Source: an uncultured Candidatus Saccharibacteria bacterium (lineage in GTDB: Bacteria; Patescibacteriota; Saccharimonadia; Saccharimonadales; EFPC-124). Taken from it: a stretch of 64,000 nucleotides of DNA. The stretch covers positions 7,820 through 71,819 of the forward strand of contig CAZJVU010000004.1 of NCBI GenBank assembly GCA_964550035.1. Reading direction: 5' to 3'. Below the pieces are notes generated by a model. That model saw only the letters and a program-made list of their open reading frames with translations, did no database searches and was not told where the DNA came from. This document shows, one piece after another, positions 1-64,000 of the stretch (its first letter is position 1; each line of letters starts with the position of its first letter). Both the position numbers and the translations under genes were made by a program.

Positions 1-1
1 C

Positions 2-1765
2 AACGACTGGCACACCACGCCAAAGGCTGGTCGCATTCAGGGCAGCAACCCGTGCTCTGAGTACATGCACCTCGACAACTCTGCCTGTAACCTCGCGAGC
101 ATCAACCTCCTGAAGTTCCTCAACGACGATTTCACCTACGACATCGAAGCGTTCAAGCACACTGTCGAAGTGATGTTCTTGGCACAAGAAATCCTGGTCG
201 GCTACAGCGAATACCCAACCGAGGCCATCGACAAAAACGCCAAGGCCTACCGCGAGCTCGGTATCGGCTACGCTAACCTCGGCGCGCTGCTGATGGCTCA
301 AGGCTTGCCATACGATAGCGACGAAGGCCGTGCCCAAGCCGCAGCTATCACCGCTTTGATGACTGGCTACAGCTACGCCACAAGCGCTAAAATCGCTAAG
401 CGTGTCGGCCCATTTGCCGGCTACAACAAGGACAAGGAAGGCATGAACCGTGTGCTTCGCAAGCACCGCGACGCCGTCCGCGACATCGACGCTAGCCTGG
501 TGAGCGAAGAACTCCTCAGCGCTGCTGCAAGCTCATGGGACGAAGCAGTCGAGCTGGGCGAGAAGTACGGTGTGCGTAACTCACAGGCAAGTCTGTTGGC
601 CCCAACCGGCACCATCGGCTTCATGATGGACTGCGACACAACTGGTATCGAGCCTGACTTTGCGCTTACCAAGTTCAAGACGCTCGTCGGTGGTGGTTCG
701 ATGATCATCGTCAACCAAACCATTCCTCGCGCGCTCAAGACACTGGGCTACAGCAAGTCTCAGACGGATGAGATCGTCAACTACATTCACGACAACTCGA
801 CCGTCGTTGGCGCGCCACACCTCAGGCCAGAACACCTCGATGTCTTTGCCTGCGCGGTCGGCGAGAACGCCATTCACTACCTTGGTCACGTCAAGATGAT
901 GGGCGCCGTGCAGCCATTCCTGAGCGGTGCTATCAGCAAGACCGTCAACATGCCAGAGGACGTTACCGTCGAAGATGTCGAGCAGCTCCACATGGATTCT
1001 TGGAAGCTTGGCCTCAAGGCCGTCGCCATCTACCGCGACAACTGTAAAGCATGGCAGCCACTCAGCGACAAGAAGAGCTCTGACAAGAAAGACGTTGCCG
1101 AAGCGCCAACCCAAGTTGTTGTGAAGGCCATGAAGCGCGAATTGCCTCGCACCCGCACCAGTCGTACGTTTGAGTTCCACATTGCGGACCTCAAGGGATT
1201 CGTGACGGTGGGGGAGTACGAAGACGGCACCCCTGGCGAACTTTTCGTCCGCGTGGCCAAGCAAGGTTCGACCCTGAGCGGCCTGATGGACAGTTTCGCT
1301 ATCAGCGTCAGTCACGGCCTACAATACGGCGTGCCACTGAAGAGCTACGTCAAGACGTTGAGTAACATGAGCTTTGCGCCATCGGGCCTGACCGACGACC
1401 CAGAGATTCGCACGGCCAGCAGCTTGATTGATTACATCTTTAAGCGACTCGCACGCGATTACTTGAGCTTCGACGATCGTCTTGAGCTTGGTCTCGCCAG
1501 CTTTGACGACCTCGAGGCCGAGACGCAGGCTAATCAACCAAGCCTTCTCGACCAGCCCACCGCTGAGCCTGCGGTCAAGGTAGAGCAAGAAGCCCCAAAA
1601 GCTGAAGCTAAACCCAAGGTTGTAGCTGCTCAGGCAAGCAAGCCAAAGACTTACGCTATTCGGGAGACCACGGCGCCAATGTGTCACGCTTGCGGCAACC
1701 AAACCCAGCGTGCCGGTAGCTGCTATGTCTGTAGCTCTTGTGGGGCTACGAGCGGTTGTAGCTAA
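2..1765 (+). CDS. nrdJ: Class II (adenosylcobalamin-dependent) ribonucleotide reductase, C-terminal part; 5' end lies outside the window
   Basis: Reading frame is open from the window edge. SNPCSEYMHLDNSACNLASINL active-site-like stretch. Cys-rich C-terminal ribbon CHACGN..CYVCSSCG. Confidence 0.8.
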   Translation, partial: NDWHTTPKAGRIQGSNPCSEYMHLDNSACNLASINLLKFLNDDFTYDIEAFKHTVEVMFLAQEILVGYSEYPTEAIDKNAKAYRELGIGYANLGALLMAQGLPYDSDEGRAQAAAITALMTGYSYATSAKIAKRVGPFAGYNKDKEGMNRVLRKHRDAVRDIDASLVSEELLSAAASSWDEAVELGEKYGVRNSQASLLAPTGTIGFMMDCDTTGIEPDFALTKFKTLVGGGSMIIVNQTIPRALKTLGYSKSQTDEIVNYIHDNSTVVGAPHLRPEHLDVFACAVGENAIHYLGHVKMMGAVQPFLSGAISKTVNMPEDVTVEDVEQLHMDSWKLGLKAVAIYRDNCKAWQPLSDKKSSDKKDVAEAPTQVVVKAMKRELPRTRTSRTFEFHIADLKGFVTVGEYEDGTPGELFVRVAKQGSTLSGLMDSFAISVSHGLQYGVPLKSYVKTLSNMSFAPSGLTDDPEIRTASSLIDYIFKRLARDYLSFDDRLELGLASFDDLEAETQANQPSLLDQPTAEPAVKVEQEAPKAEAKPKVVAAQASKPKTYAIRETTAPMCHACGNQTQRAGSCYVCSSCGATSGCS

Positions 1766-1788
1766 ACCTGAACGGCTTTGTTACGCCT

Positions 1789-1814
1789 AAAAACTCCCGT
1801 CCGCGGGAGTTTTT
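1789..1814 (+). terminator. Intrinsic terminator after nrdJ
   Basis: AAAAACTCCCG-tccg-CGGGAGTTTTT hairpin with flanking A and T tracts. A near twin lies at 59241-59268. Confidence 0.7.
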
Positions 1815-1819
1815 AGATG

Positions 1820-1917
1820 AAATGGGGTGGCGTCCGGCGGGGCGGCCCCACTTTTGCCCGCAGCTATAGCGAGGACAAAAGAAGGGGCGGACCGGACGAC
1901 AGGACCCCAGTCCTTCA
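1820..1917 (+). repeat. Copy A of a ~95-nt rod-like structured repeat (possible ncRNA)
   Basis: Shares AATGGGGTGGC...AGGGGCGG..GACAGGACCCC with copies at 23245 and 56718. Helices P1-P3 checked by hand: 1824-28/1904-08, 1831-37/1892-98, 1846-56/1876-87. Confidence 0.6.
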
Positions 1918-1920
1918 AAA

Positions 1921-1960
1921 GCAAAACGCCCTGCCGCACACTCGCGACAGGGCGTTTTGC
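1921..1960 (-). terminator. GC hairpin downstream of the 1994..2248 gene
   Basis: GCAAAACGCCCTG/CAGGGCGTTTTGC 13-bp stem, 33 nt after the minus-strand stop. Confidence 0.5.
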
Positions 1961-1993
1961 CTTATTCAGCGAGGGCAGCAGGGTGGGTGAAGG

Positions 1994-2248
1994 TCAGACC
2001 GTCGCGGTCATCGCCGGCGCGGAGCCGACGAGCACGATGATTTCCCCTTCGCCGTCCGGGGGGATGACGTACGCCGAGGCGATGCTGGCGGCGCGCTTCC
2101 CCAGCTCACTCACGTGTCGCTGGAAGGCGCCGCGGGCCTCGTCTTCGGTGTCGTACGGGTCGGCGTGATTGTCCTGGAACGCCGAGCAGACGAGTGTCCA
2201 CTTCTCCGGATATGGATTGGCGTTCCTCTGGCTCCGGCTCACGGTCAT
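1994..2248 (-). CDS. Hypothetical small protein (84 aa), GC-rich island
   Basis: ORF with GGAAGGAG SD. Paralogous to 2358..2624 (EKWTLV..F..DP..EDEAR vs DKWVVV..F..DP..NEKAAR). Confidence 0.6.
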   Translation of the reverse strand: MTVSRSQRNANPYPEKWTLVCSAFQDNHADPYDTEDEARGAFQRHVSELGKRAASIASAYVIPPDGEGEIIVLVGSAPAMTATV

Positions 2249-2296
2249 GGCGGTGTTCTCCTTCCGGAAGGATGGTGAATCTATATAATACCATAA

Positions 2297-2338
2297 AAGC
2301 GATATGCCTGCCCACAGCCGCGGGCAGGCATATCGCTT
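2297..2338 (-). terminator. GC hairpin downstream of the 2358..2624 gene
   Basis: AAGCGATATGCCTGCCC/GGGCAGGCATATCGCTT 17-bp perfect stem. Confidence 0.5.
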
Positions 2339-2357
2339 GCGGGAGCGGTGGGGCAGG

Positions 2358-2624
2358 CTACCGGAATGTGACCACGTGCGGCTCTTTTTTCAGCGTGGTT
2401 ATCGGCGGGTAGGCGATGGCGTAGATGATCTTGAGCGTGCCCCGCTGCAGCCGCGACCGGGCGGTGTTGGCCGCATCCCTGGCTGCTTTTTCGTTGTCGT
2501 GCGGCTCGGGATCGCTCAGCGCGTAGCGGTCGCTGCGCGGACGGCCGGAATCGAAGGTGTTGTACACCACCACCCATTTGTCGAGGTAGGAGAGCGGACG
2601 GTCCGGCGGAATGAACTTCGCCAT
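2358..2624 (-). CDS. Hypothetical small protein (88 aa), paralog of 1994..2248
   Basis: ORF with AATGAGGAG SD and an upstream TTGACT-N16-TATTAT promoter. Confidence 0.6.
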   Translation of the reverse strand: MAKFIPPDRPLSYLDKWVVVYNTFDSGRPRSDRYALSDPEPHDNEKAARDAANTARSRLQRGTLKIIYAIAYPPITTLKKEPHVVTFR

Positions 2625-2708
2625 AGCTCCTCATTTCTGAGTCAGCAGTTCCAGTAGAGATATAATATCATTAATTGGTTATAAGTCAAACTACGAGTAG
2701 AGTAGAAG

Positions 2709-2975
2709 GTGATGAAAGCGATGTTATTTTACCGACCAAACTCCGAGCACGAACGCATGGTAGAAGAATACGTGCGCGATTTTGCACGCCACACCGGCAA
2801 AGAGTTGCCACTTGTGAACATGAACACCCCCGACGGCACCGACAAAGCGCAGCTGTATGGCATCATGAAGTTCCCGAGCATCGTGGCCGTCGACGACACC
2901 GGTCAAATGCTCCAGACTTGGGATGATGAACTCTTGCCGCGATTTGACGAAGTAAGTTTTTACGTCCAAGACTAA
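2709..2975 (+). CDS. Hypothetical small protein (about 85 aa); start ambiguous (GTG 2709, ATG 2712 or ATG 2721)
   Basis: ORF with backbone-like composition. No recognisable catalytic motif (no CxxC). Confidence 0.55.
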   Translation: MMKAMLFYRPNSEHERMVEEYVRDFARHTGKELPLVNMNTPDGTDKAQLYGIMKFPSIVAVDDTGQMLQTWDDELLPRFDEVSFYVQD

Positions 2976-2996
2976 ACAGGAACAGGATACATCCAT

Positions 2997-3527
2997 ATGA
3001 TAGAGACCGAACTAGAATTAACGTATTTGGCGCGCGAAATCCCCGAAGGGCTCGCTGACTGCCCGTCGAAACTTATTGTCGACGTATACTATCCAGCCGA
3101 GCGTGACCATGCCGTGCTGCGTATCCGCCAGCGTGGTGACCATTACGAGATCACCAAGAAGCTGATGGCGGACGGCAACGACTCGTCGCACCAGCTCGAA
3201 CACACCATCGAGCTCGACGAGGCCGAGTACAAAGGCCTCACGCAAAACCCCGGCAAACGTGTGGCCAAGCGTCGGTACTTATATAACTACCAAGGGCGAA
3301 CAGCCGAGGTTGATGTCTTCGAAGGCGATCTCGCCGGCCTTGTGGAAGTCGACTTTGAGTTCGATGACCGCGACGACCAGCTCGCGTTCCAGATGCCTGA
3401 TTTCTGCCTGGCCGAAGTCACCCAAGAAGCCTTCGCCGCGGGCGGCAAGCTGGCCGGTAAGACCTATGCCGATATCCAGCCATACCTCGAGAATTATGGT
3501 TACAAACCGCTGAAGATGGAGGGGTAA
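2997..3527 (+). CDS. CYTH-domain protein (triphosphate tunnel metalloenzyme, CyaB/ThTPase-like)
   Basis: N-terminal ExExE-type acidic beta-strand motif MIETELELTY. Size and charged-strand pattern are typical of CYTH. Confidence 0.6.
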   Translation: MIETELELTYLAREIPEGLADCPSKLIVDVYYPAERDHAVLRIRQRGDHYEITKKLMADGNDSSHQLEHTIELDEAEYKGLTQNPGKRVAKRRYLYNYQGRTAEVDVFEGDLAGLVEVDFEFDDRDDQLAFQMPDFCLAEVTQEAFAAGGKLAGKTYADIQPYLENYGYKPLKMEG

Positions 3528-4136
3528 GTGGGGTTATTTGATCGCGACAAAATCCGCAAAGAGCACTGGATTTTCGGTGTCGTCGCAGTCTTTGCGACCG
3601 TCGGGCTCATCTGCTCGCTGATACTCTCCATCGAGAAACTCCAGCTTGCCGCCAACCCTCACCAGGCGCTGCCGTGCACACTCAACGCCTTCCTCAACTG
3701 CGCTACCGTTATGAACACGCCCGAATCGTCACTGCTCGGCTTTCCGAACTCGTTCATCGGCATGATGGCCTATTCGGTCCTGCTGACCGTGGCGATTGCG
3801 TATCTGTTCGGCGCCAAATTGCCGAAGAATTTCATGATGCTCGCCCAGCTCGGCGTAACAATCGAGATCATCTTCGCGTACTTCCTATTCTTCGACAGCG
3901 TGTTCGTCATCCAAGTGCTGTGTCCGTTCTGCCTGGCAGTGACATTCAGTAGCACAATGATCTTCGCCGCCATCACGCGGTATAACATCCTCCAGAAGAA
4001 TCTGTACTTTTCGGGCAAAACCCAGAGCCTGCTGGAGAAGTGGGTGAGTAAGGACTATGACAAAGTGTTTGTTGCCGGGTGGGTTGTGCTGATGGTCGCT
4101 TTGGTTCTGGTGAGATTCCCGGGGATATTTAGCTGA
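3528..4136 (+). CDS. Vitamin K epoxide reductase (VKOR) family membrane protein
   Basis: Polytopic protein with a loop Cys pair (LPCTLNAFLNC) and a CPFC redox motif inside a TM helix. Confidence 0.7.
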   Translation: MGLFDRDKIRKEHWIFGVVAVFATVGLICSLILSIEKLQLAANPHQALPCTLNAFLNCATVMNTPESSLLGFPNSFIGMMAYSVLLTVAIAYLFGAKLPKNFMMLAQLGVTIEIIFAYFLFFDSVFVIQVLCPFCLAVTFSSTMIFAAITRYNILQKNLYFSGKTQSLLEKWVSKDYDKVFVAGWVVLMVALVLVRFPGIFS

Positions 4137-4155
4137 GTATTATGTCAAGTATAAG

Positions 4156-4629
4156 ATGCGGGCAATTAACCCAGACGTGCCGCGAGATATCTATCATTTG
4201 GCGCAAGGGTTTTACCTCGCAGGTAACCGCGCGGCACTTGATATTGAAGTTGGACCTAATTTAACGCAGTCACTTTTATCGCCCTCGGTAGTTAACTTTT
4301 GTTTCTCTATTGAACTCTTTTTTAAAGCATTGATTCAGAAGGACGGCACTAAGCCACTACGTAGCCATTTGTTACAAGAACTTTTTGAGAAACTCGACCA
4401 GCCTACTCGAGCAGAAATTAAGAAATCATTCGAGAATATCGTTCCGCATCCGGCCTTTGAGGAATTTCTTAAACAAATTAACGATTATTTTCAAAAAGTA
4501 AGGTATGAATATGACTACCCAGTAGAGATCTTTTACGAAGGACCGATCGCACAGTTTGCGCGAGTGGTCTATCTGCATTGTTCTAAAATTTTTAAGGAAG
4601 ATAGCCAAGCCCCTCCGGCTACTCTTTAA
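4156..4629 (+). CDS. Hypothetical protein (157 aa), AT-rich islet; possibly a HEPN-like helical fold
   Basis: ORF of visibly low GC. Helical repeats (FSIELFFKALI...H.LQELFEKL). No confident motif. Confidence 0.45.
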   Translation: MRAINPDVPRDIYHLAQGFYLAGNRAALDIEVGPNLTQSLLSPSVVNFCFSIELFFKALIQKDGTKPLRSHLLQELFEKLDQPTRAEIKKSFENIVPHPAFEEFLKQINDYFQKVRYEYDYPVEIFYEGPIAQFARVVYLHCSKIFKEDSQAPPATL

Positions 4630-4725
4630 TATGTTCGGTTTGCAAAACCGACCCAATTGCTGTTAAGCTCCCTCAGATCCAGCTAGCGGCCATCCAGGCC
4701 CTAGCGCGATTGAGAGGACAAACAG

Positions 4726-5082
4726 ATGTCCTTCAAGGATGTCTTGGCCTGGCTGTTCGCCAGAAAGACCAAGTCGGGGAGTCGGTATCTGTATGGACCG
4801 GATCAGGAGCGACTGCGCAAGCGGCTGGAAGGCCGGTGGAGCAGCAAGTACCACGAGGAGGATGGGAAGATCCATCTCCTCATCGATCCGGACGGCAACC
4901 CCACGAAGACCTACCCGCACGTTCACGTCATCCACGACGAGCGGGCGAACCAGGTGCACTTCGTCGCGTCAACCGGCGAGAGGAGGCGTGTCTACAGTAG
5001 CACGCTCTCCGGAGACGTGAGCGGAAACGAGGTGAACGCCGAGATCGACAAGGCGCTCGCTGAGCTCCGACGACACCTGTGA
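4726..5082 (+). CDS. Hypothetical protein (118 aa), GC-rich island
   Basis: GAGAGGA SD 6 nt upstream. Followed directly by a 17-bp hairpin. Confidence 0.55.
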   Translation: MSFKDVLAWLFARKTKSGSRYLYGPDQERLRKRLEGRWSSKYHEEDGKIHLLIDPDGNPTKTYPHVHVIHDERANQVHFVASTGERRRVYSSTLSGDVSGNEVNAEIDKALAELRRHL

Positions 5083-5084
5083 TC

Positions 5085-5129
5085 GAATGGGCCGCCGCCA
5101 ATATGTTGGCGGTTGGCGGCGGCCCATTC
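5085..5129 (+). terminator. Long GC hairpin after 4726..5082
   Basis: GAATGGGCCGCCGCCAA/TTGGCGGCGGCCCATTC 17-bp perfect stem. No U tract. Confidence 0.6.
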
Positions 5130-5176
5130 GTGGATACTTGTGGTGGGTCGCAGGGTGATTCATAATTGAACGCAGC

Positions 5177-5506
5177 ATGATCAAATACTATCGAGGCCAT
5201 ATAAAGAAACACGCCGAGTTCTGGACAAGCTTTAGGGATTTGCCGCCCGCAAAGCATTTTGATTCTTTTGTGAGTTTTTTCAAAGAAGTAGCTCACGATG
5301 TCAATAAGGGTAAATTAACTCTTCGGGATGCCGGCTATGCATTGAAGCCGGCATTTTACGATGATGAAATATACGCTCCGCGCGAACCAGAGCTAACATT
5401 TGCACAGGACGCAGTCGAAGACTTAATAGTTGTTGCAGAAACTGATCAAAAACAGGCAGAGCGGCTCTGGGTACTTATAGTTGAAACCATGGAGCCCTAT
5501 CTGTAG
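5177..5506 (+). CDS. Hypothetical protein (109 aa)
   Basis: AT-rich ORF with no recognised motif. Confidence 0.45.
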   Translation: MIKYYRGHIKKHAEFWTSFRDLPPAKHFDSFVSFFKEVAHDVNKGKLTLRDAGYALKPAFYDDEIYAPREPELTFAQDAVEDLIVVAETDQKQAERLWVLIVETMEPYL

Positions 5507-5510
5507 ACCT

Positions 5511-5539
5511 CTTGCAAATTAACAGAGATAACGCTACTA
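5511..5539 (+). promoter_or_regulatory. Candidate sigma70-type promoter of the ileS leader
   Basis: TTGCAA-N17-TACTAT. Confidence 0.45.
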
Positions 5540-5545
5540 TTTAAA

Positions 5546-5765
5546 TAGTAAATGCATCTTGCGTAAGACAAGTAAGTGGCCATCACCCACGAAGCAGCGG
5601 GAAGAAATCGTAACAGAGAGTAGAACCCGACGACCTCGAGCTCGTGAGACTCGACAACAAAGCGCAAATTCGAGTCACCTCAATTTGAAGCTGGATGGTA
5701 CCGCCCGAATATGTGCCGTCCGAACGCCTTTTATACTCCCGTAGTATAGAAGGCGCTCGGACATC
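5546..5765 (+). promoter_or_regulatory. T-box leader upstream of ileS
   Basis: TGGATGGTACCGCC (5692-5705) matches the T-box core ..GGUGGUACCGCG.., including UGGU for the tRNA NCCA end. AGAGAGTAG Stem-I-like box at 5615-5623. 20-position helix at 5718-5762. The specifier codon was not resolved. Confidence 0.6.
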
Positions 5766-5827
5766 ACTCGGGTTCCAGTATCAGGCAGAGGTGACTTTTA
5801 TTATGTAACGAACCCGAAGGAGACGCT

Positions 5828-8689
5828 ATGAGTCAAACGCCACCAGCAAAATCAACACTTGCCACTTGGGAAGAAGAACTTATCGAGATCTGGGCCAAGG
5901 AGAAGACATTCGAGAAGAGCGTGGAAGGCCGCAAGGGCAGCCCGCTGTTTAGCTTTTACGATGGTCCTCCGTTTGCCAATGGTCTGCCACATTGGGGTCA
6001 TGCCCTCACGAGCGTGCTGAAGGATGCCGAGGCTCGCTATAAAACGATGCGCGGGTACTATGTGCCACGTCGTTTTGGCTGGGACTGTCATGGTCTGCCT
6101 CCAGAGCTGTTGGCCGAGAAGGAGCTGGGTGTCTCTGGCAAGAAAGCTATCCAGGAATATGGTGTGGCTAAGTTCAATAATTATTGCCGTCAGTCCGTCC
6201 TGCGTTTCACTGACGAATGGCGTAAGTTTGTACCGCGTATCGGTCGCTGGGTGGACTTCGACGACGAATACCGCACCATGGACACCACCTATACCGAGAG
6301 CGTGATGTGGGCGTTCAAGGAACTCTACAAGAAAGGTCTTGTCTACGAAGGGGAGCGTGTGGTTCCATACAGCTACGGCGCCCAGACTGCGCTGAGTAAT
6401 TCCGAGACGCGCCTCGACGATAGCTATCGCGACCGCGAAGATATCACAGCGACCATAAAGGTCAATCTCCCAGATGGTCGTAAGATGTTGGCCTGGACGA
6501 CCACACCATGGACGCTGCCGGCGAACTTGCTCCTCGCAGTTGGCAGCAAGATCGATTACGTACAGGTCGATAACGATGGCGAGCAGCTGATCCTTGCCGA
6601 AGCCGCACTCGAGCGCTACCCAGAGCTCGACGACGCCGATGTCGTGGCCCGCATGAAGGGTCATGAGCTGGTGGGATACACCTACGAGCCGCTGTTTGAC
6701 TACTTCCAGGATACCCCTGGCGCATTCCGTGTGGTTGCAGCTGACTTTGTAGACACCGAAGAAGGCGTGGGCATCGTGCACATTGCCCCCGGCCACGGTG
6801 AAGACGACTACTGGCTCGGCAAGCGCGAGCAAGTGCCGATCATCAGCCCAGTCGACGACGAAGGCCGTTTTACCAGCCAGGTCAGTGACTATGCTGGTCG
6901 CTTAGTCTTCGACGCCAACAACGAGATCGTTGCCGACCTCGAGAAACATCACAAGCTGTTCAAATCAGCACTGTACATGCACAAGTACCCACACTGTTGG
7001 CGCACGGACGTGCCGATCATCTACCGTGCCATGAGCGCGTGGTTTGTTGATGTACCAAAGATCAAAAAGCGTCTGCTCGAAACCAACCAAGAGATCAACT
7101 GGATCCCAGGTAACGTGAAGGACGGCGCGTTCGGCAAGTGGCTCGAGAACGCCCGCGAATGGAACGTCAGCCGCAAGCGCTACTGGGGTGCACCCATCCC
7201 GGTCTGGAAGACTGAAGATGGGGAAGTGATCGTCGTGGGCAGCATCAAAGAGTTGAAGGACATGGCTGTCGACCCTGCCAAGGTTGGCGATGACTTACAC
7301 CGTCCGTTCATCGACGATGTCGTGCTCAAGACCAAAGACGGCCGCCTGGCACACCGTGTCGACGACGTCTTCGATTGCTGGTTCGAGAGCGGTTCGATGC
7401 CATTCGCACAGATGCACTATCCGTTCGAGAACAAAAAGCTCTTCGAAGAAGGCTTCCCGGCAGACTTCATCACCGAATACATCGGCCAGACCCGCGGTTG
7501 GTTCTACTTGCTGCATGTGCTGAGTGTTGCACTGTTCGATAAGCCGGCGTTTAAGAACAACGTTGCGCACGGCATCATCCTCGGCACCGACGGCCGCAAG
7601 ATGAGTAAGCGCCTCAACAACTACCCAAGCCTCGATGAAGTCTTCAACAGTGTCGGTGCTGATTCAGTACGGTTCTATCTGCTTAGCAGCGCACTGTTTA
7701 GCGGCGAAACTGCTGCATTTGACACCAAGGCGCTCATCGAAAATCAGCGCAATGTCATCCAGCGGCTCAATAATGTCCGTAGCTTCTTCAAAATGTACGC
7801 CGATGTCGATGGTTGGAAGCCAGGCAAAGAGCTCGTCGAGCCAACCAGCAAGAATGTCCTCGACAAGTGGATGCTCTCGCGCCTCAATGAAACAATCCGA
7901 ATCGTCACAACCGAAGCCGACGCCTATCGCACGCCGCGTATGACCCGCGAGCTTGCACAGCTGATCGACGACACGAGCAACTGGTTCGTCCGTCGCTCTC
8001 GCCGTCGTTTCTGGAAGAGTGAGGATGATGGCGACAAGCAGGCCGCGTACGCAACCTTGCATTACGTACTGGTCCGCACTGCGCAGCTGCTTGCTCCATG
8101 GACGCCATTCATCGCTGACCACTTGTGGCGCGATCTGACAAAGGACATGGACGTGTCGAAGTCCGTTCACCTCAGTGACTGGCCAGAGGCGGGTAAGGTG
8201 AGCCGCAAAGCGGTCAACGACATGGCGGCGGTCCGCGAGGTCATTACTGTGGGCCTTGCTCAACGCGCTGAGGCCAAAGTAAAGGTTCGTCAGCCGCTTT
8301 CCAGCGTAACTGTAGGTGACGACGTGCCAACTATCTACACCGATATCATCGCCGAAGAGCTCAACGTCAAGACGGTGAAGTTTAGCGGCAAGAGTGTAAA
8401 GCTGAACAGCAAAATCACACGAGACCTCAAGCTTGAAGGCTTGATGCGCGATGTTGTCCGCCATGTACAGAACGCCCGTAAGAATGCTGGCTTGCAGGTC
8501 GATGACCGTATCAAGCTCGGCCTCAAGACCGAGTCAAAGGACCTCAACGACGCTATCAAGGCTCACCGTGAGACGCTGATGAATGAGACGCTTGCCATCG
8601 AACTGATTGACGACGCTGGGTTTGCGCACGTCGATGATGTAAAGGTTGAGGGCCAGTCTCTCGTCGTATCGCTCGAACGAGCAAAATAG
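5828..8689 (+). CDS. ileS: Isoleucyl-tRNA synthetase
   Basis: 953 aa. HIGH-type motif (PHWGHAL), KMSKR, full-length class Ia architecture, GAAGGAG SD. Confidence 0.95.
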
Positions 8690-8706
8690 TTCAGAAATAA
8701 AAAACT

Positions 8707-8754
8707 GCGTGTCTGGTGCGCCGCTCCCGGGGAGGGAGGGCGCACCAGACACGC
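8707..8754 (-). terminator. Hairpin between ileS and the 8757..9002 gene
   Basis: GCGTGTCTGGTGCGCC/GGCGCACCAGACACGC 16-bp stem. A T tract follows on the minus strand (AGTTTTTTATTT). Confidence 0.7.
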
Positions 8755-8756
8755 GT

Positions 8757-9002
8757 TCAGCTGAAGATGCCGGGGAAGATGGCGTACACCATCCCCGCCA
8801 GGCTACCAAGCCCGAGCACCCACCCGAGGAAGGTGAGGAGTTCGCGGGCTTCGCTCTTCCCGTTGGCACGCAACTTGTGCTCGATCACCAGCAGGATGAT
8901 GCCGAAGACCATGAGGCCGAGCGAGCCGAAGAACACCACCGTCGGGGACAGGTTCTCCAACATGCCGGGCTTGTCGGCGGTCGCCAAGACCAAGTTGGTC
9001 AT
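8757..9002 (-). CDS. Small 2-TM membrane protein (81 aa), GC-rich island
   Basis: AGAGAGGA SD. Paralog of 9049..9291 (MTNLVLATADKPGML vs MTTLLLADDKSGLL). Ends in FPGIFS. Confidence 0.65.
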   Translation of the reverse strand: MTNLVLATADKPGMLENLSPTVVFFGSLGLMVFGIILLVIEHKLRANGKSEARELLTFLGWVLGLGSLAGMVYAIFPGIFS

Positions 9003-9048
9003 GGGTGGATCCTCTCTGTGTGTGAAGTGGGCAGGCTGTGGAGGGGCC

Positions 9049-9291
9049 CTATTCGTCGAGAATGCTCGGGCCGAAGAAACCGGCAGCGATACCGACGACG
9101 CCGATGACGATCACCACCCAGCTGACCCACATCAGGACGTCGTGAGCGGTGTTCTCCTCGTTCATCTTGGCGGCGACCATCACGAGGATCACTCCCAAGA
9201 TCACCGCGATGAACCCGCCGACGACGAGCAGCCATGGCGGCGCCGTTTGCAGTAGGCCGGACTTGTCGTCGGCCAAGAGCAAAGTGGTCAT
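9049..9291 (-). CDS. Small 2-TM membrane protein (80 aa), paralog of 8757..9002
   Basis: GAAGGG SD. Two hydrophobic segments. Confidence 0.65.
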   Translation of the reverse strand: MTTLLLADDKSGLLQTAPPWLLVVGGFIAVILGVILVMVAAKMNEENTAHDVLMWVSWVVIVIGVVGIAAGFFGPSILDE

Positions 9292-9327
9292 GAGGCCAAA
9301 CCCTTCTATCCGAAGTTGGACTTGCTA

Positions 9328-9356
9328 ATTCTAGTATCTTTTTACGTGCTTGTCAA
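9328..9356 (-). promoter_or_regulatory. Sigma70-type promoter of the 9291..8757 cassette
   Basis: Minus strand TTGACA-N17-TAGAAT. Confidence 0.55.
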
Positions 9357-9378
9357 AATAAATAAGTTCAGTTTTTCT

Positions 9379-9412
9379 GAATGCTCCGGGCCGGGCAGGG
9401 CCCGGAGCATTC
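9379..9412 (-). terminator. GC hairpin after 9419..9718
   Basis: GAATGCTCCGGGCC/GGCCCGGAGCATTC 14-bp perfect stem. No U tract on the minus strand. Confidence 0.5.
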
Positions 9413-9418
9413 AAGTAG

Positions 9419-9718
9419 TCAGTCGTCGACGAGGGTCAGGTGGAAGCTCTGGAGCTTCGCCCGCGCGATGCCCAATGTCGCCGCGTTGTTTGGCGACATC
9501 ACGTTGAGCCTGACCACAGCTGCGACTTCGTAGGGCTTCATGCTGCCCTCGCCGTCGCCCCGCGTCATCGAACGGCCTTCGTCGTCGATGGAGACGACCT
9601 CGAGGTTGCGGTCCTCGAGGAACCGCTTGAAGACTGCCGGCGCGGTCGTTCGCCCCGTGGCCTTCACCGTGTGCTTCACCTTGATCGGCGGCGACTCGAT
9701 CAGTCGTTCTTCGGACAT
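9419..9718 (-). CDS. Hypothetical protein (99 aa), GC-rich island
   Basis: GAGGAAG SD. Soluble. No motif recognised. Confidence 0.55.
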   Translation of the reverse strand: MSEERLIESPPIKVKHTVKATGRTTAPAVFKRFLEDRNLEVVSIDDEGRSMTRGDGEGSMKPYEVAAVVRLNVMSPNNAATLGIARAKLQSFHLTLVDD

Positions 9719-9741
9719 GAAGCGCTCACTTCCTCGCGGTC

Positions 9742-10020
9742 TCAGACGACTCCGTGGGCGATGCGCATGACCAGGAGGATCGCGCAGATGCCCGCGGCGA
9801 TCGCGCTGATCGCTCGCGCGACCGCGGGAACCCGCTTGTTGCAGAGCACCAAGACGCCAACGATGACGACGACGCCGTCGGCCAGCGTGGCGAAGTGGTT
9901 GTCGGCTTCGTCGCTCGACAGAATCGAAGCGACCCGAATCCCTGCCTGTGTGAGTAGCAAGATGACTCCTTCTCCGTAGGGAAACAACTCATCTGGGAAT
10001 ATAGGGGATAGTGGGCTCAT
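9742..10020 (-). CDS. Small membrane protein, 2 predicted TM; start uncertain (ATG 10020, or TTG 9960 behind a GAAGGAG SD)
   Basis: Hydrophobic segments GVVVIVGVLVLC and AISAIAAGICAILLVM. Confidence 0.5.
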   Translation of the reverse strand: MSPLSPIFPDELFPYGEGVILLLTQAGIRVASILSSDEADNHFATLADGVVVIVGVLVLCNKRVPAVARAISAIAAGICAILLVMRIAHGVV

Positions 10021-10096
10021 TGTCAATAACACTATATTGACTTTTACGCACGAAGATGCTAATGTTAATTCATAACACCAATCAAAACAAAAAGTT

Positions 10097-10330
10097 ATGA
10101 CAAAAAATCAAATCATCGAAACCATCGCTAATCTCGGCCGCAAGCCCGTTGCCTTTGAGCCGATCCCAGTCGAAAACGACAACGACGAGCTCACTCGTGC
10201 TATCAACGACCCGATCTATCACGACAATCAGTGGGACCTCCACGAAGCCGTCGACGGCGAAGCACTCGAAAAGTTCTGGGACGACGCCACCAAGGAACTC
10301 CAACCAGAGGCCGACTCCTTTACAGAATAA
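10097..10330 (+). CDS. Hypothetical acidic protein (77 aa)
   Basis: ORF upstream of rplU. No motif recognised. Confidence 0.45.
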   Translation: MTKNQIIETIANLGRKPVAFEPIPVENDNDELTRAINDPIYHDNQWDLHEAVDGEALEKFWDDATKELQPEADSFTE

Positions 10331-10377
10331 GCCCAATCTGTTACGATTATTTGGATATTTAATAGAGAATTTCAGAA

Positions 10378-10683
10378 ATGAAAGCAGTCATTCAAGTTGG
10401 TGGCAAGCAATACCTTGTCACCGAGAAAGAGACCCTCTTGGTGGACCGCCTCCAAGATGGCACAAAAGAGCTCTCGCTTGAACCACTGATGGTCATTGAT
10501 GGCGACAAGACTCAGGTCGGCACTCCAGCCGTATCTGGTGTCACCGTCAAGGCTACGGTAGATGAGCCAGAGGTAAAAGGTGACAAGATCAAGGTTGTCC
10601 GTTTCGAATCAAAGAAGCGCGTCAAGAAGGTCAATGGTCACCGCCAGCAGTACAGCCGTATTACAGTCAGCACGATTGGCTAA
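10378..10683 (+). CDS. rplU: 50S ribosomal protein L21
   Basis: MKAVIQVGGKQYLV... is a canonical L21 N-terminus. 101 aa. Confidence 0.9.
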   Translation: MKAVIQVGGKQYLVTEKETLLVDRLQDGTKELSLEPLMVIDGDKTQVGTPAVSGVTVKATVDEPEVKGDKIKVVRFESKKRVKKVNGHRQQYSRITVSTIG

Positions 10684-10701
10684 TCGACAGCCGTACTTTA
10701 G

Positions 10702-10735
10702 GAAGGAGCTCCCGCAAAGGAGCTTCTTTTGTTTT
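10702..10735 (+). terminator. Intrinsic terminator after rplU
   Basis: Hairpin around GGAGCTCC..GGAGCTTC followed by TTTTGTTTT. Confidence 0.65.
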
Positions 10736-10796
10736 CACGCACGAGGCACGATCTGATACAATGAGTGGGACAAAGAGAGGGAAGACTAAAACAATC

Positions 10797-11558
10797 ATGG
10801 CTGTTACGATAGCTGTCACAAACCAAAAGGGCGGCGTAGGCAAGACTACGACTGCAGTGAACATGGCTTACTATCTGTCAAAGATGGGCAGGTCGGTTCT
10901 TCTCGTAGACTTTGACCCGCAGGGGAATGCGACAAGTGGCCTTGGTATCGATAAATATGGTGTTGACTTGACGGTCATCGACCTCGTGCAGGAGAAAGCC
11001 AAGCTCGAGGATTGTATCGTCCACACCAAGCACAAGAAACTCGACTGCGTCGTCGCCACGCCGCAGCTGGCCAATGCAGAGGCCGAGCTAGCCAAAGCGC
11101 AGCACAGATTTACCCGTCTTAAGAATGCATTAGCTACTGCATCGTACGATTACATCCTGATCGATTGCCCGCCGTCATTAAGTCTGCTGACTGTGAATGG
11201 TTTGATCGCTGCGCAGTACGTGCTCTTGCCGGTCCAGGCGGAGTTCTATGCGCTGGAAGGGCTGGGACAACTACTCGAGACGATGCAGCTGGTCCGCAAA
11301 GGTCTCAATCCAACGCTCGAGCTGCTTGGTGTTGTCCTAACTATGGTTGATGCTCGCACGACGCTGTCCGGCCAGGTGCACGAAGAAGTGAAGAAGCATT
11401 TCCCAGGCAAAGTATTTACCACTGTAATTCCTCGCAACATTCGGCTTGCCGAGGCGCCAAGTCATGGTTTGCCGGTTGGTGCTTATGACCGCTGGTCTAA
11501 GGGTGCCCGTGCATACAAGGTTCTGGCCAAGGAGGTAACCCAACGTGTCGAAAGCTAA
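10797..11558 (+). CDS. parA: Chromosome partitioning ATPase ParA/Soj
   Basis: Deviant Walker A NQKGGVGKTT. Start taken at MAVTIAVTNQKGG, downstream of a TGATACAAT extended -10. Confidence 0.85.
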   Translation: MAVTIAVTNQKGGVGKTTTAVNMAYYLSKMGRSVLLVDFDPQGNATSGLGIDKYGVDLTVIDLVQEKAKLEDCIVHTKHKKLDCVVATPQLANAEAELAKAQHRFTRLKNALATASYDYILIDCPPSLSLLTVNGLIAAQYVLLPVQAEFYALEGLGQLLETMQLVRKGLNPTLELLGVVLTMVDARTTLSGQVHEEVKKHFPGKVFTTVIPRNIRLAEAPSHGLPVGAYDRWSKGARAYKVLAKEVTQRVES

Positions 11559-12435
11559 CTCCCCGAAGCGTGGCCTCGGCCGCGGATTCGATACACTTAT
11601 CCCAACGCAACTTCTGGATGAAGAATTTGACCCAACAGCGCAGCAGGACGAGCAGGTTTCGCAGCTTCGTCAGTTGAAAGTCAGCGATATCGAGGCAGAT
11701 GCCGACCAGCCGCGCCGACATTTTGATGAAGATGCGCTGAACGAGCTCGCGGCATCGCTAAAAGAGCACGGCGTGTTGCAGCCGATTGTGGTGATAGCGA
11801 AGGGGAATAAGTTTGAGATTGTGGCTGGTGAACGGCGCTGGCGTGCGGCGCAGATTGCGGGGCTCGATAAGATCCCAACGATTGTCCGAACGCTCACCAA
11901 TCAGCACCGCCTGGAGATTGCGCTGATCGAGAACCTCCAGCGTGAAGATCTCAACCCGCTCGAGACCGCCACGGCATACTACAAGCTCCAGCAGCAATTC
12001 AACCTAACGTTGGACGATATCGGCAAGCGCGTGGGCGGTAAGGCAGTGAGCACTATTAGCAACATTTTACGGTTGCTTGGATTGCCGAAAGAGGCAAAAG
12101 AAGCGCTTGTAGAAGGCAAGATCAGTGAAGGCCACGCTCGCCAGATTCTGGCTATCCACGAAGAAGATATTCAGAAGGAACTGCTCGAGCTGATCATCAA
12201 GAACGATTGGTCAGTCCGCAAAGCCGAGCAATACGTCGTGGGTTACAAAGAAGGCAAGAAGGATAAAGAAACCGCTGTCGCCAAGGTAAAGACCGAGACG
12301 ACCGAGACAAAGGCGTTGAGCAAGCGTCTTGGGGCCGATGTGAGCGTCAAGAACATGGCCAAGGGCGGGCGACTGGTGATTCAGTTTAAGAACCAAGAGG
12401 ATTTTGAGCGTATTACGGGCATGCTGCTCGGTTAG
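11545..12435 (+). CDS. parB: Chromosome partitioning protein ParB/Spo0J
   Basis: GERRWRAA ParB box. Overlaps the end of parA. Confidence 0.85.
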   Translation: MSKANSPKRGLGRGFDTLIPTQLLDEEFDPTAQQDEQVSQLRQLKVSDIEADADQPRRHFDEDALNELAASLKEHGVLQPIVVIAKGNKFEIVAGERRWRAAQIAGLDKIPTIVRTLTNQHRLEIALIENLQREDLNPLETATAYYKLQQQFNLTLDDIGKRVGGKAVSTISNILRLLGLPKEAKEALVEGKISEGHARQILAIHEEDIQKELLELIIKNDWSVRKAEQYVVGYKEGKKDKETAVAKVKTETTETKALSKRLGADVSVKNMAKGGRLVIQFKNQEDFERITGMLLG

Positions 12436-12450
12436 CGAGCAAGTTCCTTA

Positions 12451-12558
12451 GCGGAAGATTAGCTCGTTGTAGGCCAGAAACATCCCCTTTCCGGGGCGAA
12501 CGGAGCGAGCTGTTTGCGAGCGAAGAGTTTTCTGGACACAACGAGCTAATCTTAGCGC
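12451..12558. repeat. Long rod-like hairpin X1 between convergent parB and lepB
   Basis: 16-bp outer stem AAGATTAGCTCGTTGT/ACAACGAGCTAATCTT. Inner stem CCAGAAA/TTTCTGG. The core GCGAGCTGTTTGCGAGCGAA is shared with 19450-19558. Confidence 0.6.
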
Positions 12559-12563
12559 GTCCC

Positions 12564-13163
12564 CTAGAACATCCGTAGTTGATTGAGCGGCCACAACCGC
12601 GCCACAACCACGCCCTGTACCTCACGCGTCGGGACAGTGCTCATGCCATTACGCGAATCGAGCGAGTTCTTGCCGAGGCGATTATCGCCGGCCACAAAGA
12701 GTTCATCATCGGAAACAACGCGGTCAACATTGCCGCTGGTGGGGCTTTGCGGACCAACGATAGTTTCATCAGGGTTGATTCCATTCGACGAGCTATCCGT
12801 ATAGACCGTGATACGTCCGTCGCGAACTACCACGTGGTCGCCCGGGAGGCCAACCACACGCTTGACGATAAACATGTCTGGGTCGCCTTGGTTGTAGAAC
12901 GGGTTGGTAAATACAACAAGATCGCCACGCTTTGGGGTGAAGCTTTTGCCGCCGACACCTGCTAGCGTTTTGCCAAGTTTGTTTGTGAGGAGCACATCGC
13001 CAGAGTGGAGTGTCGGCTCCATACTAATGCCATGCACAACATAGCTTCGTACGACGAAAGAGGCGAGTAGTATGGCTACGACTATCGCACCCACTGTCCA
13101 CAGCCCGGATGACACCCAGCTTCGTGCCCGAGGGGAGAGTTTGGCGGTGAGCTTGCTCCACAT
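12564..13163 (-). CDS. lepB: Signal peptidase I
   Basis: N-terminal TM, then SMEPTL (Ser box), KRVVGLPGD (Lys box) and GDNR..S.DSR. Confidence 0.85.
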   Translation of the reverse strand: MWSKLTAKLSPRARSWVSSGLWTVGAIVVAILLASFVVRSYVVHGISMEPTLHSGDVLLTNKLGKTLAGVGGKSFTPKRGDLVVFTNPFYNQGDPDMFIVKRVVGLPGDHVVVRDGRITVYTDSSSNGINPDETIVGPQSPTSGNVDRVVSDDELFVAGDNRLGKNSLDSRNGMSTVPTREVQGVVVARLWPLNQLRMF

Positions 13164-13166
13164 AGT

Positions 13167-13883
13167 CTAGAAAAATTTCGTTTGGTTCAGCGGGAAGATA
13201 CGAGCCAGGAGGCGGCCTTGGATTTTATCGCTTTCGATTGCGCCGAACGACCGAGAATCGAACGAACCGCCAGGCCCGCGGTTGTCGCCCATTACAAACA
13301 CTTGATCGTCGCCGACTGTAACACTGAGCGGTGGCGAGTCAACGAATGTTGGGTCAAGGTGCAGTCCGAGTGCGTCGTTGACGTTGAAGCCGGTGGGGTG
13401 CTCTTTGTTTGTGATGGTCACGACGCCGTTTTCGATAGCAATCTTGTCACCGGGTAGGCCGATAACGCGCTTGATGAGCTGTTCGCTCCTGCCGGTTTGA
13501 TCGACGAGCGAGCTGTCGAGGACGACAATTTGACCGCGTTGAGGAATGTAGTGCTTGCCTTGTATAAGTGCGGCTGTTCGTTCGACCTTATCGATGATGA
13601 GTCGGTCGTTATTGTGGAGCGTCGGGGTCATGCTCGTACCATCCACATAATAAGACTGAAAAACAAACTGGTTAATAAGCGTGGCCGCTATAACAATACC
13701 CATCACAAATGCGGCAACCGAAGCGAAAGCCTTTATGCCGGTAAGCCGTGGCCGCTTCGTGGGCTTTTCTGCCGGTACGGCAAGTGGCTGTGCGTGCGGA
13801 GGCTGACTCTCGGACATGTCGGTGCGGGGCTGCCCGGAGACTTCTTCCGGCTGCTTCGGGGTCGGGGATTGTTCCATAGGCAC
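13167..13883 (-). CDS. lepB: Signal peptidase I, second tandem paralog
   Basis: SMTPTL, KRVIGLPGD, GDNRGPGGSFDSR. Confidence 0.85.
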   Translation of the reverse strand: MPMEQSPTPKQPEEVSGQPRTDMSESQPPHAQPLAVPAEKPTKRPRLTGIKAFASVAAFVMGIVIAATLINQFVFQSYYVDGTSMTPTLHNNDRLIIDKVERTAALIQGKHYIPQRGQIVVLDSSLVDQTGRSEQLIKRVIGLPGDKIAIENGVVTITNKEHPTGFNVNDALGLHLDPTFVDSPPLSVTVGDDQVFVMGDNRGPGGSFDSRSFGAIESDKIQGRLLARIFPLNQTKFF

Positions 13884-13976
13884 TATAATAGCATGTTACT
13901 CTGCAGTGAGTGCGTGCCTGTAGTGCTTATGATTTCTCAGTATTATCTCAGTTTGTATCTTTACCATACTCCCGTT

Positions 13977-15785
13977 ATGCACGAAAAATCTGGTATACTA
14001 CCTCTGTCACTCCGCGGGTTTACGCATACGCTTAAACACGATATAGTGGGTAGCATTGCATCGCTTATGAGAAATTCATCACCCAGGAACACTGATGGCA
14101 TGTTTGTGCGCCGGCGAAGTTCGGAACCAGCACAGACCGGACGCCGACCGAGCATCGATGGTATGCACGTGCCGGCGCGTTTTTTGAATGACGCTCAGGC
14201 TCCGAAGGCTCACGCCAAAAATATGCCGCCGACACTTCACACGCGCCAGGCTGGCGATAAGGTTGCGGATCAAATCCAGTACAACAAAAAGGCCCTCGAA
14301 AAACCTGCAGCTGCTGGCCTCGATGCGCGCAAGCCAATCGACATCGATCTTACACTCGACGACGAAAAGGGTAAGGACGGTGGCAAAGACGGCAAAAAGA
14401 AGCGTGGTTTCCGATTCCGAAAGCCAAGCAAGAAGACCGTCAAGCGAATCATTATTGTACTTATTATCCTGTTAGTTATTGGCGGTGGATTTCTGGCCTA
14501 CCGAATACTGGTGGCATCGAGCCACATCTTCAAGGGAAATGTCCTGACCGCGGCCTTCAGCAGCGAGAAGCCGCTTAAGACCGACCAATACGGACGCACC
14601 AACTTGCTCGTCTTCGGTACGTCCGAGAGTGACCCAGGCCATCCAGCAGCACAGCTGACCGACTCGATTATGATCGTCAGTATCGACCAGAAGGCCAAGA
14701 GCGCTTTCCTGGTAAGCGTACCTCGCGACCTCTGGGTCAAATATGACAACCCTTGCACCTTTGGCTACCAGGGCAAGATTAATACTGTGTACGAGTGTGC
14801 AAGCGACGACGGTAAGAACGAAGAAGCCGGCCAGCAAGCGCTTTCAAGCAAGGTGAATGAAGTCTTCGGTGTCGACTTCCAGTACACCGTGCACCTGAAC
14901 CTCGCTGTCGTAAAGGAAGCAACTGATGCGCTTGGTGGTATCGACATCAATATCGAGAGCCCAGACCCACGAGGCATCCTGGACCGTAACTTCGACTGGC
15001 GCTGTAACTACACATGCTACCTTGTGAAGTATCCAAATGGTCCCGCACACCTGGATGGTGAACACGCCATGTGGTTGGCGCAGGCTCGCAACGATTCTGG
15101 CGGCTACGGTCTGCCGCGCAGCAACTTCGACCGCGAAGCCAACCAGCGCAAGATCGTGATCGGCATGAAGGACAAGGCTACGAGCGCAGGCTTCCTCGCG
15201 AACCCAGTCTCGGTGACGAACTTCATCGAGTCCCTTGGTAATAACATTCACACGAGCATCGACGCATCCGAGATCAAGACGTTCATCAAGGTTGCGAAGG
15301 ATATCGACTCCAAGAACATTCAGTCCATCAGTATCATCGACCAGAATCCGGCCATCCTGACCACCGGCGCCGGCCCAGATGGCTCATCCGTTGTGAAGTC
15401 AGTCGATGGTCTCTACACGTACACGAGTATTCAGAAGTTCATGAAGCTTCAACTATCGGGCCTCGGCGCGATCAAGAACGAAGCAGCCAAGGTCGACGTC
15501 CTGAACGGGAGCGGCGTACAGGGTGCGGCAGTTGAGCTTGCCAACAAGCTCGAGGACGACGCTATGACTATCGGTAACGTTGCGACCGCACCAACCACAT
15601 CAGGCAAGTACAAGCTCTATGACTTGAGTGGCGGCAAGAAGCCAGCCACACTGAAGAAGCTGCAAGAAGAACTCGGCCTGAAGTCGCCAACCAGCACAAC
15701 CTTGCCATCTGGCGTCACAAGCGACGCAGCATTCGTGGTCATCGTCGGGAGCGACGCGGCCGGTAGCTCATCGAACTCGAACTAG
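13977..15785 (+). CDS. LytR-CpsA-Psr (LCP) family protein with a long basic N-terminal region; start uncertain (ATG 13977 or 14067)
   Basis: TM anchor followed by TNLLVFGTSESD...DSIMIVSID...SVPRDLWV, an LCP-like core. Confidence 0.7.
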   Translation: MHEKSGILPLSLRGFTHTLKHDIVGSIASLMRNSSPRNTDGMFVRRRSSEPAQTGRRPSIDGMHVPARFLNDAQAPKAHAKNMPPTLHTRQAGDKVADQIQYNKKALEKPAAAGLDARKPIDIDLTLDDEKGKDGGKDGKKKRGFRFRKPSKKTVKRIIIVLIILLVIGGGFLAYRILVASSHIFKGNVLTAAFSSEKPLKTDQYGRTNLLVFGTSESDPGHPAAQLTDSIMIVSIDQKAKSAFLVSVPRDLWVKYDNPCTFGYQGKINTVYECASDDGKNEEAGQQALSSKVNEVFGVDFQYTVHLNLAVVKEATDALGGIDINIESPDPRGILDRNFDWRCNYTCYLVKYPNGPAHLDGEHAMWLAQARNDSGGYGLPRSNFDREANQRKIVIGMKDKATSAGFLANPVSVTNFIESLGNNIHTSIDASEIKTFIKVAKDIDSKNIQSISIIDQNPAILTTGAGPDGSSVVKSVDGLYTYTSIQKFMKLQLSGLGAIKNEAAKVDVLNGSGVQGAAVELANKLEDDAMTIGNVATAPTTSGKYKLYDLSGGKKPATLKKLQEELGLKSPTSTTLPSGVTSDAAFVVIVGSDAAGSSSNSN

Positions 15786-15814
15786 CGCGTTAACTTTGCT
15801 ATAATAAATCCATT

Positions 15815-16579
15815 ATGGAGTTACTCAAGACAGGCATTCGCCGTACAAAAGTGGGCGAGCTAGCCTATATTGGTATCAACGCAGCACTGCCGATCGTGCT
15901 CTTGCTGCTCGTGCTGGACTTTAGCTCTGCTTGGCCGGCGCTTGCGCTTGTGCTGCTCAGCAAATGGCGCGTCTTTGCGCTACGTCCACGATTCTGGTGG
16001 GTGAACATTAAGGCCAACTTCGTCGACTTCTTGGTTGGCGTCAGCTATGTAGGGCTTTTGTACTTTTGCTCCGGCAATCTACCGATTATGCTGCTCCTGG
16101 CGATTGGCTATGGCGTCTGGTTGCTCTATGTAAAGCCTCGTTCTGACCACGCATCGATTATGCTCCAGGCCGGCATCGCACAATTCCTCGCACTGACGGT
16201 GTTGTTCAACCTGTCGACAACAGTTAACGAGTTCTTTGTCATCCTCGGCTGTTTCATTATTGGGTATATCGCCGCACGGCACGTGGTTGCTAACTACGAG
16301 GAAGATCGCGCTAGCCTTATCAGCTACGTGTGGGGCTTAGTCATTTCTCAGCTTGGCTGGTTACTCTATCGGTGGACTATAACGTACGATGTACGATTGC
16401 CGTTTAAGATTCCGCAGATCGCGCTTCTCAGCCTCGTTATTGCGATGGCAGCTGCACGGCTGTATGCTGCCGCAAAGGCACGCCGCCTTAGCATGAGCCT
16501 TGTGCGCTCGACGGCGATTTTTAGCGCAATCCTCATCGCGTTCATTCTCATTTTCGCCCGCTGGGACGTCACGATCTAG
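15815..16579 (+). CDS. Polytopic membrane protein of unknown function (254 aa)
   Basis: At least six hydrophobic segments. No motif recognised. Confidence 0.6.
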   Translation: MELLKTGIRRTKVGELAYIGINAALPIVLLLLVLDFSSAWPALALVLLSKWRVFALRPRFWWVNIKANFVDFLVGVSYVGLLYFCSGNLPIMLLLAIGYGVWLLYVKPRSDHASIMLQAGIAQFLALTVLFNLSTTVNEFFVILGCFIIGYIAARHVVANYEEDRASLISYVWGLVISQLGWLLYRWTITYDVRLPFKIPQIALLSLVIAMAAARLYAAAKARRLSMSLVRSTAIFSAILIAFILIFARWDVTI

Positions 16580-16609
16580 TCCGTACATAAGTTTATAAGA
16601 GGGAAGGGT

Positions 16610-17827
16610 ATGGAAGAGCCAGTTCAGAAGAACGCGGATGCAGTTGAAGTAAAGCAGCCAGAAGCAACAGGGAGTAACACGCCTAAGCCCAAGCGTCGAT
16701 TGCCACGGCAGCTTGGTATTCTCGGGACAGTGGCGCTGTGTATCGTGAGTAGTGCGGCCACGGCGTGGATTCTTTTGGGCACAGGAATCATTCGGCCAGA
16801 TGCTTCGCAGACTATCACGCAAAACCGTGACAAGATTGTGCTTCAACAGGGCGAAATCGTTGCTGATGTCTTCAAGAAAGTCAGTCCTAGTACGGTGGCC
16901 ATCACCACCGAGTCACAATCCAGCTCGCGCCGTACGCTTGGTGCCACCGCAGTCGAACAGGGTGCGGGAAGCGGCATGATCATTTCGAGCGATGGCTACG
17001 TCATGACCAACAAGCATGTCATCCCGAGCGGCACGTCCAAGCTCACTGTTGTGCTGGCCGATGGCACAACATACGACGATGTGAGCGTTGTGGGGCGCGA
17101 TCCACTGAATGACATCGCCTTCCTCAAGATCAACAACGTCAACAATCTGCCCGCAGTCGAACTGGGCGATTCCAACACCGTCCAGACGGGACAGCAGGTC
17201 GTGGCCATCGGCAACGCGCTGGGCGAGTTCCGCAATAGTGTGACATCGGGGATTATATCTGGCAAAGGACGCCCCATCCAGGCCGAGGACGGCAGCGGTA
17301 CGGGAAGCAGCGAGCAACTAGAGAACCTGCTTCAGACCGACGCCGCGATCAACCCCGGTAATTCCGGCGGCCCGCTCGTAACGCTCGATGGCAAAGTTGT
17401 CGGCATCAATACGGCTGTTTCTGAGGAGGGCCAGGCGATTGGTTTCGCTATCCCGATCAACGACGCAAAGGGACTGCTCAACGCTGTTCTAAAGCAAGGC
17501 AAGATCGTTCGCCCATACCTCGGCGTCCGCTATATCAGCCTTGATAAGGCGACCGCCGAGCAGCTCAAGCTCAGCGTGTCTCAGGGCGCGTACGTTATGG
17601 CAGACAACAATGGCGAAGCGGTTGTCCCCGGCAGCCCTGCCGACAAGGCAGGTCTCAAGGCTGGCGATGTCATCACAAAGATAAACGGCACTGACATCAC
17701 CGAATCGCATTCGCTTGCAAGCAGCTTGGGGCAGTTCACGCCGGGAGACAAGGTGACACTTAGCGTTGTGCGTAGTGGCAAAACCCAAGACGTGACCGTG
17801 ACACTCGAACCGTATCCGAGCAGCTAG
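16610..17827 (+). CDS. htrA: HtrA/DegP-family serine protease with a PDZ domain
   Basis: TNKHV (His), DIAFLK (Asp), GNSGGPL (Ser). C-terminal PDZ-like GSPADKAGLKAGDVI. Confidence 0.85.
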   Translation: MEEPVQKNADAVEVKQPEATGSNTPKPKRRLPRQLGILGTVALCIVSSAATAWILLGTGIIRPDASQTITQNRDKIVLQQGEIVADVFKKVSPSTVAITTESQSSSRRTLGATAVEQGAGSGMIISSDGYVMTNKHVIPSGTSKLTVVLADGTTYDDVSVVGRDPLNDIAFLKINNVNNLPAVELGDSNTVQTGQQVVAIGNALGEFRNSVTSGIISGKGRPIQAEDGSGTGSSEQLENLLQTDAAINPGNSGGPLVTLDGKVVGINTAVSEEGQAIGFAIPINDAKGLLNAVLKQGKIVRPYLGVRYISLDKATAEQLKLSVSQGAYVMADNNGEAVVPGSPADKAGLKAGDVITKINGTDITESHSLASSLGQFTPGDKVTLSVVRSGKTQDVTVTLEPYPSS

Positions 17828-18630
17828 AGCTGGAAGAGAATCGCGTAGCCTTCGGTGCGGATGTGTCGGAGGCTATTTCTTTTGGCATGGGCAACGATAG
17901 CCGCATGCTGCTCGGGGTCGGCCTCGAGGAGAAGATAGCCATCCGAGTTGAGATGGGCTGGCGCCTGGACAACGAGCTTCTCGATGAGCGCTAAGCCGTG
18001 GTTGTCAGCAAAGAGTGCCTGTCGAGGTTCAAAGTCGGTCTCTGGCGAACGCTCCCAGGCTGGATCGACGTATGGTAAGTTGGCGACCATAACATCGACC
18101 GGGTTCCGGAGCGGAGTGGCAAGATTACCTTGCAGGAAGATGACATCGGCGTCAAGTTCACGGGCATTTTGCTCTGCGATGGCAAGCGCCTCAGCGCTGA
18201 TGTCGGTTGCGAGTATGCGCCGCTGGGGCTGATTCAGCTTGAGCGTGATAGCAATTGCGCCCGAGCCTGTCCCGATATCAGCAATGCTCGCATTCGGCGA
18301 AAGTTGTAGCGCCTCGATGACTTCGATGAGTGCCTCGGTCTCTGGCCGAGGAATGAGCACATACGGCGTCACCACAAAGTCGCGACCGTAGAATTCTTTG
18401 TGTCCAGAGATGTAGGCGAGTGGCGTGTGCTGTGCACGGCGCTTAAGCAGCTCATTAGCATGTGCGAGCTGAGCTGTGGTGAGGTCGTCATCCCCATGAG
18501 CGTGAAGGTGGGGGCGTGTCGTGCCGAGAACGTCACACAGGAGTAGCTCGGCGTCGAGGCAGGCGCTGGGAATGGTTGCTCCAGTAAGCTTGTCTGCGGC
18601 GCTGGCCAGCCATTGGTCGATGCGCATCAT
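17824..18630 (-). CDS. prmC: Release-factor glutamine N5-methyltransferase
   Basis: DIGTGSGAIA SAM motif and NLPY (an NPPY variant). Lies in the prfA-trmH-prmC minus-strand run downstream of prfA, separated from it by the TrmH-like gene. Confidence 0.75.
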   Translation of the reverse strand: MMRIDQWLASAADKLTGATIPSACLDAELLLCDVLGTTRPHLHAHGDDDLTTAQLAHANELLKRRAQHTPLAYISGHKEFYGRDFVVTPYVLIPRPETEALIEVIEALQLSPNASIADIGTGSGAIAITLKLNQPQRRILATDISAEALAIAEQNARELDADVIFLQGNLATPLRNPVDVMVANLPYVDPAWERSPETDFEPRQALFADNHGLALIEKLVVQAPAHLNSDGYLLLEADPEQHAAIVAHAKRNSLRHIRTEGYAILFQL

Positions 18631-19478
18631 TACTTCTTGGCACTACGCTGGCGCACAACCTCGTAGGCGATAGCGACCGTTGCAGCGCTGACGTTGAGTG
18701 AGTCGGCAATACCAGCCATCGGGAGGCGAACAGGCAGGTCGCAATCCTCGATCCACTGGTCGGTTAGGCCGAATTGTTCGCTGCCCATGACGATTGCAAC
18801 TGGTTCGGTGAGGTCGACGTCGGTATAAAGTTCTTGTGCGGCGGGCGTGGCGGCGAGAGAGCGGATGTGATGCTTGCGTAGAAACTCCAAGGCGGATTTG
18901 CTGTCGGTGATGATGGTTGGTGTCGTGAAGAGCACGCCGGTAGAAGCGCGAACAACGTTTGGGTTGAACGGATCGGTTACGGCGTCGCAGACGATGACTG
19001 CTTCGGCGCCAGTCGCATCAGCGGAGCGGAGGATGGTGCCAAGATTGCCTGGCTTTTCGATCGCTTCGACAACGATGAGGAACGGGTTATCGGATAGTTT
19101 CAGCTCTTGGAGCGAGGTATGCCATTGTTTGCCAACGCCAAGCAGGCCTTCGGGTCTTTCACGGTAGGCGATTTTAGCGAATGCTTCCTTGCCAAGCCGA
19201 GTGAGCGTGGCGCCGGCTTTTGCGGCATCGTCCAAGACTTTTTGCTCGTTGGTCCCGAGGAACCACTCGGGGCTGTAGTAGATCTCGTCGAAATGAAACC
19301 CTGCGGCCAAAGCTCGGGTAACCGGGCGATATCCTTCAGTGGTGAATACACCTTGTTCGTCGCGTTCACTGCGCTTGCGGAGCTTCGCGAGGGCTTTGAC
19401 ACGCGGGTTGTGGATGCTGGTGATGGCCTCACTGTCTGCGGAGGTGGGGGCGAAACTACCCATTCTTGCCTCGAACAA
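18630..19478 (-). CDS. TrmH/SpoU-family RNA 2'-O-methyltransferase; start may be ATG 19463
   Basis: SpoU-type C-terminal motifs (NLGTILRSA, GSEQFGL, IPMAGIADSLNVS). Confidence 0.75.
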   Translation of the reverse strand: MFEARMGSFAPTSADSEAITSIHNPRVKALAKLRKRSERDEQGVFTTEGYRPVTRALAAGFHFDEIYYSPEWFLGTNEQKVLDDAAKAGATLTRLGKEAFAKIAYRERPEGLLGVGKQWHTSLQELKLSDNPFLIVVEAIEKPGNLGTILRSADATGAEAVIVCDAVTDPFNPNVVRASTGVLFTTPTIITDSKSALEFLRKHHIRSLAATPAAQELYTDVDLTEPVAIVMGSEQFGLTDQWIEDCDLPVRLPMAGIADSLNVSAATVAIAYEVVRQRSAKK

Positions 19479-19558
19479 CCTCGACGTTCCCCGGAGGAAG
19501 GAAGCGAGCTGCTTGCGAGCGGACTGTAGTTGTGAGAGGTAAGAATGGGTAGTTTCGC
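19450..19558 (-). repeat. Long rod-like hairpin X2 between prfA and the TrmH-like gene
   Basis: 23-nt arms GCGAAACTACCCATTCTTgCCTC/GAGGtAAGAATGGGTAGTTTCGC. The left arm contains the ATG at 19463. The core GCGAGCTGCTTGCGAGCGGA is shared with X1. Confidence 0.6.
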
Positions 19559-19568
19559 TGCATACTTA

Positions 19569-20654
19569 TTATTTCTCCTGACCCTGCTCGGCCTCATGCG
19601 CACGCAAGGTTCGCTCAGCCTTCTGGAGCTCAAGGATGACATCTTCGAAGTCGCCGTCAAGCATGCGCGGCAAATTCGAGCGCGAGTAGCCGATACGGTG
19701 GTCAGTCACGCGGTCCTGAGGGAAGTTGTATGTGCGGATTTTTTCAGAGCGGTCGCCTGAGCCAATGAGCCCGCGTCGTTCGGCGCTCTGCTTGGCCTGC
19801 TCTTCTTCGATCTTCATCGTTAGCAGACGAGAACGGAGCACGCCCATGGCTTTGTCTTTGTTCTTGATCTGGGATTTTTCGTCCTGACAGGTCACCACGA
19901 TACCGGTCGGCAGGTGAGTGATGCGGACCGCCGAGTCGGTCGTGTTGACTGACTGACCGCCGTGGCCGGAACTACGATAGACGTCGATGCGCAGGTCGCC
20001 AGGATTGATTTCGACATCAGTTTCTTCGGCTTCGGGCATGACGGCAACAGTAACGGTGGAGGTGTGGATGCGGCCAGAGCTTTCAGTTGCAGGAACGCGC
20101 TGGACGCGGTGGACGCCGGACTCGAACTTGAATGTGCGATAGGCGTCGGCGCCTTTCACGCTAAAGATAATTTCTTTGTACCCGCCGACATCACTCGGGC
20201 TGTCGCTAATGTGCTCGACTTTGAACTCGTGTGTTTCGCAGTAGCGAATGTACATGCGGTACAGCTCTGCAGCAAAAAGCGAGGCTTCGTCGCCGCCGGC
20301 GCCGGCACGGATCTCGATGATGATGTCTTTCTCGTCGTTGGGATCGCGAGGCGTGAGAAGTACGAAGAGCTCTTCGCCGATGCGGGCGAGTTCATCCTCA
20401 AGTTCAGGAATTTCGAGCTTCGCGAGGTCAGCAAGCTCGCCGTCGTCCGAGCTGACAAGCCCGTGCGCATCGGTGAGCTGTTTCTTCAGCTCTTCTTGGC
20501 GAGCAGCAATGGTAATGATTTTCTCAAGCTCGCTGAGGCGACGCGTTTTTTTGGCGTAGTTGGGGTCAGAGAACGCGTTCGGCGTGCTCAAAAAAGCTTC
20601 GAGATCGTTTCTCTCGGACTGAAGTGTCTCTACATTGAGGTTGATTGTTGCCAT
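19569..20654 (-). CDS. prfA: Peptide chain release factor 1
   Basis: PAT tripeptide (RVPATES) and GGQ (SGHGGQSVN). Confidence 0.95.
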
Positions 20655-20690
20655 TTACCGTTCGCCCCCGGAGTCGGCTTCCGCCTGAAG

Positions 20691-21020
20691 TTATTCTTCG
20701 GTAGATTCGGCTTTTTTAGCAGCCTGAGAGGCAGCTTTCTTAGCCTTGTTGGCCAATGCGTCTTTGCGTGCTTGCGCAGCTTCGGCGCGAGCCTTGAAGC
20801 GGTCAACGCGACCTTCGGTGTCGAGCAGCTTTTCCTTACCAGTGTAGAACGGGTGAGAGGCGCTGCTAATGTGCACCAGAATAAGAGGATATTCGTTGCC
20901 ATCTTCCCACTTGATGGTCTGATCACTCTTGGCAGTAGAGCTGGTCAAGAATGCAAAACCAGCAGCAGCGTCCTGGAAGACGACTGGGCGGTATTCGGTT
21001 GGGTGTAGATCTTTTTTCAT
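20691..21020 (-). CDS. rpmE: 50S ribosomal protein L31 (type B-like) with an Ala/Lys-rich C-terminal extension
   Basis: [10 protein letters not shown]...HPFYTGK. No CxxC pair. Confidence 0.85.
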
Positions 21021-21078
21021 AATTCTTGATTATTCTATCTGTTTTCTAGAGAAATGTCAAAGATAAGTTTAAGTGAGT

Positions 21079-21111
21079 GACCCCGGCTGCGCAGTTCACG
21101 CTGCCGGGGTC
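21079..21111 (-). terminator. GC hairpin after 21125..21388
   Basis: GACCCCGGC/GCCGGGGTC stem. Confidence 0.45.
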
Positions 21112-21124
21112 GACGCCGCCGAGG

Positions 21125-21388
21125 CTACTTGGCAGCGAAGAGCTGCCGCAGTTGCTCGCGGATGACGCCCCGAGTCTTCGGCTTGGGGTGCGCCCAGTCC
21201 GTCTCGCTGGAGACGCCGAGGATGTACATGCACTCGCAGACGAGGTCCTCGGGCGGCAGGTCTGCCTGTCCCACATTGGCGACGATGCGTCCCCTCAGGC
21301 GATCGGCATTCAGGTGGAGCCTCTCGCCCAGCATGGCGTCGCAGATGATCGTCGTCGCCTTGGCGATGAGATTCGGGGTGAGTTTCAT
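21125..21388 (-). CDS. Hypothetical protein (87 aa), GC-rich island
   Basis: ORF divergent from the peptidase gene. The two share an AT-rich promoter region at 21400-21480. Confidence 0.5.
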   Translation of the reverse strand: MKLTPNLIAKATTIICDAMLGERLHLNADRLRGRIVANVGQADLPPEDLVCECMYILGVSSETDWAHPKPKTRGVIREQLRQLFAAK

Positions 21389-21509
21389 GACATCACCTTT
21401 CCTGTTGACCCGACAGAAGCCCGATGGGACATCCTTTACTTTTTATACAATAATGGTAAAATATTCGCAAGGTTTTGGGCCTTACAACACGTATCCCAGA
21501 GGGGGTGTA

Positions 21510-22319
21510 GTGACACAACCGAGACGGCAAAGGCGCATCATCATCGTGGTGCAACCATCACCGCAACAGCCGGCCGGTACGCAGCCGCGGCCACGCCCGA
21601 AACGGCGTCGATCAAAGTCGAAAAGCAGTAAAAGCGGATCGATTGTCATGGTTGTCGTGCTTGCCTTGGCGCTTGCTTGGTTCACTCGCGGCAGCAAGGA
21701 GGAGGGCAGTACGCCACCTCCCGCAGCCAACCCGCCCGCAGGCGACTCGCGACAGCTGGCTAGTCAGGTTTTGGGCCTGAAGGACGACATCGTTCTGACG
21801 GCAGCGACCCGAGGCGCGCTCGATGCCTACGCCAAGGGCGGCAAGCCGACTAACTTCTGTGGCGATGTGCTCCCGGAGGTGGACCCGTTGCTCCTGCAGG
21901 TGCTTCTCAAGCTCCAGCGGGATGGGTACCGGGTGATGATCAACAACCTGGGCCTCGGTTCGGACCGCGAGCATGCGCTGTGCTACAACAAAGACGGCAG
22001 CCGCTCACACGATCAGCATACGCAGCTGCGCGCTGCTGACCTGAACGGCATCATCAAGAAGGGCGGATCGCAAACCAACTGGGGCGACATCGCATTTCGC
22101 CCTGGCGCAGAGATGCAGACCATCCAGGCTTACGCTGATGCGTGGCTGGATTTCTTGCCTCGGAACCGAGGTGGTGTAGGTCAAGAAGGCTGCCTCAATG
22201 GTGTCTATCCGCGCCCGGGTGGGTTTCATGTTCGCATCCCGCCTGGGTCGACGAACGCCAACCCCGCATCCTTCACGGACACGTGCGGCCATCTGCATCT
22301 CGATGTGCGTCAGCGCTAG
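21510..22319 (+). CDS. Membrane-anchored LAS-superfamily (M15-like) zinc peptidase, probably a peptidoglycan hydrolase
   Basis: GTG start behind AGAGGGGG. Basic N-terminus plus a TM segment (IVMVVVLALALAW). H-x6-D (HTQLRAAD) and a terminal HLHLD H-x-H motif. Confidence 0.55.
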   Translation: MTQPRRQRRIIIVVQPSPQQPAGTQPRPRPKRRRSKSKSSKSGSIVMVVVLALALAWFTRGSKEEGSTPPPAANPPAGDSRQLASQVLGLKDDIVLTAATRGALDAYAKGGKPTNFCGDVLPEVDPLLLQVLLKLQRDGYRVMINNLGLGSDREHALCYNKDGSRSHDQHTQLRAADLNGIIKKGGSQTNWGDIAFRPGAEMQTIQAYADAWLDFLPRNRGGVGQEGCLNGVYPRPGGFHVRIPPGSTNANPASFTDTCGHLHLDVRQR

Positions 22320-22348
22320 AGAGGTGAGGCCCCGGCCCTCAAACCTGG

Positions 22349-22385
22349 GGGGCGGCGCCGGCATTACGAATGTCGGCGCCGCCCC
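22349..22385 (+). terminator. GC hairpin after the peptidase gene
   Basis: GGGGCGGCGCCG/CGGCGCCGCCCC 12-bp perfect stem. No U tract. Confidence 0.5.
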
Positions 22386-22522
22386 TGAAACCATGAACTT
22401 ATTGCATTGTGCTACCAGAGTAGATATGGTACACTACCTCAGTAACAAATTTTAATGAAACACCCTGACGCGCGTACAAATCCTCCCACTTGGGATAAGC
22501 GCAGGGGAAGGAGAAGGATTTT

Positions 22523-23239
22523 ATGGCAGTTGCTGTAGATATCAAGGCTTTGCTGGCCAGCGGTGCTCACTTTGGGCACAAGACCAGTCGTTGGCACCCA
22601 AAGATGGCGCCGTACATTCACAGTAAGCGTGCTGGCATGCACATTATCGACCTGACCAAGACCGTCGAAGGCCTGGACAGGGCGCTTGCGTTCATCGAAA
22701 AGGAAGTTGCTTCTGGCAAGCAAGTGCTTTTCGTTGGCACGAAGCGACAAGCTAAAGACATTCTCAAGGCTGCTGCCGAAGACGTCAAAATGCCATTTGT
22801 CACTGAACGTTGGATGGGCGGTATGCTGACCAACATCAAGACCATCGGCGAACGCGTCAAGCGCCTTAAGGACCTCGAGACCCGCATGGCCGCTGGTGAA
22901 CTCGCGAGCCGCTACAACAAGCTCGAAGTGCAGCGTTTCCAAGAAGAAATCGACAGCTTGAACTTCAAGTACGGGGGAATCAAGGACATGAACGGCCAGC
23001 CAGGCGCTATGTTCGTTGTTGACGTCGTGGCCGAAGAAAACGCCGTCAAAGAAGCTCGTCGCCTCGGTATCCCTGTGGTTGCAATCGTTGATACCAACGC
23101 CAACCCAGATGTTGCAGACTACATCGTTCCTGCAAACGACGACGCTATCAAGAGCGTTCAGTTGATCACCGACTACGTAAAGCAAGCTATTACTGAAGGT
23201 GTTGCTGCGCGCAAGGCGGCTACTCCAGCAGAAAAATAG
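22523..23239 (+). CDS. rpsB: 30S ribosomal protein S2
   Basis: LLASGAHFGHKTSRWHPKM is a canonical S2 N-terminus. Confidence 0.95.
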   Translation: MAVAVDIKALLASGAHFGHKTSRWHPKMAPYIHSKRAGMHIIDLTKTVEGLDRALAFIEKEVASGKQVLFVGTKRQAKDILKAAAEDVKMPFVTERWMGGMLTNIKTIGERVKRLKDLETRMAAGELASRYNKLEVQRFQEEIDSLNFKYGGIKDMNGQPGAMFVVDVVAEENAVKEARRLGIPVVAIVDTNANPDVADYIVPANDDAIKSVQLITDYVKQAITEGVAARKAATPAEK

Positions 23240-23244
23240 ATAGA

Positions 23245-23350
23245 AAATGGGGTGGCAGCCGGCGGGACAGCTCCCAGGTTTTTGCCCGCAGGATTTTTAA
23301 TCCGAGGACAAAAACTAGGGGCGGGCCGACTGACAGGACCCCTTCCACTA
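23245..23350 (+). repeat. Copy B of the ~95-nt rod-like structured repeat, in the rpsB-tsf spacer
   Basis: P1 23249-53/23338-42, P2 23256-62/23326-32 (one mismatch), P3 23279-84/23309-14, apical GGATT/AATCC. Confidence 0.6.
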
Positions 23351-23373
23351 AATTCGTTATAAGGAGAAAAGAG

Positions 23374-23973
23374 ATGGGAGCAATTTCACTCGAAGAAGTA
23401 AAGAAGCTCAAAGAGCTCACCGGCGTGGGCCTCACCGACGCTAAGAACGCACTAACCGAAGCCGACGGCGACTTTGACAAAGCGCTCGAAGCCATGCGCA
23501 AGAAGGGCCTGACCCGTGCCGAGAAAAAAGGTGAGCGCGAAGCTCGCGAAGGCCTCGTAGACAGCTACGTCCACGGTGGTCGCATCGGTGTTGTCGTCGA
23601 AGTAAACTGCGAGACTGACTTCGTAGCTCGTACCGACGACTTCAAGAATCTCGTTCACGACGTTGCCATGCACATCGCTGCCGCCAACCCTCAGTTCGCC
23701 AGCATCGAGGAAATTCCTGCCGATGTCCGCGAGGCCAAGAAAGCGGAGTTCGTCGAGAAGGTAAAGAACGAAGGCAAGCCAGAAAACATCGCTGAGCAAA
23801 TTGTCGAAGGCATGCTGAAGAAGCACTTTGCCGAAAAGACGCTCACCGAGCAGTCATTCATCAAGAATCCTGACCAGACAGTCGGCGACTACGTCAAAGA
23901 GCATATCGCTCGCTTGGGCGAGAACATCGTTGTTCGTCAGTTCAAGCGCATTGAGCTTGGTGTAAGCGAATAA
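23374..23973 (+). CDS. tsf: Elongation factor Ts (short form, 199 aa)
   Basis: VKKLKELTGVGLTDAKNAL UBA-like N-terminus and EVNCETDFVA. Confidence 0.9.
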   Translation: MGAISLEEVKKLKELTGVGLTDAKNALTEADGDFDKALEAMRKKGLTRAEKKGEREAREGLVDSYVHGGRIGVVVEVNCETDFVARTDDFKNLVHDVAMHIAAANPQFASIEEIPADVREAKKAEFVEKVKNEGKPENIAEQIVEGMLKKHFAEKTLTEQSFIKNPDQTVGDYVKEHIARLGENIVVRQFKRIELGVSE

Positions 23974-23996
23974 TATAGTTGTTCGTTAGTCAAAAA

Positions 23997-24024
23997 GAAG
24001 CCGTGAAATAGCGGCTTCTTTTAG
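23997..24024 (+). terminator. Intrinsic terminator after tsf
   Basis: GAAGCCG/CGGCTTC hairpin followed by TTTTAGTTT. Confidence 0.6.
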
Positions 24025-24053
24025 TTTGAGTACAAAAGTTGGGGTGACACGCA

Positions 24054-24091
24054 GGCGGCGCCCTCGGCTCAGTGAGCTGGAGGGCGCCGCC
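24054..24091 (-). terminator. GC hairpin after 24111..24755
   Basis: GGCGGCGCCCTC/GAGGGCGCCGCC 12-bp perfect stem. Confidence 0.5.
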
Positions 24092-24110
24092 TGGCGCGTC
24101 GGGGTTCTCG

Positions 24111-24755
24111 TCAGGACCGCTTGCCGGGGGTCCGCTTCGGCATGATCGGGTTGAACAGCGACCTGCTGATCGGGTTGATCGTGACACGCTTGCGGCCCAC
24201 GCGAATCCAGCCCCTTTCGATTTCATCGGCTGTCGCGAAGCGGAAGAGCGAGTTGGGGCTCGCCGACCTTTGCAGCAGCTTCTGTATGACCTCCTGGGGG
24301 AAGAAGACCGCGTAGCATTCGATGAAGTACTTCGTGTTGGTCGCCTTCACCTCGCGGAACGTTTCACCTTCCGCCTGACTGAAACCGGAGAACACCTCAC
24401 GTGCCGTTGCGACATCTTCGAGCGTGAGCGTGCGAGTTTCCGTGACCAGCGACGTGGCGAGCACGTCTCGGAGGGATGTGGTGCGCTCCTTGCGCTGGCT
24501 GAACCAGTTGGCGATCTTGGTCACGTTCTCGGAGGGTGCCACGAAGCGCAAGGTGTCCCTGCCGCCAGGGTCGAACCCGTCGGCGCGGACGCCGAAATCG
24601 CTCATGAGCCGGATGGTTCCCTCCGAGGTGGCGGTGAGCGCCCCACCGATGGGCATGAACCCGGTCTTGAGCTCCGTGTCGTACACCAGGCCGTAGCGAC
24701 TGTGGCCATCCATGAGGATGGCGAAGCCAGGGCAGCTGATACGCGTCAGCGGCAT
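24111..24755 (-). CDS. Hypothetical protein (~214 aa), GC-rich island between tsf and frr
   Basis: ATG 24755 lies 9 nt after AAGGGAG. The track start at 24764 is a GTG abutting the SD. Confidence 0.55.
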   Translation of the reverse strand: MPLTRISCPGFAILMDGHSRYGLVYDTELKTGFMPIGGALTATSEGTIRLMSDFGVRADGFDPGGRDTLRFVAPSENVTKIANWFSQRKERTTSLRDVLATSLVTETRTLTLEDVATAREVFSGFSQAEGETFREVKATNTKYFIECYAVFFPQEVIQKLLQRSASPNSLFRFATADEIERGWIRVGRKRVTINPISRSLFNPIMPKRTPGKRS

Positions 24756-24879
24756 GTCGATCACTCCCTTGGTAGGTGTCCACAGCTGGACAAGAACGAA
24801 GGGATATTATAAACATTTGTGTAGTTATGACAACCCTTACTTTGCTATGATAAGAGGTGAAGAAACTTTTAGGAGATGT

Positions 24880-25434
24880 ATGTTCGACACAAAACCATTT
24901 GCAGATAAGATGAACCAAGCCTTTGCTCACTTCGAGGACGACCTCAAGAAAGTGCGCACCGGCCGTGCTCACCCAGGTATGCTCGACGGCATCATGGTTG
25001 AGGCGTATGGCGCGAAAATGCCACTGAATCAAGTAGCGAACATCGTTGCGCCAGAGGCCCAACTAATCCAGGTGACACCATTTGATCCGACTAATCTGAA
25101 GGCGATTGTGGCCGCCGTCCGCGACGACCAATCCCTTGGCTTCAACCCAAGCGACGACGGCCGCATTGTGCGCATCCCTGTGCCGGCCCTGACTACCGAA
25201 CGTCGCCAGCAGATCGCCAAGCAGCTGGGCGAGAAGGTAGAAGACTGCCGTATCGCGCTGCGCAATGTGCGTCATGATGCACTCAAGGCTGCCAAGAAAG
25301 CCAAAGACGACAAAGAAATCGCCGAAAACGAAGCTCAGCGAGTCGAGCGCGTTGTCGACGATCTCATGAAGGACATGCAGACCAAGCTCGATACCGCAGC
25401 AAAGGCCAAAGAAACCGAAATAATGACGATCTAG
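24880..25434 (+). CDS. frr: Ribosome recycling factor
   Basis: The MFDTKPFADKMNQAFAHFEDDLKKVRTGRAHPGMLD start fits RRF. The upstream part of the track ORF is antisense read-through. Confidence 0.9.
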   Translation: MFDTKPFADKMNQAFAHFEDDLKKVRTGRAHPGMLDGIMVEAYGAKMPLNQVANIVAPEAQLIQVTPFDPTNLKAIVAAVRDDQSLGFNPSDDGRIVRIPVPALTTERRQQIAKQLGEKVEDCRIALRNVRHDALKAAKKAKDDKEIAENEAQRVERVVDDLMKDMQTKLDTAAKAKETEIMTI

Positions 25435-25506
25435 GCTGCCTTGACCTAGGTCATATCTGATAGTATAGTATCCCTCGAAGTCGATAGAAAATGGACGGAG
25501 AGTGAA

Positions 25507-25998
25507 ATGCCTTCTGTGCAGAGTGTCCGGTGCGACAAAGCGCTGTACCTCTTGAACATCCCCATACCGCCGCGATTCCAGCACGTGCTCGATTACGAGG
25601 AAACAGGCGCGACCGGGTTGTACTTACCGGAAGCGCTTGGCCACATCCCTGGGATGACCATCGGGAGCGGTACTGGCCCAGGCTACTTTTACACGTGGTT
25701 CGACGCAAGCCAGGTCGACGAGCAGCGAATCCTTCAGGGAGTCGCGGCGACGTTGAAGCGCTTGACCCCGGGGGCGCGAATCGCTGTGGACCTACAGCGG
25801 CGCTGGAGGGTGGTGATCGCCTTCCGATCCCCTGTGGTGAGAGAAGGCGACCAGCAGCGAGTCATCCAGCGACTGCGGACGGCCTTAGCTTACGACAAGT
25901 GGTGGTGGGAGGAGAACTTTACAACGCTTGTTGGGCGAATCCCACAACGGCCGAACCCTGCCCTCGGTGCCGCCCTCCAGCGGGCGGCGACCTTCTGA
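25507..25998 (+). CDS. Hypothetical protein (163 aa), GC-rich island between frr and uppS
   Basis: TTGACC-N17-TATAGT promoter at ~25447-25475 and a GGAGAG SD. Confidence 0.55.
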   Translation: MPSVQSVRCDKALYLLNIPIPPRFQHVLDYEETGATGLYLPEALGHIPGMTIGSGTGPGYFYTWFDASQVDEQRILQGVAATLKRLTPGARIAVDLQRRWRVVIAFRSPVVREGDQQRVIQRLRTALAYDKWWWEENFTTLVGRIPQRPNPALGAALQRAATF

Positions 25999-26010
25999 CG
26001 ACGTGCGCAT

Positions 26011-26041
26011 CGTGGCCCATACCCAAGCGGGATGGGCCACG
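26011..26041 (+). terminator. GC hairpin after 25507..25998
   Basis: CGTGGCCCAT/ATGGGCCACG 10-bp stem. Confidence 0.5.
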
Positions 26042-26095
26042 ATGTGCAGATACATGATTTTATTTCGAGACGACTTACCAGTATAATGACTAGGC

Positions 26096-26797
26096 ATGAC
26101 AACTAAGACTGCTATTATACCGCACCACCTGGGATTTATCATCGATGGAAACCGTCGATGGGCAAAACAGCACGGCGTCCCTAACTACGAAGGCCACCTG
26201 GCTGGCTACAACGCGTTGAAAGACGTCCTCTACGAGGCGTTTGACCAGGGTGTGACGTACGCCAGTGTCTACGCATTCTCGACCGAGAATTGGAAACGGG
26301 CCGAAGAAGAAGTGGGCTACCTTATGAAACTCACACTCCGCATGGTCAAATCTGATCTACACGAGTTTATTGACCGCGGCATTCGGTTCCGTCACCTTGG
26401 CTCCAAGGAAGGTTTGCCCGACAAAGTCGCCAAAGCGCTCGAAGAAGCCGAAGAAAAAACAAAAGACCTGACGAGCGGCACAGTCTGCGCGTGCTTCAAC
26501 TACGGCGGCCAACGTGAAATCGCCGCTGCGGCGCGAAAATGCGTTGAGGATGGTCTGTCGGCCGAAGAGATTACCGAAGATGCAATTGCAGAGCGACTGT
26601 ACGCGCCAGATGTACCACCAGTCGACATGATGGTCCGTACCTCTGGTGAACGCCGTATCAGCAACTTTATGCTCTGGCGTATTGCGTACAGCGAGCTCAT
26701 GTTCATCGACAAGTTTTGGCCATCCATGACAAAAGACGATGTTACTACTATTATAGAAGAGTACACTAAGCGTAACCGCCGTTTCGGAGGCAACTAG
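26096..26797 (+). CDS. uppS: Undecaprenyl diphosphate synthase
   Basis: HLGFIIDGNRRWA and FSTENWKR. Confidence 0.9.
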   Translation: MTTKTAIIPHHLGFIIDGNRRWAKQHGVPNYEGHLAGYNALKDVLYEAFDQGVTYASVYAFSTENWKRAEEEVGYLMKLTLRMVKSDLHEFIDRGIRFRHLGSKEGLPDKVAKALEEAEEKTKDLTSGTVCACFNYGGQREIAAAARKCVEDGLSAEEITEDAIAERLYAPDVPPVDMMVRTSGERRISNFMLWRIAYSELMFIDKFWPSMTKDDVTTIIEEYTKRNRRFGGN

Positions 26798-26801
26798 TAT
26801 T

Positions 26802-27896
26802 TTGGGAACTATTTACTTTATTATCGGGATCATTCTGTTTGTGCTGCTCGTGGTCATACACGAGCTGGGCCACGCCATCGTGGCGCGCCGTAATGGCGTA
26901 GGGGTAGAGGAGTTCGGTATTGGATTTCCGCCACGTGCCTGGAAGAAAAAGCTAAAGAATGGCACGCTCTTCACAATCAACTGGCTGCCGCTCGGGGGAT
27001 TCGTCCGGCTGAAAGGTGAGCACGACTCGGCCACTGGACCGGGAACATACGGTGGCGCAACGATGTGGGTGAAGGCCAAAATTCTCCTCGCTGGCGTGGT
27101 GATGAACTGGGCCACGGCGGCCGTTATCTTTACGATTCTTGCGTTGACCGGTTTGCCGCAACTCGTGCCGAACCAGTTCACCGTCCCAAGTGACACGCGC
27201 ACGTCGGCAGAGCAAGTGTACGCAGCAGCAGTCGCCGATGGCTCGCCGGCAGCAAAGGCAGGAATCAAACCGCAAGATGTCATTGTGGCCGCAAACCACC
27301 AGAACCTCACTAGTGCTCAGCAGCTGGTCGACTTTACCTCGAAGCACGCTGGCCAGAACGTAACCTTGAACATTGTGCACGACAAGCAGTCGCGCGATGT
27401 CACTCTGACGCTCAACAAAGAGCGTACCGCGTCACAAGGCTATGCTGGTATAAGCCCGTACGAGCAGACAACACGCACGTCGACATGGTCCGCGCCAATT
27501 GTGGGCGTCGGTCTGACAGCGCAGCTGACGTGGGAAACGCTGAAAGGACTCGGCACCACCGTAGCCCAGCTCGCGCATCAACAATACAAAGAGGCTGGGC
27601 AGAACGTCGCCGGACCGGTTGGTATCTTTACTATCCTCAAAAGTAGCAGCGAAATTGGATTCAAGCCGGTGTTATTCCTGATCGGTATCATCTCGTTAAC
27701 ACTAGCGGTTATGAACGTCTTGCCGATTCCGGCGCTCGATGGTGGACGGCTCTTTGTGACGCTGATTTTCCGTGCGTTGAAGCGTCCGCTGACAAAAGAA
27801 CGCGAAGAATCAATCCAGGCGGCAGGCTTTTTGGCGCTGATGCTGCTCGTCGTGGTGGTAACCGTCGTCGACGTTGGTCGTCTGACCGGGAAGTAG
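26802..27896 (+). CDS. rseP: RseP-like site-2 (M50) zinc metalloprotease with a PDZ domain
   Basis: HELGHA in TM1, a central PDZ-like segment, and NVLPIPALDGG. TTG start. Confidence 0.85.
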   Translation: MGTIYFIIGIILFVLLVVIHELGHAIVARRNGVGVEEFGIGFPPRAWKKKLKNGTLFTINWLPLGGFVRLKGEHDSATGPGTYGGATMWVKAKILLAGVVMNWATAAVIFTILALTGLPQLVPNQFTVPSDTRTSAEQVYAAAVADGSPAAKAGIKPQDVIVAANHQNLTSAQQLVDFTSKHAGQNVTLNIVHDKQSRDVTLTLNKERTASQGYAGISPYEQTTRTSTWSAPIVGVGLTAQLTWETLKGLGTTVAQLAHQQYKEAGQNVAGPVGIFTILKSSSEIGFKPVLFLIGIISLTLAVMNVLPIPALDGGRLFVTLIFRALKRPLTKEREESIQAAGFLALMLLVVVVTVVDVGRLTGK

Positions 27897-27898
27897 CC

Positions 27899-28609
27899 AT
27901 GGCATCCACCAAAAATGTTCAAACACCTGAACCTCGCCAGTGGGGTGTGGTTGGTGGAACGTTTTGGGGGTTCGTGGCGTTTTTCTTGCCGCAATACGCG
28001 TTGCTGCCGTTCGTCGATCTCTTCCAGGCTATGCCGATCGATCGCAATACAAAATTATTTGTCTTGCAGGGGGTCTCGGAGCTAGCCGCTGTCGTGCTAC
28101 TGTGGCTTATCCTGAAGTACATATACTTCAGCAATCTTAGGACGATCGGTCTCGGCAAGTTTCAGCCAGGGCTCTTGGGTTGGTCGGTTTTGGCGTTCCC
28201 GTTGTATCTCATTGTATCGACGGCTATTTCAAATATATTTGCAGTTATTTTCCATATCGATCTCTTCCAGGAGCAAAACATCGGCTACACGCATCCTGGT
28301 GGGTTCGAGCTGACGCTCATCTTTGTGGCGCTGGTGCTACTGGCGCCATTTGTTGAGGAAGTACTGTTTCGTGGATTTTTGTTCCGCGCCTTCCGTCGAA
28401 CGTTTGGCTTCTGGATCGGAGCGATAGGGGTGAGCTTGCTGTTTGCGGTCGCGCACGGGCAGGCAAATGTCGGCGTCGATGTCTTTGTGCTCAGCATGTT
28501 TCTGTGTTATTTGCGCGAGAAAACCGATTCGCTCTGGCCGTCGATCGCTCTGCACGCCTTGAAAAATTTGGTTGCATTTATAGTTCTGTTTATAATAAGG
28601 GGCAATTAG
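27899..28609 (+). CDS. CPBP-family intramembrane glutamic endopeptidase (CAAX protease-like)
   Basis: EEVLFRGFLF, FAVAH and ALHALKN motifs. Confidence 0.75.
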   Translation: MASTKNVQTPEPRQWGVVGGTFWGFVAFFLPQYALLPFVDLFQAMPIDRNTKLFVLQGVSELAAVVLLWLILKYIYFSNLRTIGLGKFQPGLLGWSVLAFPLYLIVSTAISNIFAVIFHIDLFQEQNIGYTHPGGFELTLIFVALVLLAPFVEEVLFRGFLFRAFRRTFGFWIGAIGVSLLFAVAHGQANVGVDVFVLSMFLCYLREKTDSLWPSIALHALKNLVAFIVLFIIRGN

Positions 28610-28728
28610 GACCTCTGACGATGGTAATTCAAGCAGCCCAACCAGTCATGCACACGCCCATTCCGGCTTGCCGGCCGTCATTTTTATACTCATAATTTCG
28701 CACTAAATTTAATCAGAAAGATTGAAGC

Positions 28729-29973
28729 ATGAAAGTTTCACAGTTATTTACCAAAACGCGCAAGCAAGCACCTGCGGACGAGACCGCAAAGAACGCGCAG
28801 CTACTGATACGCGCAGGATTCGTCTATAAAGTCATGGCCGGTGTGTACGCTTACACGCCGCTTGGTCTTCGTGTGCTCGAGAATATCAAACAAATCGTTC
28901 GCGAAGAGATGAACGCCGTGAACGGCCAGGAGCTTATTATGACCAATCTCCAGCCCAAAGAGACATGGGAAACCACGACTCGCTGGAGTGACGACGTCGT
29001 AGACGTATGGTTCAAGACAAAGCTCAAGGACGAATCTGAGGTCGGTCTGGCCTGGTCGCACGAAGAAGCCATCATGGAAATGATGCAACAATACATCGAG
29101 AGCTACCGCGATCTGCCAACCAGTGTATATCAGTTTCAGACCAAGCTTCGTAATGAGCTCCGCGCCAAGAGCGGCATCATGCGCGGCCGTGAATTCGTCA
29201 TGAAGGATATGTATTCGCTGCACGCCACCAGCGAAGACCTCGACGAGTATTACAACAAGGTCATCGAAGCTTACAAGCGTATTTACGACCGCCTTGGTCT
29301 GGGCAAAGATACATATGTCACGTTCGCCAGCGGCGGTGCATTCACGAAGTTCAGCCACGAGTTCCAGACGGTCTGTGACGCTGGCGAAGATATCTTGTAC
29401 CTCCACCGCGAGAAAAACATTGCAGTGAACGAAGAAGTGCTCGACGATGCCGTCAAAGAGCTCGGCATCAACAAAGATGAGCTCGAAAAGGTGAAAAGCG
29501 CTGAGGTCGGTAATATCTTCAACTTTGGTACCGAAAAGTCTGAGCAAATGGGTATTTATATCACTGGCCCCGACGGAACCGAGCAGCCGATCTATCTGGC
29601 AAGCTACGGCATCGGCATTACGCGCGCGATGGGCGTGATGGTGGAGAAGTTTTCCGATGATCGAGGTATCGTTTGGCCAGAAAACGTCGCTCCGTATAAG
29701 GTATACCTGGTGCGTTTAGGCGAGAGCGAGGCGGTTATCAAACAAGCTGATAAACTTTACGAGAACCTCCGCGACAAGGGTGTCGAAGTGTTGTATGATG
29801 ATCGTGACGCACGCGCAGGCGAGAAGTTCGCCGATGCCGATTTACTCGGCATCCCACACCGTGTCGTGGTAAGCGAAAAAATGCTCGCGAAAAGCAAGTA
29901 CGAATACAAAGCTCGCACGTCTAGCACCCCTGAAGAGTGCGACCGCGAAGTCTTACTTGCCAAAATAGTTTAG
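28729..29973 (+). CDS. proS: Prolyl-tRNA synthetase (short form without an insertion/editing domain)
   Basis: Class II motifs (REFVMKDMYS, GIGITRAM) and a ProRS-type N-terminus. Confidence 0.85.
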   Translation: MKVSQLFTKTRKQAPADETAKNAQLLIRAGFVYKVMAGVYAYTPLGLRVLENIKQIVREEMNAVNGQELIMTNLQPKETWETTTRWSDDVVDVWFKTKLKDESEVGLAWSHEEAIMEMMQQYIESYRDLPTSVYQFQTKLRNELRAKSGIMRGREFVMKDMYSLHATSEDLDEYYNKVIEAYKRIYDRLGLGKDTYVTFASGGAFTKFSHEFQTVCDAGEDILYLHREKNIAVNEEVLDDAVKELGINKDELEKVKSAEVGNIFNFGTEKSEQMGIYITGPDGTEQPIYLASYGIGITRAMGVMVEKFSDDRGIVWPENVAPYKVYLVRLGESEAVIKQADKLYENLRDKGVEVLYDDRDARAGEKFADADLLGIPHRVVVSEKMLAKSKYEYKARTSSTPEECDREVLLAKIV

Positions 29974-30106
29974 ACTGCTATACTGTAGCGTACGAACAAG
30001 CACGGTGGTAGCTGACGGCCAGTAAATTTGCTACCGACCACGTGGGCCTTGTCCGCTCCACATAACTTATGAATATCCTAAACTTTGAGGAAAGGGGTAA
30101 GGAAGA

Positions 30107-30565
30107 ATGAAGAAAGTGTATCAGCTGACCCCAGCTGGCAAGTTAGAGCTAGAAAAAGAGCTCGAAGAATTAAAGTCTCAGCGTAGCGATATCGCGCAGA
30201 AGATCGCCGACGCGCGTGATTACGGTGATCTCAGCGAGAACGCCGAATACGATGCTGCCCGCACGGAGCAAGGCCAGCTCGAGACTCGTATCTCTGAAAT
30301 TGAAGAAATCCTCCAGAACGCAAGTATCATCGAGCACACCAAGAGCTCGAAGGTCGCAGTCGGTGTAACCGTTGTCCTGAAGTCAGACAAGGGTAAGGCC
30401 GTGAGCTACACGATTGTCGGTTCTGTCGAGGCAGACCCACTCGAGGGCAAGATCTCTGACGAGTCACCAATTGGTCAGGCGCTCCTGAACAAGAAAGTCG
30501 GCGACACCGTTGCCATCAAGACTCCTGGTGGTGAAGTGAGCTACACCGTCGAAGAGATCAAGTAA
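30107..30565 (+). CDS. greA: Transcription elongation factor GreA
   Basis: DLSENAEYDAA acidic tip and a C-terminal FKBP-like domain. Confidence 0.9.
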   Translation: MKKVYQLTPAGKLELEKELEELKSQRSDIAQKIADARDYGDLSENAEYDAARTEQGQLETRISEIEEILQNASIIEHTKSSKVAVGVTVVLKSDKGKAVSYTIVGSVEADPLEGKISDESPIGQALLNKKVGDTVAIKTPGGEVSYTVEEIK

Positions 30566-30584
30566 GACTTCGGAACTACCCCGC

Positions 30585-30615
30585 AAAAACACCCTGCATT
30601 TGTCAGGGTGTTTTT
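30585..30615 (+). terminator. Intrinsic terminator after greA
   Basis: AAAAACACCCTG-catttgt-CAGGGTGTTTTT. Confidence 0.75.
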
Positions 30616-30741
30616 GTTGCAGTAAAAGCTTAGATATTGTATTATATTCGGACAATCCGCGTTTTTCTGTGAAGAAAGGGCGCGGTGCAATTTAACGTGT
30701 AAGTCAGTACAAAAACTCCTGAGAAGGGAAGGTGGCGACCC

Positions 30742-32340
30742 ATGCTGAGGCTCGCCGAAGGCTCGCGGGCCGTCGATCTGGCCATCAGTCCAACGCAGTG
30801 GCTCGTGATCGCCGGCTATGTGCTGGCGGTGCTCTGCTTCGATCGGCTGGTGCTCAACCGGAGACCGCGGGAACTGACGCTGCGCCAGAGTGGACTCCAG
30901 ACGGCGTTCTTCGTCGCCTTGAGTCTGCTGTTCGGCGTAGCGTTCGTGTTGCCGGATTACGGCATGCAGGGTCTGCAGCAGTACGTCGGCCTGTACGCGA
31001 GCGAGCTCACGCTGTCGCTCGACAATCTCTTCGTCCTGATGATCATCCTCAAGACGTGCGGCATTCCGCGACAGTTCCACCAGAAGGCACTCTACTGGGG
31101 GATCAACATCGCGATCGTCTTCAGGATGGTTATGGTGGTCGGCGGTACGACCGTGCTGAGCAAGATCGAGTGGCTGATGCTGCTCGTGGCCGCCTACATG
31201 ATCTATGTGGGCGTCAGTCAGCTCCGCGGCGGCGAAGACACCGACATCACGCAGGGTCGAGTCTACAAGCTGCTGACCCGGGTGATGCCGCTGACCTACC
31301 GGGCGTACGGCGACAAGCTGTTCATCCGGCAGGGTGGCAAGCGTCTAGCGACGCTGCTGCTCCTCGCGATCGTCTTGATCGGCAACACCGATGCGGTGTT
31401 CGCGCTGGACTCTATCCCTACGGCGATTGCGCTCAGCACCATCATGTACGTGACGGTGGCGGGCAACATCAACGGGGTGTTGGGGTTGCGGCCGGTGTAC
31501 TTCCTGATGCAACACATCACGAAGTACATCACGCGTCTCAACTGGGGTCTCGCGAGCATCTGCTGTGCGGTGGGGCTCAAGCTGATCGTCGGGAACGTGT
31601 GGCTCATGCACGACGTGTTCGGCGTGTCGCCGCTCGACATTCCTATCGGCATCAGCCTGGGCTGGATCGCGGGGTCGCTGATCTTCGCATACGTCGCCGG
31701 AATCGTGTGGCCGCCCAAGGTCATCGAGGAAGACGACGAGGCGAACGCCGTCCAAAACACCATGGTCCGAGTCTACCTGGACTGCGGTGCGGAGATGGAC
31801 GGCGAGTGGAGCAGCGGCTTGATGAGCCGTTACCTGGCGGAGGTTATGCGCCAGGCGCGGTTCTACGACTCGGATGGCACAGTGCCGATCTTCGCCTTCG
31901 GCGAAACGGTCAAGCCGTACGAGGCGTTGACGCCGACCGAGGATGGCCCCGAGCTGTCCCGGCGACGGATGCTGGGTTGGGACTCCAACTTGGCCGCGGC
32001 ATTGCATCACGCCAAGGATGCCGCCGAAGCGGAACCGGGGACGCATGTGGACATCATCATGACCCCAGGCGTGACGCTCGGTTACGAATCGGCTCGACGG
32101 GCGCTGCGCAAGATGCCCGACAACTCGTTCGTGGTGCTGGTGCGGGTTTCCGACGAGCCGGGTGGTGCGGCGTTCCTGCAGGAGCTCGACGATCTGCTGG
32201 AGGGCAAGCGTGACCGGTGCAATGCCGTCCACGCGACCGACGACAACGGTCAGCCCAAAGATCGCATCGAGGAAGCGATCGGTGACGAACTCGACGAGTG
32301 GCTGAAGGGGCGTGATGCTCTTCCGGTGCTGGCCGCTTAA
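30742..32340 (+). CDS. TerC-family integral membrane protein fused to a ~210-aa soluble C-terminal domain (possibly vWA/TerF-like)
   Basis: Two TerC-type repeats (SLDNLFVLMII and ALDSIPTAIAL). GC-rich. The C-terminal domain assignment comes from weak recall only. Confidence 0.65.
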   Translation: MLRLAEGSRAVDLAISPTQWLVIAGYVLAVLCFDRLVLNRRPRELTLRQSGLQTAFFVALSLLFGVAFVLPDYGMQGLQQYVGLYASELTLSLDNLFVLMIILKTCGIPRQFHQKALYWGINIAIVFRMVMVVGGTTVLSKIEWLMLLVAAYMIYVGVSQLRGGEDTDITQGRVYKLLTRVMPLTYRAYGDKLFIRQGGKRLATLLLLAIVLIGNTDAVFALDSIPTAIALSTIMYVTVAGNINGVLGLRPVYFLMQHITKYITRLNWGLASICCAVGLKLIVGNVWLMHDVFGVSPLDIPIGISLGWIAGSLIFAYVAGIVWPPKVIEEDDEANAVQNTMVRVYLDCGAEMDGEWSSGLMSRYLAEVMRQARFYDSDGTVPIFAFGETVKPYEALTPTEDGPELSRRRMLGWDSNLAAALHHAKDAAEAEPGTHVDIIMTPGVTLGYESARRALRKMPDNSFVVLVRVSDEPGGAAFLQELDDLLEGKRDRCNAVHATDDNGQPKDRIEEAIGDELDEWLKGRDALPVLAA

Positions 32341-32396
32341 CACGCTGGCGGCGACGGTCTTGGGTGCATCGCACTCGGGGCCGTCGCCACAGCGTG
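32341..32396 (+). terminator. Compound GC hairpin after the TerC gene
   Basis: CACGCT/AGCGTG outer stem and GGCGACGG/CCGTCGCC inner stem. Confidence 0.5.
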
Positions 32397-32493
32397 GAGC
32401 CGTGCTGACTTACACACTTTCAATGAGCTTATATTGACTTCATTGTTTCACCCCTGGTGCAAGGGTAGAGAATAGGGTAAAATACAGCCAGTT

Positions 32494-34014
32494 ATGGCAA
32501 CACTCAAAGATTATCGCGACGAACGCTTACGCAAGCTCGATGAGCTCAAGGCATTGAGGGTCAACCCTTACCCTGCAAATGTTGAGCGCACTAATACACT
32601 TGCAGAAATAACCGAAGATTTCTCTTCGTTTGAGGGCAAAGAAGTGAGTGTGGTAGGCCGTATTATGAACATTCGTCGCTTCGGTAAGTTAGCGTTTCTT
32701 GTGATTCGCGACGCGACGGGCACTATACAGCTTTTTCTGCGTGAAGGCACTGTTGAGGCGCTCGATGCCGAGAACAGCCAGCTTGGCATGGATCAGCTAC
32801 CGCTTCTTGACAGAGGTGATTTTGTTGAGGCTCACGGTCCGATTATTAAAACGCAGACCGGCGAGGTTTCCGTTGAGACGCATCGATTGCGACTTCTTAC
32901 TAAGGCGTTGCGCCCTTTACCGGCAGCACAGGACGAGTTCACAAATAAGGAAGAGCGCTTTCGCCGCCGCTATGTCGATACTAATGCTAACCCCGATGTC
33001 TTCCAGAGGTATGTACGCAGAAGCTTGTTTTGGCAAGCTACTCGCGAATTTCTGATGAGCGAAGGTTTTATAGAGATCAACATTCCTGTACTCGAAACTA
33101 CAACTGGTGGTGCCGATGCAACGCCGTTTTTGACCCACATGAATGCGCTCGATCAAGATTTTTATCTTCGAATCAGCCACGAATTGCCATTGAAACGCTT
33201 GCTCGTGGGTGGCTACGAAAAAGTGTTCGATATTGGCCCGCGGTTTCGCAACGAGAACTATTCAGACGAGCATCTTCCTGAGCATGTCGCTATGGAGTGG
33301 TACTGGGCGTACGCTGATTGGGAAAAGGGGATGAAGCTTACCGAGCGTTTGGTCCGTTCTGTAGCCGACAAGACGTGGGGTAGGCGACAATTCAAGCTAG
33401 CGAATGGTATGGAAGTGGACCTAGGCCCAGACGGTGAGGACTGGCCTCGAGTGAGTTTCGTCGATGTTATCAAAGAGCACTATGGGCTCGATGTATTCAC
33501 CTGCACGCTGGACGAGGTAAAAGTGCAGCTCCATAAGCACAACATAGAGGTGGAACAAACCGAGAATCGTTCGCGGGGGATTGATAAATTATGGAAGAAG
33601 ATTCGCACTACCATCGAAGGCCCTGCTTTCCTTGTAGATATTCCGACCTTTTTGCAACCACTTGCGAAGACTCAGGCTGGCAAGCCCGAACTTACCGAGC
33701 AGTTCAATATGCTTCTGGGCGGGACTGAGCTCTGCAAGGCCTACTCTGAACTGAACGATCCTATCGATCAGCTTAATCGCTTCAAAGAACAGCAAGCCAT
33801 GCGAGATGCCGGTGATGACGAGGCGATGATGCTCGATATTGATTATGTCGAAGCGCTGGAGTATGCTATGCCGCCGGCCTGTGGGTTCGGCTACTCTGAA
33901 CGCGTGTTTTGGTATCTCGAGGGTGTAACGGCCCGCGAAGGTGTGGTCTTTCCGCAACTTCGGCGCGAAGTCGACGAAGTAACTAAGGGAATCTATCCAG
34001 ACATCAAGCTCTAG
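32494..34014 (+). CDS. lysS: Lysyl-tRNA synthetase, class II
   Basis: OB-fold N-terminus (GRIMNIRRFGKLAFLVIRD), motif 2/3 region, 506 aa. Confidence 0.9.
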   Translation: MATLKDYRDERLRKLDELKALRVNPYPANVERTNTLAEITEDFSSFEGKEVSVVGRIMNIRRFGKLAFLVIRDATGTIQLFLREGTVEALDAENSQLGMDQLPLLDRGDFVEAHGPIIKTQTGEVSVETHRLRLLTKALRPLPAAQDEFTNKEERFRRRYVDTNANPDVFQRYVRRSLFWQATREFLMSEGFIEINIPVLETTTGGADATPFLTHMNALDQDFYLRISHELPLKRLLVGGYEKVFDIGPRFRNENYSDEHLPEHVAMEWYWAYADWEKGMKLTERLVRSVADKTWGRRQFKLANGMEVDLGPDGEDWPRVSFVDVIKEHYGLDVFTCTLDEVKVQLHKHNIEVEQTENRSRGIDKLWKKIRTTIEGPAFLVDIPTFLQPLAKTQAGKPELTEQFNMLLGGTELCKAYSELNDPIDQLNRFKEQQAMRDAGDDEAMMLDIDYVEALEYAMPPACGFGYSERVFWYLEGVTAREGVVFPQLRREVDEVTKGIYPDIKL

Positions 34015-34131
34015 ACTATACTTGTACCAAAGGGGGGAGTGTTGTGTTTCAGAGCATCAAGGGCAGTAGCGCTTCGGTAAGAGGCCTCAGATCTTCTATT
34101 GTTGGGGCCTGGCTATGGTAAGAGGAGTTTT

Positions 34132-35904
34132 ATGAAACTGATTACTCGTTTCCTGACAGCGGTACTTCTGATCGGCGCGTTGTCATTAGCAGCCGTTCCT
34201 GTCCATGCACAGAGTACACAAGACTTTACGATTAAGTCATTTACGGCAGATTACTACCTAAGCCGGGATTCGCAGCGTATTTCTAATCTGTCGGTGACGG
34301 AGAAGATCGTCGCCGAGTTCCCCAGCTACGATCAGAATCACGGCATCTTGCGCGCTATTCCTCAGACGTATCAGGGCCATGACGTTGGCCTCAAGATCGA
34401 CAAAGTCGTCGACGCAGGTGGAACTAAGCTGTCATATTCAACCGACACGAGCAACAACAACCTTGTACTCAAAATTGGCGATGCGAATCGCTATGTCCAT
34501 GGTCTCCAGGAATATGACATTACGTATCACATGCAGAATGTCACACAAAAGTTCAAGGATCATGACGAACTCTTCTGGGACGTCAACGGCGATCAATGGC
34601 AGCAACCATTTGGGCAGGTGAGCGCGCGTATTCATGTGCCGGCAGATCTAGCTGGCAATCTCCAGACCGACAAGCGTTGCTATACCGGAACGAATGGCTC
34701 GACTATTTCAGACTGTACTATTATTGCCGCCAAAGGCGACGGCGGCGCACTGATTACGATCACCACGACGCATAGTTTGGCTGCCACGGAAACGCTGACA
34801 TACGTGCTTGGTTTTACGCCGGATACATTTGTGGCGTATCAGGTGCCACTGAGCCAGATCTTGTGGTGGGCCGCAGGGATAACCATCCTGGGTCTCGTGC
34901 CACCAGCATTTGCGCTGCGGTTTGTTATCCGCAAGTGGCGCCAGTACGGTCGCGACGCCAAAGGTCGCGGTACGATCGTGCCGCAGTATTTGCCACCGAA
35001 AGACCTGAGTGTCCTGGGGAGTAGCGAGGTGCTGAAGCAGCGGTTTCTGCCGGCATCTATCTCGGCCCAGATTCTGGACTTGGCAGTGCGGCATTACTTC
35101 AAGATTTACGAAACAACCGAGAAAAAACTGCTCAAGGATAAGACGAGCTACACCGTCGAGCTCACCAAGACCACCACGGGCCTCAAGCTGGAAGAGAAGT
35201 CGGTCGTGACAATGCTCTTTGGCGATAGCCCGACGGTCGGCGATAAAGTTGATCTGAGCGACCTGAGCAACAAGCTTTACAAGAAAGCCGCCGATCTCGG
35301 CAAAAGCATCGACACGCAGCTCGCCAACGACGGCTACTTCGTGCGTGCGCCGCAGCAAGTCTTCCAAACGTATCTCACGTGGGGAATCGTGCTGTGCGTG
35401 CTCGGGTTCATCTTCCCGCCATATACACTCGGCATTTTGCTGGCTGGTGTTGTGGTGCTCGTGTCGGCACGGCTCATGCCTGCGCGGACGCAAAAGGGCG
35501 TGGATATGCGCGACTACCTCTATGGGCTTCGTGATTACATGAAGCTTGCTGAGGCCGATCGTCTCAAAGTTTTGCAAAGCCCGAAGGGTGAGCTTACCGA
35601 GAAAATCGACGTCAACGACACGACGAAGCTCATGAAACTCTACGAAAAGCTCCTACCATACGCCATGCTCTTTGGCATCGAACGCGAGTGGGCCAAGCAG
35701 TTTGCTGATCTGTACAATGACAAACAACCCGACTGGTATAACGGCTCCAGCGCGTTCAATGCTGTGTACTTTGCCGGAGCGCTCCACAGTTTTTCGACCG
35801 CAAGCAATGCGACCTTTACGCCGCCAAGTAGTTCGTCGTCGAGCGGTTTTAGCGGAGGAGGCGCTGGTGGCGGCGGAGGTGGAGGAGGCGGTGGCGGCTG
35901 GTAA
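34132..35904 (+). CDS. DUF2207-like membrane protein with a signal peptide and a Gly-rich C-terminus
   Basis: Signal peptide MKLITRFLTAVLLIGALSLAAVPVHAQ. Extracellular domain, TM cluster, and a terminal SSSSSGFSGGGAGGGGGGGGGGGW tail. Confidence 0.65.
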   Translation: MKLITRFLTAVLLIGALSLAAVPVHAQSTQDFTIKSFTADYYLSRDSQRISNLSVTEKIVAEFPSYDQNHGILRAIPQTYQGHDVGLKIDKVVDAGGTKLSYSTDTSNNNLVLKIGDANRYVHGLQEYDITYHMQNVTQKFKDHDELFWDVNGDQWQQPFGQVSARIHVPADLAGNLQTDKRCYTGTNGSTISDCTIIAAKGDGGALITITTTHSLAATETLTYVLGFTPDTFVAYQVPLSQILWWAAGITILGLVPPAFALRFVIRKWRQYGRDAKGRGTIVPQYLPPKDLSVLGSSEVLKQRFLPASISAQILDLAVRHYFKIYETTEKKLLKDKTSYTVELTKTTTGLKLEEKSVVTMLFGDSPTVGDKVDLSDLSNKLYKKAADLGKSIDTQLANDGYFVRAPQQVFQTYLTWGIVLCVLGFIFPPYTLGILLAGVVVLVSARLMPARTQKGVDMRDYLYGLRDYMKLAEADRLKVLQSPKGELTEKIDVNDTTKLMKLYEKLLPYAMLFGIEREWAKQFADLYNDKQPDWYNGSSAFNAVYFAGALHSFSTASNATFTPPSSSSSSGFSGGGAGGGGGGGGGGGW

Positions 35905-35968
35905 TATTCCGACTACTTTGGTGATATAGTTTGTACGTCGGACTAGTCGCGAGTAGTGGAAGGAAGCC

Positions 35969-36247
35969 ATGGAGCTCACGGTGGTTTTGATGGGGCGAGT
36001 CCTGGGCGCTCGGAATACTCGGCATTTCGTGCTGCGCAAGAAGGGGGTGCATCTGAATGGTGTGGGCCTTAAGAGGTGGCTCGAGATCGATCTCGGGCCA
36101 ACCTATCGCGACCCGCTGAACATGACGATCCAATTCTATCAAACGTCATGCGCCATTGTGATTACGGCGGACAACGCCGGGCTCACGGACAAAGTGGTAC
36201 AAGACTTCAAGCGTGTCGTCGAGGTGAACTTCCGCAACCTCGACTAA
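35969..36247 (+). CDS. Hypothetical protein (92 aa)
   Basis: GGAAGGAAG SD. Followed by a hairpin at 36258-36299. Confidence 0.45.
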   Translation: MELTVVLMGRVLGARNTRHFVLRKKGVHLNGVGLKRWLEIDLGPTYRDPLNMTIQFYQTSCAIVITADNAGLTDKVVQDFKRVVEVNFRNLD

Positions 36248-36257
36248 ACTGACTCCA

Positions 36258-36299
36258 TGACCGCATGGTGCCTGCGGGAATGCGGGCGCCATGCGGTCA
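36258..36299 (+). terminator. GC hairpin after 35969..36247
   Basis: TGACCGCATGGTGCC/GGCGCCATGCGGTCA, 15 bp with one G-U pair. Confidence 0.5.
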
Positions 36300-36348
36300 C
36301 GGTATGTATTTGTAGAGTTACGTGATTTTATAAAGCAAAGGAGGAACG

Positions 36349-36855
36349 ATGGCGAAGACACAAACTGCGCTACTTGCAGCTGGTTGTTTCTGGGGCGTGC
36401 AGGCGTACTTTGATGACCTCGACGGCGTGGTGAGCACCGAGGTTGGTTACAGCGGCGGGCATGTCGCCAATCCAACATACGAACAAGTCACATCGCATAC
36501 AACAGGCCACGCCGAGACCACAAAGATCGAGTTCGACCCACAGAAGATCAGCTACCACGACATCCTCGAGAATTTTTTCCGTATGCACGATCCAACCACG
36601 CCGAACCAGGATGGGCCGAATATTGGCGAGAACTATCGGTCGGCGATTTTTTATCTTGATGACGAACAGAAGCACGCGGCGGAGCAGGTGATCGCGGAGC
36701 TCACAGACAAGAAGAAGTTCAAAGCGCCAATCATAACTGAGGTCACTGAAGCGGGGCCATTCTATCCGGCAGAAGAGTATCACCAGAAGTTTTTCCAGAA
36801 AACTGGGTATGGCGCGTGTCACGTCTGGCCGAGTGAAGTGGACATAGAAGAGTAA
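36349..36855 (+). CDS. msrA: Peptide methionine sulfoxide reductase MsrA
   Basis: AAGCFWGVQ active-site motif. Confidence 0.9.
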   Translation: MAKTQTALLAAGCFWGVQAYFDDLDGVVSTEVGYSGGHVANPTYEQVTSHTTGHAETTKIEFDPQKISYHDILENFFRMHDPTTPNQDGPNIGENYRSAIFYLDDEQKHAAEQVIAELTDKKKFKAPIITEVTEAGPFYPAEEYHQKFFQKTGYGACHVWPSEVDIEE

Positions 36856-36917
36856 TAAAGATCAAATTATGGTATAGTATGTTTCGTTAGTGGCACCCCT
36901 TGTAGGAGGCTAATCGT

Positions 36918-37190
36918 ATGGCACTGTTCACTGTCCGTTTGGTGGCCCACGACCAGCCAGATGTGGTGGTCGTGGAGGAGTGTATGCAGGTGGCAACCCT
37001 CGCGGGCCTCAAGGAGCGATTTCGGCGGTGGGTTTTCTCAACGGGTACAGGCAGGATGCTGACGGAGCTCGAGAGTAACGACTCGGCTGTCATGACGTTC
37101 TCCGGTAGCCGAGAGGACGTTGCTAAGTACAAAGAGAATGTCGAGACCGTCTTCGTGGCGGGCCTGGCCGGCCTGACCCGTTTGCGCTGA
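36918..37190 (+). CDS. Hypothetical protein (90 aa)
   Basis: AGGAGG SD. Followed by a 17-bp hairpin. Confidence 0.5.
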   Translation: MALFTVRLVAHDQPDVVVVEECMQVATLAGLKERFRRWVFSTGTGRMLTELESNDSAVMTFSGSREDVAKYKENVETVFVAGLAGLTRLR

Positions 37191-37197
37191 CATTTGC

Positions 37198-37236
37198 GGG
37201 GTCGCATGGCCAGAGAGCGTCTGGCCATGCGACCCC
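37198..37236 (+). terminator. GC hairpin after 36918..37190
   Basis: GGGGTCGCATGGCCAGA/TCTGGCCATGCGACCCC 17-bp perfect stem. Confidence 0.55.
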
Positions 37237-37298
37237 AATAGATACCGAAGTTATTTTGCCGCTCGTAACAGATACGAGCTTATTGTATAATTAACCCC

Positions 37299-38597
37299 AT
37301 GTTAGACATCCGATACATTCGGGAGAATGCTGCCCGTGTCCAAGAGGCAAGCGAGCAAAAGGGCTACCGCAACGTAGACATTGCTCACTTACTCCAGCTC
37401 GATGAGGAGCGTCGAACGCTTCTCGGGAAGGTCGAGGAACTCCGTAAAGAGCGCAACGACCTGTCCTCGAGTCTGAAAGGGCAGAAGCCGAGTGACGAAC
37501 AATTGAGCCGTGGTCGCGAGCTGAAAACAAATATTGCCGAGATCGAAGATCGCCTTAATATCGTTGAGAGCGAGTTTACAACTGACCTCAAAAAAGTTCC
37601 GAACATGCCGCTCGACTACGTACCCGTTGGCGCCAGCGAAGACGAAAACGTCATTGCGAGGACCGTCGGCGAGCCACCAAAGTTTGACTTCAAGCCAAAG
37701 AATCACTGGGAAATTGCCCAGGAGCGTGACTGGATCGACAAAGAGCGGGCCGCTAAAGTTGCGGGTGCTCGATTTGCGTACGTGAAGGGCGAGCTTGCGA
37801 GGCTTCACTTTGCGCTGATGAGCTATGGCATGGATGTTGTGTCAGACGCAGCCAAGATGAAAGAGATCGTTGAAGGCGCAGGCCTCGGCGTTTCGACCAA
37901 GCCGTTCACGCTCGTCATGCCACCCGCTGTTGCCCGCACCGAAGTCTACGATGCGACTGGACGCTTGAACAAAGAAGAGCAAACCTACAAGCTTGCCGAC
38001 GATGACCTCTGGCTCAACGCCAGCGCCGAACATGTCATGGCGCCAATGTATTTGGGCGAAATCCTCGACGAAGCGCAGCTGCCAATTCGCCTCGTGGGCT
38101 ACACGACCGCCTTCCGCCGCGAAGCTGGCACGTACGGCAAGGACATGGAAGGCATCCTGCGCATGCACCAGTTCGACAAGCTCGAAATGGAAAGCTTCAC
38201 AACCGGTGACACCGGCCTCGAAGAGCACAAACTGATGGTTGCTATCCAGGAGTATCTCATGAGCAGCCTCGGCATTCCGTACCGTGTGCTCCAGAAGTGC
38301 ACGGCTGACATTGGTGGACCAAACGCCGCTGGCGTGGACATCGACGCGTGGTTGCCTGGTCAAGACAAATACCGCGAGACGCATACCGCTGACTACATCA
38401 CCGATTACCAAGCTCGCCGTATGCACACCCGTGTTCGTCGTAGCAATGGTGACCTCGAGCTGGTTCATACCAATGACGCCACAGCCTTCTCGCAGCGCCC
38501 GCTCATCGCCATCATCGAGAATTTCCAGCAAGCTGACGGCACGATCGTGATTCCTGAAGTGCTGCGATCGTACCTCGGTGGCCGCGAACTACTGTAA
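37299..38597 (+). CDS. serS: Seryl-tRNA synthetase
   Basis: N-terminal coiled-coil arm (MLDIRYIRENA...) and a class II core (FRREAG, TAFSQRPLIAIIEN). Confidence 0.95.
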   Translation: MLDIRYIRENAARVQEASEQKGYRNVDIAHLLQLDEERRTLLGKVEELRKERNDLSSSLKGQKPSDEQLSRGRELKTNIAEIEDRLNIVESEFTTDLKKVPNMPLDYVPVGASEDENVIARTVGEPPKFDFKPKNHWEIAQERDWIDKERAAKVAGARFAYVKGELARLHFALMSYGMDVVSDAAKMKEIVEGAGLGVSTKPFTLVMPPAVARTEVYDATGRLNKEEQTYKLADDDLWLNASAEHVMAPMYLGEILDEAQLPIRLVGYTTAFRREAGTYGKDMEGILRMHQFDKLEMESFTTGDTGLEEHKLMVAIQEYLMSSLGIPYRVLQKCTADIGGPNAAGVDIDAWLPGQDKYRETHTADYITDYQARRMHTRVRRSNGDLELVHTNDATAFSQRPLIAIIENFQQADGTIVIPEVLRSYLGGRELL

Positions 38598-38599
38598 CT

Positions 38600-39121
38600 A
38601 TGAAGGCGATTACGACCGAGCGATACGACCAGGTCATCGCCGCGTCCGGCCTCAAACCAAAATTTGTGCGCGAACTGCGCCCGCGTTTTGACCTTGTGTC
38701 CGACTGGGAAGATCGAGAATTTTTGCCGATCACTAACCGTAGTGGAAACGATGGCGTGCTATGGGTCGAGCACGGCGGTGGCGTGTATGTGCTACCGTAT
38801 TCGCTGAGTCGTGGCATCATCGATAAAGCCAGCGGCCGGGCGCGACCAGTGATCTGCGACCTCTGCTACACGCAGCAACTTGGCACGGCCGCGGCGCGAA
38901 TAAGTTTTGCCATGCCGGGCAGGGGAGGGGCGAGTCGAAGCTTGCTCTGCTGCGCCAACCTTGACTGTAACGAGCACGCCCGCGGTAAGACGAAGGCGAG
39001 TCTGCGCTCCAAAACGCAACTGCGCGAAAGCATCTCCGTCGGAGACCGAGTCTTACGTCTACATCGTCGACTCGGCGAATTGCTGGACCTACTCCAAGCC
39101 GAAAAAGTAATTTCCGTCTAA
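38600..39121 (+). CDS. FBP-domain protein (EF-G-binding protein family, C-terminal treble-clef zinc finger)
   Basis: CDLC...CCANLDCNEH cysteine pattern. Starts 2 nt after the serS stop. Confidence 0.5.
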   Translation: MKAITTERYDQVIAASGLKPKFVRELRPRFDLVSDWEDREFLPITNRSGNDGVLWVEHGGGVYVLPYSLSRGIIDKASGRARPVICDLCYTQQLGTAAARISFAMPGRGGASRSLLCCANLDCNEHARGKTKASLRSKTQLRESISVGDRVLRLHRRLGELLDLLQAEKVISV

Positions 39122-39123
39122 AG

Positions 39124-39170
39124 TGAGCGAAGCCCCGAGCGGGCCGGAAGATTCCGGCCACACTCGGGGC
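39124..39170 (-). repeat. Cassette-boundary hairpin R1
   Basis: TGAGCGAAGCCCCGAGCGGGCCGGAAGATTCCGGCCACACTCGGGGC, 20 nt downstream of the gene 1 stop. Confidence 0.85.
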
Positions 39171-39190
39171 TTTTTGGCGCGTCTCTGACG

Positions 39191-39424
39191 CTACTGGTTG
39201 CGTGATTTCCGCTTCCTCCTCAGGAGGATGGGAATGACCACAACGGCGGCGCCACTGATGTAGGCAAGTGCCAGCAACGCGCTGTAGCCCTCCTGCAAAT
39301 GCAACAATGCGACGGACCCGAGTGCTGTACCGGCCGTCAAGGCGGCGTAGGCGACTGCCTTCCGGCGAGCACCGACGGTGAGGCCGGTGATGCAGCCCCC
39401 GAGGATCAGCAGTATCCACCACAT
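39191..39424 (-). CDS. Array gene 1: small 3-TM protein with a polybasic tail (77 aa)
   Basis: GAAGGAG SD. TM1 GGCITGLTVGARRK. Tail LLRRKRKSRNQ. Confidence 0.7.
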   Translation of the reverse strand: MWWILLILGGCITGLTVGARRKAVAYAALTAGTALGSVALLHLQEGYSALLALAYISGAAVVVIPILLRRKRKSRNQ

Positions 39425-39463
39425 GGGTGTGACTCCTTCGATGGTGAGCCTGACGTGCCTGGT

Positions 39464-39757
39464 TCAGCGCTTGCCCTTCTTCGGCCGCTTGGGCCGGATC
39501 CGGCGGTTGGGTCGGTCGGCGCCGAAGATGTGGCCGATGAAACCGCCGCACGCCAGAGCCGCAGGGAAGCTGAGCCACTGCAGCGTCGTGAGCTCGAACG
39601 GTTTGCACCACACCAGGATGATGGCCACGGCGCCGACGAACGCCACCGCGCCCAGCAGCTCGTGCGTGTTCTTCTCGTGCCACCGTCCCTTGAAGAAACA
39701 GTAGCCTGCCAGCACCATGAATGCGCCAGCGAGACCAAATGCGACCTGTGCGGTCAT
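39464..39757 (-). CDS. Array gene 2: small 3-TM protein with a polybasic tail (97 aa)
   Basis: AGAGGGG SD. Tail RPNRRIRPKRPKKGKR. Confidence 0.7.
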   Translation of the reverse strand: MTAQVAFGLAGAFMVLAGYCFFKGRWHEKNTHELLGAVAFVGAVAIILVWCKPFELTTLQWLSFPAALACGGFIGHIFGADRPNRRIRPKRPKKGKR

Positions 39758-39797
39758 TGGTACCCCTCTGAGGAATGGATGGACAGAACGTTTAATG

Positions 39798-39825
39798 ATT
39801 ATAGTATAATTGTAGATATTGTCAA
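39798..39825 (-). promoter_or_regulatory. Cassette A promoter
   Basis: Minus strand TTGACA-N16-TATAAT. Confidence 0.6.
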
Positions 39826-39855
39826 TTTAGTAGGGCAGAGTCATACCCTAAAAAT

Positions 39856-39903
39856 TGAGCGAAGCCCCGAGCGGGCCGGAAAATATCCGGCCACACTCGG
39901 GGC
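39856..39903 (-). repeat. Cassette-boundary hairpin R2
   Basis: TGAGCGAAGCCCCGAGCGGGCCGGAAAATATCCGGCCACACTCGGGGC. Confidence 0.85.
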
Positions 39904-39938
39904 TTGTTGTACGTACCGACCGTGTGCGCGGGTCGGCT

Positions 39939-40202
39939 TCAGGACCCTTCGGCGTGCTTGCGCTTTTTCCGCCGCAGCTTCACCGAAGTAGTGACGAAGG
40001 TTGCGAGCACGAGGGTGGCTGACCAGGCGGCGACCGTGCCCACGTTCTCACCCTTGAGGGGGTCGACCCCTCGCGCCAGCAGGAGCGCCCAGGTGCCCAG
40101 CATGAGGCACGTGCCTGCGACCAACCGCGACACATCTCGGTTGATGGCGCCAACGACGACGCCGGTCACGAGGGCGAGGCCGACTGCTATCACAAAGGTC
40201 AT
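39939..40202 (-). CDS. Array gene 3: small 3-TM protein with a polybasic tail (87 aa)
   Basis: AAGGAG SD. VDPLKGE turn. Tail KLRRKKRKHAEGS. Confidence 0.7.
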   Translation of the reverse strand: MTFVIAVGLALVTGVVVGAINRDVSRLVAGTCLMLGTWALLLARGVDPLKGENVGTVAAWSATLVLATFVTTSVKLRRKKRKHAEGS

Positions 40203-40231
40203 CTACTTTACTCCTTGTTGGTGCAGGATGT

Positions 40232-40504
40232 TCAGGGGTGACGCTTGGACTTGCGCAGTTGCTTGAGCCGCCTCGCACCTACAGCGCTCATGACCGCTGA
40301 GGAGACTGTGACGCTGACCACCAAGGCGATCAGAAAGTTTGCCGTTTCCGGCTCGTTTGCGGGGTCGTGTCCCACAATCACGAGCGCCAACCACGCAGCG
40401 GCCAAGATGACCGCCCCGGCGAGGAGCTTCTGCCAGGCACGTAGGGAGGCAGCGGCGAGTATGCCGCACAGAAACCCTGTGATGACAAATACGACTACAG
40501 CCAT
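40232..40504 (-). CDS. Array gene 4: small 3-TM protein with a polybasic tail (90 aa from ATG 40504)
   Basis: AGAAGG SD before the internal ATG. GHDPANE turn. Tail RRLKQLRKSKRHP. Confidence 0.65.
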   Translation of the reverse strand: MAVVVFVITGFLCGILAAASLRAWQKLLAGAVILAAAWLALVIVGHDPANEPETANFLIALVVSVTVSSAVMSAVGARRLKQLRKSKRHP

Positions 40505-40613
40505 GACGTAACCTTCTTGTTCGGCTCGGGTTTGTGCTTCGATGATCGCGCTGCACATGGAGGGCAGCTGTCAGTACCGCACATCCTTATGCAGGGGTAG
40601 AGCGTACTATATT

Positions 40614-40642
40614 CTTATAGTATAAGTTCAGTATTATGTCAA
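40614..40642 (-). promoter_or_regulatory. Cassette B promoter
   Basis: Minus strand TTGACA-N17-TATAAG. Confidence 0.6.
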
Positions 40643-40670
40643 TGTAACTAGCGTACAGCTTGGCATAAAA

Positions 40671-40717
40671 TGAGCGAAGCCCCGAGCGGGCCGAAGATAT
40701 CCGGCCACACTCGGGGC
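40671..40717 (-). repeat. Cassette-boundary hairpin R3
   Basis: TGAGCGAAGCCCCGAGCGGGCCGAAGATATCCGGCCACACTCGGGGC. Confidence 0.85.
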
Positions 40718-40738
40718 TTTTGTTGCTGATCGATGCTT

Positions 40739-41029
40739 CTAGCGGCTCCAGCGCTTGGGCTTGGGACGAACGTCCTTCAGCCTCTTGCGCTTGGCCAGCT
40801 TGAGCTTCACGATGCCGGCGACGATCGCCGCGAGCCCAAGGCTGAACAGCCAGGCGAGCACCACGGTCTTGTCGGGGTTGGGGAAGGGGTTGAGCCCCGT
40901 CAGCATCAGGATGATCTGAGAGATCAGCATGATGAACCCTACGGCCATCAGTCGGGGCACCACCTTTCGGACGCCGACGGCGGCGATGCCGGTCAGAATC
41001 CCCGACGCGATCACCAGAAGTACCAGCAT
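40739..41029 (-). CDS. Array gene 5: small 3-TM protein with a polybasic tail (96 aa)
   Basis: AGGAGG SD. TM1 ASGILTGIAAVGVRK. Tail KLKLAKRKRLKDVRPKPKRWSR. Confidence 0.7.
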   Translation of the reverse strand: MLVLLVIASGILTGIAAVGVRKVVPRLMAVGFIMLISQIILMLTGLNPFPNPDKTVVLAWLFSLGLAAIVAGIVKLKLAKRKRLKDVRPKPKRWSR

Positions 41030-41053
41030 GATTCCTCCTACGACGGTGGTGCG

Positions 41054-41320
41054 TCAGCGACGCGGCGTCTGGGCTGCCGTCTCGCGCTTCCGCTTCACGA
41101 TCACCGCGATGAAGGCGGCGATGATGCTGCTGCCCGTGAAGGTGGCCGCCATCGCGGCGTTCTGCATCGGCTCGAACACCAGCGCCTTCGCGGCGAGGCC
41201 CGCGCCCAGGAGCATGAACATGGCACCGCAGATCCGGAAGAACTGAAGCTTGGAGCCGAGGGCCCAGAAGCCGCAGAGCGCTCCGGTGCCGATCAGCAGG
41301 GGCCAGAGGTAAAGGGGCAT
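41054..41320 (-). CDS. Array gene 6: small 3-TM protein with a basic tail (88 aa)
   Basis: AAGGAG SD. VFEPMQN turn. Tail VKRKRETAAQTPRR. Confidence 0.7.
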   Translation of the reverse strand: MPLYLWPLLIGTGALCGFWALGSKLQFFRICGAMFMLLGAGLAAKALVFEPMQNAAMAATFTGSSIIAAFIAVIVKRKRETAAQTPRR

Positions 41321-41359
41321 CGGTATGTCTCCTTAGTATGGTGGATACAGCGTATTGTA

Positions 41360-41388
41360 TTTATAGGATAAGTTCAATATTTTGTCAA
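41360..41388 (-). promoter_or_regulatory. Cassette C promoter
   Basis: Minus strand TTGACA-N17-TATAAA. Confidence 0.6.
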
Positions 41389-41406
41389 TTCTACTGTGTC
41401 TAGAAA

Positions 41407-41454
41407 TGAGCGAAGCCCCGAGCGGGCCGAAGAATATCCGGCCGCACTCGGGGC
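41407..41454 (-). repeat. Cassette-boundary hairpin R4
   Basis: TGAGCGAAGCCCCGAGCGGGCCGAAGAATATCCGGCCGCACTCGGGGC. Confidence 0.85.
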
Positions 41455-41482
41455 TTGGAACGCGCTGGTCGACGGGCGCAGC

Positions 41483-41755
41483 CTACTTGCCATGTGTGTC
41501 GTCGTACCACTCACGAGTGAAGTATCCAGCGAGTGCGCCCACCGCCGCACTGCCGGCGAAGACGACGATGAAGAGCAACCAAGAGGATTGCGCCTGCGCC
41601 TGCAGCTGCTCGAACTTTGGGTCGAACGGGTACAGGGCGGCCCCCGCGGCCACCATGATGCTGACGGCCACCGCCATGGCGAGACCGAAGCGTCTGATGA
41701 AGCCGATGGCCACACCACCGAGCGCGCCGGCAACAACCAAGAACGTGGTGATCAT
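41483..41755 (-). CDS. Array gene 7: small 3-TM protein (90 aa); the only member without a polybasic tail
   Basis: AGAGAGG SD. TM1 VAGALGGVAIGFIRR. PFDPKFE turn. Ends in YFTREWYDDTHGK. Confidence 0.7.
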   Translation of the reverse strand: MITTFLVVAGALGGVAIGFIRRFGLAMAVAVSIMVAAGAALYPFDPKFEQLQAQAQSSWLLFIVVFAGSAAVGALAGYFTREWYDDTHGK

Positions 41756-41783
41756 GAGTACACCTCTCTGCTGTAGGGAGCGG

Positions 41784-42044
41784 TTATCGTTTACTCTTCT
41801 TTTGACCGCCCTTCAGGACGCCGATGACGGTAAGCGTGATGAACGCCACGCTGCCATAGATCACCCCCACGGCGATGAGCTTCGACCACTTGGTGGGGTC
41901 GAAGCCGACGCAGAGCAGGGTGACGAAGCCGCCCGCCGTGATGACGGCTGCCACCATGACAGCGACATCTTCGCGCCGAATGACACCAAATGCGAGTCCG
42001 CACAAGATGCCGGCGACCAAGGTCACCAGAAAGCTCGGGAACAT
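41784..42044 (-). CDS. Array gene 8: small 3-TM protein with a basic tail (86 aa from ATG 42044)
   Basis: AAGGA SD. TM1 VAGILCGLAFGVIRR. GFDPTKW turn. Tail KGGQKKSKR. Confidence 0.65.
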   Translation of the reverse strand: MFPSFLVTLVAGILCGLAFGVIRREDVAVMVAAVITAGGFVTLLCVGFDPTKWSKLIAVGVIYGSVAFITLTVIGVLKGGQKKSKR

Positions 42045-42130
42045 GGCTCGAGTATCCTTGTCTGTGAAGTCGGCGCGCGCTAAGACTGAAGCGCGATTCT
42101 GTTCTCGCACTGAGGCGAGAAGCTTATACA

Positions 42131-42159
42131 TTTATAGTATTAAATAATTGCTTTGTCAA
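42131..42159 (-). promoter_or_regulatory. Cassette D promoter
   Basis: Minus strand TTGACA-N17-TATAAA. Confidence 0.6.
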
Positions 42160-42179
42160 TGTTTTCTTGGTGTCTAAAA

Positions 42180-42224
42180 TGAGCGAAGCCCCGAGCGGGC
42201 CGGGTTTCCGGCCACACTCGGGGC
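42180..42224 (-). repeat. Cassette-boundary hairpin R5
   Basis: TGAGCGAAGCCCCGAGCGGGCCGGGTTTCCGGCCACACTCGGGGC. Confidence 0.85.
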
Positions 42225-42267
42225 TTGTTGCGCCGCACGACGGACGCGCTGTGGGTTGGTCGACTTC

Positions 42268-42552
42268 TCAGCGTGAGCGCTTCTTGGGCTTGAACTTCCG
42301 CTTCACGATGGCCGCGGTGACGAGCCAGGGGATCCCGGCTGCGATACCCAGTACTAGCGTGGCCACCCCGTCCCGGCCGTACAGGATTCCCATTCCGGCA
42401 GTGGCCACGGCGGTGAGAAACATGAGCCAGCCGAACATCTTGAAGAGCAGCGTGACCCGCGGGTGGGTGGCCAAAACGCCATACGCAGCACTGCCGAAGA
42501 CCGCGAGCAGCCAGAACCACCAGGGCACATTCGCAAACGTGAGCGTGATCAT
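42268..42552 (-). CDS. Array gene 9: small 3-TM protein with a polybasic tail (94 aa; alternative start ATG 42570)
   Basis: Tail VKRKFKPKKRSR. Only gene in cassette E. Confidence 0.65.
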   Translation of the reverse strand: MITLTFANVPWWFWLLAVFGSAAYGVLATHPRVTLLFKMFGWLMFLTAVATAGMGILYGRDGVATLVLGIAAGIPWLVTAAIVKRKFKPKKRSR

Positions 42553-42584
42553 CTCCCTTGTGCAGTACACGATAGTACTGCAAA

Positions 42585-42613
42585 ACTATAGGATGGAATC
42601 ACGTGTCTGTCAA
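42585..42613 (-). promoter_or_regulatory. Cassette E promoter
   Basis: Minus strand TTGACA-N17-TATAGT. Confidence 0.6.
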
Positions 42614-42645
42614 TAGTTCAACTCGTAGCGTGCTCTCTATAAAGC

Positions 42646-42683
42646 GGCGTCTGAGCGGGCCAGTGTGGCCGCGCCCAGACGCC
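42646..42683 (-). repeat. Cassette-boundary hairpin R6 (diverged copy with a compensated stem)
   Basis: GGCGTCTG-AGCGGGCC-agtgt-GGCCGCGC-CCAGACGCC. It retains GAGCGGGCC and the fold, but the outer stem has a different sequence. Confidence 0.7.
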
Positions 42684-42697
42684 GTACGGACGGTCGG

Positions 42698-42946
42698 TTA
42701 CTTCTTGTTCTTCTTGGTGATGTAGGCCCTCACGAAGCCCACGATCATCGCCGAAACGACGGTACTGATCAGGAGGGCCAGCCAGGCCGAATCATCCTTG
42801 TGCGCATCGTACCCGAGGCTGTACAGGGCGATGCCCGTGGCCACCGCAATGACAAAAGCGATGAGAATCGCAAGCGACACTTGCCGGAGGCCACCGATCA
42901 GGGCGCCGCATGCAGTACCGGCGACGATTGTTATGAAGTAGAACAT
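42698..42946 (-). CDS. Array gene 10: small 3-TM protein with a basic tail (82 aa from ATG 42946)
   Basis: GGGAG SD 5 nt upstream. TM1 VAGTACGALIGGLRQ. GYDAHKDD turn. Tail ITKKNKK. Confidence 0.65.
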   Translation of the reverse strand: MFYFITIVAGTACGALIGGLRQVSLAILIAFVIAVATGIALYSLGYDAHKDDSAWLALLISTVVSAMIVGFVRAYITKKNKK

Positions 42947-42980
42947 AAAAACTCCCAACACGGACGCTGAGGTCAATAGC

Positions 42981-43013
42981 TTTATATAAGTATAGATTTG
43001 TCTGTGTCGTCAA
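42981..43013 (-). promoter_or_regulatory. Cassette F promoter (weaker match)
   Basis: Minus strand TTGACG followed 18-19 nt later by TTATAT/TATATA. Confidence 0.4.
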
Positions 43014-43028
43014 GCGATATCCAGCGAA

Positions 43029-43076
43029 TGAGCGAAGCCCCGAGCGGGCCGAAGGGTATCCGGCCGCACTCGGGGC
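43029..43076 (-). repeat. Cassette-boundary hairpin R7
   Basis: TGAGCGAAGCCCCGAGCGGGCCGAAGGGTATCCGGCCGCACTCGGGGC. Confidence 0.85.
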
Positions 43077-43104
43077 TTGGGTCGGCGTGTCTGGTTGGAC
43101 TCAC

Positions 43105-43377
43105 CTAGTGCCGTTTTTTGGATCGACGACCGGGCTGGCTGCCACCCAGGCACCCGCATACACTGCCGCATGCGAACAGGGTGAAGACGGCGGCCCATTG
43201 CGCCAGACTGTACTCCAGTGCTTGCCCCCATACGCACATGACGATGGCGGCCGATACCAGCGCCAGCACTCCAGCCCGTGTGATGGCGATCTTCGTGCGG
43301 GAGAATCCTCTGAAGATGCAGAAGCCAGCTCCGGCGATGAGCAGGCTCGTGATGACGCCCGCAAGTTGTACGGACAC
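43105..43377 (-). CDS. Array gene 11: small 3-TM protein with a basic tail (90 aa, GTG start)
   Basis: AAGGAGG SD 3 nt before GTG 43377. Tail GRRSKKRH. The longer track ORF runs through gene 12 in another frame. Confidence 0.6.
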   Translation of the reverse strand: MSVQLAGVITSLLIAGAGFCIFRGFSRTKIAITRAGVLALVSAAIVMCVWGQALEYSLAQWAAVFTLFACGSVCGCLGGSQPGRRSKKRH

Positions 43378-43415
43378 GGCCCTCCTTGAGGCTCGGATGA
43401 AGCGTACGGCGCAGG

Positions 43416-43673
43416 CTACTTCTTGGCCTTGCGCTTCTTCTTGCTGTCCTTCGCGATGGTGACGATCGTCGTGACGACAGAGGTGCTGGCCAGGAAGGCC
43501 AGCCAGGGCAGAATGTCCTCGCGCGCGTCGTATTCGAGGCCAAACAGCACAAAGGACGTGATCAGCACGATGGCACCGTCGATGGCGAACGCGACGCGCA
43601 GTCGCTGGACGCCACCGAGCACGACGCCACACAGCACTCCTGAGAGGACGGTGACCAAGTAGTACACGAACAT
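43416..43673 (-). CDS. Array gene 12: small 3-TM protein with a polybasic tail (85 aa)
   Basis: AAAGGAG SD. TM1 LSGVLCGVVLGGVQR. EYDAREDILPW turn. Tail KDSKKKRKAKK. Confidence 0.7.
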   Translation of the reverse strand: MFVYYLVTVLSGVLCGVVLGGVQRLRVAFAIDGAIVLITSFVLFGLEYDAREDILPWLAFLASTSVVTTIVTIAKDSKKKRKAKK

Positions 43674-43710
43674 GACTGACTCCTTTAACGTGGATGTTCA
43701 GTTCATTGTC

Positions 43711-43739
43711 TTTATAGTATTTATTTATGAGTTTGTCAA
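43711..43739 (-). promoter_or_regulatory. Cassette G promoter
   Basis: Minus strand TTGACA-N17-TATAAA. Confidence 0.6.
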
Positions 43740-43753
43740 ATTATAAGCTCGTA

Positions 43754-43800
43754 TGAGCGAAGCCCCGAGCGGGCCGGAAAGTTCCGGCCACACTCGGGGC
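43754..43800 (-). repeat. Cassette-boundary hairpin R8
   Basis: TGAGCGAAGCCCCGAGCGGGCCGGAAAGTTCCGGCCACACTCGGGGC. Confidence 0.85.
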
Positions 43801-43832
43801 TGTATGGCGTTGGAGCTGCGACCCTGTAGGGT

Positions 43833-44087
43833 TTAGCGCCGGCGTTTGTCTTGCTTTTTGCGCATGACGGCGAGCACGACGATCGTGATCACCACGCTGC
43901 CCACTGCGCTGCCCAACCAGGCGAGCAGTACGTTGACATTCGAGGGTTCGAAGCCGGCGCCCACCAGAATGAACGCGGTGACGACGGTGATGCCGACTGC
44001 GATCGGCAGGTAAATGATCGCCCGCTGGAGCGCACCCAGCACAATGCCCGTCAGGATGCCTGCGACGATCACAATCAGAAAGAGCAT
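43833..44087 (-). CDS. Array gene 13: small 3-TM protein with a polybasic tail (84 aa from ATG 44087)
   Basis: GGAGGG SD. TM1 VAGILTGIVLGALQR. GFEPSNVN turn. Tail MRKKQDKRRR. Confidence 0.65.
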   Translation of the reverse strand: MLFLIVIVAGILTGIVLGALQRAIIYLPIAVGITVVTAFILVGAGFEPSNVNVLLAWLGSAVGSVVITIVVLAVMRKKQDKRRR

Positions 44088-44126
44088 GACTGTTTTCCCT
44101 CCAAGAGCGGTAACGAGTACGATATA

Positions 44127-44155
44127 GTTATAGTATATAGAGATGGCATCGTCAA
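44127..44155 (-). promoter_or_regulatory. Cassette H promoter
   Basis: Minus strand TTGACG-N17-TATAAC. Confidence 0.55.
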
Positions 44156-44238
44156 ATATTACTTTATGCTCGCGGAGTTGCGCGAGGGTTGTTATAATAA
44201 AAGGAGCCAAATCAGGGAAGAAAGGTGTAGCGAGTAGC

Positions 44239-44619
44239 ATGATTGCTCGGATTGACAAGTCAGGAATCAACCTTGAGTTAGATGACGATGTGGTCAAATA
44301 CATTGATCGCAAGATCGGCCGGTTAGATCGTTACATCCCACGCGGTGCCCGCATGTCGGTGCACGCAGTGGTGACGATTCGTGAGACCGGGAACCAGAAT
44401 GGGAACAAATATGAGTGTGAAGTCATTTTGCATGTGCCCGGTGAAACGGTAACCGCAAAGGACTCCACGATGAACAAGTTCGCTGCTGTCGATATTGTCG
44501 AGGCCAAGCTGCGTAACCAGCTGCACAAATACAAGACAACACACGGCGCGCGAAGCCACCGCGGCCTTTTGCGCCGAGTGAAGGAGAGGCTTTTTCTGAA
44601 TTCGACCGAAGAAGCTTGA
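44239..44619 (+). CDS. hpf: Ribosome hibernation promoting factor / RaiA family
   Basis: MIARIDKSGINLELDDDVVKYIDRKIGRLDRY...ECEVILHVPG pattern. A TGTTATAAT extended -10 lies upstream. Confidence 0.7.
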   Translation: MIARIDKSGINLELDDDVVKYIDRKIGRLDRYIPRGARMSVHAVVTIRETGNQNGNKYECEVILHVPGETVTAKDSTMNKFAAVDIVEAKLRNQLHKYKTTHGARSHRGLLRRVKERLFLNSTEEA

Positions 44620-44664
44620 TGAACTACTAGCTGCCTGCAGCAACAAAGAAGGACGTACATACCC

Positions 44665-47256
44665 ATGAGACAGTTTTTAACCAAAATTTTCGGTGACCCA
44701 CAGGCAAAGATCCTAAAGCGGCTTCGAAAGCGCGTCATTGCAGTCAATAACTTGGCCGAACAGTACAAGGCCATGACTATTCCGGAGCTCAAGAAGCAGA
44801 CCGCGGTTTTGCAGGAGCGTTTGAGTGACAAGAAGACGACCCTCGATGACATCTTGCCTGATGCATTCGCAGTCATGCGTGAAGCAAGTGACCGCGTCCT
44901 CAAGATGCGACATTTCGACGTACAGCTCATTGGTGGCATGGTTCTCCACGAAGGAAACGTCGCCGAGCTGAAGACTGGTGAAGGTAAGACTCTCATGGCG
45001 ACACTACCGGCGTATCTCAACGCCCTCGAGGGCAAGGGCGTGCACATTGTGACCGTGAACGATTATCTGGCGCAGCGTGACGCTGGTTGGAACGGTCCGG
45101 TTTTTCATTTCCTGGGCATGAGCGTCGGTGTGGTTGTGGGCGACAAGTCGTTCATCTTCGACCCAAAGTTTGACAACGAAGACCACGACGATCCGCGCAT
45201 CAAGCAGCTGAAGCCTTGCACCCGCAAGGAAGCCTACGCCGCCGACGTGACCTATGGCACGAACAACGAATTCGGATTTGACTATTTGCGCGACAACATG
45301 GTCGATCAAGTCGACCTACTCCGTCAGCGCGAGTTGAACTTCGCGATTGTGGACGAGGTCGACTCAATCCTTATCGACGAAGCCCGCACACCACTTATTA
45401 TTAGTGCACCAGCGAGTGACAGTGGTCAGAGCTATGGTACGTTCGCAGCCATTGCTCGCAAACTCGTCCCCGACGATTACATCTTGGACGAAAAACGCAA
45501 GGCCGTCAGCCTGACCGACGAAGGCGTCGAGAAGGTGCAAAAGATGCTTGGCGTCATGAACCTTTACGCTCCGGAGCACGTCCGCTCGGTGTACCACATG
45601 GACCAAGCCCTACGCGCCGAAACGCTCTTCAAGCGCGACCGCGACTACGTTGTGACTACTGATAAAGAAGTCATTATCGTTGACGAGTTCACTGGTCGCC
45701 TGATGCACGGCCGACGCTACAACGAAGGCTTGCACCAGGCTATCGAAGCTAAAGAAGGCGTGCCTGTTCTGCAAGAGAGCATGACGCTGGCGACCATTTC
45801 GTTCCAAAACTACTTCCGCATATATAACAAGCTGAGCGGTATGACCGGTACGGCATTTACCGAGGCTGAAGAGTTTCAGCAGATCTACGGGCTCGATGTC
45901 ATTCAGGTACCACCGAACAAACCAGTTGTTCGCGAAGACCGCACCGATATGATCTTCAAGACCGAACCAGGCAAAATCCGTGCGCTTGTCCGCGATGTTG
46001 CTGAGTTCCAGAAGCAAGGCCGGCCGGTGCTTATCGGGAGCGCTTCTATCGAGAAGAACGAACTGATCAGCCGCGCCTTGACCAAGGCGGGCATCAAGCA
46101 CCAACTGCTGAACGCCAAGAATAACGAGCGCGAAGCCTCAATTGTGGCCGAAGCAGGGCAGAAGGGCGCTGTGACGCTCGCAACGAACATCGCTGGCCGT
46201 GGTACTGACATTGTGCTCGGTGAAGGTGTTCGTGAGCTCGGTGGTCTTGTGGTCATTGGCTCAGAGCGACACGAGGCTCGTCGTATCGACAACCAGCTTC
46301 GTGGCCGTGGCGGCCGCCAGGGCGACCCGGGTATGACACAGTTCTATGTATCAACCGAAGACGACCTGATGCGTATTTTCCAGGGTGAGCGAATCAAGGG
46401 ATTGATGGACCGCTTGGGCGTCGACGAGGAAACACCAATCCAAAACCGTTCCGTCAGTCGTACCTTGGAGAGTGCGCAAAAGAAAGTCGAAGGATATAAT
46501 TTCGATACGCGCAAAAATGTTGTTCAGTATGACAACGTCATGAACCGTCACCGTAAGGCCGTCTACAGCATGCGCCGTCAGATCCTCGAGCAAGACGACA
46601 TCAGCACGGAAGTGAAAGAGCTTGTCGAGGAAGCAGTTCGCCAGCTGACTGTCTTTGCTCCTGGCAATACCGCGCAGTTTACCGAACAGTTCGAATCAGT
46701 TATTCCACTTAAGAAAGATGTGTTAAAGAAGCTCGCTGACGAGCCTAAGGAAAAAGACCGTTTCGAGAAAGCCCTGAAAGCCACAACCAAGCTTTACAAA
46801 GAGCGCGAGAAAGATTTCGGTAGTGAAATCGTGCGTAAGCTTGAGCGCGAGATCTACCTGCAGGTTCTCGATACACTCTGGATGCAGCACCTCGAGAACA
46901 TGCAGCATCTGCGCGACGGTATCCACTGGCGTAGTATCGGCCAGCGCGATCCGCTCGTCGAGTATCGCCAAGAGTCGCAGCGCCTGTTTGAGCAGCTGCA
47001 AGGAACGCTTCGCGAAGAAGTTGTCAGGGCGATCTTCCACGTTTCGCGTCATGATGTCGCTCACGCTAACGAAGAGTTTGAGACCGAGCTCACCAAAGCT
47101 GCAGAACAGTCGGTAGAGCAGGGCGTCAATGAAGTCGCGGACATCACGCGCGAAGCTAGCTTCGAGAAAAAAGACGAGAACTTGGCCAAGAAGAAAAAAG
47201 CCGAAGCCAAGAAGAAACGCAAACAGCAGCGTCAGAATCGTAAGAAACACAAATAG
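44665..47256 (+). CDS. secA: Preprotein translocase ATPase SecA
   Basis: 863 aa. MKTGEGKTL Walker A, DEVDSILIDEARTPLIIS, TNIAGRGTDI. Confidence 0.95.
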   Translation: MRQFLTKIFGDPQAKILKRLRKRVIAVNNLAEQYKAMTIPELKKQTAVLQERLSDKKTTLDDILPDAFAVMREASDRVLKMRHFDVQLIGGMVLHEGNVAELKTGEGKTLMATLPAYLNALEGKGVHIVTVNDYLAQRDAGWNGPVFHFLGMSVGVVVGDKSFIFDPKFDNEDHDDPRIKQLKPCTRKEAYAADVTYGTNNEFGFDYLRDNMVDQVDLLRQRELNFAIVDEVDSILIDEARTPLIISAPASDSGQSYGTFAAIARKLVPDDYILDEKRKAVSLTDEGVEKVQKMLGVMNLYAPEHVRSVYHMDQALRAETLFKRDRDYVVTTDKEVIIVDEFTGRLMHGRRYNEGLHQAIEAKEGVPVLQESMTLATISFQNYFRIYNKLSGMTGTAFTEAEEFQQIYGLDVIQVPPNKPVVREDRTDMIFKTEPGKIRALVRDVAEFQKQGRPVLIGSASIEKNELISRALTKAGIKHQLLNAKNNEREASIVAEAGQKGAVTLATNIAGRGTDIVLGEGVRELGGLVVIGSERHEARRIDNQLRGRGGRQGDPGMTQFYVSTEDDLMRIFQGERIKGLMDRLGVDEETPIQNRSVSRTLESAQKKVEGYNFDTRKNVVQYDNVMNRHRKAVYSMRRQILEQDDISTEVKELVEEAVRQLTVFAPGNTAQFTEQFESVIPLKKDVLKKLADEPKEKDRFEKALKATTKLYKEREKDFGSEIVRKLEREIYLQVLDTLWMQHLENMQHLRDGIHWRSIGQRDPLVEYRQESQRLFEQLQGTLREEVVRAIFHVSRHDVAHANEEFETELTKAAEQSVEQGVNEVADITREASFEKKDENLAKKKKAEAKKKRKQQRQNRKKHK

Positions 47257-47257
47257 T

Positions 47258-47286
47258 AAAATGCTCCGGATATCCCGGAGCATTTT
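47258..47286. terminator. Bidirectional intrinsic terminator after secA
   Basis: AAAATGCTCCGG-atatc-CCGGAGCATTTT. Confidence 0.75.
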
Positions 47287-47311
47287 ACATATAAGCTCAG
47301 ATAGGTGTGGC

Positions 47312-47342
47312 GGGCGTCGACGAATCATTCTCATCGACGCCC
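47312..47342 (-). terminator. GC hairpin after 47366..47671
   Basis: GGGCGTCGA/TCGACGCCC stem. Confidence 0.45.
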
Positions 47343-47365
47343 GGCCACGGCGTGTGGTCAGCGGT

Positions 47366-47671
47366 TCACAGGAACAGCGCCTGGTAGGTGATGTCGGTGC
47401 TCGGCACTCGCGATGGCGGTAGGGCATAGAACCGCAGGTCGGTGCAGTTGCCCTCGAGCACGCCGCTCATCACCGTCTTCAGCGCCGCCGGGTTGCGAAT
47501 CGGATAGCTCTGGCCGTTGCTGAACTGCGGCTTCGTCCAGCAGGCCACCACCGTGCGATCCGACCCGATCCCGCGGCGGAGAGTCGTGAACGCCCTGAGC
47601 GCGTCGGGGTCGTTCTCGGCGATCTTGCGTCGCAGGGCTTCGTCCGTCGTGAAGCGGTTGGTGATTTCCAT
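47366..47671 (-). CDS. Hypothetical protein (101 aa from ATG 47671), GC-rich island
   Basis: AGAGGA SD 5 nt upstream. TTGACT-N16-TATCCT promoter. Confidence 0.55.
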   Translation of the reverse strand: MEITNRFTTDEALRRKIAENDPDALRAFTTLRRGIGSDRTVVACWTKPQFSNGQSYPIRNPAALKTVMSGVLEGNCTDLRFYALPPSRVPSTDITYQALFL

Positions 47672-47813
47672 TTCCGTCCTCTGTTCGTCGCGGCTGACGG
47701 TACCGCATAAGGATATCACTATTCGGCCAAAAGTCAACCGTACTTACCTCTATAACATTACCCAACAAGTGGTATGATGGTACAAGAACACGTAATCTGG
47801 ATTTCTTTGTAAT

Positions 47814-49100
47814 ATGAAACATTCTGTTGAAGAAGTAGTACTCCAAAATGGCAGCCGTGGTTTGCTTATCCACGTTCCGAACGCCACTGTTATGAGCTTT
47901 GATTTTGAGTTTCGCGCAGGATACGAATACGCGCTGAGCGAAGATATTTACGAAGCACCACACATCATGGAACACATGGTTCTCGGTGCAAACGAAGAGT
48001 ACCAAAACGCTCGCCTTTACAACGCCGAGCTCGAGAAAAACGGCGCCTACAGCAACGCCAGCACCAGCACTGTTAGCTTGAAGTACGTTGCCGACTGCGC
48101 GGACTTTGAGTGGGACCGTGTGCTCGATCTTTTGAAGCTCGCAGTTACTAAGCCATTATTCCTCCAGAGCGAATTCAAAGCCGAGTACGGCAATGTTAAA
48201 GAAGAGTTGACCGGTTATCTCAACAACCACGGCCGTGTCTTATGGCAGCGCATCGGTCGCGAGAGCGGCGAGCGTTTCCTCAGCGACGAACAGCGCATGA
48301 CAACGATGCCGAACATCAAGCTCAAGGACATCAAGGAACATTATGAACGCACCCATACCAGCGACAACTTGCGATTTGTGATCGCTGGCAACCTCAGCGG
48401 GGAGCGTCACAGCGCCGTTATCGACAAGCTCGAGAAATGGTCGCTGCCGCGCGGCGAGCGATTCGCCGTGAAACGCGAAGAACTGGTCGGCGCCCCGGAG
48501 CCGATTCATATCTTGCGCAAAGACGTTGAGAATCTTATCTTTGGCCTAGCCATCGAGGCGAACTGGCGGTTTACTGACGCCGAGCACGATGCTATGAAGG
48601 CGCTCAATCATATCCTCACCGGCACATTGCACTCTCTGATTCTGGGTCGCGCCCGTGAACAGGGCCTGGTATATGGTATGTGGTCTGACTTCCTGGTCAG
48701 CGACAGTACGAGCGAGTGGGACTTCGGTGGGCAAGTGAGCCTGAAGAACGCGCCAAAGCTCTTCGAAATCCTCAACGAAGAAGTCAGCAAAGTTCTCAGC
48801 GGCGACATCAAGGTCAAAGACCTCGAGGCCTCTAAGCAATTCGCGCTCGGCAAACACCAGATGGGTTGCCAGACGGTCGGGTCAATCGCGCACTGGTATG
48901 GTGACCGCTATTTCTTTGATGGATACATTGACGACTACGCCAAGCGACCGAAGGCTATCGAGGCTATTACTAAGCAGACGATCATCACTGCTGCGAACAA
49001 TTTGGTCAACGGCAAGCGCTGGGCGTTCGGCGCACTTGGTCAGTCCAAGAAAGAAGATCTCGAGAAACTCCATGGTCAGCTCGGAGGGTTATTCCAATGA
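47814..49100 (+). CDS. M16-family (pitrilysin/insulinase-like) zinc peptidase
   Basis: Inverted zinc motif HIMEH (HxxEH) near the N-terminus. 428 aa. Confidence 0.75.
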   Translation: MKHSVEEVVLQNGSRGLLIHVPNATVMSFDFEFRAGYEYALSEDIYEAPHIMEHMVLGANEEYQNARLYNAELEKNGAYSNASTSTVSLKYVADCADFEWDRVLDLLKLAVTKPLFLQSEFKAEYGNVKEELTGYLNNHGRVLWQRIGRESGERFLSDEQRMTTMPNIKLKDIKEHYERTHTSDNLRFVIAGNLSGERHSAVIDKLEKWSLPRGERFAVKREELVGAPEPIHILRKDVENLIFGLAIEANWRFTDAEHDAMKALNHILTGTLHSLILGRAREQGLVYGMWSDFLVSDSTSEWDFGGQVSLKNAPKLFEILNEEVSKVLSGDIKVKDLEASKQFALGKHQMGCQTVGSIAHWYGDRYFFDGYIDDYAKRPKAIEAITKQTIITAANNLVNGKRWAFGALGQSKKEDLEKLHGQLGGLFQ

Positions 49101-50386
49101 GCCAACGGGTAGCGATAGTTGGTTACGGCGTCGAAGGCCGGTCGGCATATCGTTACTTTGCCGCACAGGGCGCCGATATCACGGTGTACCACAAGGAACG
49201 CCCAACCGATCTGCCCGCAGACGTACATGTGGTTGAAGATCCGCACGCCACCGAGCTGTACGGCTATGACGTCGTTGTCCGTTCGCCGGCTGTTCCGCCC
49301 AGCAGCATAAAAACCGACGGACGTATTACAACCGTCACCAAAGAATTCTTCTCCGTCTTTGACCCGACGCGTATCATCGGTGTGACAGGGAGCAAAGGGA
49401 AGGGGACGATGAGTGCACTGGTCTATGAGATGCTGAAGGCCGCCGGCAAGCGCGTGCACCTTGGTGGCAATATTGGCGTGCCCGCGCTTGATCTGCTGCC
49501 AGATGTAAAGGACGGCGACTATGTTGTGCTCGAGCTGAGTAGCTTTCAGCTGTGGGATTTTGAGACAAGCCCGCACATCGCGGTTGTGGGAATGATCACG
49601 CCCGATCACTTGGACGTGCACAAAGATTTCGATGACTACATCAACGCCAAGGCGAACATTGCTCGCTATCAGAAACCAGAAGATGTGATTATCTACCATC
49701 CGACGAACGAGCATTCCAAATGGATTGCCGACCAGTCGGCCGCGACGACGAAACTTCGCTACAACACACCTGAAGCTGCGCACATTACAGACGGCTACTT
49801 TACGATTGCCGAGCAGAAGATTGCTCAGACGAGTGACGTACAGATTCCTGGTCAACACAATCTCGAAAATATATGCGCCGCACTGACTGCAGCCTGGCAA
49901 GTGACACAAGATACCGAGGCGTTGGGGCGTGCGATTGCTGGATATAAAGGCCTCGAGCATCGTATCGAATTCGTTCGGAACGTCGACGGCGTGGATTACT
50001 ACGACGATAGCTTTGCGGCGAGTACGAGCGCGGCTGTCGTTGCGGTCCAGGCATTTGACGGACCGAAGGTGCTGATCCTCGGTGGCTACGACCGCGGGAT
50101 TGACCTCGAGCCAATGGTCAGTGAGCTTGCTGAGTTGAACTTGCGCAAAGTTTTGTTGATTGGTCAGACTGCGGCGCGGTTGGCGAGCTCCTTTGAAGCG
50201 GCCGGTAAACGCGATATTGTCGAGCAGCTCGGTGCCGTTCCCATGAGTGATATCGTGGCGCGAGCGCACGAAATTGCTCAGAAAGGCGATGTTGTTGTCC
50301 TGTCGCCAGGAAGCGCCAGCTTTGATATGTTCAAGGATTACAAAGACCGCGGCAACCAGTTCAAGAAAGCGGTGGAGGCGCTATGA
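49097..50386 (+). CDS. murD: UDP-N-acetylmuramoyl-L-alanine--glutamate ligase (MurD family, possibly MurD2 type)
   Basis: Rossmann N-terminus VAIVGYGVEGRS and Mur ligase P-loop GVTGSKGKGT. ATGA overlaps with both neighbouring genes. Confidence 0.8.
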   Translation: MSQRVAIVGYGVEGRSAYRYFAAQGADITVYHKERPTDLPADVHVVEDPHATELYGYDVVVRSPAVPPSSIKTDGRITTVTKEFFSVFDPTRIIGVTGSKGKGTMSALVYEMLKAAGKRVHLGGNIGVPALDLLPDVKDGDYVVLELSSFQLWDFETSPHIAVVGMITPDHLDVHKDFDDYINAKANIARYQKPEDVIIYHPTNEHSKWIADQSAATTKLRYNTPEAAHITDGYFTIAEQKIAQTSDVQIPGQHNLENICAALTAAWQVTQDTEALGRAIAGYKGLEHRIEFVRNVDGVDYYDDSFAASTSAAVVAVQAFDGPKVLILGGYDRGIDLEPMVSELAELNLRKVLLIGQTAARLASSFEAAGKRDIVEQLGAVPMSDIVARAHEIAQKGDVVVLSPGSASFDMFKDYKDRGNQFKKAVEAL

Positions 50387-51729
50387 TGTTTGATCCAGAG
50401 ACTATTAAGACATTCGAAATTCGTGGCTACGATTTCGACCAAGAAAGTGGGGAAGTCCTACTCCGCTATGCACTACTTGGTCCGAGCGAGCCCGTTACAT
50501 TTACTGAGCGAGTAGTTATCCCTGTCAGTAATAGCGACCCGCAGGTACTTGAAGTCGCTGATCGGCTGGCACGTCTGCTTTTGCTCGCGGCAAGTGTCAG
50601 CTACTACAAGATCGCTGCGCCAGGTCAAGTGAGCGTGACCGTGCCGATAACGGCGCCAGAGAAACAGTTCCTGGCGGAAGTCATCCGACGCGGTATGACC
50701 GAGTTCGCATATGTTAATAACCTGCCACAAGCACTTACACCAACCATTCAGGTGACAGAGATTATCCCGAACGAACCGCGTGCCTTGCAAGACATCGCCG
50801 AATCAAAGCCGCTCGTCGCGGTTGGTGGTGGCAAAGATTCGATTGTGACTACCGAGGCTCTCCGCGCAGCCGATTTCACACCCACGCTCTTTTCGGTTAA
50901 TGCCTACACGCCCATCACAAATACCGTCGAGTGCGCTGGGTTGCCCTACTTGCAGGTCAAGCGTCAGATCGACCAGACCATGGGCGACCTTAACGACCAT
51001 GGCGCGCTGAATGGCCACGTGCCAATTACGATGATTAACTCAGTTCTAGCGCTGATGACTGCAGTCATGAACGGCCTTACGACGGTTATTTTTAGCAATG
51101 AGCGCTCGGCGTCCATCGGCAATCTTGTGTGGCACGGTATCGACGTGAACCACCAGTGGGCTAAGAGCATCGAAGCAGAGAAGCTTTTGCAAGACACTCT
51201 TGCGGCTGTGGTTTCGCCGTCGCTTACGTATTTTTCGTTGCTCCGCCCACTATCCGAGCTGCGTATCGCCCGGCAATTTGCCACGCTGCAGCAATATCAC
51301 GACATTTTTACTAGCTGCAATCGCGCGTTTCATCTTGATCCGACCAAACGTCGTATTTGGTGCGGTGAGTGCGACAAGTGCCGCTTTGTATTCCTCATAC
51401 TTGCACCGTATATGAGCAAAGAGCAGCTCGAAGCTGTCTTTCACAAGAATATGTATGACGACGGTGCGCAGCTTTCTGGCTTTCGCGAACTCTTAGGTAT
51501 CGAGGGCCACAAGCCGCTTGAGTGCGTCGGCGAAATTGCCGAATCGCGACTGGCGCTATTGATGGCTGCAGAGAAAGAGGAGTGGAAGCACACTGCGCTC
51601 GTACCCGTTTTACTACGCGATCTTCCGCAAGATGCGCTTCCTAGCCCAGCACAAGAGAAGGAAATCTTCGAGACTGGCGAGCACCTTATCCCAGAGACAT
51701 ATCTCTCGGCTCTTGAGCAGATTCGTTAG
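50383..51729 (+). CDS. PP-loop-like ATP-utilising protein translationally coupled to murD; candidate MurL-type UDP-MurNAc-L-Ala-L-Glu epimerase
   Basis: VAVGGGKDS (SGGxDS-like PP-loop) and CGECDKCRF. 4-nt overlap with murD. The MurL assignment is from memory of the MurD2/MurL pathway and is not verified. Confidence 0.45.
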   Translation: MMFDPETIKTFEIRGYDFDQESGEVLLRYALLGPSEPVTFTERVVIPVSNSDPQVLEVADRLARLLLLAASVSYYKIAAPGQVSVTVPITAPEKQFLAEVIRRGMTEFAYVNNLPQALTPTIQVTEIIPNEPRALQDIAESKPLVAVGGGKDSIVTTEALRAADFTPTLFSVNAYTPITNTVECAGLPYLQVKRQIDQTMGDLNDHGALNGHVPITMINSVLALMTAVMNGLTTVIFSNERSASIGNLVWHGIDVNHQWAKSIEAEKLLQDTLAAVVSPSLTYFSLLRPLSELRIARQFATLQQYHDIFTSCNRAFHLDPTKRRIWCGECDKCRFVFLILAPYMSKEQLEAVFHKNMYDDGAQLSGFRELLGIEGHKPLECVGEIAESRLALLMAAEKEEWKHTALVPVLLRDLPQDALPSPAQEKEIFETGEHLIPETYLSALEQIR

Positions 51730-51738
51730 TTCTAGTGG

Positions 51739-52197
51739 CTATTTTGTAATCTGCTGGACTTGTTCTGCCAAGTCAGCGCCTTGTGGCTGAGTCGCGCCTA
51801 CGCCTGCGCCCGCGGCGCTTGGTGGAGGGGTCATTGTAACGGGTACGGCTCGTTGGGTCATCTCTGCTGTCGTCTGGACAGGATAGGGAAGCGGCGCTTC
51901 GGCAGATGGGGCAGGACCATGAATCGCGGCGAGCTCACGGCGTGCTCGGGCTTCGAGCTCACGCTGCTCAGTTTCTCCGGCAGCTTTGAGCGTTTGCTCT
52001 GCTTGGGCGATGGCGCCAGCGTCGGCACCTTCGGCAAGGAGCTTGTTCAATCGGATAAGTGCTTTCTTTGATTCGGGGTCCTCAGGTCGAATGCCAGCCT
52101 CAGGGGTGGGTTGCACCGGCTGCTGGACTTCTGGCTGCGTGGGCAGGCCGTTGACGTGACCTTCGGGGCCAAATTGATTTTTGTTTTCGGGCTGCAT
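51739..52197 (-). CDS. Pro/Gln/Ala-rich hypothetical protein (152 aa), probably on a leaderless mRNA
   Basis: No SD. TTGACA-N17-TAATGT ends 6 nt before the ATG. Confidence 0.5.
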   Translation of the reverse strand: MQPENKNQFGPEGHVNGLPTQPEVQQPVQPTPEAGIRPEDPESKKALIRLNKLLAEGADAGAIAQAEQTLKAAGETEQRELEARARRELAAIHGPAPSAEAPLPYPVQTTAEMTQRAVPVTMTPPPSAAGAGVGATQPQGADLAEQVQQITK

Positions 52198-52203
52198 AAC
52201 TAA

Positions 52204-52232
52204 ACATTAGCGCAATATTTACATTTTGTCAA
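52204..52232 (-). promoter_or_regulatory. Promoter positioned for a leaderless transcript of 51739..52197
   Basis: Minus strand TTGACA (52232-52227), 17-nt spacer, TAATGT (52209-52204), then 6 nt to the ATG at 52197. Confidence 0.5.
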
Positions 52233-52254
52233 CCTAGTTGAGTGGTAGAGCTTT

Positions 52255-52289
52255 GTCCCGCCCACACGGAGATTACCGTGGGGCGGGAC
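52255..52289 (-). terminator. GC hairpin after 52310..52741
   Basis: GTCCCGCCCACACGG/CCGTGGGGCGGGAC. Confidence 0.5.
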
Positions 52290-52309
52290 AGTCGGCAGCG
52301 CCTCTGATG

Positions 52310-52741
52310 TCATTTCGCGGTCGTGCGGCTCAGGACCTGAACCCAGTGGTGATACACATCCAGACAGGTCTTGATCAGTTCCTTCGACGGGATTGCGTTT
52401 TCGGGAATGATGGTTTCGTCTCCGATCGCTCTCGTCCAAGAGACCACAAGCCTAAGGTCTGGGGCGCGAGCGATAAGCTGGCACAGAGCTTCGTGCGAAC
52501 GGGGAATTCCGACGTGAGCTCTGAGCTCCCTTGCTGTCGCCGTTACCTTGTGCGCATTGACTCTCGAGCCGCCGAGGGCTTTATTGGAAGCCGCTTCCTC
52601 GAGCGCGGACATCGTAGCGGGTCGCTCCAGGTACGCCATGAACAACCGGAGAACACGCGCGTTGGCCGTGATCTCTCGAGGCAGTCGGAGCGGACCTTTA
52701 GCGAGGCGGTTGACTCTTTCGTAATCGCTTGAACCGGACAT
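52310..52741 (-). CDS. Hypothetical protein (143 aa), GC-rich island; possible LuxR/GerE-type HTH
   Basis: GCAGGAG SD. The segment SRVNAHKVTATARELRAHVGIPRSHEALCQLIARA resembles a GerE-type helix-turn-helix (weak). Confidence 0.45.
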   Translation of the reverse strand: MSGSSDYERVNRLAKGPLRLPREITANARVLRLFMAYLERPATMSALEEAASNKALGGSRVNAHKVTATARELRAHVGIPRSHEALCQLIARAPDLRLVVSWTRAIGDETIIPENAIPSKELIKTCLDVYHHWVQVLSRTTAK

Positions 52742-52816
52742 TACAACTCCTGCGGGTAGTCGACCGACGTATAGTAAAATATTAATTAGCTTTTGACAAG
52801 TGATATACTAGAGGTA

Positions 52817-53899
52817 ATGGAGAAATTGCAACAACGAGCACAAGCGCTGATCGCCCAGTGCGGTCAAGCCTGGCAGAAGCTGCGGGGTGATGAGCTGGTA
52901 CGCGAGCAGCAGGCCCTGCAAATACTAATGGGGCAGCCGGAATTCTGGCAAGACAATCAGCGCGCTCAAACGCTCACCAAACAAGAAGCTAAGTTAGCGG
53001 CTCAGCTTTCACCGTGGCAAAAAATACGACAGGAGGTCGCTGATCTCCAAGAGTTAGCCGCAGCAGGGGATGCGTCCCTGCGAAATGAGCTCGAACAGCA
53101 ATTGCTTGATCTGGAGAATCGGTACCAAACACTCAAGCGTGACCTGCTTTTTTCGGGCAAATACGACGACCACGACGCGATTCTGCGCCTGAGCGCCGGC
53201 GCCGGCGGAACCGACGCGCAGGATTGGGCGCAGATGATGCTGCGTATGTATACGCGTTGGGCGGAGCGAGAGTCCATGAAAGTCGAACTGCTCGAGCAGT
53301 CAACCGGTGAAGAAGCCGGCATCAAAAGTGCGGTGTTGAGTGTCAGCGGACCGTTTGCATACGGTAAGCTTCGTGGCGAGCACGGCGTGCATCGACTCGT
53401 ACGCCTCAGCCCATTTAACGCCGACAATCTGCGCCAGACATCGTTCGCGCTTGTAGAGGTACTACCGCAAATCGACGCACCAGATGAAGTAGCAGTCGAC
53501 GATAAAGACCTCAAGATAGACGTCTTCCGCGCTGGCGGTCATGGCGGCCAGTCGGTCAATACTACTGACTCTGCCGTGCGCGTCACGCATGTGCCGACCG
53601 GCATAACGGTCAGCATTCAGAACGAGCGATCACAGCTGCAGAACAAAGAAATGGCGCTCAAACTTGTCCGCTCCAAGCTCGCCCAACTCGCGCAGGAGCA
53701 GCACCAAGATCGTATCAACGAGCTCAAGGGTCCAACCAAATCAGCCGAATGGGGCGCCCAGATTCGCAATTACGTTCTCCATCCGTACACCTTGGTAAAA
53801 GATGCGCGCACCCGTCACGAAGAGCACGACGCGCAAGCGGTTCTGGATGGCAAACTCGAAGGGTTTATCAATGCATATTTGGAACATGCAGAAGTATAG
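52817..53899 (+). CDS. prfB: Peptide chain release factor 2, in a single uninterrupted frame
   Basis: SPF tripeptide (RLSPFN) and GGQ (GGHGGQSVN). Start taken at ATG 52817 after AGAGG. Confidence 0.9.
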   Translation: MEKLQQRAQALIAQCGQAWQKLRGDELVREQQALQILMGQPEFWQDNQRAQTLTKQEAKLAAQLSPWQKIRQEVADLQELAAAGDASLRNELEQQLLDLENRYQTLKRDLLFSGKYDDHDAILRLSAGAGGTDAQDWAQMMLRMYTRWAERESMKVELLEQSTGEEAGIKSAVLSVSGPFAYGKLRGEHGVHRLVRLSPFNADNLRQTSFALVEVLPQIDAPDEVAVDDKDLKIDVFRAGGHGGQSVNTTDSAVRVTHVPTGITVSIQNERSQLQNKEMALKLVRSKLAQLAQEQHQDRINELKGPTKSAEWGAQIRNYVLHPYTLVKDARTRHEEHDAQAVLDGKLEGFINAYLEHAEV

Positions 53900-53943
53900 C
53901 TTTGGCACTATATTCATGAGCGGCATGCTGCTACAATAGGAGA

Positions 53944-54630
53944 GTGATTTTACTCGACCGAGTGACCAAAATCTACGGAAAAGACAACAAGCCAGCGCTC
54001 AACAGAATAAGCCTGCATGTCGAGCCCAAAGAGTTCGTCATTTTAGTAGGCACCAGCGGCGCGGGTAAATCTTCATTGCTTAAAATTTTGACCCGAGAAG
54101 AGCGCCCAACCAGCGGCAAAATTGTCGTCGGCGGTATCGACTACGACACATTGAAAGATAAGAATATTCCTTTGCTCCGTCGCAAGATTGGTGTTGTTTT
54201 CCAGGACTTCAAACTATTGCCACAGCGAACGGTGTTCGAGAATATTGCTTTTGCACTCGAGCTTGTGGGCATGAGCAACCGCGAGATCCGCCATACTGTG
54301 CCAAAGGTGATCGAGCTTGTTGGTCTCACTGGCAAGGAAAACAAATTTCCAAATGAACTCTCAGGCGGTGAGCAGCAGCGCGTCGCGATTGCGCGTGCCG
54401 TTGTGCGCCAGCCAAAGATTCTGATCGCCGACGAGCCAACTGGCAACCTCGATCCCAAACACAGCTGGGATATTGTGCGCCTGCTGGAGAAGATTAACCG
54501 CTACGGCACGACTGTCCTGCTGACCACGCACAACCAAGATATTGTGAACAAACTTAAACGCCGCGTGATCACCATCGATCACGGCAAGATCATTTCAGAT
54601 GTCGCGCAAGGCAGCTACAACCAAGGATAA
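53944..54630 (+). CDS. ftsE: Cell division ABC ATPase FtsE
   Basis: GTSGAGKSS Walker A and [14 protein letters not shown] signature. Confidence 0.9.
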
Positions 54631-54634
54631 AACT

Positions 54635-55555
54635 ATGAGACGAACGATGACCACCATCCTTCGAATTTTCCGTTACGGACTCGACAATTTCCGTCGCAAT
54701 GCGTGGCTGACGACTGCAGCAACGATCGTGATGACCATCACGCTCCTGATTATCTTAGTTACGGTGTTTGCTCGGTTTGTCTTTAACGACACCATCGATC
54801 AAGTTCGCCAGAAGATCGATATTTCTGTGTACCTCAAGGACGAAGACACGCCAAGCCAGATCCAAAAGTTCGCCACCGAAATCAAAAACGTTCCACAGGT
54901 TACCTCTGTCCAGTACATTAGCAAAGACCAAGCTCGCCAGGCGTTTGAGCAGCAGAACAAGACTGAGTTTAGTAATCTCCAGGCACTCGCCGAGCTCGGC
55001 AGCGACAATCCATTTCCAGCAAGCCTCAAAGTAAAGACCAACGACCCAAATAAACTCGACGGCCTGAACGCAGTCATTAGCAAGAACAAGTCGTTGCTCG
55101 AAAAGACAAGTTACTCAGGCGAACGCAAAGCGGCTATTGATAACATTGCTAACGTATCGCAGTTCTCGGAGACGGCCGGACTCGTCGCGGCGGCAGTGTT
55201 TGTGGTCATCTCGATCATGATCGTCTTCAACACGATCCGTATGGCGATCTTCAACCGACGTGATGAGATCGAAATGATGAAGCTCATTGGAGCGGAGAAG
55301 TCCTTTATCCGAGGTCCATTCGTGGTCGAGGCGGCTATGTATGGCGCACTGGCGGCTATTGTTTCGATTATCCTTATGTATGCCGTGTTACTCACTCGGG
55401 TCAGCGATCTTGCGAAATATGAGATTGTGGTTGCTAATACGGTGCACTTTTTCCAAGCTTGGCCGGTGCTTATTGTGCTTGGCCAGCTGCTCGTTGGTAT
55501 ACTTATTGGTGTCTTCTCGGCCCAGTTGGCCATCCGGAGATACCTTAAGCTTTAG
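54635..55555 (+). CDS. ftsX: Cell division ABC permease-like protein FtsX
   Basis: 4-TM topology with a large first extracellular loop. Immediately follows ftsE. Confidence 0.85.
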   Translation: MRRTMTTILRIFRYGLDNFRRNAWLTTAATIVMTITLLIILVTVFARFVFNDTIDQVRQKIDISVYLKDEDTPSQIQKFATEIKNVPQVTSVQYISKDQARQAFEQQNKTEFSNLQALAELGSDNPFPASLKVKTNDPNKLDGLNAVISKNKSLLEKTSYSGERKAAIDNIANVSQFSETAGLVAAAVFVVISIMIVFNTIRMAIFNRRDEIEMMKLIGAEKSFIRGPFVVEAAMYGALAAIVSIILMYAVLLTRVSDLAKYEIVVANTVHFFQAWPVLIVLGQLLVGILIGVFSAQLAIRRYLKL

Positions 55556-55586
55556 CGAATTGACAGAAGGTAGGTTATAGGATATT

Positions 55587-56714
55587 ATGACGGTGATTAC
55601 TATGCGCACGAAAACAAAAACAACCATCCTTGCAAGTCTTCGAAAGGCTGCCACGGGCACGTTCCTGGCGGTGTTGATGGCGATTGCGCCAGCTCTGAGC
55701 GCGAGCGCCGATAACTTCGACGACCAGATCAACGCCCTTCAGCAGCAGATCAGCGGCTATCAGCAGCAAGCCGGTCAGCTCCGTGCACAGGCTGATAACT
55801 TGCAAGCGCAAATTGGCGCCATCGACGCCCAGAAGCAAGCGATAGAAGCGCAGATTTCCGCCAACGAAATCAAGAAAGAGCAGCTCAACGAGAAAATCCA
55901 AGAAACCTCAAACAAGCTCGCCCAGCAAAAGCAAGGTCTCGGCGACAACCTCCGCTCGATGTATGTCGAAAACGACATCACCCCGCTCGAGATGATCGCT
56001 TCGAGCAAAAGTATTAGCGATTTTATCGACAAACAGGAGTACCGCAACAAGATTCGTGATGCTATACAGGAGAGTTTGAAGCAGATCAAAGACCTCCAGG
56101 CTCAGTTGACCAAACAGCGCCAGGACGTCGAGAACGTGCTCGCAAACCAAAAAGCACTGCAGTCAAGCCTCGCCGACCAAGAGAGCCAGAAGAACCAGTT
56201 GCTTGCCGAAACCCAAGGTCAAGAAGCCGCATATCAGCAGCTCACAGCCGACAAGAACAGTAAGATCTCCGATCTCCGTGCTCAACAGCGCGCTGCTAAT
56301 GCTCGGTTTATCGGCGCGGCGGGCTCGGGCCCTGCTTGTGGCGGTGGCTACCCGGGCGTCTACTGTAATGCGCCGATGGACACCGTCGTCGACAACTGGC
56401 TGATGTATAACCGTGAATGCGTAAGCTATGCCGCCTGGAAGACGAACCAAGTGCACGGATACAACCCAACTGGTTGGGGTAACGCTAACCAATGGCCGGG
56501 CGCTGCGCGCTCATCTGGCCTCTCTGTGGATGGCAATCCTCGCTCTGGCGACATCGCCGTCTGGAATGTCGGCTACTATGGCCACGTGATGTACGTTGAA
56601 TCGGTAAATGGTAACGGTACGATCAACGTGAGCCAGTACAACGCTGACTGGAATGGTACGTTTAGCTACGCTAACAATATTAGCGCTAGCGGTTTGCAGT
56701 TTATTCACTTCTAA
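55587..56714 (+). CDS. PcsB/EnvC-like secreted coiled-coil protein with a C-terminal CHAP peptidoglycan hydrolase domain
   Basis: Signal peptide. About 200 aa of Q-rich heptad coiled coil. CHAP Cys (NRECVSYAAWK) and His (GHVMYVESV). Confidence 0.75.
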   Translation: MTVITMRTKTKTTILASLRKAATGTFLAVLMAIAPALSASADNFDDQINALQQQISGYQQQAGQLRAQADNLQAQIGAIDAQKQAIEAQISANEIKKEQLNEKIQETSNKLAQQKQGLGDNLRSMYVENDITPLEMIASSKSISDFIDKQEYRNKIRDAIQESLKQIKDLQAQLTKQRQDVENVLANQKALQSSLADQESQKNQLLAETQGQEAAYQQLTADKNSKISDLRAQQRAANARFIGAAGSGPACGGGYPGVYCNAPMDTVVDNWLMYNRECVSYAAWKTNQVHGYNPTGWGNANQWPGAARSSGLSVDGNPRSGDIAVWNVGYYGHVMYVESVNGNGTINVSQYNADWNGTFSYANNISASGLQFIHF

Positions 56715-56717
56715 ATT

Positions 56718-56810
56718 AAATGGGGTGGCAGCTCGCGGGGTGGCCCCAAAAAGTTTTCTGTACTCAGAAAACCTTTTTAGGGGCGGACGAGCTGACAGGA
56801 CCCCTTCCTA
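56718..56810 (+). repeat. Copy C of the ~95-nt rod-like structured repeat
   Basis: P1 56722-26/56800-04, P2 56729-35/56788-94 (perfect), P3 56744-53/56773-83, P4 56754-60/56765-71. Confidence 0.6.
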
Positions 56811-56891
56811 TTTTTTCTCTCGTTTGGCTAAAAGCCGTCACTCGAGTGCCACTGGCAATGTTCGGGACCCCAGTCCTATTTGGTATGATGG

Positions 56892-57401
56892 GTGAGTATG
56901 GAAAAACTGACGTCGCACGCCAAAAAGTCCCACACCACACGCCGCGCGCTTGGCTTTGGTTTCGTAGCGCTTGTCGTGGTTACACTTGTGGCGTCGGCGA
57001 TCGCCATAGCGGCGAGAGGCCCAGCTTGCGGCGGGGGATATCCCGAGAAATGGTGCAATCGCCCGCTCGATTCGGTCGTAGATACCTGGGGTATGTACAA
57101 CCGTGAATGTGTGAGCTATACAGCGTACCGCGTGGCTCATTCGGGCCGTCATATGCCATATGGATTTGGTGATGCCAATAAGTGGCCAGCGGCCGCCAAG
57201 GCTAAGGGCATAGCCGTTGACTACTCGCCGCGGGCAGGGGACGTCGCCATCGATATGGCGGGCGACCATGGCCACTCAATGTACGTCGAATGGATCAACG
57301 ACAACGGAACGCTCCACATCAGCGAGTACAACAAGAACAAAACCGGCACCTACGCCGAAGAAGACGTTGACCGTATGGGCCTCCTATTTATACACTTCTA
57401 A
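56892..57401 (+). CDS. Membrane-anchored CHAP-domain peptidoglycan hydrolase (169 aa), paralog of the C-terminus of 55587..56714
   Basis: CGGGYPEKWCNRPLDSVVDTWGMYNRECVSY.. aligns with CGGGYPGVYCNAPMDTVVDNWLMYNRECVSY.. Confidence 0.75.
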   Translation: MSMEKLTSHAKKSHTTRRALGFGFVALVVVTLVASAIAIAARGPACGGGYPEKWCNRPLDSVVDTWGMYNRECVSYTAYRVAHSGRHMPYGFGDANKWPAAAKAKGIAVDYSPRAGDVAIDMAGDHGHSMYVEWINDNGTLHISEYNKNKTGTYAEEDVDRMGLLFIHF

Positions 57402-57446
57402 GTGACCTCTCAGCACGTCCGCGCATACTCAAGCTAGATTACAAAA

Positions 57447-58745
57447 GTGCTCATGTTTTGGGGTAGAAACATGATAGTATCAAAGGTAGACGTTTCAAAC
57501 ATGAAAGACAAAGGAGCAGACGTGGCCGTTAGTGATGCCTTGCCTCGCCCGACTAAAAAGGCGCGGACAGTTAAACTCAGTAGTGTTATTTTGATTGGTG
57601 TAATTGTGTTGGTGTTTGGATTTATTGCCGGCATGCGCGCAAACGACTTGCTTATAGCCTTCGGCAATAGCCAGAACAAAGATACACCATCGCAGCTGAA
57701 CTTTGCGAGCGTACAGCAAGTATATGATCAGCTACGACAGAAGTACGATGGCAAACTGGACGCGCAAAAACTTATCGACGGTGCGAAGAAGGGAATGGTC
57801 GAGGCGACCGGCGACCCATACACCGTGTACTTCACCGATAGCGAAGCCAAGCAGTTCTTTGGCGATCTCGAAGGAAAGTTTAGCGGCATCGGCGCTGAGC
57901 TCGACAAGCGCAATAACCAGCTTGTCATTAGCTCAACGCTCGACGATTCGCCGGCACGCAAGGCCGGATTGCAGCCAGGCGATGGTATCGCTAAGGTCAA
58001 CGACGAGGATGCATCAACGTGGAGCATTGAGCAGGCGGTTAGCAAAATCCGCGGCGACAAGGGCACAACGGTGAAGCTCAGCATCATCCGTGATGGCAAG
58101 CTCCAAGAAATCTCGATCGTCCGTGATGATATTGTCACCCCAAGCGTCACGTACAGTGTCGGAGACGACGGAATCGGCTACATGCGCATCTCGCGCTTCG
58201 CCGAGGGTGACACCTCGAGTCTCACCGCAAAGGCTGCGCAGGAGTTCAAGAATAAGGGCGTGAAGGGCATCGTGGTTGACGTGCGCGGCAATGGCGGCGG
58301 CTACCTGACAGCAGCACAAGACGTCGCGAGCCTCTGGCTCAAGAGCGACAAGACTATTGTGCAAGAGCGACGCGGTACGGTTGTCCAGGAAACCTTGAAG
58401 GCAACCGGCGATAACCCCATTCTCGCGGGCATACCGACAGTCGTCCTCGTCGATGGTGGTAGCGCAAGCGCGAGTGAGATTGTTGCCGGTGCGCTGCATG
58501 ATAATGGCGCTGCTAAGCTCGTTGGTGTGAAGACCTTCGGGAAGGGAAGCGTCCAAGATATCCTCAATATTCCAACCGGCGGCGAGCTGAAAGTAACAAT
58601 CGCCAAGTGGTATACGCCAAACGGCAAGAACATCAACAAGGAAGGTATCCAGCCCGACACCACCGTAAATCTCTCTGATGACGACCTTAAGAATAACCGC
58701 GATCCGCAAAAGGACAAAGCCTACGAGCTCGTAAAAAATCAGTAA
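57447..58745 (+). CDS. ctpA: C-terminal processing (S41, tail-specific) peptidase; start uncertain (57447-57501)
   Basis: PDZ (GLQPGDGIAKVND), GGSASASEIVAGAL Ser motif and TFGKGSVQ Lys motif. Confidence 0.85.
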   Translation: MLMFWGRNMIVSKVDVSNMKDKGADVAVSDALPRPTKKARTVKLSSVILIGVIVLVFGFIAGMRANDLLIAFGNSQNKDTPSQLNFASVQQVYDQLRQKYDGKLDAQKLIDGAKKGMVEATGDPYTVYFTDSEAKQFFGDLEGKFSGIGAELDKRNNQLVISSTLDDSPARKAGLQPGDGIAKVNDEDASTWSIEQAVSKIRGDKGTTVKLSIIRDGKLQEISIVRDDIVTPSVTYSVGDDGIGYMRISRFAEGDTSSLTAKAAQEFKNKGVKGIVVDVRGNGGGYLTAAQDVASLWLKSDKTIVQERRGTVVQETLKATGDNPILAGIPTVVLVDGGSASASEIVAGALHDNGAAKLVGVKTFGKGSVQDILNIPTGGELKVTIAKWYTPNGKNINKEGIQPDTTVNLSDDDLKNNRDPQKDKAYELVKNQ

Positions 58746-58767
58746 CTCGTGCTACACTAAAAACACT

Positions 58768-59154
58768 ATGGACGCAAAGAAAAAGATACTGCTAGTCGAG
58801 GATGACACTGCGCTCGCAAGCGTCTACGTATCTCGTTTACAGCTCGAGGGGTTCGACGTCAAGCATGTGCAGAACGGTGAAGACGCACTCAGCACGGCGA
58901 TTGCCTACAGGCCAGATCTCATCGTTCTCGACGCGATGATGCCAAAGATCAGTGGCTTCGATGTTCTGGATATCTTACGCAATACAGCACAGACCGCAAA
59001 TGTGCGTATCATCATGCTAACAGCGCTCAGTCAGGCTAAGGATAAAGAGCGCGCTGAGCAGCTCGGCGTGGATGACTACTTGGTAAAATCTCAAGTTGTG
59101 ATTGGTGATGTTGTCGCTCGTATCAAGCATCACCTGGGTATGGAGGAGAAGTAG
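58768..59154 (+). CDS. Stand-alone response-regulator receiver domain protein (CheY-like)
   Basis: KKILLVEDD, DLIVLDAMMP and LTALS..K motifs. 128 aa with no output domain. Confidence 0.8.
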   Translation: MDAKKKILLVEDDTALASVYVSRLQLEGFDVKHVQNGEDALSTAIAYRPDLIVLDAMMPKISGFDVLDILRNTAQTANVRIIMLTALSQAKDKERAEQLGVDDYLVKSQVVIGDVVARIKHHLGMEEK

Positions 59155-59240
59155 CTCCAGCCTCCCCTTCGGGCAGCGCTCCCTGCAAGCCGTTGCCTTT
59201 CTTTCTTGGCCACGCATTGAAGCTGGCGATCTATGAATCT

Positions 59241-59268
59241 AAAAACTCCCGCGAAATCGGGAGTTTTT
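59241..59268. terminator. Bidirectional intrinsic terminator between the receiver gene and rpmA
   Basis: AAAAACTCCCG-cgaaat-CGGGAGTTTTT. Near twin of 1789-1814. Confidence 0.75.
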
Positions 59269-59288
59269 AGCTAGTAGGGCGAGAGGCC

Positions 59289-59609
59289 TTACTTCTTTGT
59301 GGCTGCAGCAACCGGCTTCTTTGCCGGTGCGGCTGGTTCGACAACCTGCACCTGAGTGCGAACGGCAGTTTTACCGGTAAAGCGCTTGATCTTTACCTTA
59401 GCAAAACTCACAACGCCAGCTTTGGCGGCGTGAATAGTGAAGTCGCGACCCATAAATGTGCCAGGACCTGCGATTTTTGTCTGACCTACCTGACGAACGA
59501 GGACTTCGCCTTCGTTCACCTTTTGGCCACCGAAACGCTTCACACCAAGGCGTTGGCCGGGTGAGTCATGTACGTTTTTGGCTGTACCGCCTGCTTTGAC
59601 GTGTGACAT
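59289..59609 (-). CDS. rpmA: 50S ribosomal protein L27 with an Ala/Lys/Pro-rich C-terminal extension
   Basis: MSHVKAGGTAKNVHDSPGQRLGVKRFGGQ. Confidence 0.9.
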   Translation of the reverse strand: MSHVKAGGTAKNVHDSPGQRLGVKRFGGQKVNEGEVLVRQVGQTKIAGPGTFMGRDFTIHAAKAGVVSFAKVKIKRFTGKTAVRTQVQVVEPAAPAKKPVAAATKK

Positions 59610-59617
59610 ATATTAGT

Positions 59618-60784
59618 TTACTCCTTGACTGTTATCACCAGTAGCTCGCGCGCAACGACCTGATCTTCACGGTGGTAGATCAGCTCAGTATTACTCGCGC
59701 GCTTAAAACTCATCCGATTATAGCCGATTTTCTCGAGGTCGTCAACAACTGGTAGGTGTTTAAATGTTCGACCGTCAAACCACGCCGGCACAGCAACGCA
59801 GCATCGAGTGCCCGGCTGGAGCTGTTTGTGGAGATTCGTGAAGAATGCTGCGGTGATATCGTTGCAGTCGCGAATGATTTTTTCGAGCTTGGTTTGCTCG
59901 GGTATGGCGGTCAACGGTTGACCCAGATATACCTCGCAAGCGACGCTGTCGATCGGCTGTTCCCAGGTGGCAGTGGTGGCATCTGCCGGGTTGAGCTGAG
60001 ACTCAAAGTCGATATGGTATGTGCTCTTGAGCCAGTTGAGATTGTAGCGCGTGTACTCTACCATGCGCTCGCTTATGTCGGTGCCGTAGACATGAGCGTT
60101 CATGAGCGCAGCTTCTTGGAGCACGACACCTGTGCCGCAGAACGGGTCGAGGACGTGGTCACCCGGCTTGATTTGCGCGAGATTGAGCATTGTCTGGGCG
60201 AGCTTAGGCGGGAGCATACCGACAAATGAATCGCGCTTTGGCCGGCCGAAATCGCGCTTGGCGTAGTCATCAATATCTTGCACGTACAGCGTGCGCGCGA
60301 GATGCGTTTGGCGTCCATCGCGTATGAGAAGTAGTTCGCAGCCGACCTCTGTCGTCAGGCGATTGTGAATAACCTGGGCGCTGTTGAGTTCGAGCCCTGT
60401 ATTGGGCACAACCCGGACGGAGCGGCCGGCGCTGCGCACGGTTTTTTTGAGCTCGAGGCTGGAGCGCTGAAGGGTTTTGAGGTTGATCGGAAGATCATAG
60501 ACGCTGAGGCCGAGTTTGATTTTGCCTTCAGGGAGTGTATCGAGGAGTTCGAGTAGCTTCTCGCCGGCCATCGAGATAATCGTGCTCCATTCGATCGTCT
60601 CGAAGGTAGCAAGCGGTGTTGCGAACTTCATGACGCTGCCGAGGAGCGGGAAGGGGATTGCATCTGCGCCGACATCAACCTGCGCTGCCACATCACCAAG
60701 TGGCGACAAACGTTCAGCGCCAAAGCGGCTTTCAAGTTCGGCCATGCCGAGCGCGGGCTGACGCCCCAGAATGCAAATAACCAT
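59618..60784 (-). CDS. Class I SAM-dependent methyltransferase (UPF0020/Trm11-like RNA or DNA methylase)
   Basis: VLDPFCGTGVVLQEA SAM motif. Start taken at ATG 60784 (MVICILGRQ). The longer track ORF is read-through across the MOSC island. Confidence 0.55.
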   Translation of the reverse strand: MVICILGRQPALGMAELESRFGAERLSPLGDVAAQVDVGADAIPFPLLGSVMKFATPLATFETIEWSTIISMAGEKLLELLDTLPEGKIKLGLSVYDLPINLKTLQRSSLELKKTVRSAGRSVRVVPNTGLELNSAQVIHNRLTTEVGCELLLIRDGRQTHLARTLYVQDIDDYAKRDFGRPKRDSFVGMLPPKLAQTMLNLAQIKPGDHVLDPFCGTGVVLQEAALMNAHVYGTDISERMVEYTRYNLNWLKSTYHIDFESQLNPADATTATWEQPIDSVACEVYLGQPLTAIPEQTKLEKIIRDCNDITAAFFTNLHKQLQPGTRCCVAVPAWFDGRTFKHLPVVDDLEKIGYNRMSFKRASNTELIYHREDQVVARELLVITVKE

Positions 60785-60826
60785 ACGTCTAAGTATACCG
60801 TTTTTGGAATAAGAGCATAGGGGGTT

Positions 60827-60855
60827 GGCCCGGCGCCCGAGTGGGGCGCCGGGCC
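60827..60855 (-). terminator. GC hairpin after the MOSC gene
   Basis: GGCCCGGCGCCC/GGGCGCCGGGCC 12-bp perfect stem, 6 nt after the stop. Confidence 0.5.
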
Positions 60856-60861
60856 GGTAGG

Positions 60862-61458
60862 TCAGTCGTCCAAGCCCGGCAGGTCGGGGACGATGGGCTC
60901 GCGCTTGACCTTGGCGCGGAACGAATCCAGGATGGTCATTCCGCCGGCCGGTCGCGATTCGAGCTCCAGCGCGCCGTGCGTCGGCACTTCGCCGGGCTCG
61001 AGCACACTGCAGTACCACCCGCAGCGGCCGTTCCCCATCATCGCCTTGGCGGTGCCCGGCCCACGAAGCATGTCGAGCTTGTAGCACGGCCGGCGGTGCC
61101 CAGTCACTTGCAGCAGGGCGTCACCCCACCGCCAGACCTCACCGATGCGCACGTCGGCCTCGAGCCTGTCATCCACCGTGACGTTCTCGCCGAACATGCC
61201 CGGACCGAGAGCTTCGTTGCGCTCGGCGCACCACATGGTGTAGTGCGCACTGGGGTAGAAGTACACGGCCTTGAGCGGGCCGCCGTGGATCTGTCGGTCG
61301 TCTTGCTCGTCACCTTCCAGGCCGAGCGGGCTGAGATAGAGCCAATCGAATATGACGGGCGTTTTGCGGATGCCCGAGCTGACGTCGTGACCCAGGCGGT
61401 TGCCGAGGGGCGCGACGCGGCCGACGTTGACGGACGCGATCGGCATCGTGACGGTCAT
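60862..61458 (-). CDS. MOSC-domain protein (198 aa), GC-rich island
   Basis: Size and pattern (..GLEGDEQDDRQIHGG..AVYFY..GENV.. and a conserved C-terminal Cys region PCYKL) recall the YiiM/MOSC family. Confidence 0.5.
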   Translation of the reverse strand: MTVTMPIASVNVGRVAPLGNRLGHDVSSGIRKTPVIFDWLYLSPLGLEGDEQDDRQIHGGPLKAVYFYPSAHYTMWCAERNEALGPGMFGENVTVDDRLEADVRIGEVWRWGDALLQVTGHRRPCYKLDMLRGPGTAKAMMGNGRCGWYCSVLEPGEVPTHGALELESRPAGGMTILDSFRAKVKREPIVPDLPGLDD

Positions 61459-61561
61459 GGTGCTACCTCCGTACGTAGGGGACTGAACCTTGAGTATTTA
61501 TAATATAAAAATGATTTTTTATCAACTAACGCTGAGATTAGACTGACGGAAACCGAAAGTC

Positions 61562-62617
61562 ATGCTATATAATGAAACGAGCACTATTATGAAACTAAAA
61601 CTTTGGATCAACATTGTAACGTTTGTGGCGATCGGGATCGTTGTTATTTTTGCCCGCCACGATATAGCGCTTGCGTTCCAGAAGCTCCAGCATCTCAATT
61701 TGCTGGTGTTGGTGCTGATGATTCCAGCGCAGTTCTTTGCTTTTTACGCTGTTGGGCGGGTGTATTACCATTTCTTCAAGGCGACAGGCACGCCGTTGCC
61801 TATGAAGACACTAGTGCCGGCTGCGGTAGAGCTAAATTTCGTGAACCATATCTTTCCCAGTGGCGGTATCTCGGGCTTCTCGTATCTGACCGTGCGTTTG
61901 AAGCACGATAATATTTCGACTGCCAAGGCGACCCTGGCGCAGCTGGTGCGATTTACGCTGGCGTTTGTGACGTTTATCTTGCTACTACTCGTGGCGTTGG
62001 TACTTCTGGCGACTGAGGATAAGGTCAATCGGTTTATCATGCTCATTGCTGCGGCGCTGACGTTTACGATTCTGTTTGGTACGCTGACTGTCACTTACGT
62101 GATCAGTAAGGAGAGCCGTATTCGGGAATTTACGCAGGGTCTGAGCCGTGCGCTCAACCGCGTGATTCACCTGGTGCGACGCCATCACCCTGAGACGATC
62201 AACCTCAAGCGCACCGAAAAGACATTTACCGAGCTCCACGAAGACTACGTCACGCTCCGTGGTGAGTTCCGCAAGATGTGGCTGGTTGTTGTGTGGGCGC
62301 TTCTTGCGAATATCGCGGAGATTGCGCTGATCTATGTCGCGTTTGTGGCGCATGGTGCGTGGATTAATCCTGGCGCGCTGATTATCGCGTATGCCATTGC
62401 GACGACGGCTGGGCTGATTGCAATCTTGCCAGGCGGTTTGGGCGTGTATGAGCCGCTCATGGCAACGGTGCTACTGAGCGCTGGCGTGCCTGCTGACCTC
62501 GCATTGAGTGCCACGCTTGTGTCGCGCGTGGTAACACTTGTGCTCGCACTTGGCTCTGGGTATGTCTTGTATCAACGAACACTGAGGCGGTATGGAGACG
62601 TTAGTCCTCGGAGTTAG
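61562..62617 (+). CDS. UPF0104 / lysylphosphatidylglycerol-synthase-TM-like flippase-type membrane protein; start may be ATG 61589
   Basis: Polytopic. LPGGLGVYE signature loop. Confidence 0.6.
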   Translation: MLYNETSTIMKLKLWINIVTFVAIGIVVIFARHDIALAFQKLQHLNLLVLVLMIPAQFFAFYAVGRVYYHFFKATGTPLPMKTLVPAAVELNFVNHIFPSGGISGFSYLTVRLKHDNISTAKATLAQLVRFTLAFVTFILLLLVALVLLATEDKVNRFIMLIAAALTFTILFGTLTVTYVISKESRIREFTQGLSRALNRVIHLVRRHHPETINLKRTEKTFTELHEDYVTLRGEFRKMWLVVVWALLANIAEIALIYVAFVAHGAWINPGALIIAYAIATTAGLIAILPGGLGVYEPLMATVLLSAGVPADLALSATLVSRVVTLVLALGSGYVLYQRTLRRYGDVSPRS

Positions 62618-63716
62618 TGACCTCATTGCGTTGGTCAGTCAGACGCTCGAGTATGCCTACCCGAGCGTTGTGGTTGAAGGCGAGCTGAGCTCGTTCAAGG
62701 TGAGTAAAGGCAAGTATGTATTCTTTGACCTGAAGGACGAAAATAGCGTGGTGAGCTGTTTCATGATGGTCTACCAGCTGCGTACCGCGCTGGAGGATGG
62801 CATGAAAGTTCGCATCGTGGCGCAGCCCAAGCTGACGGCATGGGGAAAGTTTAGCCTAACAGTGCGGCAAGTTGCGCCGGTTGGCGAGGGGAGTCTGAAG
62901 CGTTCGTTCGAGCTGCTCCGCGCCAAACTAGAAAAGGAAGGACTGTTTGACCAAGCGCGCAAACGTTCGCTGCCGCAGATCCCCGCGCGTATCGGTGTCA
63001 TTTCGTCGGTTGAGTCTGCCGGCTATGCCGACTTTGTAAAGATACTTAACCAGCGATGGGGCGGCGTGGATGTGACCGTGGCAGACACGTTGGTCCAGGG
63101 CTCTGAGGCGAGCAAGCAGATCATTGATGCAATCAGCCACTTCAACGAACAGGCTCAGCCTGTCGATGTGCTCGTGTTGGTACGCGGCGGTGGAAGCGCC
63201 GAGGACCTAAGCGTGTGGAACGAAGAGCTGCTGGTGCGCGCCATCGCCGCAAGTCGCATCCCGACGCTGGTCGGTGTAGGGCATGAGATCGACACAAGTC
63301 TGAGTGATCTCGCCGCTGACGTGCGCGCCGCGACACCGAGCAATGCGGCACAGATTCTGGTGCCGGACCGCCAGGCGATCATTCGTGAGCTTCACCACAA
63401 ACAGCAACACATGCTCACAAAACTATCTTCGCGCCGCCAGCAAGAACAACGCCGCATGGAGCAAGCAATTGAGCGATTACTCGGCCGCCTGCACGCCAAG
63501 CTCACGGCGCAACAACGCCATGTGAAGTACGCTCGCCAGACGCTGCGGCAGCTGGACCCCAAAGTCGTGCTCAGTCGTGGTTACGCGATTGTACGCGACC
63601 AAACAGGGGCGATTGTACGCGATGCATCCACGTTGAAACCAGAAGAACAGATTGCAATTGAACTACAGAAAGCCATAATACATGCAGGAGTACGAAATGT
63701 CCGCAGCAAAGAATGA
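62592..63716 (+). CDS. xseA: Exodeoxyribonuclease VII large subunit
   Basis: N-terminal OB fold (VVVEGELSSFKVSKGKYVFFDLKD). RIGVISS..GA and VLVRGGGS motifs. Confidence 0.85.
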   Translation: METLVLGVSDLIALVSQTLEYAYPSVVVEGELSSFKVSKGKYVFFDLKDENSVVSCFMMVYQLRTALEDGMKVRIVAQPKLTAWGKFSLTVRQVAPVGEGSLKRSFELLRAKLEKEGLFDQARKRSLPQIPARIGVISSVESAGYADFVKILNQRWGGVDVTVADTLVQGSEASKQIIDAISHFNEQAQPVDVLVLVRGGGSAEDLSVWNEELLVRAIAASRIPTLVGVGHEIDTSLSDLAADVRAATPSNAAQILVPDRQAIIRELHHKQQHMLTKLSSRRQQEQRRMEQAIERLLGRLHAKLTAQQRHVKYARQTLRQLDPKVVLSRGYAIVRDQTGAIVRDASTLKPEEQIAIELQKAIIHAGVRNVRSKE

Positions 63717-63912
63717 CAAACCACTCAGCGATCAACTTCGCCAACTTGACGAACTTATTGCTTGGTTTGACCATGACGATTTCGACCTCGACGAAGCGCT
63801 GAAGAAGTTCGACGAAGGCGTGAAGCTGACGAGCACGATCGAAGAGCGGCTCCAGAAGCTCGAAAACAAGATCACCGTCCTGCGAGAGCGGTTTGACGCG
63901 AGCGGAAGGTAG
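63697..63912 (+). CDS. xseB: Exodeoxyribonuclease VII small subunit
   Basis: GCAGGAG SD. L..LDELI..F....LDEAL..F.EG helical hairpin pattern. Overlaps the end of xseA. Confidence 0.8.
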   Translation: MSAAKNDKPLSDQLRQLDELIAWFDHDDFDLDEALKKFDEGVKLTSTIEERLQKLENKITVLRERFDASGR

Positions 63913-63914
63913 CG

Positions 63915-64000
63915 ATGATCTTGGTGTGGATTGTCGGATTCATCATCGCCTGTTTCTTGGTTGTTGTGTTTCGTGGCGCACCGTATGTGCCGACGCACCG
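63915..64000 (+). CDS. 5' end of a membrane-anchored protein, truncated by the window edge
   Basis: ATG overlaps the xseB stop (TAGCGATG). MILVWIVGFIIACFLVVVFRGAPYVPT.. is a hydrophobic N-terminus. Confidence 0.35.
   Translation, partial: MILVWIVGFIIACFLVVVFRGAPYVPTH

Follow-up and report, generated by a model that had tools for sequence, protein, structure and literature searches.

The window, by which we mean the whole 64-kb stretch of DNA analysed, carries between a fusB-like FBP gene and hpf a fast-changing minus-strand array of small genes (39124–44166), which is a lineage-specific insertion of about 5.0 kb. Its borders are TAAAG at the end of the FBP gene and GCTCGCG at the hpf promoter hairpin, and the two are contiguous in relatives without the array. 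The array, whose GC content is slightly raised, was found in four related metagenomic genomes and is absent from equally close relatives. It consists of eight units, in each of which a near-consensus sigma-70 promoter precedes a single small gene or a pair of them and a hairpin closes the unit; the hairpin begins 14–43 nt past the last stop codon of the unit and lies 14–30 nt before the next promoter. The genes encode three-helix membrane proteins of 77–97 amino acids that have no match to any known family. As an earlier note on this DNA had described, the genes between the hairpins have diverged, the 13 proteins being 14–26% identical.

All features of the units lie on the minus strand and are given here from the hpf side, with the covariance-model score of each closing hairpin in brackets. 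Unit H has the promoter-like site TTGACG-17-TATAAC (44127–44155), gene W01 (84 aa, 43833–44087; a called gene in L001) and hairpin w7 (43742–43806; 60 bits). Unit G follows with TTGACA-17-TATAAA (43711–43739), a site that also belongs to repeat family D2, the genes W02 (85 aa, 43416–43673) and W03 (P0004; 90 aa, 43105–43377) and hairpin w6 (43017–43082; 69 bits). The promoter-like site of unit F, TTGACG-19-TATATA (42983–43013), is orthologous to a promoter in the related genome L005, its gene W04 (82 aa, 42698–42946) is 74% identical to B03 of L005, and its hairpin w8 (42633–42687; 34 bits), a type III variant reading GGCGUCUGGGCG-C-GGCC, has its ortholog at L005 952–1010. Unit E is composed of TTGACA-17-TATAGT (42585–42613), W05 (94 aa, 42268–42552) and w5 (42168–42230; 73 bits), and unit D of TTGACA-17-TATAAA (42131–42159), W06 (86 aa, 41784–42044), W07 (90 aa, 41483–41755) and w4 (41395–41460; 68 bits). 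The same promoter-like sequence, TTGACA-17-TATAAA, heads unit C (41360–41388), where it precedes W08 (88 aa, 41054–41320), W09 (96 aa, 40739–41029) and w3 (40659–40723; 74 bits), and TTGACA-17-TATAAG (40614–40642) heads unit B with W10 (90 aa, 40232–40504), W11 (87 aa, 39939–40202) and w2 (39844–39909; 71 bits). Unit A has the site TTGACA-16-TATAAT (39798–39825), which matches the consensus at 12 of 12 positions, the genes W12 (97 aa, 39464–39757) and W13 (77 aa, 39191–39424), which are 78% and 47% identical to A08 and A09 of the related genome L004, respectively, and the terminal hairpin w1 (39112–39176; 69 bits). The latter adjoins the stop codon of the FBP gene (TAA, 39119–39121), and on the plus strand it has the canonical sequence of a terminator for that gene (GGGGCTTTTTGG).

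A repeat search of the 64-kb window recovered seven near-identical copies, with plus-strand starts at 39124, 39856, 40671, 41407, 42180, 43029 and 43754, which is exactly the set listed in the earlier note; they are spaced by 725–849 nt. Together with the compensated variant w8 they are confined to 39112–43806, each 3′ of minus-strand genes. The 15-mer GCCCCGAGCGGGCCG occurs exactly seven times in the window, all remaining matches carrying two or three mismatches; the closest of these (17368 and 61268), both of which were read, lie within coding sequence and have no hairpin. At up to three mismatches there are 15 matches, a total equalled by none of the window shuffles. The three other genomes contribute 14 full-length copies and two cut by contig ends, and all of these 16, like the eight of the window, are 3′ of a minus-sense small gene and 5′ of the next promoter or of the FBP gene. 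A covariance-model scan of the window and its relatives found no copy outside the arrays in 174 kb searched, including about 100 kb from array-less relatives; from array-bearing genomes the search covered 64 kb of the window genome and at most 15 kb of each related one. No true copy was found in 185,579 species genomes, JGI metagenome contigs or viral contigs scanned.

On folding, each of the eight window copies forms a single hairpin (z-scores of −5.5 to −8.3 versus shuffles) with a stem of 18–19 bp on the transcribed strand and a free energy of −34 to −42 kcal/mol. The element had been described as having an invariant internal loop, CG opposite ACA or GCA, because the non-transcribed strand was read. 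In the gene-strand RNA this loop dissolves into two pairs, U:G and G:C, with one pyrimidine (U or C) bulged out, and in the relatives the bulge is not invariant either, being U, C or A, shifted in type II and elsewhere in type IV; a single bulge in the 5′ arm is nevertheless present in nearly all copies. The conserved single-stranded flank was retained in part: UU, its first two bases, forms pairs with an AA that precedes the stem, so that the part which is both single-stranded and conserved is (C)GCUCA with a U-run after it. Likewise, the variation said to be confined almost entirely to the apical loop does fall mostly there, but among the seven main-type copies the bulged base (U in four, C in three) and the top pair of the inner stem (G:C or G:U) also vary. 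That w8 (42646–42683) keeps the fold by compensated substitutions proved correct: 7 of its 10 outer pairs differ from the main type and all 10 are retained, six of the changes being two-sided (A:U to G:C twice, G:C to C:G, C:G to G:C, C:G to U:A twice) and one being one-sided (A:U to G:U).

Comparison across the genomes supports the view that the folded single-stranded structure of the hairpin is under selection, as the earlier note had proposed with its constraint on the fold. In a structural alignment of 22 copies, 346 of 352 stem cells are paired, two-sided compensation is seen at 6 of 16 stem positions, and the type III orthologs of two genomes add one further double change (C:G to U:A). 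By the program count on the alignment fitted to the model, 91.7% of the cells are paired and the covariation score is 0.151 versus 0.098 in shuffles, none of 500 of which reaches 0.151. The loop varies in length among the copies. All wobble pairs of the structural alignment are G:U on the gene strand and would be A-C mismatches on the opposite strand, a pattern that favours RNA of the gene strand over that of the other strand or folded DNA, and in 18 of 19 copies the sense RNA folds more stably than the antisense RNA. Of the 22 copies, 19 have the same outer stem GCCCCGAG/CUCGGGGC, and a 20th has a single C-to-U change retaining a wobble pair. GCUCA can be regarded as more conserved than the stem because it is kept in 20 of 22 copies, in four genomes and with four stem types; it is missing from w8, one of two type III copies. 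Synonymous sites between the genomes are near saturation (pS 0.5–0.77); for the pair W12/A08 pS is only 0.23, possibly reflecting recent module exchange.

Besides selection on pairing, gene conversion appears to homogenise the copies within a genome, one of the options named in the earlier note and one that the comparison supports. For example, the seven main-type copies of the window have TTCGCTCA in common, while the internal copies of L004 all have GTTGCTCA with the matching compensatory C:G. Flank and closing-pair variants are genome-specific and common to several copies, and stem types I–IV and flank alleles occur in mosaic combinations. SecA and SerS are 94–95% identical between the genomes, but few modules are orthologous. 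BLAST homology blocks start and stop at hairpins, and the terminal module differs between genomes; the suspected coincidence of cassette permutations with the repeat is thus seen in the genome comparison, although in the W12/A08 module homology begins at the −35 box and not at the hairpin. Past GCUCA, part of the flank is similar to the FBP gene at its 3′ end; this similarity suggests a relic rather than a motif and, as such, indicates local duplication.

We therefore think that the hairpin is most probably of the ordinary transcript-end kind rather than a novel type of element. More specifically, we assign a probability of about 0.6 to its being a transcript-end terminator or stabiliser that is homogenised by gene conversion and also provides homology for module turnover. 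Each copy would be the 3′-end stem-loop of one minus-strand transcription unit (strong sigma-70-type promoter, 5′ UTR, gene or genes, hairpin). In the mRNA it would act as a factor-independent "I-shaped" terminator, with a U-run that is weak at most and displaced, it may block 3′ exonucleases, and it would insulate each unit from the promoter of the next; the terminal copy w1 would also terminate the convergent serS-FBP operon, for which the other strand offers a proper U5 tract. Two processes together account for the near-invariance, as the comparison shows: selection preserving the pairing, and concerted evolution, probably by gene conversion and unequal exchange between direct repeats, leading to uniformity within a genome. 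Since nothing in the array is well conserved except the hairpin, its flank and the promoter, these would be the sites of homologous exchange, through which whole promoter-gene-hairpin modules may be added, deleted and reshuffled, and this would be why module homology between genomes breaks at hairpins.

The earlier note argued that a plain terminator would not explain an invariant internal loop and flank. For the loop, which stems from reading the non-transcribed strand, this argument is not supported. Many other genes of this genome also end in long GC-rich hairpins, of which several contain one bulge. Some 14 further hairpins of this long GC-rich kind, each unique (−33 to −49 kcal/mol), rank with the strongest folds of the window; those compared with the ORF list lie directly after or between genes, most are without a U-tract, and a single bulge is seen in some of them. 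Of three single-copy hairpins taken as controls, two proved as well conserved as the element between the same two genomes. For mycobacteria, I-shaped hairpins that lack a U-tract and lie within 50 nt of the stop codon have been described as the predominant form of terminator (PMC12288462). It should be noted, however, that it is contested, also in mycobacteria, whether U-less hairpins terminate; Czyz et al. (2014), listed in PMC12288462, report that a U-tract is required. Past the stem the gene strand reads UUCGCUCAUUUU, i.e., two U, six other bases and then the U-run, and a consensus terminator scan did not call the gene-strand hairpin as a canonical terminator. Against the terminator model also stand the conservation of GCUCA beyond the stem, which a terminator does not predict, and the single 5′-arm bulge in nearly all copies.

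These two features would be accounted for if hairpin, bulge and GCUCA-U-run were the shared site of one RNA-binding protein or ribonuclease that co-regulates, processes or stabilises the unit transcripts, and the identity of the outer stem in 19 copies in spite of near-saturated synonymous sites fits as well. We nevertheless regard such a site as doubtful: in types III and IV most of the stem has another sequence, the bulge is not fixed in place, w8 lacks GCUCA, part of the flank beyond GCUCA looks like a relic of the FBP gene, none of the genes linked to the array is a candidate partner, and concerted evolution with possibly recent exchange can hold a sequence constant without a partner. Somewhat less probable still is that hairpin and GCUCA flank are a site-specific recombination site, which folds in single-stranded DNA and at which an unlinked recombinase moves promoter-gene-hairpin cassettes. 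The architecture is analogous to attC (imperfect hairpin, extrahelical base, variable loop, one such hairpin closing each cassette on its 3′ side), genomes with SecA about 95% identical differ in the content and order of their modules, with breaks at hairpins, and among equally close relatives some have the array and others a clean empty site. One junction, a4 versus b3, even lies between stem and GCUCA, the stem type following the upstream gene and the flank GCTCATTTTTAGGAATTATTCAA the downstream module. But other junctions lie elsewhere, that of W12/A08 being at the −35 box, and no integrase or other recombinase was found beside any array or among the window proteins tested. The RYYYAAC/GTTRRRY core is absent, each cassette has its own promoter, all cassettes belong to a single paralogous family at one chromosomal site, and the G:U positions, which would be mismatches in DNA, favour RNA of the gene strand.

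The independent insertion at each cassette end entertained in the earlier note is not supported, no copy lying outside the arrays in the 174 kb searched. A REP or MITE-like mobile palindrome inserted after each unit would explain an imperfect extragenic palindrome repeated with a conserved flanking motif, but we consider it very improbable: all copies are in a single orientation at a single locus, the scans of species genomes, JGI metagenome contigs and viral contigs gave no true copy, GTAG is absent, the window proteins tested included neither a RAYT nor an IS200-type protein, and the FBP relics in the flanks point to local duplication. Equally hard to credit is that the plus-strand flank (TAAAAT-GAGC) is a −10 box driving hairpin-first antisense RNAs that repress the upstream unit. 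Most copies do read YTAAAATGAGC on the plus strand, and one matches TTGTCA-16-TAAAAT; yet this is the only copy with a well-spaced −35 box, those of the others that were read by eye having no −35-like hexamer at a workable spacing (12–13 nt where there is any), and the G:U pattern favours the opposite strand.

The terminator or stabiliser that we prefer most resembles the I-shaped terminators and 3′ stabiliser stem-loops of high-GC Gram-positives, which are likewise long GC-rich stem-loops within 50 nt of the stop codon without an adjacent U-tract and are used at many genes of one genome (PMC12288462). Here, in contrast, one sequence is reused eight times in tandem, a conserved GCUCA-U-run follows 3–4 nt past the stem, and terminator activity is a prediction. 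The REP/BIME elements of enterobacteria are also repeated imperfect palindromes in 3′ untranslated regions with a conserved flanking motif. They stabilise upstream mRNA and act as recombination sites. REPs, however, occur genome-wide in hundreds, in both orientations and linked to RAYT, whereas the present element is found in one array, in one orientation and without RAYT. Integron attC sites, including the Vibrio chromosomal repeats, share with it an imperfect but conserved hairpin that has an extrahelical base and a variable loop and marks the 3′ boundary of each cassette, and cassette content differs between close relatives in both; but the array is without IntI, attI, Pc and R-box core, its cassettes carry their own promoters and encode one protein family, and its wobble pairs indicate RNA. 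The rAID-1 arrays of Bacteroidales are small-gene arrays with repetitive intergenic sequences and a content variable between strains (bioRxiv 10.1101/471110). These start with a XerD-like recombinase gene, contain unrelated immunity genes and are skewed towards a low GC content, whereas the array is without a recombinase, contains paralogs only and is slightly raised in GC. Finally, tandem gene families with concerted evolution are alike in that homogenisation within a genome affects the non-coding flanks while the coding parts become divergent; for example, the preprint on KRTAP1 (10.1101/282418) reports contrasting evolution of coding and flanking regions. Compared with this eukaryotic family, the homogenised stretch here is only about 60 nt long and is itself a structured RNA element.

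The repeat finder returned seven main-type copies of the hairpin at 39124, 39856, 40671, 41407, 42180, 43029 and 43754, the same coordinates at which the earlier note had placed them, and the eighth, variant copy at 42646–42683 (w8) is real. The 15-mer GCCCCGAGCGGGCCG occurs exactly seven times in the 64 kb window; the remaining matches carry two to three mismatches, and the two closest of these, both of which were read, are coding sequence without a hairpin. The genes between the copies have indeed diverged, the encoded proteins being 14–26% identical. Each of the eight copies folds into one long hairpin (free energies of −36 to −42 kcal/mol and z-scores of −5.5 to −8.3 relative to shuffled sequences). 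Overall the hairpins have stems of 18–19 bp and fold at −34 to −42 kcal/mol, and each starts 14–43 nt past the last stop codon of its unit. The RNA sequence on the minus strand is AAGCCCCGAGUG-[U/C]-GGCCGG-loop-CCGGCC-CGCUCGGGGCUU, with a single bulge in the 5′ arm, a segment of 4–11 nt between the GGCC blocks and a loop of 3–7 unpaired bases. What had been described as an internal loop, CG opposite ACA, is on the gene strand not a loop but a U:G pair and a G:C pair with one bulged pyrimidine. The conserved flank had been regarded as single-stranded throughout; its first two bases pair with AA upstream of the stem, whereas the (C)GCUCA and the U-run that follow are unpaired and conserved as described. 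The gene strand 3′ of the stem is GGGGC-UU-CGCUCA-UUUU, which puts the U-run six bases from the stem. Only the terminal copy (w1), which lies next to the fusB-like FBP gene, has U5 after the stem, and this on the opposite (FBP) strand.

The array genes are on the minus strand, where each unit begins with a promoter and a 5′ UTR that includes a Shine-Dalgarno sequence; one or two genes follow, and then the hairpin. There are eight promoters, one per unit, all near-consensus and of the form TTGAC[AG]-N16-19-TATAxx. The 13 genes (39191–44087) are paralogs for proteins of 77–97 amino acids that are predicted to have three helices and that end in a tail rich in Lys and Arg. For these proteins nothing above noise was found in Pfam, NCBIfam, PHROGs and PADLOC; the one holin match, obtained with one of the 13 proteins, is not significant (E = 0.007). 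AlphaFold predicted three helices from the 13-sequence alignment (pLDDT 70), a fold so simple that a fold search would be of little use. When 1.84 billion representative proteins were searched with a profile, the window's own 13 members and seven others were returned, no more. Five of these seven (P0007, P0015, P0017, P0018 and P0019) were traced to arrays on two syntenic contigs, and the other two (P0016 and P0020) resemble genes on one of these contigs. The terminal unit has a 5′ UTR (ATTAAACGTTCTGTCCATC...) that hardly differs between the window (39758–39797) and the array locus L004 of the related genome A (6040–6081), whereas the spacer around it is far less conserved. On the plus strand, an open reading frame from an ATG in the flank (MSEAPSGP...) was dismissed: it lacks a ribosome-binding site, has a variable start codon and runs across the hairpins. 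Promoters on this strand at the flank were dismissed as well, a usable −35 box being present in one copy only.

Arrays were found in four related metagenomic genomes, always at the same site between hpf-secA and the FBP gene-serS: 13 genes with 8 hairpins in the window, 9 genes with 6 hairpins in genome A (L004, with L002), fragments with at least 6 hairpins in genome B (L005, L006 and L021), and 5 genes with 4 hairpins in genome D (L023 and L024). In equally close or slightly more distant relatives (L020, L015–L019, L022 and the contig encoding P0034) the array is absent and hpf directly follows the FBP gene. The empty site is clean in L020 (855–870), where it reads TAAAG-GCTCGCG; the ~5.0 kb array of the window (39124–44166) sits exactly between these two strings, and its head adjoins the hpf promoter. 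Pfam scans of the window proteins and gene calls at the related loci revealed no recombinase near any array or among the window proteins scanned, but housekeeping genes only. The window contains parA/parB (10761–12435) and no rRNA or tRNA genes. The array (39100–44200) is transcribed opposite to almost all of its neighbouring genes. Since the cumulative GC skew climbs steadily across the window, the array is probably oriented head-on to replication, which might contribute to its fast change.

Outside the array, too, the window differs from relatives. A stretch of 443 nt between the PMSR gene and serS (36856–37298), which holds an open reading frame of 90 amino acids (36918–37190, plus strand) and a perfect 17-bp hairpin (37198–37236), has a counterpart of only 18 nt in L004. 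Between TerC and DUF2207 the window encodes a class II lysyl-tRNA synthetase (32494–34014, plus strand; NF001756, TIGR00499), whereas a class I enzyme (TIGR00467/PF01921) is encoded at the corresponding position in L004 (11667–13193, minus strand), whose SecA is ~95% identical, and in the more distant L017 (3586–5109). This looks like a non-orthologous replacement in place.

A covariance model, the scan with which had been proposed in the earlier note, was built from 19 copies and run over 174 kb, which comprised the whole window, the related arrays and ~100 kb from array-less relatives. Every strong match was within an array and on the gene strand; the weak matches were reverse strands of the same copies or unrelated secA terminators. 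Scattering of the same sequence at unrelated 3′ ends, which would have spoken for a generic repeat, was not seen in these 174 kb, of which 64 kb are from the window genome. A search of 185,579 species genomes with the exact two-arm pattern gave no true copy and one match in an unrelated groundwater MAG with 70% GC, the 28-nt hairpin CCCGAG-CG-GGCC-TTCG-GGCC-ACA-CTCGGG. It is located directly after a small membrane-protein gene (L003, 4754–4781, minus strand; CCCGAGUGUGGCC-GAA-GGCCCGCUCGGG) and has the same arrangement of U:G pair and bulge; we judged the likeness to be probably due to chance. JGI metagenome contigs contained eight matches to the pattern of 3′ arm plus flank, none with a complementary 5′ arm and most like GC-rich coding sequence, and viral contigs contained none. 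Rfam gave no match in the window at gathering scores and only two chance-level matches in the array at E values up to 5. Since the model search, the pattern scans and Rfam found no copies beyond the arrays, the element is specific for this lineage and locus and is not a dispersed REP-like repeat, 64 kb of the window genome having been searched.

The fold is maintained by paired changes. When 22 copies were put into structural register by hand, 346 of the 352 stem cells were paired, with two-sided changes at 6 of the 16 stem positions. The manual register was used because a gap in the 3′ arm of the variant type III is put in the wrong place by MAFFT and by the covariance model alike, so that the pair counts of the tools understate the pairing; one copy, spanning a join of L005 and L021 via an 8-nt overlap that we did not trust, was excluded. 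Even the model-fitted alignment has 91.7% of its cells paired and a covariation score of 0.151 as compared to 0.098 in shuffled alignments (reached by 0 of 500), and partners slid out of register score far lower. The main stem, type I, is GAGUG[Y]GGCC ... GGCCCGCUC; type II is GAGCG[U/A]GGCC ... GGCCAGCUC with a shifted bulge; and type III, GGCGUCYGRGCG[C]GGCC, comprises w8 and its L005 ortholog. These two orthologs differ by one more C:G to U:A double change and by two wobble-preserving single changes. In type IV, the terminal copy in L021, which is outside the 22-copy register, the middle of the stem is rebuilt. Wherever the structural alignment has a wobble pair, it is G:U on the gene strand; in 18 of 19 copies RNA of the gene strand is more stable than that of the opposite strand; and the loop differs in length among copies. 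These three features agree with a structure that is active as gene-strand RNA and not with a double-stranded protein-binding site or with folded DNA. GCUCA is present in 20 of the 22 copies, in all four genomes and with every stem type, and the bulge in the 5′ arm is near-universal; both may serve as a signal for processing or binding, or may have been carried along by conversion. An alternative structure, in which the flank GCUC would pair with the 5′ arm, was rejected: it is impossible in type IV, where the flank is nevertheless kept.

The hairpin is conserved not only within but also between genomes: the orthologous terminal hairpins of the window and L004 differ at ~2 of 44 positions outside the loop, whereas synonymous sites are near saturation (pS of 0.51 for SerS, 0.64 for SecA and 0.77 for FBP). 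The adjacent 3′ UTR, spacer and genes are 58–84% identical. It should be noted that this conservation was compared with that of three single-copy controls, two of which (the TerC terminator and a hairpin located upstream of the PMSR gene) show about the same degree of conservation between the window and L004; in the third, the secA terminator, three or four pairs have changed, with compensation. Such conservation is therefore no peculiarity of the array hairpin. In the window as a whole a scan revealed about 14 other unique, long, GC-rich hairpins of −33 to −49 kcal/mol (1909–1964, 2289–2344, 5077–5132, 5713–5768, 8701–8756, 9377–9432, 22329–22384, 24045–24100, 25997–26052, 32341–32396, 36249–36304, 37185–37240, 47293–47348 and 52245–52300). 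The ones compared with the ORF list are located at or between gene ends; most of the hairpins are without a U-tract and some have a single bulge. Genes of this lineage thus seem to be normally punctuated by long stem-loops, which generally are under strong constraint.

That the copies within a genome are so alike could have several reasons, of which the earlier note had named homogenisation by gene conversion and independent insertion at each unit end. In favour of the former is that variants are specific for a genome and common to its copies. GGGGC-UUC-GCUCA and an A:U closing pair are found in all seven main-type copies of the window, GGGGC-GUU-GCUCA and a compensating C:G closing pair in all five internal copies of L004, the terminal copy of which retains the form of the window; three L004 copies also have the loop UA(C/U)CCA in common. 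In addition, the flank alleles TTTTATGAACTTAT, TTTTTAGGAATTAT and TTTTAGAAATTAT combine mosaically with the stem types. Judged from these alignments, such genome-specific variants and mosaic combinations are the signature of a concerted evolution in which the breakpoints of exchange lie within the element. Independent insertion is made improbable by the bases after GCUCA, which in internal copies resemble the 3′ end of the FBP gene of the same genome. For example, the FBP end TTTTATGAACTTAT of L004 is matched at 14 of 14 positions after copy a5 and at 12 of 14 after a1, and the FBP end TTTAGAC of the window recurs at three copies. The reverse, capture of the FBP C-terminus from the element, is ruled out, since the FBP proteins of array-less genomes end in homologous residues; the FBP end is therefore the source. 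From this likeness it would follow that the internal hairpins were copied from, or formerly were, the FBP-adjacent copy, which points to growth of the array in place.

The units themselves turn over rapidly. SecA and SerS are 93–96% identical among the four array-bearing genomes, which nevertheless have few modules in common. In terms of amino acid identity, window genes (W) and genes of genome A or B (A or B) pair as W12/A08 (78%), W13/A09 (47%), W06/A02 (46%) and W04/B03 (74%), and genomes A and B as A07/B04 (79%) and A02/B01 (77%). Nucleotide homology blocks span from hairpin to hairpin, with unrelated modules next door, so that cassette differences between genomes do coincide with the repeat, a check that had been proposed in the earlier note. 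Even the FBP-adjacent module varies, encoding proteins of 97 and 77 amino acids in the window and L004, of 88 in L021, and of 96 and 98 in L023. One junction could be placed after the stem and before GCUCA: the hairpin upstream of the A07/B04 module has a type II stem in L004 and a type III stem in L005 but the flank GCTCATTTTTAGGAATTATTCAA in both. In the W12/A08 module, in contrast, homology starts at the −35 box. The junctions are thus near the hairpin but without a fixed point, which speaks more for exchange of the homologous or illegitimate kind than for site-specific recombination. The dN/dS ratios of common modules are high (0.17–0.86). The pS of W12/A08 is 0.23, lower than that of the flanking housekeeping genes, whereas paralogs saturate near 0.6; this low value may reflect codon bias (GC3 of 0.82) or a more recent exchange of the module between lineages. 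In L005 (1113–1255) a shortened copy of a 96 amino acid gene that is intact in L023 (2287–2577) lies directly upstream of the A07-type gene, which looks like the decay of one member inside a module.

The element, whose position, strand, fold, covariation and restriction to one locus are observed, as are its concerted evolution and its coincidence with module boundaries, would function as a hairpin-only terminator or stabiliser does, and in its evolution it resembles a REP that has been amplified locally. With the canonical (L-shaped) Rho-independent terminator it has in common a GC-rich stem-loop shortly after the stop codon but not the U-run directly after the stem, and a consensus scan did not return the gene-strand hairpins. 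To the hairpin-only (I-shaped) terminator or 3′ stabiliser it corresponds in being stable, in lacking a U-tract, in lying no more than about 50 nt from the stop codon and in being of a kind used generally in the genome. Hairpin-only terminators have been described as the main form in mycobacteria, although their activity is disputed (PMC12288462). The hairpin would end and protect the transcript of each unit and would insulate the unit from the next promoter, which is 14–30 nt away. The terminal copy would also terminate the convergent serS-FBP operon, since only there does U5 follow the stem on the other strand. The hairpin itself is ordinary, a transcript-end stem-loop whose copies arose by local duplication and are homogenised by gene conversion.

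We consider it unlikely, at roughly one chance in eight, that hairpin plus GCUCA flank are a defined joint of modular exchange between related small-genome bacteria, at which whole promoter-gene-terminator cassettes are swapped, added FBP-proximally or deleted by way of a folded strand or of short homology and with no linked integrase, the outcome being a hypervariable repertoire of envelope proteins. The homology breaks at hairpins, the one mapped stem/flank junction, the FBP 3′-end relics and the low pS of the common module are compatible with it. If true, exchange at the hairpins would yield cassette-like variation in a simple manner that needs no recombinase, and would be a clean natural case of concerted evolution limited to a regulatory RNA of ~60 nt. 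For specialists the interest may be the locus rather than the hairpin: an orphan family of three-helix membrane proteins, seen in only four related metagenomic genomes and encoded in self-contained promoter-gene-hairpin modules, the content of which is almost wholly different between genomes with 95% identical SecA.

CRISPR arrays have repeats of 23–50 nt separated by unique spacers of similar size and usually are accompanied by cas genes, whereas the array hairpins are 380–850 nt apart, with promoters and genes between them and without cas. REP/BIME elements are dispersed in many copies and both orientations, whereas the array hairpin was found in arrays only and in one orientation (174 kb searched, 64 kb of them from the window genome). 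They are also associated with a RAYT (Y1 HUH transposase) gene and have a conserved GTAG by the palindrome; the array hairpin has no GTAG, and no RAYT gene was found among the window proteins scanned or at the related loci. In arrays of the rAID-1 type a XerD-like recombinase gene is at the head (10.1101/471110), the place at which the small-gene array adjoins the hpf promoter instead. Integrons have an adjacent intI tyrosine recombinase, attI and Pc, whereas hpf-secA and FBP-serS border the array in four of four genomes. Their cassettes are promoterless and carry unrelated genes, whereas each array unit has its own TTGACA-N16-19-TATAxx site and all genes are paralogs. The R″/R′ core of attC, RYYYAAC ... 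GTTRRRY, is absent from the 22 aligned copies, the nearest sequence, GTTGCTC, deviating at the RRR positions. By analogy only, the hairpin shares with attC an imperfect stem, an extrahelical base, a variable terminal loop and the location at the 3′ end of each cassette. As far as can be told from sequence, the array hairpin is thus outside CRISPR, outside REP because it is not dispersed and has no RAYT, and outside attC because there is no integrase and no R-box core and the cassettes have promoters of their own, and it resembles attC in shape and position.
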